From Spirochaetales bacterium (GTDB taxonomy: Bacteria > Spirochaetota > Spirochaetia > DSM-27196 > SLST01): DNA of 17,622 nt. Of the stretch, positions 1-17,622 are shown one piece after another (positions within the stretch are counted from its first letter, which is position 1; every line of letters starts with the position of its first letter). The position numbers and the translations under genes are program-made. Below the pieces are notes generated by a model. That model searched no databases. It saw only the letters and a program-made list of their open reading frames with translations, and had not been told where the DNA came from. The DNA is taken from assembly GCA_030642995.1 (NCBI GenBank), contig DAOWMR010000015.1, positions 1 to 17,622 on the forward strand. The letters are read 5' to 3'.

Positions 1-629
1 CTCGGCCGGGAGCCTGAGTTTGTCTCGTCCCGGGGCGGCGGAGATAGCAACAATCTCAACCGGAAAGGTCTCCGAAACGTTGTATTCGGGCTTGGGATGC
101 ACAACATCCACAGCCCCGACGAGTACCTCATGGAAGAGCAAATCTTCGACGCTGTCGATCTGCTTCGAGAGATCGTCTTTCCCCCCAGCTGAACCCGCGG
201 ATACCCCAGCAGGTCTCCCACAGCCCCCCCCCCGACACCGATCGTCGTGAAGCTTTCGGACAGCTCCGTCCGTCTCTTCAACCCGTTCTGTTTTATGTTC
301 GGGTCCACGAAAGCCCCGGCCGGCGGAAAGTCATACCCGTCGAACGATGGAGACGGCAGGCCGGGTTCCTCAAGGTGAAATGGTCTTTGGTCGGTTCGCC
401 AAACGGAACCGAACGGGTCCCGTGCCCTCCCTTCGTCTATGGGTTCCTGTTTCCGCCTATCAATGCCGCAGCATTTCACGATGTAGGGAACGAGTCCTTC
501 CAGCCACGAATCACTGCCATAGTGCTCGGTGAGCCGCTCTACCACGCCGCCCTCAAATCCGAGCGTATACGGGACGGGATTCGTGGGATGGTGTTGGATT
601 TGCTCCAGGACAATCTTGCGCGGTGTCAT
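1..629 (-). CDS. Uroporphyrinogen decarboxylase (URO-D) family protein, N-terminal part. The frame is broken at two homopolymers and the 3' end lies beyond the window (possible pseudogene or sequence error).
   Basis: ATG at 629-627 lies 6 nt downstream of AAGGAG (revcomp of 636-641). Hand translation gives MTPRKIVLEQIQHHPTNPVPYTLGFEGG...DPFGSVWRTDQRPFHLEEPGLPSPSFDGYDFPP...SFTTIGVGGG. The URO-D-like string GLWETCWGIRGF follows in a different frame after the C10 run. This ORF is absent from the supplied track because it runs off the window edge. Confidence 0.55.
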   Translation of the reverse strand, partial: MTPRKIVLEQIQHHPTNPVPYTLGFEGGVVERLTEHYGSDSWLEGLVPYIVKCCGIDRRKQEPIDEGRARDPFGSVWRTDQRPFHLEEPGLPSPSFDGYDFPPAGAFVDPNIKQNGLKRRTELSESFTTIGVGGGAVGDLLGYPRVQLGGKTISRSRSTASKICSSMRYSSGLWMLCIPSPNTTFRRPFRLRLLLSPPPRDETNSGSRP

Positions 630-781
630 GGGTTTCTCCTTGTTGGACGTCCGGGATGACGATACAGAGAGCTTCTTCTTTGCGATTGTATTTCATACTA
701 TTCAATCAATGAATGCAAATTCTGGAGCTGTGGAGCTGAAAACTGACTGATATCAACGAGCGAGATCCAAAACCAGGGGTT

Positions 782-1702
782 GTGAAGAAATGGGTGGTTG
801 CCACCCGTCCATTTGCCCTGCCGGCTTCCACCATGCCGGTGATTTTCGGATTTGTACTGGCCGTTACCATCGGATCAGCAGCCCCCAACTGGGTTCTGTT
901 CTTGATCAGTTTGCCGGCTATGGCGATTCTGCATACCGGCGCCAATCTGCTGAATGATGCCTATGATTACCAAAAAGGAATCGATCGCCGTGTAAACCCC
1001 GTCAGCGGCGGCGTGGTCCGAAAGTGGATAACACCCCGCGAAGCCAAGGTAGCCGGATTCGCCTTTCTCCTGATCGGATTGTTGATGGGGTTGTACATAG
1101 TTTCGGTAGTAGGGATGGCAATCTTCTGGATTGGATTGATTGGTGTGTCTATTGGAATCCTGTATAGCTGGGGGCCGCTGCCGCTGAAATTCAATGCCCT
1201 TGGCGATCTGGCGGTATTCCTCAATTTCGGCGTTCTTGGAGCACTGGGGTCCTGGACGGTTCAGACCGGCTCAGTTTCCTGGGTACCTGCAATCTGGGCG
1301 ATGCCGATGTCGCTGCTGGTGGTGGCGATCCTGCATGCCAACAACTGGCGTGATATTGCGGATGACAGTGCATCCGGAATACGAACCATGGCCAATTTGC
1401 TGGGCGATCCGATTTCGGCACACTACTATTCGGTGCTGCTATTCGGCCCCTTCGCACTCATCATCCTACTGATCATCACCACACGGCTGGTCGATCTCGG
1501 ACCGGAGATGCCCTGGTCGTTTCTGGTAACGCTGCTTGCCGTCCCCGCTGCAATGAAACTCAACCGCAAGGGTCGCCGGAGACATACTTCCGAACAGCCG
1601 CTGGATTTCCTGGCCCTGGATGGAGCTACTGCACAATTCAATCTCCAGTTTGGATTGCTCGGCATTGCGGCCCTGATTATCGATGGTTATTTGCCGTTCT
1701 GA
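782..1702 (+). CDS. menA: 1,4-dihydroxy-2-naphthoate polyprenyltransferase-like protein (UbiA superfamily, MenA type)
   Basis: 306-aa polytopic protein with the UbiA Asp-rich motifs NDAYDYQKGID and NNWRDIADDSASGIRT, plus the MenA-like string YSWGPLPLKFNALGDLAVFLNFG. The start is GTG at 782; ATG at 790 is an alternative. Confidence 0.85.
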   Translation: MKKWVVATRPFALPASTMPVIFGFVLAVTIGSAAPNWVLFLISLPAMAILHTGANLLNDAYDYQKGIDRRVNPVSGGVVRKWITPREAKVAGFAFLLIGLLMGLYIVSVVGMAIFWIGLIGVSIGILYSWGPLPLKFNALGDLAVFLNFGVLGALGSWTVQTGSVSWVPAIWAMPMSLLVVAILHANNWRDIADDSASGIRTMANLLGDPISAHYYSVLLFGPFALIILLIITTRLVDLGPEMPWSFLVTLLAVPAAMKLNRKGRRRHTSEQPLDFLALDGATAQFNLQFGLLGIAALIIDGYLPF

Positions 1703-1730
1703 GTTTCGTAACTGCGGGTGGTTCGATACA

Positions 1731-3407
1731 ATGCGACCAATGAAACCCAAATTCGCGCGTGTCAGGAATCCCGCCCGAAGCTCGGTCTTCCCCGGAGGCA
1801 GTGAGATCCTCCGCAATCCTCAGCTCAACAAGGGCACTGCCTTCACTGATATGGAGAGAGACGCGCTCGGGATTCGAGGGCTCGTGCCGCCCAGAGTTCA
1901 CACTATCGAGGAGCAGTGCCGACGTTCTCTGGAGAACTTTGCCCGGAAGCCCGACGATCTGGAGCGCTACATCTACATGACGGCTCTCCAGGATCGGAAT
2001 GAAACCCTGTTCTACAAGCTGGTGGCGGATAATCTCGAAGAAATGCTGCCGATCATCTACACCCCAACGGTCGGACAGGCATGCATGGAGTACGGTCATA
2101 TACTCCGGCGCTCGCGGGGCCTTTTCATCTCTGCCCGGGATCGGGGCCGCATTGCCGAGGTGCTGGCAAACTGGCCGCACTCGAACATCCGGATTGTCGT
2201 AGTCACCGACGGAGAGCGGATTCTTGGTCTCGGAGACCTGGGTGCAAATGGTATGGGTATCCCTGTCGGCAAGGCCTCTCTCTACACGGCCTGCGGCGGA
2301 CTGGACCCCTCGGCTTGCCTTCCGGTTACGCTGGACGTTGGAACCGAGAACGAGATATTGCTCGAAGATGAGCTCTACCTCGGAATCCGCCGGCATCGCG
2401 TACGTGGAGATGCCTACCTGGAACTCTTTGAGGAATTCGTTGACGCGATACGAGAGATCTTCCCGCATGCAGTGCTCCAGTGCGAGGACTTCGCGACGGA
2501 AAACGCCTTTGGCCTTTTGGAACGTTACCGGGACCGCCTCTGCCTGTTCAACGACGACATCCAGGGGACGGCGGCTGTTGTTCTTGCCGGACTCTACTCG
2601 GCCGTGCGCATCACCGGGGGGGCTTTCAAAGACCAGCGCATTCTCTTTCTCGGAGCGGGGGAAGCCGGGATTGGTGCCGGAGAGCTCATCGCCTCAGCCC
2701 TGCTTGACGAGGAGCTGTCCGAAGACGCCGCCCGCGAGCGGTGTTGGTTTGTGGATTCCAAAGGGTTGATCGTCCGGTCGCGGTCCAACCTCCCGGAGCG
2801 CAAACGGCGGTTTGCTCACGACTACCGGGAAATCTCTGATTTCCCGACCGCGGTCGCAGCCCTTAAACCGACGGCGATCATCGGTGCATCCGGGCAGCCC
2901 GGGATGTTCTCTCAGTCGGTCCTGGAGACGATGGCGGAAATCAACGCGAGACCGATCATTTTCGCGTTGTCCAATCCTACCTCCAAGTCCGAATGCACGG
3001 CCGAGGAGGCCTATAGACACACCGGGGGTACGGCCGTATTCGCTTCCGGAAGTCCCTTTGAGCCGGTCCGTATCGGGGAGAACACGTACGTCACCGGACA
3101 GGGCAACAACGTGTATGTCTTTCCCGGAGTCGGTCTTGGAGCGGTCACCGCATCGGCGCGCCATATAACCGACAGCATGTTCCTGGCCGCCGCACGAGCC
3201 GTGGCTTCGCAGGTGTCGGATGCCGAGCTGGAGACCGGGCAGATATTCCCTTCACTGCCGCGGATCCACGAGGTGTCCCTCTCGGTCGCAGTGGCAACGG
3301 CTGAGATTGCGTACCGGGATGGGCTGACCGCAGAGGAGCGGCCGGACGATCTGGAGAGGCAGATTCGAGAGTCGATGTACCGCCCGGAATACCGGGCCTA
3401 CGCGTAA
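1731..3407 (+). CDS. maeA: NAD(P)-dependent malic enzyme (large, SfcA/MaeA type)
   Basis: It carries the hallmark N-terminal NKGTAFTDMERDALGIRGLVPP, then IYTPTVGQAC, VVTDGERILGLGDLG, FNDDIQGTAAV and the Rossmann motif GAGEAGIGAGELI. The track ORF begins at 1683 and overlaps menA. ATG 1731 (MRPMKPKF) is the more plausible start. Confidence 0.95.
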   Translation: MRPMKPKFARVRNPARSSVFPGGSEILRNPQLNKGTAFTDMERDALGIRGLVPPRVHTIEEQCRRSLENFARKPDDLERYIYMTALQDRNETLFYKLVADNLEEMLPIIYTPTVGQACMEYGHILRRSRGLFISARDRGRIAEVLANWPHSNIRIVVVTDGERILGLGDLGANGMGIPVGKASLYTACGGLDPSACLPVTLDVGTENEILLEDELYLGIRRHRVRGDAYLELFEEFVDAIREIFPHAVLQCEDFATENAFGLLERYRDRLCLFNDDIQGTAAVVLAGLYSAVRITGGAFKDQRILFLGAGEAGIGAGELIASALLDEELSEDAARERCWFVDSKGLIVRSRSNLPERKRRFAHDYREISDFPTAVAALKPTAIIGASGQPGMFSQSVLETMAEINARPIIFALSNPTSKSECTAEEAYRHTGGTAVFASGSPFEPVRIGENTYVTGQGNNVYVFPGVGLGAVTASARHITDSMFLAAARAVASQVSDAELETGQIFPSLPRIHEVSLSVAVATAEIAYRDGLTAEERPDDLERQIRESMYRPEYRAYA

Positions 3408-3442
3408 GCTCGCCGAGCCTCCGTGGCAGTGTAACTCTCACA

Positions 3443-4318
3443 TTAACCGCAGATACCCAGGAGAATTTCTCGGATCGGCCCGATATCATCATCATCCGAC
3501 GGGGAACCGAGTATGTGATCTTCGGAGAAGACTATCGAATCACGCAATTCGTCCTGAGCCTTCAGGGTCATCCTGTCATACATGAAGTGAACCTTGTTCG
3601 CCAGAGCCGTTTTGTCTCTGTTGCATTCTTCCCAGTTTGTCAGGATATTCGCATCGAAGTACGCCAGAGAATCAGCGTCGGTCACGACATCTGCCAGGTC
3701 GTTAAGGTTCAACGGCTGCTCAATTTCCGACTGCTTGAGCTGATTCATTCCGTCCTGCTTTTCTCCACCCAGTTCATGCCTGAGAATCAAATAGCGAAGG
3801 TCGTTCGCAAACCCGACGGGGAAATAGCAGCCGTTTCGGGATGCCTGATCAAGAAGTTCCTGCGCTCTTAACGACGAGTTGCGTGCATGTTCTTTCTTGT
3901 GCTCCCGGTAAGTTTCAGGATCGTGCCGTGCTTCCACTTCCCCCATTGTCATCTTGTGCGGGAAAGAGCGGTCTGAATCGTGGAGATGACCAGCGGTTCG
4001 GACGAGTTCAATCGCATACCCGCTAATCCTGAGTTTCATTCCGAGCCTCACGGCAGTTGCTGCGGTGATTTCGGCATGGAGGTAGTCTATGGTGCCGGTT
4101 GTGGGATTGGATATCCTGCTCTGAAGGTATTCGGCGGAAAGGAACTGCGCCCTGTGCAGGCGGATGATTTCGCGGACAGTGTCAGGGTGTATTGCGTCAA
4201 CTCTCACTTCTGGAATTGTGAACCCGATCAATTCCTCATATTTGCCGGCGAGGAAACTGAAGGTTGCGTCCGAAAGATGAAAGGCCTTGTTCTGAAGCGC
4301 TTTGAGTATTTCGTCCAA
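3443..4318 (-). CDS. HD-domain protein (putative metal-dependent phosphohydrolase), specific function unknown
   Basis: 291-aa soluble protein with the H...HD...D pattern: YLHAEITAATAVRLG, AGHLHDSDR, LILRHELGG and TDADSLAYFD. I recognised no closer family. Confidence 0.6.
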   Translation of the reverse strand: MDEILKALQNKAFHLSDATFSFLAGKYEELIGFTIPEVRVDAIHPDTVREIIRLHRAQFLSAEYLQSRISNPTTGTIDYLHAEITAATAVRLGMKLRISGYAIELVRTAGHLHDSDRSFPHKMTMGEVEARHDPETYREHKKEHARNSSLRAQELLDQASRNGCYFPVGFANDLRYLILRHELGGEKQDGMNQLKQSEIEQPLNLNDLADVVTDADSLAYFDANILTNWEECNRDKTALANKVHFMYDRMTLKAQDELRDSIVFSEDHILGSPSDDDDIGPIREILLGICG

Positions 4319-4370
4319 GCTATCTCCCGGTATGTATTCGCGAGACTACTCTCCCTGCATGTCTGCGACT

Positions 4371-4580
4371 CTACCTCACCAGCAGCCAGATCCCGACGCC
4401 GATCGCCGCGGCGCCGAAGATGTAGAAGAATATCGCAGTCCCTGTTTCACCGAGCACCTTGATGAATGCCTGAATCTTGCCCATGTTCCATATGCTCTGT
4501 GGCTTCTTGGTGAAGGTCAGAAAGAAAACGAACACGCCGTATAGAACCAGAAATATCCCCAGCAATGCCAAACCGTTCAT
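4371..4580 (-). CDS. Small membrane protein (69 aa, two predicted TM helices)
   Basis: A GAGGAG-type RBS (revcomp of about 4589-4594) precedes the ATG at 4580. Two clear hydrophobic helices are present (LALLGIFLVLYGVFVFFLTF and AIFFYIFGAAAIGVGIWLLV). The gene starts 24 nt downstream of the second ABC-2 permease on the same strand. Confidence 0.65.
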   Translation of the reverse strand: MNGLALLGIFLVLYGVFVFFLTFTKKPQSIWNMGKIQAFIKVLGETGTAIFFYIFGAAAIGVGIWLLVR

Positions 4581-4604
4581 ATGTCCACTCCTCTTCTCTG
4601 TTGA

Positions 4605-5609
4605 TTATTGTAGACCGTTCCTGATTCTCTTGTTCAGGAACAGAAAAACCAGCGCGGTAATTGCCAGAACGAAACCGCTGTTCCTGAGGATCAATCCCCA
4701 GGTCGCCTCGTTGAGAATGATAGCATCCAGTGCTTTGTAGGCCCAGTAGAAGGGCGACCAGTAGAGCGCGATTTGCCAGCTGTCCGAGAGGAAGATGGCG
4801 CCGAACACCGAGCCGAAAACGGGGATAAACACGATCTTCATACTTGCCACGGCCTCAATGGGTTCGGTGTTAACCACGCCGATGCTGAATCCGATGATGA
4901 TTCCGATAAATGCAACGCTGATGAAGGATAGGGCAACCATGCCGTAGTTGATGTGTTCGAATCCCAGTATCCAGACAATGCCGAAGGCTCCGACAATCGG
5001 CACCAAAAAGGCAATTACGCTCTTTCCTATGATGAACTCTGTCTTCGAGATGGGAGCGACATTGATTGCCGATAGCGTGTTGCTCATCTTCTCTTCAACA
5101 AGGTTCAGGGTGATCAGCATCCCGCCGAAAACCGCACAGAAGATGATGAGGAAATTTGCTCCGTGCTGTTTGAGCGGCGAGAGTTTCCAGCCGATGTCCG
5201 ATATCCGCACCTCAACGGGGAGAACGACACCCTCATTTTCCAGGGCGTTCACCACCGACTGCAGCATTTGGAGGCCACCAGTTGTCTCATTACCCTGCTG
5301 GATGATGGTGTAACCGTCCTGTGTATTGACCAGTCCGAAGAAATCGTCGGTCTTCCGCACGCGGGCGTTGATACGTTCGATGTCCTCCAGCACCTCTACC
5401 TTGCCGTACCCCTCCAGGTACTCAATCACGATGAGATCAACCGAAGGATCAACCGCAATATTGATCGTCGTCGAACCGGCTCCCGGGATAATGACCTTGA
5501 GGAGGAGGAGGGCAAGCAGGAACGGTGCAATGCTGATATACAGGATGAGAAAATCTCGGGTACCGCTCTTCAGGTCTCTGCGGGTTACCGCCAAGATTCT
5601 TTTCAACAT
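4605..5609 (-). CDS. ABC-2 type transporter permease (second permease)
   Basis: The architecture is TM1, then a roughly 150-aa extracytoplasmic domain, then 5 C-terminal TM helices, which is typical of ABC-2 permeases. ATG 5609 ([16 protein letters not shown]) has GAGGAG 9 nt upstream. The track start at 5654 would overlap the upstream permease. Confidence 0.8.
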
Positions 5610-5623
5610 ATGGTTACTCTCCT

Positions 5624-6658
5624 CTATACCGTCAGAGTTTTCTTGAAGCGCCAATTTGACAGCAGAAAGAAAACAACTCCGGCCAGCGTGAAGCCGAGGA
5701 CGTTCGCGTAGATGTACCCTAGGTTGCCGGCCTCATACAGGGTCTCCCTGAATGCAAAGAGCATGGGATAGGAAGGCAGGATCCTGATGATCAGCGGAGA
5801 GAATGCGGGGTTGTAGTAGGACACCGCGGCGAAGGCGAGGACGATGATGCTCATGTACAGCCATCCCATCGCTTTTGTCATGGTGTTGAAGAAACTGGCG
5901 ATGAACAGCCCGAGCGCCGATCCAAAGACGTTCGTAGCGATCAACAGCAGAATGAGGTGCAGGTAGTGGGCCTTGAGTCCTGCGATAAACGCCGCTGCGA
6001 TCAACCCCGACAACAGCCCCGTTACCAGTATGACCCCCACCTTGCCCAGCAGGTAGTGCCAGACTTTGGCAGGAGTGACCGCGAATGCTCGTATCGTGCC
6101 TTCTTCCTTGTCCAGAAAGATGTATGAAGCGATGATAAACAGCCCCATGAACGCAGCGTTCAGCGCCAGGAAAACCGGAAGCATGTTCAGGCGGTCGGAC
6201 AGTTTTTCGACGTTGCCTTCGAGAGTCGTGACGGTTGTCACGTTCTCGTATCCCGGCATTTCTGCCGCGAACCCGGACTCAATCGAGGTTTTGATGATGT
6301 TCCGGAATTTCTCGTCCTCGTACCCCTGCAGGATGTAGTCATAGACGATTCTGCCGTCTTCCAGACCAACGGCCAGACCAACACTGCCGCGGTCATTCGC
6401 GAGTTCGGTTTCCACTTCCTCTCTGGAGGGCAGAAGAATGATGTCGTATCCCTCCTGGGTGAGAGATTCTTCGGCGGCGGCCTGATAGGGTCCTTCCAGA
6501 TCAAGATGCGCGTACACGGTCACCTTTGGCTCGAAATACTCAGGAACGGCAAGAAGCATGACCGCGACGAAAACAAGCGCAAAACCGATCTCGATGTAGA
6601 TATAGAATCCCTTCAGCGATAACTGCATGTCCTTAAGAAAACTGTAGAGCAGTTTCAT
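5624..6658 (-). CDS. ABC-2 type transporter permease (first permease)
   Basis: 344 aa with the same TM1, large loop, 5 TM layout as its neighbour. It starts 1 nt after the ATPase stop codon. Confidence 0.8.
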
Positions 6659-6659
6659 C

Positions 6660-7514
6660 TTACTGAAGCCCCTTGCCGGTCACCTTGATGAAGATCTCTT
6701 CCAGGGTCGCTTCTTTGGTGTGCATCATCTCCACCTTGCCGGAGTTGACGATGTCATTCAGGTGGTGCATGTCCTTTTCGTCGATGAATGACAGGCGCTC
6801 TTTCTTCACGTCGCCGTTGTCCCGGTATTCCACTTCCACGAGTTGTTCCCCGTGCTGGAGCTTGAGGTTTCTCGGGGAATCGATGAGCTTGATCTCGCCG
6901 TCGATGATGAATGCGACGCGGTCGCAGAGTTCATCGGCGACAAACATGTTGTGGGTAGTGAGGAACACCGTCGTTCCCTTTTCCTTCTCACCCTTCACGA
7001 TCTCCTTGATGACGCTTGCAATTGCCGGGTCCAGGCCGGTGGTCGGCTCGTCAAGGAACCACATTTCGGGACTGTTGAGCATGCTTCGTGCAAAAGTAAG
7101 CCGGTGCTTCATGCCCTTGGAGTATTCTCCTGCCCGCTGTGTTGCGACGTGGTCCAGACCAACAAGCTCGAGCAACTCCTTCGGGTCTCGGGTGGGCACG
7201 TCAAAGAGCCTCCGGTAGAACTCGAGGTTCTCCAGCCCCGTGAGCTTGCCGTACACGTTGGACTGTTCGAAGGAGACACCGATCTTGTTGAACATGGCCC
7301 GGGGTGCCTTCTTCACATCGTAGCCTGCGACGGTGACGTTTCCCTTCTGCAGTGGAAGAAGGCCGGTCATGACACCCTGGGTTGTGGATTTGCCGGCGCC
7401 CGAAGGCCCGAGGAATCCGAAAACCTCACCCTTGGCAATTTCGAAACTTGCGTCCCGTACTGCGTATTTCTCATTATGAGAATAGGAATGATACAGCCCT
7501 TCAACCCTGATCAT
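6660..7514 (-). CDS. ABC transporter ATP-binding protein
   Basis: Walker A GPSGAGKST, signature-like YSKGMKHRL, Walker B WFLDEPTTGLD and an H-loop in TTHNM. ATG 7514 (MIRVEGLYHSY) has AAGGAG 10 nt upstream. The track start at 7535 is a GTG lying further inside the SPFH gene. Confidence 0.92.
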   Translation of the reverse strand: MIRVEGLYHSYSHNEKYAVRDASFEIAKGEVFGFLGPSGAGKSTTQGVMTGLLPLQKGNVTVAGYDVKKAPRAMFNKIGVSFEQSNVYGKLTGLENLEFYRRLFDVPTRDPKELLELVGLDHVATQRAGEYSKGMKHRLTFARSMLNSPEMWFLDEPTTGLDPAIASVIKEIVKGEKEKGTTVFLTTHNMFVADELCDRVAFIIDGEIKLIDSPRNLKLQHGEQLVEVEYRDNGDVKKERLSFIDEKDMHHLNDIVNSGKVEMMHTKEATLEEIFIKVTGKGLQ

Positions 7515-8655
7515 CGTTCTGCGACTCCTTTTCACTTGATTCTTCGTCTGCCGGATTCCCGGCCCCCGGCTCTTGTAGCACCTGCTTTCCGTATGCGCTC
7601 GCTCCGAGCACCGTTCCGATGTTCATCGATTCCAGAGCGGAAGCGGGCACCAGCACCAACCCGCCCTTGTCCCGCATGCTTTCGTATATCATGTTCATGG
7701 CCCGCAGTTGCAGCGCCACCGGATCATCCCGATATTGCTCCGCAGCCTTCTTGAACGCTCCGGCAATCTCCACCTCGGCCGAACCGAGAATGATGCGAGA
7801 GCCCCGCTCCCGTTCGGCCTGTGCCTGACGGCTGAGAGCGTCCTCGAGCTCCGAGGGAATCAGGATCTCCTTGAACTCGACGGAGATGATGGTGATTCCC
7901 CATGGGTTGGTCTTGGCATCGACGATCTGCTGGATCTCGCCGCCGAGCCTTTCTCGTTCGCTGAGCAGCGTGGTCAGATCATTTGAACCAATGCTTGCCC
8001 TGAGGGCAGTTTGTGCGCTGAGCGACACCGCCTCCTCGAAGTTCTCCACTTCGAGCACGGCTTTTTGCGCGTCCCAGACCATCCAGAAAGCCAGCGCGTC
8101 TACATTCACCGGGACGGTGTCCCGCGTGAGGCTCTTCTCCGCCGAAAAGTCTGTCACCCGGATTCTCGTATCCACATAGCTGGCGGCCGAATCGATGAGC
8201 GGAAACAGGAGCAGCGCGCCGGGGCCCCGCACCTTGTGGAACTTGCCCAGCCGCAACACGATGATTTTGTCCCACTGGCTGATTACCTCCACGCCCGGCG
8301 CGATGAGAAAGCCGATTGTCAGCACGGCTGCCGCATACTGCAGATCGGTGCCGAACACTACGGGCAGCACCGCCCAGATACCGGCGATGATGGCGATAAC
8401 CATCGGCCAGTACGGCAGGATAAACAATACGGCGGCGGCTGCGATGACTCCGGCGGCCAGGTACGACGTCGTCTCGGGGTCCGGGAGCGAGGTTATCAGT
8501 GCCTGAACTCCAAGACCGAGGGCGATGAAAACCAGGATGACCAACGCCGATATGGTGTTGAATCTGAAATGCCCCCGTTGGCGTCCGTTTGGATGAGTTT
8601 TCCTCTGTGCCGTAAACAGGTTCGAGTGAGACCCAATTGCCTTTGTCATGTTCAT
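7501..8655 (-). CDS. SPFH/band-7 (stomatin/slipin-like) protein with a polytopic N-terminal membrane region
   Basis: SPFH core: IIVLRLGKFHKVRGPGALLLFPLID...VDTRIRV...TRDTVPVNVDALAFW...NPWGITIISVEFKEILIP...AQAERERGSRIILGSAEVEIA. About four hydrophobic helices precede the core. Its start overlaps the GntR stop codon (ATGA at 8652-8655). Confidence 0.9.
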   Translation of the reverse strand: MNMTKAIGSHSNLFTAQRKTHPNGRQRGHFRFNTISALVILVFIALGLGVQALITSLPDPETTSYLAAGVIAAAAVLFILPYWPMVIAIIAGIWAVLPVVFGTDLQYAAAVLTIGFLIAPGVEVISQWDKIIVLRLGKFHKVRGPGALLLFPLIDSAASYVDTRIRVTDFSAEKSLTRDTVPVNVDALAFWMVWDAQKAVLEVENFEEAVSLSAQTALRASIGSNDLTTLLSERERLGGEIQQIVDAKTNPWGITIISVEFKEILIPSELEDALSRQAQAERERGSRIILGSAEVEIAGAFKKAAEQYRDDPVALQLRAMNMIYESMRDKGGLVLVPASALESMNIGTVLGASAYGKQVLQEPGAGNPADEESSEKESQNDDQG

Positions 8656-9059
8656 GTGGTTGCATCCTCCTTGAGGATCGAGAGATACTCAGCCGCTTCA
8701 ACAACGCTGAATCCATACGAAGAAGCCGTGGCCAGGAAAGTGCGAACCAACCCCGCCAGAATCTGTTTACGTTCCTGGGCCGTAAGCTCGATTTTCTTCT
8801 CGCTGATGAAAGTGCCCGTACCCTGCTGCGTATTGACGATCCCGCGGATTTCCAGCTCGCTGTACGCCCGTGCGACGGTATTCGGGTTGATCTTCAGGTC
8901 CACCGCCAGGGCTCGCACCGTCGGCAATTGGTTTCCCGTCCGCAATCTGCCGTCGGCGATGGCCAATTGTGTCTGCATAATGATTTGCCGGTAGAAAGGA
9001 ACTCCGCTCGTCGGATCGAGGAGAAAATGAATACCGCCGGGTTGCCGTTCAGTTGTCAT
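8652..9059 (-). CDS. GntR-family transcriptional regulator, short YtrA-like subfamily
   Basis: 135 aa with a winged-HTH: PFYRQIIMQTQLAIADGRLRTGNQLPTVRALAVDLKINPNTVARAYSELEIRGIVNTQQGTGTFIS. A short C-terminal tail follows. It is the first gene of an ABC transporter operon, as in ytrA-type loci. Confidence 0.9.
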   Translation of the reverse strand: MTTERQPGGIHFLLDPTSGVPFYRQIIMQTQLAIADGRLRTGNQLPTVRALAVDLKINPNTVARAYSELEIRGIVNTQQGTGTFISEKKIELTAQERKQILAGLVRTFLATASSYGFSVVEAAEYLSILKEDATT

Positions 9060-9073
9060 AGACCGAACCCCTG

Positions 9074-9095
9074 TTGTACTGAATCGTTAGTACAA
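9074..9095. promoter_or_regulatory. Perfect inverted repeat TTGTACT-N8-AGTACAA, putative GntR/YtrA operator
   Basis: TTGTACT (9074-9080) and AGTACAA (9089-9095) are exact reverse complements. The repeat lies 15-36 nt upstream of the GntR start codon and just downstream of the candidate -10 element, which is a repressor-roadblock position. Confidence 0.6.
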
Positions 9096-9099
9096 TAGA

Positions 9100-9128
9100 A
9101 GTATAGGGCAGGTTTCGATTTACAGCAA
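9100..9128 (-). promoter_or_regulatory. Candidate sigma70-type promoter of the GntR-SPFH-ABC operon
   Basis: On the minus strand it reads TTGCTG (9128-9123), a 17-nt spacer, then TATACT (9105-9100). The call rests on a hexamer match by eye only. Confidence 0.35.
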
Positions 9129-9222
9129 GTGTATTCTGCGTGGTGGCAGCAAGGTTAAATTCGAGTACAATTTCAAGGTCTGGATGCGCAACACCGCCGG
9201 ACAATCACACAGGGAAAATCGG

Positions 9223-10137
9223 ATGGCCACGCAACGACGAACCATTGACGACACACGCAAACATCTGACGGCCAAACTGCGTCTCTACTGGAAGCTGATC
9301 AAGAGTCTCCAGACCGGATTGCTCCTTGCGACCGGCGTGGCGGGCTTCATGAGCGCCCGTTGCCCGGCTCTGGACTGGCGGACGCTACTAGGCATGTCCG
9401 GCAGCCTGTTTCTGGCGATAAGCGGCAGCACCGTTCTCAACATGTGGTACGACCGCGACATCGACGCGAAAATGCTGCGCACGTATTGGCGCCCGTTGCC
9501 ATCAGGCGGGGTCAGCCCGCGTGAGACTGTCGTGCTCGGCCTTGTGCTTTCCATACTGGGAGTGGGGTGGGCCGTAGCTATGCAACCGCTCTACGGACTC
9601 GTTGTGTTTGCCGGGCTGTTCATTGACGTCGTGGTCTACACGATCTGGCTCAAACGACGCACCGCCTGGTCCATTGTGTGGGGTGGGATCTCCGGCGGGA
9701 TGCCGATCCTGGCCGGGCGGGTGCTTGGCATTGCCGCTCTGACGGGAGTGGGGCAGATTGACCTGATCGGAGTTTTGCTGTCGCTGGGGATACTGTTCTG
9801 GATTCCCACCCACATCATGACGTTCAACATGCGCTATCATGATGACTATCAGACCGCGGGCGTGCCCACGTTCCCCTTAGCCTACAGTTTTCAGATGACG
9901 CGGGTGACTATCGCGGTGTCCAGTCTCATTGCGGCTCTGACGATGGGTGGAGCAGTAATGCTTCTCGGCATGACCTGGGGATACTTGCGGTTGCTGGCTG
10001 TGCTCAGCACAGCGCTACTCCTGATGGCCGTCTACAGCGTGGCCCGTCCTTCAGAGAAGATGAACTTTGGTCTCTTCAAGTACGCATCGATCTACATGTT
10101 GAGTCTGATGCTCTTGCTCGTCCTGGGGGCGATATGA
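9223..10137 (+). CDS. ctaB: Protoheme IX farnesyltransferase-like protein (heme O synthase, CtaB/CyoE type, UbiA superfamily)
   Basis: NMWYDRDIDAKMLRTYWRPLPSGGVSP matches the CyoE/CtaB motif N-x-x-DRDID-x-x-M-x-RT-x-x-RP. Also present are WLKRRTAWSIVWGGISGGMPILAG and FWIPTHIMTFNMRYHDDYQTAGVPTFP, the latter corresponding to the W-x-PPH...DY-x-x-AG-x-P region. The track start is ATG 9184. ATG 9223 is preferred because a candidate -10 element (TACAAT, 9166-9171) would leave almost no leader for 9184. Confidence 0.8.
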   Translation: MATQRRTIDDTRKHLTAKLRLYWKLIKSLQTGLLLATGVAGFMSARCPALDWRTLLGMSGSLFLAISGSTVLNMWYDRDIDAKMLRTYWRPLPSGGVSPRETVVLGLVLSILGVGWAVAMQPLYGLVVFAGLFIDVVVYTIWLKRRTAWSIVWGGISGGMPILAGRVLGIAALTGVGQIDLIGVLLSLGILFWIPTHIMTFNMRYHDDYQTAGVPTFPLAYSFQMTRVTIAVSSLIAALTMGGAVMLLGMTWGYLRLLAVLSTALLLMAVYSVARPSEKMNFGLFKYASIYMLSLMLLLVLGAI

Positions 10138-10739
10138 AAAAGATCTCCGTCCTTGACCGGATAGTGCTTCTGATCGTCGGAGTGTTAGCGGCCTATCAGA
10201 TAGTCGTGGGGATCGAGGGATTCTGCACGCTGACCGTCTTGTGCTACACGATCGCCTTCGGCGTGCTTATGTTCGCCGCGCTGCTGTTCATCATCTTTGG
10301 GTTTGACATCCTGGACAGCAAGCTGGTCGTCATCGTGGCTGCGACCATCCCGCTCATCTTGTCGCTGGCACTCATCGCTGAATATCTGCCGTCTGTCAGG
10401 ACGGTGTACATGGCGTTTGCCGTCGTCGGATTCGGTGCGCTTGCCGTCACCCGGTATACCGCCTCCGGTGCTGTTGCGACGGTCGTTCTGGCTACGGTAC
10501 ACGGGATCGCCGGGCTGTTGATCTTCAGCCTGCCGATCATTATTGCCGTGCAGGGAAAGACTTCGCCGGGCTTCGCGTTGGTGGGAGTCGGCGGGGCGTT
10601 AATTGGCACCGGCGGGTCGCTGCTCCTCTTCCTGAAATTGGGCAGGCCTATCCTGTCAAGAGATACGATTTTCACCGTGCTGCCCGTGTTGCTGCTGTTC
10701 ATGACGGCGGCATTCGTGGCCGGGTTGGCGATGCGGTGA
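10134..10739 (+). CDS. Hypothetical polytopic membrane protein (201 aa, about 6 TM)
   Basis: Its start overlaps the ctaB-like stop codon (ATGA at 10134-10137). It is strongly hydrophobic throughout, with coding-like codon periodicity. I recognised no family. Confidence 0.7.
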   Translation: MKKISVLDRIVLLIVGVLAAYQIVVGIEGFCTLTVLCYTIAFGVLMFAALLFIIFGFDILDSKLVVIVAATIPLILSLALIAEYLPSVRTVYMAFAVVGFGALAVTRYTASGAVATVVLATVHGIAGLLIFSLPIIIAVQGKTSPGFALVGVGGALIGTGGSLLLFLKLGRPILSRDTIFTVLPVLLLFMTAAFVAGLAMR

Positions 10740-10748
10740 GGGATTGAG

Positions 10749-11180
10749 ATGGTTGGGAATGAACGCCGGCTCTATGCACTGGCAGGGATCATGTGGAGTG
10801 GCGTCGGTGGCTACCTGGTTTTTCTGGCTTATGGTTGGCTCAAGGCGTTACCCTCATTACGTACCGTTCTTCTCGCAATCGCAGCGGTTCTATTTGCGCT
10901 GGTGATCTACCGTTTTGGCTTCTCTAATCTTGCGAAGAAGAACATCAAACGCATTTCGCTGCTCGAAGGCCGAGTATTCATCTGGGCATTTCAGAGTTGG
11001 CAAAGCTACATCATTATCCCGGTTATGATCGGTTTGGGCATCTTTCTCCGTAACTCACCGCTGCCAAAGCAGTATCTGGCCATCATGTACATCGGCATTG
11101 GTGGCGGCTTATTCTTGTCGAGCCTGCACTACTATGTTTGGCTCGTGCGACCATCTGAGTTGGAAAGGAGTGATGAGTGA
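10749..11180 (+). CDS. Hypothetical membrane protein (143 aa, about 4 TM)
   Basis: A GAGGGA-type RBS lies upstream of ATG 10749. Four hydrophobic helices are present. I recognised no family. Confidence 0.65.
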   Translation: MVGNERRLYALAGIMWSGVGGYLVFLAYGWLKALPSLRTVLLAIAAVLFALVIYRFGFSNLAKKNIKRISLLEGRVFIWAFQSWQSYIIIPVMIGLGIFLRNSPLPKQYLAIMYIGIGGGLFLSSLHYYVWLVRPSELERSDE

Positions 11181-11857
11181 TGAATACAATGGCCAAGATC
11201 TTGTGGGTGATCGCAATCATACTGATTGGACTGACGGCGGCAATAACGCTGGTGAGCGGCATCGGTACGTACTGCGTTGCCTGGAACGCCGAGCAATACG
11301 CGGAATTTGCCAACTTTGAGCCGTACAAACCGCTCTACAAGGCGATTGTCGTTCTCACGATTATGGTCGCGCTCGTTGCTGTCGTGGATGTTTATGGCAT
11401 GATACGACGCAAGAAGTGGGCGTACCTGGCCACGCTGTTCACGCTGATCGCAGGTATTGTCGTGGGTGGTACGCACGTGTATTACTCGACCATGTTGCGG
11501 GGAACCGGTATGCCGGGTACCGTCCGGGTTTATCTCTCAGTACTCACACTCGTCGTCCTGCTATTGCTGCGGATTCCCGGCATCTGGCAGGCGATCAACT
11601 CCGGGAAACCATCTGCGGGATCGGGGGCTGGAACGGCAGCCGGTCTGGCGATGAGTGTGTGTGGATTGGCCGTCGTTGCGACGCCCATGTGGGCCGGCCC
11701 GACGCATACTTCTGCCGGCTACAATTGGGTGAATGTCCTGTTGGTGCCCCTGATTGTGGGTGGCGTGGTGTTGATGCTGGCGGGGATAAGTCTGTTGGTG
11801 TTTCCCAAACTGCAAGTGCGTATCGGGAAGCGTCCCCAACCAGTCACGGCACATTAG
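11177..11857 (+). CDS. Hypothetical polytopic membrane protein (about 225 aa), sharing a C-terminal module with the proteins at 14544-15341 and 15352-16188
   Basis: AAGGAG at 11165-11170 precedes possible starts at GTG 11177 and ATG 11180. The start overlaps the upstream stop codon. It contains MIRRKKWAYLATLF...LLLLRIPGIWQAI, which resembles LKKKKWTVPLGVF...VIILLPGTQKLI in the 265-aa protein. Confidence 0.65.
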   Translation: MMNTMAKILWVIAIILIGLTAAITLVSGIGTYCVAWNAEQYAEFANFEPYKPLYKAIVVLTIMVALVAVVDVYGMIRRKKWAYLATLFTLIAGIVVGGTHVYYSTMLRGTGMPGTVRVYLSVLTLVVLLLLRIPGIWQAINSGKPSAGSGAGTAAGLAMSVCGLAVVATPMWAGPTHTSAGYNWVNVLLVPLIVGGVVLMLAGISLLVFPKLQVRIGKRPQPVTAH

Positions 11858-12819
11858 GGATTGCGAGCACAACGGAATCCAACTGCCGGACCATAGTACA
11901 CCGGCCCGGCGCTATTCTGTTTCCAGACACGCAGATCCATTTCATAGGTATAAAAACTGCCGCCGCGCATATGACGATAATGCTGGTTCGAGAAATCATC
12001 TCCAACCCACTGCCAGACATTCCCGGCCATGTCATAGAGGCCGTACGGGCTGGCCGAATCGAGTGTTTCGTAATCTTCGTAGGTGTCACCGTTGTAGAAA
12101 CCCACGGGAGTGGTATTGCCCAGCTTCCCAAACATCTTTTCGAACAAGTCGAAAGAAGAATAGGAATTGGCGTTGTTGCCATGAATTTCAGTGCCCCAGG
12201 GGAAAGGCAATCCATACCCGTCCACTAGTTTGGTACCACGAGCGGCTTTCTCCCATTCGGTATCACTGGGGAGCCGCCAACCGTAGAACTCGGCGTACGC
12301 ATTGGCGCCGAACCATGAGACCATTGTCATGGGGTGATTGGCGTATTCAGGGATTGCTGTGAATGATTGCCCATTAAAGGTCAACCGCAAGCCTTCTTCA
12401 TCCAGCGGGATGTAGAGTTTGTCCCCGGCCTTGATTTCAAACTCGTGCTTGTAACCCTGGAAAGGTTCGCCTGCATAGAAACCATACACACCTTCAAGAA
12501 CCGCAACGGATTCCCCGAACTCAACTTCCACCTCACCCACACCAATCTCGCCGGCAGCCAAAGCTTCGTTGAGAAAATCGGCATACTGTTGGTTGGTTAC
12601 GTCGGTGACCATGATCTCATAGTCGTAGTCGACCATGGTCATGTGATCGTGCTGCCCGTAGGGGAACTCACCGGCGGGAATGACAGCCCAGGAATCGGGG
12701 TCAATCCCGGTATCGATAGAGGGCGGTACAATTGCTCCGACGCTGGATGTCGGCGTACAGGCGGTTGTCAACAAAGCAAGCACCGTAAGCAAGATCATGA
12801 GATGTATCAAACGTTTCAT
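11854..12819 (-). CDS. FGE-sulfatase (SUMF1) fold lipoprotein lacking the FGE catalytic cysteine pair
   Basis: The signal peptide MKRLIHLMILLTVLALLTTAC suggests a probable lipobox with Cys21. Fold motifs are WAVIPAGEFPYG, HPMTMVSWFGANAYAEFYGWRLPSDTEWEKAARG, YGLYDMAGNVWQWV, RGGSF and GFRCARNP. The only cysteines are Cys21 and the GFRC cysteine. Its start overlaps the stop codon of the upstream 12-TM gene (ATGA at 12816-12819). Confidence 0.88.
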   Translation of the reverse strand: MKRLIHLMILLTVLALLTTACTPTSSVGAIVPPSIDTGIDPDSWAVIPAGEFPYGQHDHMTMVDYDYEIMVTDVTNQQYADFLNEALAAGEIGVGEVEVEFGESVAVLEGVYGFYAGEPFQGYKHEFEIKAGDKLYIPLDEEGLRLTFNGQSFTAIPEYANHPMTMVSWFGANAYAEFYGWRLPSDTEWEKAARGTKLVDGYGLPFPWGTEIHGNNANSYSSFDLFEKMFGKLGNTTPVGFYNGDTYEDYETLDSASPYGLYDMAGNVWQWVGDDFSNQHYRHMRGGSFYTYEMDLRVWKQNSAGPVYYGPAVGFRCARNP

Positions 12820-14357
12820 TCTGACACCCCCTTCAGGGTTTCTTCGAGTTTTTCCAGTTTTCGCTTCTGTTCTGCGATTTCAGACTCGGCGCTGAGTTTC
12901 GTCTCAGCCGCCAGTTCCTGCGCCCAGCGGCCGTTCCTGGTGAGGAGATCGTACAATCGCCACAGCATGAAGACACACAGAATGATGAGCACAACCCCCA
13001 GGCCGATATCGGTCAACAGCATGGTCCAGTTGACGATGGATTGCTGCGCAACTTCGGTGACGAAGAGGCGCTTCATCGAAAAGATAGTCACCGCGCCAAA
13101 AGCCAGATCGGACATCAGGATCAATACCCACCCGAACCATTTGCGGGCTTTGCCCTTCAGGCCCGACAGATCCGCGAAATACATCAGGATGATGGTTGCG
13201 ATCAGCGCTGCGAGGATGTGCCAGTGTCCGGTAAGGGTGACCCGTTCTTCCCGATGCGGCCAGACACGGAATATCTCCTCCAATTTGACTGCCAGAAAAA
13301 TGCCAACGCCACTGACGGTAAAATTCATGAAGACCATCTGCCAACCCGGGCCGAACTTCAACGGGTCGTGCAGGAGCGCCTTGATTTTCTGCCAGGCGTT
13401 GGGTTTTTCGATACCCAGTTCCGCGATGCGATTCTTGATTTGTTGATCCCAGGAGAAGATCACATATAGCAGGGCGGCTGTCATCACCAGGACGGACCCA
13501 ATATAGATGATGTTGTGTGCCCACGTGAACCACACAATGGACAGCGCGCCAATCGTGATCACAATTGTGCCGGAAATCATCAGCCACATGGCGATCTTGT
13601 GGAAGATCCCTTTGAACTTCATCCAGCGGCCCACAATCAATGTGAGGGCGACCGCGATCAGGGTCAGCATGATATGCAGGTGGCCTACAATGGCCTTCTG
13701 CAAAGCTGTCTTCAGGGGGATGCGGATCAGGTCTTCCGCCAGGAAGGTTTCGTGGCCGTTACCCCAATACGAGCCGGTCACCGCGCCAAAAGAAGCGGAG
13801 ATCAACGCGGCAGCAACCATCACGAAGAAGGCGGCTCGCTCCAGATCAATACCTTTCCGGGTGTGTGCGTAGGGCGAATCCTCCGGCAAGAGGTATTCCT
13901 TTTTCCAGGGCCACAACGCGGCGCCTAACAGCAAACCCGCGAAGAAGACTAACGACTGGCCAACCAGGAACAGACCGTGGTAGACGAAATTGTGGCCAAA
14001 GTAGCCAAAGATCAAGCCGAAAATGATAGCCGTCAAATAGCCGATGGTGATGGTGGTGTTGATCATGGTCTGTTCGTGTTTTTTCATCGGCACCATACCG
14101 GTGATGAAATACACTTCAATTGCCAGGATCGTCATGGCAATGGTGTGATAGAGCATGATGATTCGCCCTTCACGTTCAGCCTGAACCAAATCCATATTGA
14201 GGAGGCGGACGGTGATGTCTCTGACACCCCATTCGACCATCGGGCCGGAGAGCGTTCCCCAGACGGCGGTTGCCACCGCAACGACAGCCATTGCGACCAG
14301 CGCCAATCCCTTGGTCGAAGTGAAGAGATAGGTAAGTCGTTTTTTTAGTCCTTGCAT
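12816..14357 (-). CDS. 12-TM integral membrane protein (513 aa) with three 4-TM repeats and conserved intramembrane His motifs; candidate divergent heme-copper-oxidase-subunit-I-like protein (hypothesis)
   Basis: ATG 14357 (MQGLKKRL) has GGAGG 7 nt upstream; the track start at 14381 is a TTG. Twelve hydrophobic helices are present, and the positive-inside rule gives N-in/C-in. His motifs are YH71TIAM, GH122NFVYH127G, GH226LH228IM, AH281NIIYIG and GH378WH380IL. The C-terminal roughly 35 aa look like a coiled coil (AEQKRKLEKLEETLKG). Confidence 0.85.
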   Translation of the reverse strand: MQGLKKRLTYLFTSTKGLALVAMAVVAVATAVWGTLSGPMVEWGVRDITVRLLNMDLVQAEREGRIIMLYHTIAMTILAIEVYFITGMVPMKKHEQTMINTTITIGYLTAIIFGLIFGYFGHNFVYHGLFLVGQSLVFFAGLLLGAALWPWKKEYLLPEDSPYAHTRKGIDLERAAFFVMVAAALISASFGAVTGSYWGNGHETFLAEDLIRIPLKTALQKAIVGHLHIMLTLIAVALTLIVGRWMKFKGIFHKIAMWLMISGTIVITIGALSIVWFTWAHNIIYIGSVLVMTAALLYVIFSWDQQIKNRIAELGIEKPNAWQKIKALLHDPLKFGPGWQMVFMNFTVSGVGIFLAVKLEEIFRVWPHREERVTLTGHWHILAALIATIILMYFADLSGLKGKARKWFGWVLILMSDLAFGAVTIFSMKRLFVTEVAQQSIVNWTMLLTDIGLGVVLIILCVFMLWRLYDLLTRNGRWAQELAAETKLSAESEIAEQKRKLEKLEETLKGVSE

Positions 14358-14438
14358 ATCTATGCCTCCAAATAGGGACAAACAGTCAACTTGATTGTGA
14401 AAGGTTCCACGAAGTTATCATGAAATATCGAGAGAGTC

Positions 14439-14454
14439 CTTGACCAAGGTCAAG
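14439..14454. promoter_or_regulatory. 16-bp perfect palindrome CTTGACC-AA-GGTCAAG (core TTGAC-N4-GTCAA), putative operator/promoter element upstream of the 12-TM gene
   Basis: Both halves are exact reverse complements. The centre lies about 90 nt upstream of ATG 14357. A near-identical element occurs at 16256-16271, and a conserved gene-proximal flank (ACTCTYTCGA..ATTT) follows both copies. Confidence 0.6.
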
Positions 14455-14469
14455 TTCCAAGGAAACCAC

Positions 14470-14497
14470 CCCCTCTCCGGCAAGAACCAGAGAGGGG
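14470..14497 (-). terminator. Stem-loop, possible intrinsic terminator after the 265-aa membrane protein gene
   Basis: CCCCTCTC (14470-14477) pairs with GAGAGGGG (14490-14497) across a 12-nt loop, and two further G:C pairs are possible inside the loop. On the minus strand it is followed by GTGGTTTCCTTGG, which is only moderately T-rich. It lies between the stop codon at 14544 and the palindrome at 14439-14454. Confidence 0.35.
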
Positions 14498-14543
14498 CGA
14501 TCTCGCGGGCGAAGGCAGAAGAAGGATTTACCCTGACTTCAGA

Positions 14544-15341
14544 TCAACTTTCGTGTTCACCGGAGTCTGCAATCAGCTTCTGTGTGCCTGGCAGCAAGAT
14601 GATGACAAGAAGCACCGTGCTGATAACCGGAGCCGGCAAGAACATTGAGAATCGACCCAATTGCACCGTGTTGGTGATTCCCATCGGGTAAGCACCCATC
14701 ATGGACATCATGGCTGCAAAAACACCCAACGGCACAGTCCACTTCTTCTTCTTGAGGACAGCAAAGATGAACATTGCCCAGGCGGCGGCGCCCCACCAGG
14801 TAACTTGCTGCGACATGGCAAACATACCGTTCATGAAGCTATCGTCCACGGACAACTGGAAATAGGCAATCACGCCGACCCCGTCCATAAACGTCAAGAC
14901 ATATGCCAAACCGGCCACAAAGAGCAGGGCGATGACCTTCATTTTGACACGGCCAATCAGCAGCATACCAAACCATAGAACGGTCGCCAGCAGGAAGACC
15001 CAAATCGTGGGAAAAGGCATCCCGATGCTGGAGGGTGGGATGATCGGGAAAAAGCCGACAAGCATCTGGACGGTGGCCGCCACAGTACCCCAGAACCAGG
15101 CCCATTCCAGTTTTTTCACGAAGCCGTAGAGCACGGCCCCCCACAATGCGCCGGCAGTTATGCCCAGCCAGCCAAGCAGGGCGAAGACGATCTGAACAGT
15201 AACGGCTTCATCCGGGCGACCACCGGCAATTTTGCCCGCAATGGTCGGGTTGTAGATGTCCGCCATCAAGTAGAATGTCAGCAATCCGGTCAGGACACCG
15301 ACTATGGCGAGTACAATACCGAGCTTATTGTTTCCTTTCAT
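14544..15341 (-). CDS. Hypothetical polytopic membrane protein (265 aa), paralog of the upstream gene
   Basis: ATG 15341 (MKGNNKLG) has AGGAGA 6 nt upstream (15353-15348), and that RBS overlaps the upstream TAG stop codon. About 8 hydrophobic helices are present. It shares these motifs with the 278-aa protein: VLAIVGVL vs VLAIVIGLL; KKLEW vs KGEEW; QQVTWW vs QDFTWW; KKKKW vs KRKGW. Confidence 0.75.
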   Translation of the reverse strand: MKGNNKLGIVLAIVGVLTGLLTFYLMADIYNPTIAGKIAGGRPDEAVTVQIVFALLGWLGITAGALWGAVLYGFVKKLEWAWFWGTVAATVQMLVGFFPIIPPSSIGMPFPTIWVFLLATVLWFGMLLIGRVKMKVIALLFVAGLAYVLTFMDGVGVIAYFQLSVDDSFMNGMFAMSQQVTWWGAAAWAMFIFAVLKKKKWTVPLGVFAAMMSMMGAYPMGITNTVQLGRFSMFLPAPVISTVLLVIILLPGTQKLIADSGEHES

Positions 15342-15351
15342 GATGATTCTC

Positions 15352-16188
15352 CTATTGATCATCCTTGATCAGCTTCTTCTTGAAATACGGAACCAACGTG
15401 AAGAAAAGGACGCCGATGGACAACAGTGCACCGTAAAGATAGTCCATCGTCTTCGTGCGGATAAACTGCGTGGGGGCGTCAATCGCCAGGATGGCAACCG
15501 CAGCAATGACGGCAAACCACCAGCCTTTGCGTTTGCCGACAGCCAACAGCGGAATGGAGATGACCAGCAGGATAACCGCCACCCAGTTAACCTCACCGGC
15601 CCAGCTGAACAACCACCACGTGAAGTCCTGATACATGGGATATCCAGGGCGGGTCCACATGGTTCGCTGGGCGCCAATACCGATGGTGAAGGCGTGAGTA
15701 GCCAACATGCCGATGAAAGTCAGGGCGCCGAAACGAGTCCACTTTTGCATTCTTTCGGCCTTGCGCAGGAAAATGAAGCTCCAATAACCTACCAGACCAG
15801 TGACCGAAATCAACAGCGGGATCGGGAAGCCGTCCACCCAACTGACGTACGGGAGGAACATGAACATACCGCCAATTGCAGGCAGCGCAAACAGAGTTAC
15901 GGCAAGCGGATAGGTCCACTCTTCGCCTTTCCTGATTTCTTGTGAGATCACGATCAGGGCGGCGCCTGCGACAAAAATGACGGCTCGCCAGATCGGATAG
16001 AAGAAATCAAAGAGCGGAATCCCGCTTTCAAACGTGGGGTGACCGGCGTTGATATGATCGATCAACCCGACCAATACTCGTTCAAGCGATTTCTGGACGA
16101 TGAAAGGGACCACGCCCACCATCAACAGGCCAATAACAATGGCGAGAACCGACATGACCGTTCGGTTTTTCTGTGAAGTTTCTTTCAT
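15352..16188 (-). CDS. Hypothetical polytopic membrane protein (278 aa)
   Basis: ATG 16188 (MKETSQKN) has AGGAGA 6 nt upstream (16200-16195); the track start at 16227 has no RBS. About 8 hydrophobic helices are present. I recognised no family. Confidence 0.75.
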   Translation of the reverse strand: MKETSQKNRTVMSVLAIVIGLLMVGVVPFIVQKSLERVLVGLIDHINAGHPTFESGIPLFDFFYPIWRAVIFVAGAALIVISQEIRKGEEWTYPLAVTLFALPAIGGMFMFLPYVSWVDGFPIPLLISVTGLVGYWSFIFLRKAERMQKWTRFGALTFIGMLATHAFTIGIGAQRTMWTRPGYPMYQDFTWWLFSWAGEVNWVAVILLVISIPLLAVGKRKGWWFAVIAAVAILAIDAPTQFIRTKTMDYLYGALLSIGVLFFTLVPYFKKKLIKDDQ

Positions 16189-16255
16189 TTTCACTCTCCT
16201 AGGAAAAAAATTGCGTTCTAGTGTCATGAGAATCGCAGATAAATTCGAAAGAGTA

Positions 16256-16271
16256 ATTGACCCAGGTCAAT
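16256..16271. promoter_or_regulatory. 16-bp perfect palindrome ATTGACC-CA-GGTCAAT (core TTGAC-N4-GTCAA), second copy of the element at 14439-14454
   Basis: Both halves are exact reverse complements. The centre lies about 75 nt upstream of ATG 16188 on the minus strand. It sits in the divergent intergenic region shared with the RpiR gene. Confidence 0.6.
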
Positions 16272-16373
16272 CGCGGGGGCAGCACGATCAACGCCGACGG
16301 GCGACATCATCCCCCAAAACAGAAATAAAACTTGCAGTGATTGAGCAAGAAGAAAGAAACTTTCCAAAAATCG

Positions 16374-16403
16374 TTGACAAAGGAATATTTCGGTACCCAT
16401 AAT
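16374..16403 (+). promoter_or_regulatory. Candidate sigma70 promoter for the RpiR-family regulator gene
   Basis: TTGACA (16374-16379), an 18-nt spacer, then CATAAT (16398-16403). The -10 element overlaps the track's ATG at 16402, which argues that the real start is ATG 16438. Confidence 0.5.
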
Positions 16404-16437
16404 GGGAAACACCGAAAGAGAACGGGAAGGAACCGAA

Positions 16438-17328
16438 ATGATAACAAAATCAGACAGCTATCATCAGATCATTGAAGTATATGACGATCTGTCTAGACAG
16501 CAGAAGAAGATTGCTGATGGGATCATCAATCGGTGCGACGAGATCGTCTTCTTTTCAATTACCCAGCTCGCGAATTTTCTCGGGGTGAGCGAAGCTACGA
16601 TTGTCCGGTTTGCTCAGCATCTGGGGCACAAGGGCTTCCCCGAACTGAAGGAAGACCTGGTGAAGTACTACCGGGAATATCTTACTCCCGGGGCACGGAT
16701 GAGACGATCCATTGAAGAATTCCCCGATGACCCTCTTCTGTATAAGAGCCATGCGGCACGTGAGATACAGCTGCTGGAGGAATCGCTCCAGGCAGTTGAC
16801 AACGATAGTTTTGTTCAAGCTGTTGAAGCGATCGTTCAGGCCGAGCGGATATTTCTTTTCGGTAACGGAGGGAATGAATGCCTTGCCAATCATCTCACCT
16901 TTCGTCTCTCCCGTTTCAAGTTGAAAGCCATACAGCAATCCGTTTCGGGAAAAAATCTCTTTGAAAAATTCCTGCAGATAGAAAAGAGCGATCTCATAAT
17001 CGCCTATCATTTCTATAAACCAACAATAGACTTCAGGCGGCTCATGGAGGTGAGTGCTGAACGGGAGGTTCCTGTTCTCCTCATGACTGATTCCCTCGTG
17101 CCGCCGATGATTCGTCACGCCAAAATCGTTCTTTTTGCTCCGAGGGGCTCAGCCGGGACCTTCCATTCTCAGGTTGTCCCAATGGCCATCAACAACGCCC
17201 TGATAAATGGCGTAGCCAGCAAGCTCGGGAACAAGGCTGTGAAGGCATTACAGGAGTTGAGTGATATGAGGCAAAAACATTATTTCAGTGACTTTTCCTC
17301 ACTGATATCACATGAAAACGATCAATGA
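16438..17328 (+). CDS. RpiR/MurR-family transcriptional regulator (HTH_6 plus SIS domain)
   Basis: The N-terminal HTH reads LSRQQKKIADGIINRCDEIVFFSITQLANFLGVSEATIVRFAQHLGHKGFPELKEDL. The SIS-like part includes ERIFLFGNGGNECLANHLTFRLSRFK. ATG 16438 follows GGGAAGGA. Confidence 0.9.
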   Translation: MITKSDSYHQIIEVYDDLSRQQKKIADGIINRCDEIVFFSITQLANFLGVSEATIVRFAQHLGHKGFPELKEDLVKYYREYLTPGARMRRSIEEFPDDPLLYKSHAAREIQLLEESLQAVDNDSFVQAVEAIVQAERIFLFGNGGNECLANHLTFRLSRFKLKAIQQSVSGKNLFEKFLQIEKSDLIIAYHFYKPTIDFRRLMEVSAEREVPVLLMTDSLVPPMIRHAKIVLFAPRGSAGTFHSQVVPMAINNALINGVASKLGNKAVKALQELSDMRQKHYFSDFSSLISHENDQ

Positions 17329-17622
17329 ACCACGAAATTCTCCTCGGCGCAGTTTGCTATCAGGAGTATTCCAGAGACTATCTTGATTTTCTTGAACTAG
17401 CGGCCGAGCTCAAACTCTCCTGGGTCGAGTTCAAATACGAACCACCTCTCTGTTATCGAAGTAGATCGCGCAGATATGTCGATATTCGGAAACAGGCTGA
17501 TGATTTCGGAATCAACCTGTCCATGCACACCGCATTTGACGGTTTGAATATCGCCTCCCTGGATGACAAGGAGCGAGCCCGGTCTCTTGATACTGTACAG
17601 GAGTCGATTGATGCAGCTGCGC
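17325..17622 (+). CDS. Sugar phosphate isomerase/epimerase-like protein (xylose isomerase-like TIM barrel), 5' fragment
   Basis: Its ATG overlaps the RpiR stop codon (ATGA at 17325-17328). Hand translation gives MNHEILLGAVCYQEYSRDYLDFLELAAELKLSWVEFKYEPP...FGINLSMHTAFDGLNIASLDDKERARSLDTVQESIDAA, which fits the N-terminus of AP-endonuclease-2/xylose-isomerase-like TIM barrels. The gene is truncated by the window end. Confidence 0.6.
   Translation, partial: MNHEILLGAVCYQEYSRDYLDFLELAAELKLSWVEFKYEPPLCYRSRSRRYVDIRKQADDFGINLSMHTAFDGLNIASLDDKERARSLDTVQESIDAAA

Follow-up and report, generated by a model that had tools for sequence, protein, structure and literature searches.

A conserved gene cluster encoding a heme O synthase-like protein and a 12-helix membrane protein with a predicted heme-copper oxidase subunit I fold

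The gene cluster

The analysed stretch of DNA (the window) comprises 17,622 nucleotides of a contig from a Spirochaetales bacterium. Eight consecutive genes at 9184–16227 encode membrane proteins or lipoproteins, and all eight open reading frames of the original prediction are present at the following coordinates. The plus strand carries the gene of a heme O synthase-like UbiA prenyltransferase of the CtaB/CyoE type (9184–10137, 317 aa, possible alternative start at 9223), followed by the genes of p201 (10134–10739, 201 aa, six transmembrane helices), p143 (10749–11180, 143 aa, four helices) and p226 (11177–11857, 226 aa, six helices). The minus strand carries the genes of p291 (15352–16227, eight helices), the polytopic p272 (14544–15362, 272 aa), the 12-helix protein p513 (12816–14357, 513 aa) and a lipoprotein with the FGE-sulfatase fold of a non-catalytic type (11854–12819, 321 aa). 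The last of these products is a lipoprotein that has a signal peptide and Cys21; the others are hydrophobic polytopic proteins.

The predicted overlaps are real. An ATGA at 10134–10137 is shared by the ctaB-like stop and the p201 start, the overlap at 11177–11180 has the sequence GTGA, and at 11854–11857 the stop codons of the two convergent blocks overlap (TAG on the plus strand at 11855–11857, TAA on the minus strand at 11854–11856). An additional ATGA overlap at 12816–12819 joins the p513 stop to the FGE start. Three gene starts were corrected. The p513 gene most likely starts at 14357, preceded by a GGAGG Shine–Dalgarno sequence, and not at 14381; the p291 and p272 genes probably start at 16188 (giving 278 aa instead of 291 aa) and 15341, respectively. 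The claimed paralogy of p272 and p291 holds only in part, at the profile level: hhalign gives a probability of 97.7% (E 2e-12), and pairwise BLASTP gives no match.

Only two recognizable families had been claimed, and this also held. The UbiA/CtaB-like protein and the FGE-sulfatase protein alone match Pfam or NCBIfam; no family match was found there for p226, none above threshold for p143, and no Pfam or PDB match for p201. A CxxCH motif is excluded in all eight open reading frames by the cysteine counts. Cupredoxin, subunit III, CtaA and Sco domains were not found among ten large open reading frames scanned outside the cluster, as predicted.

The heme O synthase-like protein and the FGE-fold lipoprotein

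The CtaB-like protein matches Pfam UbiA (E 1e-46), and by far its best NCBIfam model is that of heme o synthase (TIGR01473): the score is 205.2 bits, the cutoff is 210.3, and the next family reaches 56 bits. The window protein falls 5 bits short of the curated cutoff. Its ortholog in locus L003 scores 221.9 bits, above the cutoff, and the UbiA proteins of loci with p513 relatives score 177–222 bits. According to these scores, the UbiA proteins linked to p513 are of the heme O synthase type. Comparison of the window protein with Escherichia coli CyoE by hhalign gives 99.1%.

The lipoprotein contains a full-length FGE-sulfatase domain (Pfam E 2.3e-36). In the PDB its nearest relative is 1y4j (E 4.8e-14), the inactive paralog pFGE/SUMF2, and the alignment of the two shows that the catalytic cysteine pair of FGE is replaced. 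The only conserved cysteines are the lipobox Cys21 and Cys317 of a GFRC motif.

Conservation of the gene neighbourhood

The gene order was compared in 80 species-level relatives, where the denominators vary by gene (78, 71, 68 and 72 loci). The FGE-like gene directly follows the p513 gene, co-directionally, in 78 of 78 loci, and the heme O synthase-like gene follows this pair, again co-directionally, in 68 of 71. As those 68 loci have the ctaB-like block in the same direction as the p513 and FGE genes, the convergent layout of the window, although real, is a derived local inversion, common only to the closest relative. A p513-like gene and a heme O synthase gene occur together in hundreds of species of Anaerolineae and also in one Hodarchaeales (Asgard) archaeon. 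The link is retained at 32–59% identity, including lineages only 32–44% identical, one of which is the archaeon. The gene orders are Crp followed by p506–FGE–UbiA in L095, Crp followed by p469–UbiA with overlapping genes in L089, and p201-like–p535–UbiA in L092 (Hodarchaeales). An adjacent heme O synthase gene is missing in some distant homologs (L007, L094 and L090). No canonical COX1 gene was found within 8–10 kb in 87 loci.

The small membrane proteins are conserved to different degrees. The p201 gene is located downstream in 60 of 68 loci, a p201 paralog lies directly 5' of the p513 gene in 34 of 72, and homologs are found directly upstream of the p513-like gene in L092 (HMM E 2.8e-32) and in Infirmifilum lucidum, L094 (E 8.8e-33). 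His123 of p201 is near-invariant, and a Gly-rich motif is present. Homologs of p226, an accessory protein with conserved Cys33 and His177, are located downstream of p201 in 41 related loci; one is also found in L095 (E 7e-68). Homologs of p143, a variable accessory, occur in the same operon in 13 related loci. The p272 gene is upstream of the p513 gene in many loci, and a p272 homolog follows ctaB in L089 (E 1e-63).

The eight proteins might not cooperate at all, their genes being adjacent by chance or through recent rearrangement. In the window, the two blocks do lie on opposite strands with separate promoter regions. Against this, the order is kept in 68 of 71 species-level loci, several genes overlap, and the link persists in the lineages 32–59% identical, including the archaeon. 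This explanation has practically no room left and is rejected, being ruled out by the conserved gene order across relatives. The linkage of the eight genes is not chance, and they form one conserved unit. Its deeply conserved core consists of p201, p513 and the heme O synthase, which are partners in both the Hodarchaeales locus and Anaerolineae; the FGE-like lipoprotein and most of the small membrane proteins were added in particular lineages.

The original prediction of a non-canonical heme-dependent membrane complex could have failed here in two ways: an unconserved neighbourhood, with the ctaB-like gene travelling with a canonical oxidase operon elsewhere, or confident matches of the unknown proteins to unrelated characterized systems. 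Neither was observed, and the reading is not refuted.

Predicted structure and invariant histidines of p513

No Pfam, NCBIfam or PDB sequence match was found for p513. The AlphaFold2 model has a pLDDT of 87.1 and a pTM of 0.88, and the top Foldseek matches of this model are subunit I of heme-copper oxidases (HCO), with a probability of 1.0; the nearest structural relatives are all terminal reductases. The 12-helix subunit I fold of p513, with the N-terminus inside, is thus a high-confidence prediction. The claim rests on one predicted model, because no sequence or profile method links p513 to COX1, NorB or CyoB. A Pfam search of 14 family members at E up to 10 and a PDB profile search with p513 gave no match, and hhalign against COX1, NorB and CyoB gave probabilities of 1.3% or less. 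The sole local hhalign match with E. coli CyoB pairs GHWHIL with AHFHNV of helix X (H419/H421), and a low-stringency collinear alignment maps H226 of p513 to the CuB ligand H284. Both are non-significant.

An invariant set of seven histidines extends from Anaerolineae to Hodarchaeales, Promethearchaeota and Infirmifilum, and so spans both Bacteria and Archaea. The TM2 histidine and the HxH motifs of TM6 and TM10 are located at one depth (relative depth 0.30–0.41), and the TM4 and TM8 histidines are at the outer surface, H127, H281, R65 and E371 having relative depths of 0.03–0.12. The invariant polar residues are confined to the outer third of the membrane and to outer loops, with none in the inner half. 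Lys and Arg residues number 14 inside and seven outside. Three four-helix repeats are detectable by sequence and align the H(x)H and Glu/Arg motifs of TM2, TM6 and TM10. At least 90% conservation is observed at 255 of 521 positions (about 50%) across 78 species. The canonical CuB His–His and the active-site tyrosine are absent, and the three-histidine CuB/FeB set, which combines one helix VI histidine with the His–His after helix VII, does not occur in this form.

Regulation and electron supply

Two exact TTGAC-N4-GTCAA sites of the Crp/Fnr type occur in the window: the palindrome TTGACCAAGGTCAA at 14440–14453, 83–96 bp upstream of the p513 gene start, and TTGACCCAGGTCAA at 16257–16270, 69–82 bp upstream of the probable p291 start. 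Both precede minus-strand units, in two promoter regions. The expected number is 0.01, and two or more sites were obtained in none of 200 shuffles. The identical box is found exactly once per locus in six related loci, 40–100 bp upstream of the p291-like gene in L018, L052, L067, L077 and L081 and about 100 bp upstream in L050. Relatives also show the same or related Crp-type boxes and a divergent Crp/Fnr gene.

No electron-donor subunit was identified in the window, and cytochrome c and cupredoxin subunits are both missing from the cluster. On the quinone side, the window encodes MenA. In 22 loci the operon includes the gene of a NapH/NosR-like Fer4_5 membrane protein, which hints at electron input. 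In some loci, multiheme cytochrome genes are located near the cluster.

Proposed function and alternatives

The explanation we favour, with moderate confidence, is that the cluster encodes an undescribed and very divergent member of the HCO structural superfamily, with p513 as the proposed catalytic subunit, together with its cofactor supply; the cofactors and the activity are inferred. Points against it are the fold assignment without support from sequence, the missing canonical CuB/FeB set, the sub-cutoff score of the CtaB-like protein, the distant homologs without an adjacent heme O synthase gene and the lack of an identified electron donor. The heme-dependent complex of the original prediction is supported, and the predicted subunit I fold adds a structural basis to it. 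Of the two roles proposed there, redox is favoured over sensory, because p513 has no output domain.

The assignment of histidines to cofactors is inferred from helix order, depth and the non-significant alignments. His71 of TM2 and His380 of TM10 would hold a low-spin heme, like helices II and X of known oxidases, and His378 of TM10 would be the proximal ligand of a high-spin heme, putatively heme O from the CtaB-like enzyme encoded alongside. The distal site may be rebuilt from His226 and His228 of TM6 and His281 of TM8, perhaps with Glu208 or Glu371, and would bind a non-heme metal. An additional site may be made by the second TM6 histidine together with His127, which is symmetry-related. 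As the cluster in the window has no cytochrome c or cupredoxin subunit, the inferred electron source is menaquinol, or the NapH-like iron–sulfur protein in some relatives. As there is neither a conserved cytoplasmic proton channel nor an active-site tyrosine, a small oxidant would be reduced at the outer face without pumping. The enzyme is thus probably quinol-fed and non-pumping, although whether NO or O2 is the substrate is unproven; without direct evidence, NO is slightly preferred to O2 or peroxide. A Crp/Fnr-family regulator would control expression, p201 would be a core subunit, and the FGE-like lipoprotein, translationally coupled to p513, may be a Chloroflexota-specific outer-face subunit or maturation factor.

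Alternatively, p513 might be a multi-heme membrane cytochrome, serving as a conduit for electrons and not as a terminal reductase. Each four-helix repeat would give histidine ligands for up to three hemes in one plane, and the quinol pool would supply electrons that p513 hands on to an extracytoplasmic partner, for instance the FGE-like lipoprotein. The aligned repeat motifs, the five histidines at equal depth with two symmetry-related histidines at the outer ends of TM4 and TM8, the lack of the canonical CuB His–His and tyrosine, the coupling of the FGE-like gene and the nearby multiheme cytochrome genes are consistent with a conduit. However, the FGE-like protein has no redox-active cysteine pair or obvious cofactor motif and is missing from distant lineages that retain the p513, ctaB and p201 genes. 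The nearest structural relatives also speak against it. A heme O requirement is typical of oxygen- or NO-reactive high-spin sites and not of simple electron-transfer cytochromes. We consider this alternative unlikely.

Less likely still, p513 might handle the prenyltransferase product without redox catalysis, as a chaperone, exporter or store for heme O or another prenylated tetrapyrrole or quinone, or as an assembly factor for an oxidase whose genes lie elsewhere. The tight and ancient linkage of p513 and UbiA, with overlapping genes in L089, and the lack of an electron-donor subunit favour this, and the sub-cutoff score of the CtaB-like protein makes a different prenyl acceptor conceivable. 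Against it, the fold is that of the catalytic subunit and not of known heme chaperones or transporters, the conservation is extreme, and the invariant residues form a plane of histidines like a fixed cofactor site. Furthermore, a canonical oxidase is linked in none of the 87 loci, and some family members have no nearby UbiA gene.

Comparison with known systems

Like NnrS, a 12-helix heme- and copper-binding NO-responsive membrane protein, p513 has 12 helices and is rich in histidine. NnrS is under a Crp/Fnr-family regulator in denitrifiers, and in Sinorhizobium meliloti pSymA its gene adjoins an FGE-fold gene, as the p513 gene does. At the sequence level the two differ: p513 has no Pfam NnrS match, and the profile–profile probability against a nine-sequence NnrS alignment is below 1%. 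Unlike p513, NnrS keeps only three invariant histidines in this alignment (H67, H312 and H334), in a different pattern.

The FGE-like lipoprotein resembles pFGE/SUMF2 in having the FGE-sulfatase domain without the catalytic cysteines. It also resembles NirV of pSymA, where the FGE-fold gene adjoins metallo-redox genes (nirK and nnrS), with marginal similarity (27% identity over 138 residues, E 2e-4). Unlike both, it carries a lipid anchor, and its translation is coupled to that of a membrane protein. To our knowledge, no function is known for NirV or for the FGE-like lipoprotein.

The arrangement of p513 is similar to those of CcoN (cbb3) and NorB (cNOR), in the C-family and NOR branch of the HCOs, with 12 helices, both termini inside, and the helix II histidine and helix X HxH roughly a third of the way into the membrane from its outer face. 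However, p513 is only 7–9% identical to them with no Pfam COX1 or profile match, lacks the His–His after helix VII and the helix VI glutamate, and has instead the TM6 HxH and one histidine each at the outer end of TM4 and of TM8. Its repeats are detectable by sequence, no cytochrome c partner (CcoO or NorC) accompanies it in the cluster, and it is linked to heme O synthase, whereas cbb3 and cNOR use heme B.

Like the p513 cluster, the E. coli bo3 quinol oxidase operon cyoABCDE carries its own heme O synthase gene, cyoE. Cytochrome bo3 has no cytochrome c subunit and quinol is its donor; the p513 cluster likewise has no cytochrome c. Unlike bo3, the cluster has no detected homologs of subunits II, III or IV (p201, p226 and p143 did not match CyoC or CyoD in hhalign), and p513 lacks the HPEVY tyrosine, the CuB His–His and the D and K channel residues.

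Quinol-dependent NOR, eNOR, sNOR, gNOR and nNOR are treated as members of the HCO superfamily, and eNOR operons carry CtaA, so that some newer NOR families are linked to genes of farnesylated-heme biosynthesis (PMC11214002). For its part, p513 has no Pfam COX1 match even at E 10. By the criteria of the same study (PMC11214002), p513 is like the NORs in lacking a conserved active-site tyrosine and a conserved polar cytoplasmic pathway. As a proposed divergent HCO with altered active-site ligands and no cross-linked tyrosine, it also resembles qNOR and the newer families. If the proposed reading is true, p513 would represent an undescribed branch of the oxygen/nitric-oxide reductase superfamily, without detectable sequence similarity to the known members.

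Predicted fold of p513

The protein p513 is a His-rich membrane protein with 12 transmembrane (TM) helices. Its gene is located on the minus strand (12816-14381), and the best start at 14357 gives 513 residues. No match to p513 was detected in Pfam or NCBIfam, and 14 diverse members of its family showed no match to Pfam COX1 (PF00115) at E up to 10. Neither the sequence nor the profile of p513 matched any PDB chain at E up to 10, and the hhalign probabilities against CyoB and NorB were 1.3% or less. PDB profile searches using the p513 family and the families of its unassigned polytopic neighbours p291/p272 and p201 (named by length in residues) also gave no matches.

The AlphaFold2 model of p513, calculated with a 14-sequence alignment (pLDDT 87.1, pTM 0.88), consists of 12 TM helices and a C-terminal soluble helix. 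According to the model, p513 is predicted to have the 12-TM core with a pseudo-threefold arrangement that is expected of subunit I of the heme-copper oxidoreductases (HCOs). The structural comparison value was 21.9 for CcoN of cbb3 (3mk7_A; 386 residues aligned, 9% identity), 20.3 for NorB (4xyd_A), 20.1 and 19.7 for mitochondrial COX1, 19.8 for ba3, 18.9 for bo3 and 16.5 for qNOR. The best unrelated fold gave 11.8. Foldseek likewise ranked HCO subunit I at the top (probability 1.0, TM-score 0.45-0.57), with weak E-values. The evidence for the HCO fold is a single predicted model.

Conserved residues and internal symmetry of p513

The His residues invariant in both Bacteria and Archaea are H71 (TM2), H127 (TM4), H226 and H228 (TM6), H281 (TM8), and H378 and H380 (TM10). 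Other invariant residues include Y70, R65, R364, E208 and E371. The topology places the N-terminus inside, with 14 Lys and Arg residues inside and 7 outside. The five His residues of TM2, TM6 and TM10 are located at relative depths of 0.30-0.41 from the outer face, and H127, H281, R65 and E371 are located at 0.03-0.12. No invariant polar residue was found in the inner membrane half. Thus, p513, with its model-predicted HCO fold, carries a plane of invariant His residues near the outer face.

The low-spin and proximal heme ligands expected of an HCO have possible counterparts in the invariant H71 of TM2 and in H378-W-H380 of TM10, at matching depths; the geometry is unchecked. The sole local hhalign match between p513 and Escherichia coli CyoB pairs GHWHIL with AHFHNV of helix X (H419 and H421), and is not significant (E 0.11). 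In a collinear low-stringency alignment with CyoB, H226 corresponds to the CuB ligand H284, and H228 corresponds to E286. According to the invariant His positions and these non-significant alignments, which provide no cofactor geometry, the heme-ligand pattern of helices II and X is apparently kept. The canonical three-His set of CuB or FeB (a helix VI His, and His-His after helix VII) is not present in p513. In its place are H226-x-H228 in TM6 and a single invariant H281 that opens TM8, and there is no His-His in TM7 or in the TM7-8 turn. The O2 reductases of the A, B and C families are also defined by an active-site Tyr, cross-linked to His, and by conserved proton channel(s) from the cytoplasm (PMC11214002). 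Neither was found in p513, in which a single Tyr, Y70 of TM2, is invariant, and none in TM6 or TM7. A rival explanation, which we consider less likely, is that p513 is a multi-heme electron conduit.

The three 4-helix units of p513 are related by sequence according to hhalign. Residues 165-318 and 325-475 were aligned with a probability of 96.9% (E 1.5e-10), and E208...H226xH228 is paired with an LEE motif...H378xH380. TM3-6 and TM7-10 were aligned with a probability of 88%, and H127 is paired with H281. Using the same protocol, the best unrelated membrane family scored 13.6%. To our knowledge, threefold symmetry is not visible in the sequences of known oxidases and is seen only in their structures. 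With a threefold repeat detectable in the sequence of p513, the origin of the oxidase fold by triplication can be tested directly.

Two local features of p513 were also observed. The C-terminal soluble helix (residues 477-512 of p513, listed as P0001; about 12819-12929) is long, charged and coiled-coil-like; it is present in the Anaerolineae proteins, but in the homologs from distant lineages and archaea it is either missing or cannot be aligned. Within the gene, an exact 16-nt direct repeat, GTCACCGCGCCAAAAG, is located at 13087-13102 and 13777-13792, 690 nt apart. Read from the protein sequence, it encodes FGAVT in TM5 as well as in TM11. Its chance occurrence in 7.7 kb was estimated to be unlikely, and it is out of register with the 4-helix repeats.

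Gene cluster and its surroundings

On the plus strand, a gene for a heme O synthase-like prenyltransferase (ctaB-like, 9184-10137) is followed by the genes of the polytopic proteins p201 (10134-10739), p143 (10749-11180) and p226 (11177-11857). On the minus strand, the genes of p291 (15352-16227), p272 (14544-15362) and p513 are followed by that of an FGE-sulfatase-fold lipoprotein (FGE-like, 11854-12819). The original prediction described an ATGA overlap (10134-10137) and an overlap at 11177-11180 within this cluster, and a convergent overlap at 11854-11857. These were confirmed, the second as GTGA and the convergent one as an overlap of stop codons; a further ATGA overlap is present between the p513 and FGE-like genes. 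It also counted eight membrane-protein or lipoprotein genes, and the eight products are indeed polytopic or lipid-anchored. The reported absence of CxxCH holds for all of them, as the motif is impossible in any of the eight. UbiA and FGE-sulfatase are the sole domains recognised by Pfam and NCBIfam, in agreement with the two families named before. The cupredoxin, subunit III, CtaA and Sco genes reported as missing were not found in the rest of the window either.

The remaining genes of the window encode MenA, malic enzyme, an HD protein, an ABC-2 exporter with SPFH and GntR genes, and an RpiR regulator. The MenA-type 1,4-dihydroxy-2-naphthoate prenyltransferase (782-1702, plus strand; TIGR00751 116.6 bits, cutoff 102) is the second UbiA-family gene, and its end overlaps the start of the malic enzyme gene (1683-3407). 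As the window encodes this enzyme, the organism is inferred to make menaquinone, a likely electron donor pool. Scans of the window for Rfam families, tRNAs and repeats gave nothing relevant. The 124 bp that separate the GntR gene (8652-9059, minus strand) from the ctaB-like gene contain a perfect palindrome, TTGTAC-N10-GTACAA (9074-9095). It is possibly the operator of the short GntR regulator for the SPFH/ABC-2 exporter operon (4605-9059), and an effect on the relocated ctaB block is now conceivable as well.

Conservation of the neighbourhood

More than 3000 homolog clusters of p513 were found at 90% identity. The best listed matches (72-88% identity, 504-540 residues) are unnamed or 'hypothetical' and derive almost entirely from metagenome-assembled genomes (MAGs) of Anaerolineae. 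In a scan with one genome per GTDB species, 411 genomes contained a p513 relative; the family is thus present in 411 or more species-level Anaerolineae genomes. The MAG names suggest anaerobic reactors (AnMBR), sediments and subsurface sites.

Synteny was counted by tblastn of the window proteins against the 80 best of the 411 genomes' loci, and the denominators differ by feature. The FGE-like gene adjoins the p513 gene in the same direction in 78 of 78 loci. The ctaB-like gene is co-directional within 2.5 kb in 68 of 71 loci (inverted in one, absent from two), and p201 is located downstream in 60 of 68. Upstream, p272/p291 are present in 36 of 54 loci, and a p201 paralog (p201') immediately precedes the p513 gene in 34 of 72. 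The usual order is [Crp/Fnr, divergent] p291-p272-(p201')-p513-FGE-ctaB-p201-p226/p143. No canonical COX1 was found in any of 87 loci; this result concerns the loci only, not whole genomes. The 80 best loci are all from MAGs, and none belongs to a cultured bacterium.

The p513 cluster is therefore a conserved operon. The original prediction would have been refuted by a neighbourhood not conserved in relatives. As the linkage is conserved and canonical COX1 is missing from the 87 loci, this test failed to refute it, and the rival explanation that the cluster genes are adjacent by chance is refuted. The claimed linkage held, but the convergent layout is not conserved. The inverted ctaB block was found only in the window and in its closest relative, L008 (88% identity), and the repeat scan of the window found no inverted repeats flanking the block.

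L008 (JAHOYX010000112.1) bears the label of a Spirochaetales MAG and L069 that of Bacteroidota; Chloroflexota is the source of all the other loci. L008 and L069 are likely to be mis-binned contigs rather than transfers.

Partner proteins

The ctaB-like protein shows a full-length match to Pfam UbiA and contains the NxxxDxxxD motif (N86-MWY-D90-RDI-D94); the conservation of D90, D92 and D94 across 67 orthologs is 90% or higher. Its score against TIGR01473, the heme O synthase equivalog, is 205.2 with a curated cutoff of 210.3, and the orthologs from L003, L002, L092 and L089 score 221.9, 210.2, 204.4 and 177.2, respectively. Heme O synthase is always the best family for the cluster CtaB proteins, by more than 100 bits, and the hhalign probability of the window's ctaB-like protein against CyoE is 99.1%. 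A heme O synthase-type enzyme is an obligatory companion of p513 in most lineages. Given this companionship, p513 might instead be a protein for heme O handling or assembly; we consider this explanation unlikely.

The FGE-like protein combines a lipoprotein signal with a complete FGE-sulfatase domain (PF03781, E 2.3e-36, residues 43-319). The Cys pair that binds Cu(I) in the FGE active site is not present; the only Cys residues are Cys21 of the lipobox and Cys317 (GFRC), and the ...LCHESYC... segment of FGE (5nxl) is aligned with ...YTYEM.... The closest PDB relative is the inactive paralog pFGE. Among the polytopic proteins, p201 contains a Gly-rich helix and His123, which is nearly invariant, and p272 and p291 are paralogs at the profile level. 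The p291 model shows two four-helix bundles with no specific match.

In 22 related loci, the operon includes a NapH/NosR-like Fer4_5 membrane iron-sulfur protein, which is possibly an electron-input module. This protein, exemplified by the 281-residue membrane polyferredoxin of L016 (3840-4685; two Fer4_5 motifs and a 2x[4Fe-4S] domain), is encoded on the same strand upstream of the p513 gene and is absent from the window. CopD-like, DUF4405, DUF423 and cytochrome c genes occur sporadically in related loci. In L002, L005/L010, L025 and others, a gene for a small cytochrome c (Cytochrome_CBB3 domain) recurs about 5.7 kb downstream of the p513 gene. It is accompanied by a divergent Crp/Fnr gene of its own, and next come a MamF/MmsF-like and an HSP70-FHA gene. 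The same lineage has genes for multiheme cytochromes and DUF4405 proteins upstream. In L001 (16705-18840), genes for an HMA-domain chaperone and a copper-type P1B ATPase are located downstream of the cluster, just past transposase and integrase remnants, together with another two Crp/Fnr genes.

Distant relatives and the core of the cluster

A search of 1.8 billion cluster representatives matched 294 clusters, and a few full-length relatives showed 22-44% identity. Three distant relatives come from archaea, namely Ca. Hodarchaeales, Promethearchaeota and Infirmifilum lucidum, which is cultured. L095, with a p513 relative of 59% identity, has a Crp gene and then p506-FGE-UbiA. L089 (44%) has a Crp gene, overlapping p469 and UbiA genes, and then a p272 homolog. 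The Hodarchaeales locus L092 (32%) has the order p201 homolog (E 2.8e-32)-p535-UbiA. In L094 of I. lucidum, a p201 homolog (E 8.8e-33) is immediately upstream. The UbiA proteins beside p513 relatives score 177-222 bits against TIGR01473, the top family every time. As p201 (L092 and L094) and CtaB (L092, L089 and L095) recur beside distant p513 relatives, and FGE-like, p226, p143, p272 and p291 are found in bacterial loci only, p201, p513 and CtaB constitute the core.

L094 (CP062310, 124069-141421) comes from a cultured hyperthermophilic archaeon. Its p201-like/p513-like pair adjoins BREX-like defence genes (BrxL and a large methyltransferase) and many small unknown ORFs, and no UbiA or FGE gene was found nearby.

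Regulatory elements

Of 80 loci, 41 contain a Crp/Fnr-family gene, which is often divergent from the gene that opens the operon; the window contains none. The cluster-associated regulators gave generic NCBIfam matches only. The window contains exactly two TTGAC-N4-GTCAA palindromes (14440-14453 and 16257-16270; 0.01 expected), which precede the starts of the p513 and p291 genes by about 70-95 bp. The same palindrome occurs once in each of six relatives, and in the five checked for position it is just upstream of the p291-like gene. TTTGC-N6-GCAAA and TGTGA-N6-TCACA boxes were found in other relatives. Crp/Fnr-type control elements are thus present at the cluster; there are no expression data. 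The canonical FNR box, TTGAT-N4-ATCAA, was rejected as the element: it is absent from the window and was found in only one of 28 Crp-operon intergenic regions.

Proposed function and significance

On balance, we favour the reading of the cluster as a divergent HCO-fold heme enzyme, by a modest margin; heme or metal binding and activity are inferred. In this reading, p513 would hold two hemes in canonical positions, the high-spin one being heme O, and the distal metal site would be remodelled. The proposed electron donor is menaquinol or an iron-sulfur protein, since MenA is encoded in the window and neither a cytochrome c nor a CuA subunit is present in the window cluster. Protons would be drawn from the outer side without pumping, and the substrate would be a small oxidant. 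Since the active-site Tyr is lacking, the criteria in PMC11214002 speak against efficient O2 reduction and favour NO. This argument is weak, and our confidence in NO as the specific substrate is fairly low.

A bolder and less likely reading is possible, in which the p513 family branched off as a deep sister to every known HCO and is ancestral-like and nearly symmetric. Three sequence-related 4-helix units would each supply His ligands in one plane, and the cofactor set would be different, e.g. three hemes, or two hemes and a non-canonical metal site. The family would use heme O, would be common to Bacteria and Archaea including Hodarchaeales, and would serve anaerobes as an NO or O2 scavenger. 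If true, this reading would account for the 'orphan' heme O synthase genes of anaerobes and Asgard archaea and provide a living model of the oxidase fold arising by triplication.

Almost all aerobic respiration is carried out by HCOs, as is most of the biological production of N2O. The p513 family is a gap in the family catalogues, as it escaped every sequence and profile search run. Should p513 be a reductase of O2 or NO, a common enzyme is being overlooked when oxygen tolerance and N2O sources are surveyed by genes. The link between p513 and heme O synthase in a Hodarchaeales genome is relevant to the debate on the oxygen metabolism of those archaea that are most closely related to eukaryotes. 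In two studies of Asgard archaea, heme O biosynthesis genes are taken as markers of canonical oxidases, and heme O synthase is treated solely alongside canonical Cox (bioRxiv 10.1101/2025.02.26.640444, 10.1101/2024.07.04.601786).

Comparison with known systems

NnrS was rejected as the family of p513. PF05940 gave no matches, and the hhalign probability against an alignment of 9 NnrS sequences from plasmid records was 0.4-0.7%. NnrS of S. meliloti has HxH-like motifs and adjoins nirK and nirV; in NnrS, however, only H67, H312 and H334 are invariant His residues, and the HVH motif is not conserved. NirV was rejected as the identity of the FGE-like protein, since the similarity is marginal only.

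The cNOR and qNOR enzymes have an FeB site formed by three His and a helix VI Glu. This site has no equivalent in p513, in which TM6 carries no Glu and the invariant Glu residues are located in the TM5-6 loop (E208) and at the start of TM10 (E371). Their cytochrome c subunit or fused N-terminal domain also has no counterpart, as the cluster contains no CxxCH and p513 has no N-terminal extension. Twelve HCO families have been listed (PMC11214002), and no description of the p513 family was found in the full-text literature searched. As p513 fails the tests of sequence membership and of the CuB/FeB ligands, it is filed as a new divergent HCO variant outside the 12 described families. The closest likeness is to subunit I of the C-family and NOR enzymes: the predicted fold of p513 is alike, and its working may, by inference, be alike too.

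Follow-up and report, generated by a model that had tools for sequence, protein, structure and literature searches.

Two conserved palindromes as predicted CRP/FNR-type activator sites upstream of a haem-copper-oxidase-like membrane gene cluster

Two palindromes with the core TTGAC-N4-GTCAA, each upstream of one transcription unit of a membrane gene cluster, are probably class II CRP/FNR-type activator sites through which both units would be co-induced. They lie on a stretch of 17,622 nucleotides (the window), and comparison with 80 related Anaerolineales loci identifies them, at the level of sequence, as the form that a promoter element conserved throughout Anaerolineales takes in the window genome. 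The same comparison shows that the element is non-random and positionally conserved, and that it stands at a fixed distance from a conserved putative extended -10.

Both units are read from the reverse strand. The first gene of unit 1 (12816..14357) encodes a membrane protein of 513 aa and 12 helices, folded like the catalytic subunit of a haem-copper oxidoreductase, and its stop is overlapped by 4 bp by the start of the second gene (11854..12819), which encodes an FGE-sulfatase-domain lipoprotein (Pfam PF03781, E = 2e-36). The FGE gene lies downstream of the 513-aa gene in 80/80 loci, and the two are fused in P0122. Unit 2 begins with the gene for a 278-aa membrane protein (15352..16188), followed by that for a 265-aa membrane protein (14544..15341), for which neither Pfam nor NCBIfam gave a match. 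In 26 related loci the 265-aa gene is likewise downstream of the 278-aa gene, either adjacent or at most about 3 kb away. The start codons used here, ATG 14357 for the 513-aa gene and ATG 16188 for the 278-aa gene, match the gene calls on the identical public contig.

Box 1 (14439..14454, reverse strand; CTTGACCTTGGTCAAG on the gene strand) is the predicted CRP/FNR-type dimer site of the 513-aa gene promoter, and box 2 (16256..16271, reverse strand; ATTGACCTGGGTCAAT on the gene strand) that of the promoter of the 278-aa/265-aa unit. The original prediction described both as perfect 7+2+7 palindromes about 90 and 75 nt upstream of their genes; the symmetry is exact in each (CTTGACCAAGGTCAAG at 14439-14454, ATTGACCCAGGTCAAT at 16256-16271), and the box centres are 90 and 76 nt from the respective start codons. 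FNR-type boxes consist of two inverted 5-bp half-sites 4 bp apart (TTGAn-N4-nTCAA). The CRP/FNR geometry proposed for the palindromes is found in both cores, at 14440-14453 (TTGACCAAGGTCAA) and 16257-16270 (TTGACCCAGGTCAA), and the core is kept in orthologous promoters. The motif TTGACCNNGGTCAA has two exact matches in the whole window, compared with none in 200 dinucleotide-preserving shuffles, and when up to two mismatches are allowed the sole extra match, at 12629, falls inside the FGE-sulfatase coding sequence. These are thus the only copies in the window, as had been judged by eye, and no other TT(G/A)-N8-(C/T)AA box with good symmetry is present there. As a separate matter, a hairpin reading of the palindromes was rejected because a 2-nt loop cannot form.

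The shared flank noted earlier is also real. The spacer block ACTCTCTCGA of promoter 1 (14437->14428, reverse strand) and its counterpart ACTCTTTCGA in promoter 2 (16254->16245, reverse strand) have the same offset from the box and are identical at 9/10 positions without gaps. Within this spacer the pattern A.T.T...G is invariant in eight clade sequences, and its conservation is absent in distant relatives. The claim of an identical 6-bp half-site holds for the two window boxes and breaks down in the closest relatives, where the box variants (TTGACTTAGGTCAA, TTGACGTCGGTCAA, TTGACCGGGGTCAA and TTGATCTTGGTCAA) differ at positions 6 and 9 and retain TTGA(C/T)...GTCAA. Because this inner C/G pair varies in the closest genomes, the real half-site is 5 bp and not 6, and the shared sixth base pair is partly an accident of the window genome.

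In the 80 related loci an exact search with TTGACCNNGGTCAA gave no match beyond copies of the same contig, and relaxed and anchored motifs were therefore used. The module [TTG-N8-CAA]-N18-20-[TGnTAnnnT] occurs 77 times in the related loci and the window, against a mean of 5.65 (maximum 9) in local shuffles. Of these copies, 52 precede homologues of the 513-aa gene, and another 15 precede genes homologous to the 278-, 303-, 290- or 265-aa genes. The module is found almost only upstream of the 513-aa and 278/265-aa group homologues, the spacer being 19 in almost every case; in related loci it also stands before multihaem cytochrome c genes and before the CRP/FNR genes. When 44 loci were aligned on the box and GAC alone, TG (93%/91%), TA (98%/93%) and T (98%) appeared at fixed offsets, so that TGnTAnnnT at box offsets +34 to +42 is 91-98% conserved. 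The three closest genomes retain both boxes, in which TTGA(C/T)-N4-GTCAA is invariant and the centre drifts; orthologues of box 1 occupy the same place in L089, L088, L003/L083 and L084, and those of box 2 are TTGACTTAGGTCAA in L089 and TTGACGTCGGTCAA in L088. Distant relatives often have a degenerate promoter-proximal half (AATAA) in the box of the 513-aa gene. A metagenome scan with the box plus the shared spacer (TTGACNNNNGTCAANNACTYTNYCGA) gave 27 matches, all on unrelated contigs without any homologue of the cluster genes, and yielded no extra regulon members.

The promoters themselves appear to be built around the extended -10. In promoter 1 a weak -35 remnant, AGGACT (14435..14440, reverse strand), abuts the box and includes a GAC conserved among relatives: after the box of M513-type modules (n=47), G16 is found in 45/47, A17 in 44/47 and C18 in 47/47. 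The remnant, assigned by its spacing, is 17 nt from the predicted -10 hexamer. The predicted extended -10 elements, TGATAACTT (TG-n-TAACTT; 14412..14420, reverse strand) and TGCGATTCT (TG-n-GATTCT; 16229..16237, reverse strand), both lie 19 nt past the box. The TGATAAC of promoter 1 is identical in L089 and L088, whereas promoter 2 keeps the TG, at an offset equal to that of promoter 1, with a weak hexamer, GATTCT; its counterparts are TGCGATTGT in L089, TGAGATTCT in L088 and TGTGATAnnTTTCACA in more distant M278 promoters. Transcription would start near 14405 from promoter 1 and near 16222 from promoter 2. The box centre is 29.5 bp upstream of the conserved extended -10, and the succession of GAC after the box, 17 nt and the extended -10 therefore places that centre at about -41.5, a figure that rests on the predicted -10 and would correspond to the class II CRP/FNR activator position. 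Activation by FNR takes place mostly from about -41.5 (PMC3688515).

Between the 265-aa gene stop and box 1 a strong hairpin is predicted (14457..14508, reverse strand; minimum free energy -40.6 kcal/mol, z = -3.5, with 0/200 shuffles equally stable), and similar G+C-rich hairpins are found upstream of the box in relatives. It is likely to be a terminator or insulator between the two units. A riboswitch or other known RNA in the leaders is unlikely, since an Rfam search of the window gave no match.

Under the proposed mechanism each palindrome would be bound by a homodimeric transcription factor of the CRP/FNR family, from a subgroup without the FNR iron-sulfur cysteine motif and with an E-x-x-C/S-R recognition helix. 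The most likely subtype has the helix T-S-P-E-V-V-C-R-L-L-Y-Q, and its gene would lie outside the window. The promoter would be of the housekeeping-sigma type, with the site centred some 41.5 bp before its transcription start, and its -35 is only a remnant (GAC / TAC), making it dependent on the extended -10 (TG-n-TAACTT; TG-n-GATTCT). Because of this position, the remnant -35 and the extended -10, the bound dimer is expected to contact RNA polymerase and activate by a class II mechanism, co-inducing the 278-aa and 265-aa membrane genes together with the haem-copper-oxidase-like 513-aa gene and its FGE-domain partner. We infer activation rather than repression, and likewise the identity of the regulator in the window genome. 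Anr, Dnr and FixK control cbb3 oxidases and NO reductases; by analogy, the signal perceived here is probably redox, O2 or NO status.

Gene and family searches agree with the original prediction that the window holds no CRP/FNR gene. In relatives such genes are plentiful (54 ORFs in 38/80 loci), are often divergent from the first membrane gene, and often occupy the spot that an RpiR-family gene holds in the window. Their products carry recognition helices of the E-x-x-(C/S/A)-R type. Regulators with PEVVCR adjoin TTGAC..GTCAA boxes in L045, L047, L062 and L087, with a variant in L006, and those with REMVCR adjoin TTGC.TTAA.GCAA boxes, so that recognition helix and box sequence co-vary across genomes. 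This co-variation, the conserved module and the CRP/FNR genes adjoining the cluster in relatives all speak for the earlier proposal that one dimeric factor governs the two units. A hunt for the regulator returned the PEVVCR-type proteins P0287, P0300 and P0317, all of which belong to other MAGs. FNR proper uses an N-terminal Cys-X2-Cys-X5-Cys and a central Cys as ligands of a [4Fe-4S] cluster. The PEVVCR-type regulators, as found in relatives, have no Cys in the first 40 residues and two to four in total; the FNR-proper motif is absent from them, and they would therefore not be Fe-S oxygen sensors of the FNR type.

A different promoter had been suggested originally, with TTGACC as the -35 and GATATT or GAATTT, 18 nt downstream, as the -10. 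If the distal half of the palindrome were indeed the true -35, the palindrome could be a repressor operator at which a dimer, of the CRP/FNR or another family, excludes RNA polymerase. A consensus scan does return TTGACC-18-GATATT at site 1 with 9/12 matches, a formally possible promoter, and the katA paper describes an Anr box centred at -29 that overlaps the -35 (PMC4974557). However, at site 2 a direct reading of GAATTT matches TATAAT at just 2/6 positions, and the hexamer is not conserved: identity at box offsets +25 to +30 is 39-68%, with GTACTT in L088 and TGGTAG in L003, while conservation resides instead in the TG-n-TA-nnn-T 19 nt past the box (91-98%). The distal half is moreover TTGCC or TTGTC in most relatives, which is a poorer -35. 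Repression from this site is thus unlikely, and the suggested -35/-10 pair is not upheld. Another register of the palindrome, G.CTTT-N4-AAAG.C, is well retained in the 513-aa modules of distant relatives, and could mean that a dimeric regulator of some other family binds while the nearby CRP/FNR genes regulate something else. We consider this quite improbable, as the register fails at window site 2 (GACCTG vs AATTAC) and also in boxes of the 278-aa type, whose symmetry is perfect as TTG-N8-CAA (e.g. TTGCCTTAAGGCAA); the co-variation of helix and box falls in the CRP/FNR register, and CRP/FNR genes themselves carry the module.

The divergent RpiR-family regulator (16438-17328), offered in the original prediction as a candidate to bind both palindromes and control the membrane cluster, is recommended by proximity only: it has HTH_6 and SIS domains and lies on the opposite strand, 167 bp (16271-16437) from box 2. 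Its homologues occur in 0/80 related loci, and box 2 persists in the two closest genomes (L088 and L089), where its upstream neighbour is a GGDEF gene or an unrelated one. It also has a near-consensus promoter of its own, TTGACA-18-CATAAT (16374-16403), overlapped by a different inverted repeat, TTTCGGT...ACCGAAA (16388-16417), and the gene that follows it reads, judging from its translated sequence, as a TIM barrel of the sugar-phosphate isomerase/epimerase type. By locus comparison the element is shown to be associated in relatives with CRP/FNR genes and not with RpiR, and control by this RpiR protein is highly improbable. A CRP/FNR-family activator remains the preferred reading.

The expectation of respiratory-type targets is supported by the main target, the 513-aa protein, which has a cbb3/NOR-like fold with the 12 helices of a subunit I. 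By sequence it stands apart: it has no Pfam or NCBIfam match, a profile of its family found 0 matches among PDB sequences at E up to 10, Pfam detected nothing but the FGE fusion in distant family members, and no description of the family was found in the literature. Canonically, the six His ligands of haem-copper enzymes are distributed as single residues in helices II and VI, an HH pair in helix VII and an HxH motif in helix X. The invariant H71 in the second long helix and H378-W-H380 in the tenth fit these positions; the sixth helix carries H226-L-H228, and an HH pair was not seen in the seventh. It is possible, and we put this forward tentatively as a whole, that the haem-copper oxidoreductase superfamily has an as yet undescribed branch, orphan by sequence, whose regulon the boxes mark. 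Such a branch would be about 75% identical across Anaerolineales, with a non-canonical His active site (HxH in helix 6, no HH pair in helix 7), an obligatory FGE-like and possibly copper-dependent lipoprotein partner that is fused in some genomes, and further partners among UbiA prenyltransferase, NapH-like ferredoxin and CopD-like genes. It would be controlled by a few non-Fe-S paralogues of the CRP/FNR family that have radiated so that each has a box subtype of its own; in the window genome a rewiring would have brought both promoters to one subtype.

Anaerolineales are widespread and rarely cultured, and the box, -35 remnant and extended -10 together provide a testable promoter model for them. 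The model unites a set of orphan membrane proteins in a single respiration-like module under common control. Of greater interest than the box is the target, a highly conserved protein whose fold is of the cbb3/NOR type and for which no sequence family can be detected; should it prove to be a working oxidoreductase, a new branch would be added to the haem-copper superfamily, and the boxes would reveal the conditions under which it is induced.

Among known systems, the window boxes resemble those of FNR, Anr, FixK and Dnr (TTGAT-N4-ATCAA and variants) in beginning with TTGA, ending with TCAA and having a 4-bp gap; the Anr consensus is given as TTGac-N4-gtCAA (PMC4974557). As in the class II promoters of those regulators the -35 is poor, with an inferred box centre near -41.5 in the window, and the cbb3/NOR-like fold of the target recalls their respiratory targets (cbb3 oxidase, NO reductase). 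In relatives, CRP/FNR regulators with an E-x-x-(S/C)-R helix are encoded alongside, and their own genes carry the box. Unlike FNR, these regulators do not have the N-terminal cysteine motif; unlike the FNR/Anr/FixK/Dnr group, the promoters have a TRTG-type extended -10, and a single cluster is served by several regulator paralogues that differ in box subtype (TTGAC..GTCAA vs TTGC.TTAA.GCAA). Class II promoters of CRP (TGTGA-N6-TCACA) share the protein family and the predicted activation geometry, and in distant relatives a TGTGATA-N2-TTTCACA palindrome overlaps the -10 of 278-aa promoters; the window boxes are nevertheless of the TTGAC and not the TGTGA type, and what is left of the TGTGA palindrome here is the decayed TGCGATTCTCATGACA. 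With RpiR/MurR/HexR-family operators the arrangement has in common a palindrome next to a divergent regulator gene, but only in the window genome is RpiR the neighbour, and the box is retained where RpiR is absent. We know of no CRP/FNR-type regulon characterised in Anaerolineales (Chloroflexota). The element is of a known kind, a probable CRP/FNR-type class II promoter of respiratory-type genes, in a new lineage.

Perfect 16-bp palindromes are present at 14439-14454 and 16256-16271, exactly where the original prediction placed them. The sequence TTGACCNNGGTCAA occurs twice in the 17.6 kb window and in 0 of 200 dinucleotide-preserving shuffles, and its sole near match in the window falls within coding sequence. 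An identical public contig (from the Anaerolineales MAG GCA_030642045.1) carries gene calls that place the minus-strand starts at 16188 for the 278-aa gene, 15341 for the 265-aa gene, 14357 for the 513-aa gene and 12819 for the FGE-sulfatase domain gene. These calls fix the distance from box centre to first gene start at 76 nt (278-aa gene) and 90 nt (513-aa gene). Between the stop of the 265-aa gene and the box at 14439-14454 lies a hairpin of high stability (-40.6 kcal/mol, z = -3.5), which supports the two separate transcription units that had been proposed. The conserved flank claimed for both boxes is also borne out, with ACTCTCTCGA and ACTCTTTCGA at an identical offset from their respective boxes. 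Both promoters share the spacer block ACTCT(C/T)TCGA (14428-14437, 16245-16254), whose A.T.T...G positions are invariant in 8 clade sequences (alignment A3) and not kept in distant relatives. Such sharing could stem from one promoter having been copied onto the other, or from a second contact specific to the clade.

Homologues of the 513-aa protein number in the thousands at ~75% identity, nearly all of them from Anaerolineales MAGs, and the family forms only 294 clusters at 50% identity. In 80 genomic loci surrounding these homologues, the 513-aa gene is followed in conserved order by the genes for the FGE-domain protein, the UbiA prenyltransferase and small membrane proteins; the 278-aa and 265-aa genes are usually found some kb upstream, with NapH-like ferredoxin and CopD-like genes intervening. 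The FGE-sulfatase-domain lipoprotein gene (11854-12819, minus strand) has a start overlapping the 513-aa gene stop by 4 bp and follows that gene in 80/80 loci, and one family member (P0122, 785 aa) fuses the two, which suggests that the encoded proteins act together. In relatives (L004-L082), UbiA and three small membrane genes come after the FGE gene and share its strand. In the window (9184-11857, plus strand) this block is inverted and converges on the FGE gene, so the cluster has been rearranged in this genome. A small GntR (YtrA-like) regulator gene (8652-9183) is first in an operon with Band-7 protein and ABC-2 transporter genes, and a TGTACT...AGTACA palindrome in the intergenic stretch towards UbiA is probably the regulator's own operator. 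All relatives are Chloroflexota except L003 (JAHOYX010000112.1), which carries the label Spirochaetales; its 513-aa protein is 88% identical, among the closest recovered, and the contig is probably mis-binned.

The closest contigs (L089, L088, L003/L083 and L084; encoded proteins 83-93% identical) carry orthologous promoters. The 278-aa gene box reads TTGACCTGGGTCAA in the window, TTGACTTAGGTCAA in L089 and TTGACGTCGGTCAA in L088, and the 513-aa gene box reads TTGACCTTGGTCAA in the window, TTGACCGGGGTCAA in L089, TTGATCTTGGTCAA in L088, TTGATCTCAGTCAA in L003/L083 and TTACTTTTTGTCAA in L084. Their invariant core is TTGA(C/T)-N4-GTCAA; five base pairs of the 6-bp half-site described previously are thus retained, and the sixth is unconstrained. 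This 5+4+5 layout is that of FNR-type boxes, as had been recognised, and the Anr box consensus is given as TTGac-N4-gtCAA (PMC4974557).

The exact palindrome is absent from the 80 related loci. The module [TT(G/A)-N8-(C/T)AA]-N18-20-[TG-n-TA-nnn-T] has 77 occurrences, where local shuffles gave 5.65 (maximum 9); 52 copies sit 68-216 nt ahead of 513-aa homologues and 15 precede homologues of 278-, 303-, 290- or 265-aa membrane genes, with 19 nt between box and extended -10 in nearly all modules. When a control alignment is anchored solely on TT-N10-AA-n-GAC, leaving the -10 unconditioned, the downstream TG (93%, 91%), TA (98%, 93%) and T (98%) appear at fixed offsets. Of 47 modules, 45, 44 and 47 respectively have the G, A and C of the GAC right after the box, and this triplet behaves as a remnant -35, lying 17 nt from the TAnnnT hexamer. 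The predicted layout is therefore box, weak -35, 17 nt and extended -10, with the box centre ~41.5 bp ahead of the putative transcription start. Site 1 of the window matches exactly (TTGACCTTGGTCAA-N19-TGATAACTT), and site 2 retains the TG and spacing with a weaker hexamer (TGCGATTCT). More distant relatives bear different box subtypes at their 278-aa and 513-aa promoters, while in the window clade both are of the TTGAC..GTCAA subtype with a similar spacer, suggesting that one subtype took over both.

Two further patterns accompany these promoters. A register G.CTTT-N4-AAAG.C, 3 bp off that of TTG-N8-CAA, is well kept in the 513-aa modules of distant relatives (44-47 loci), and may have a separate meaning or merely represent box plus -35. 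The CRP-like palindrome TGTGATA-N2-TTTCACA (TGTGA-N6-TCACA) overlaps the -10 upstream of 278-aa homologues in more distant relatives (L013, L019, L035, L040, L047, L051, L052, L066, L070) and has decayed in the window (16221-16237) to TGCGATTCTCATGACAC; a second CRP-family paralogue could bind this palindrome.

Phylogenetic footprinting, synteny and regulator-box co-variation support reading the boxes as CRP/FNR sites, as originally inferred. CRP/FNR-family ORFs (cNMP_binding + HTH_Crp_2) number 54 across 38/80 loci, and the window itself, as noted before, holds none. Their recognition helices follow the FNR-type pattern E-x-x-(C/S/A)-R and co-vary with box subtype: (S/T)(S/T)PEVVCR regulators adjoin TTGACAATTGTCAA, TTGACCTAAGTCAA and CTTGACTTTGGTCAAG, with one variant adjoining TTAACCTGGGTTAA, and (S/T)TREMVCR regulators adjoin TTGC(C/T/G)TTAA(A/C/G)GCAA. 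In at least 10 loci the CRP/FNR gene is divergent from the first membrane gene, the slot held in the window by RpiR, which had been suggested as an alternative regulator by proximity. RpiR is rejected as the binder: 0/80 related loci encode a homologue, and in the two closest genomes the box persists although the gene ahead of the 278-aa gene is a GGDEF gene (L088) or an unrelated one (L089). The RpiR gene, whose true start is probably the ATG at 16438, is preceded by a near-consensus promoter of its own (TTGACA-18-CATAAT, 16374-16403), overlapped by a TTTCGGT-N16-ACCGAAA inverted repeat (16388-16417) that bears no relation to the TTGACC boxes and is a candidate auto-operator.

Most activation by FNR is from positions near -41.5 (PMC3688515), and the best-supported model is that a CRP/FNR-family dimer at the predicted box would drive class II activation. 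A minority repressor model instead takes TTGACC as the -35 and GATATT as the -10, a pairing already pointed out; a consensus scan recovers this promoter at site 1, but site 2 matches it poorly and the GATATT position is not conserved in relatives. Beyond the membrane genes, the box-plus-extended -10 module of relatives is also found ahead of genes for multihaem cytochromes c and for CRP/FNR proteins (L016, ~4858, minus strand, L025, ~3864, and L032, ~3008; L012, L025, L032 and L053), an indication of a broader, autoregulated respiratory regulon.

The box element itself is of a known kind, and the orphan oxidase-like cluster around it is the more novel lead. Sequence methods, including Pfam and NCBIfam searches, link the 513-aa protein to no known family, and a fold search with the 278-aa protein gave no informative match. 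The AlphaFold model of the 513-aa protein (pLDDT 71, pTM 0.74), with its top four Foldseek matches in agreement, predicts a cbb3/NOR-like fold. Of the histidines that are invariant in the family, one falls in the second long helix and two form an H-W-H in the tenth, which matches haem-copper oxidases, but the pattern departs from that expected for a CuB site. The PEVVCR-type regulators of relatives, in which no N-terminal cysteine motif was seen, look more like Dnr, NnrR and FixK than like Fe-S FNR. In proteobacteria, FNR-type boxes classically govern cbb3/NOR-like targets, and the predicted fold would fit the respiratory control expected at the outset.
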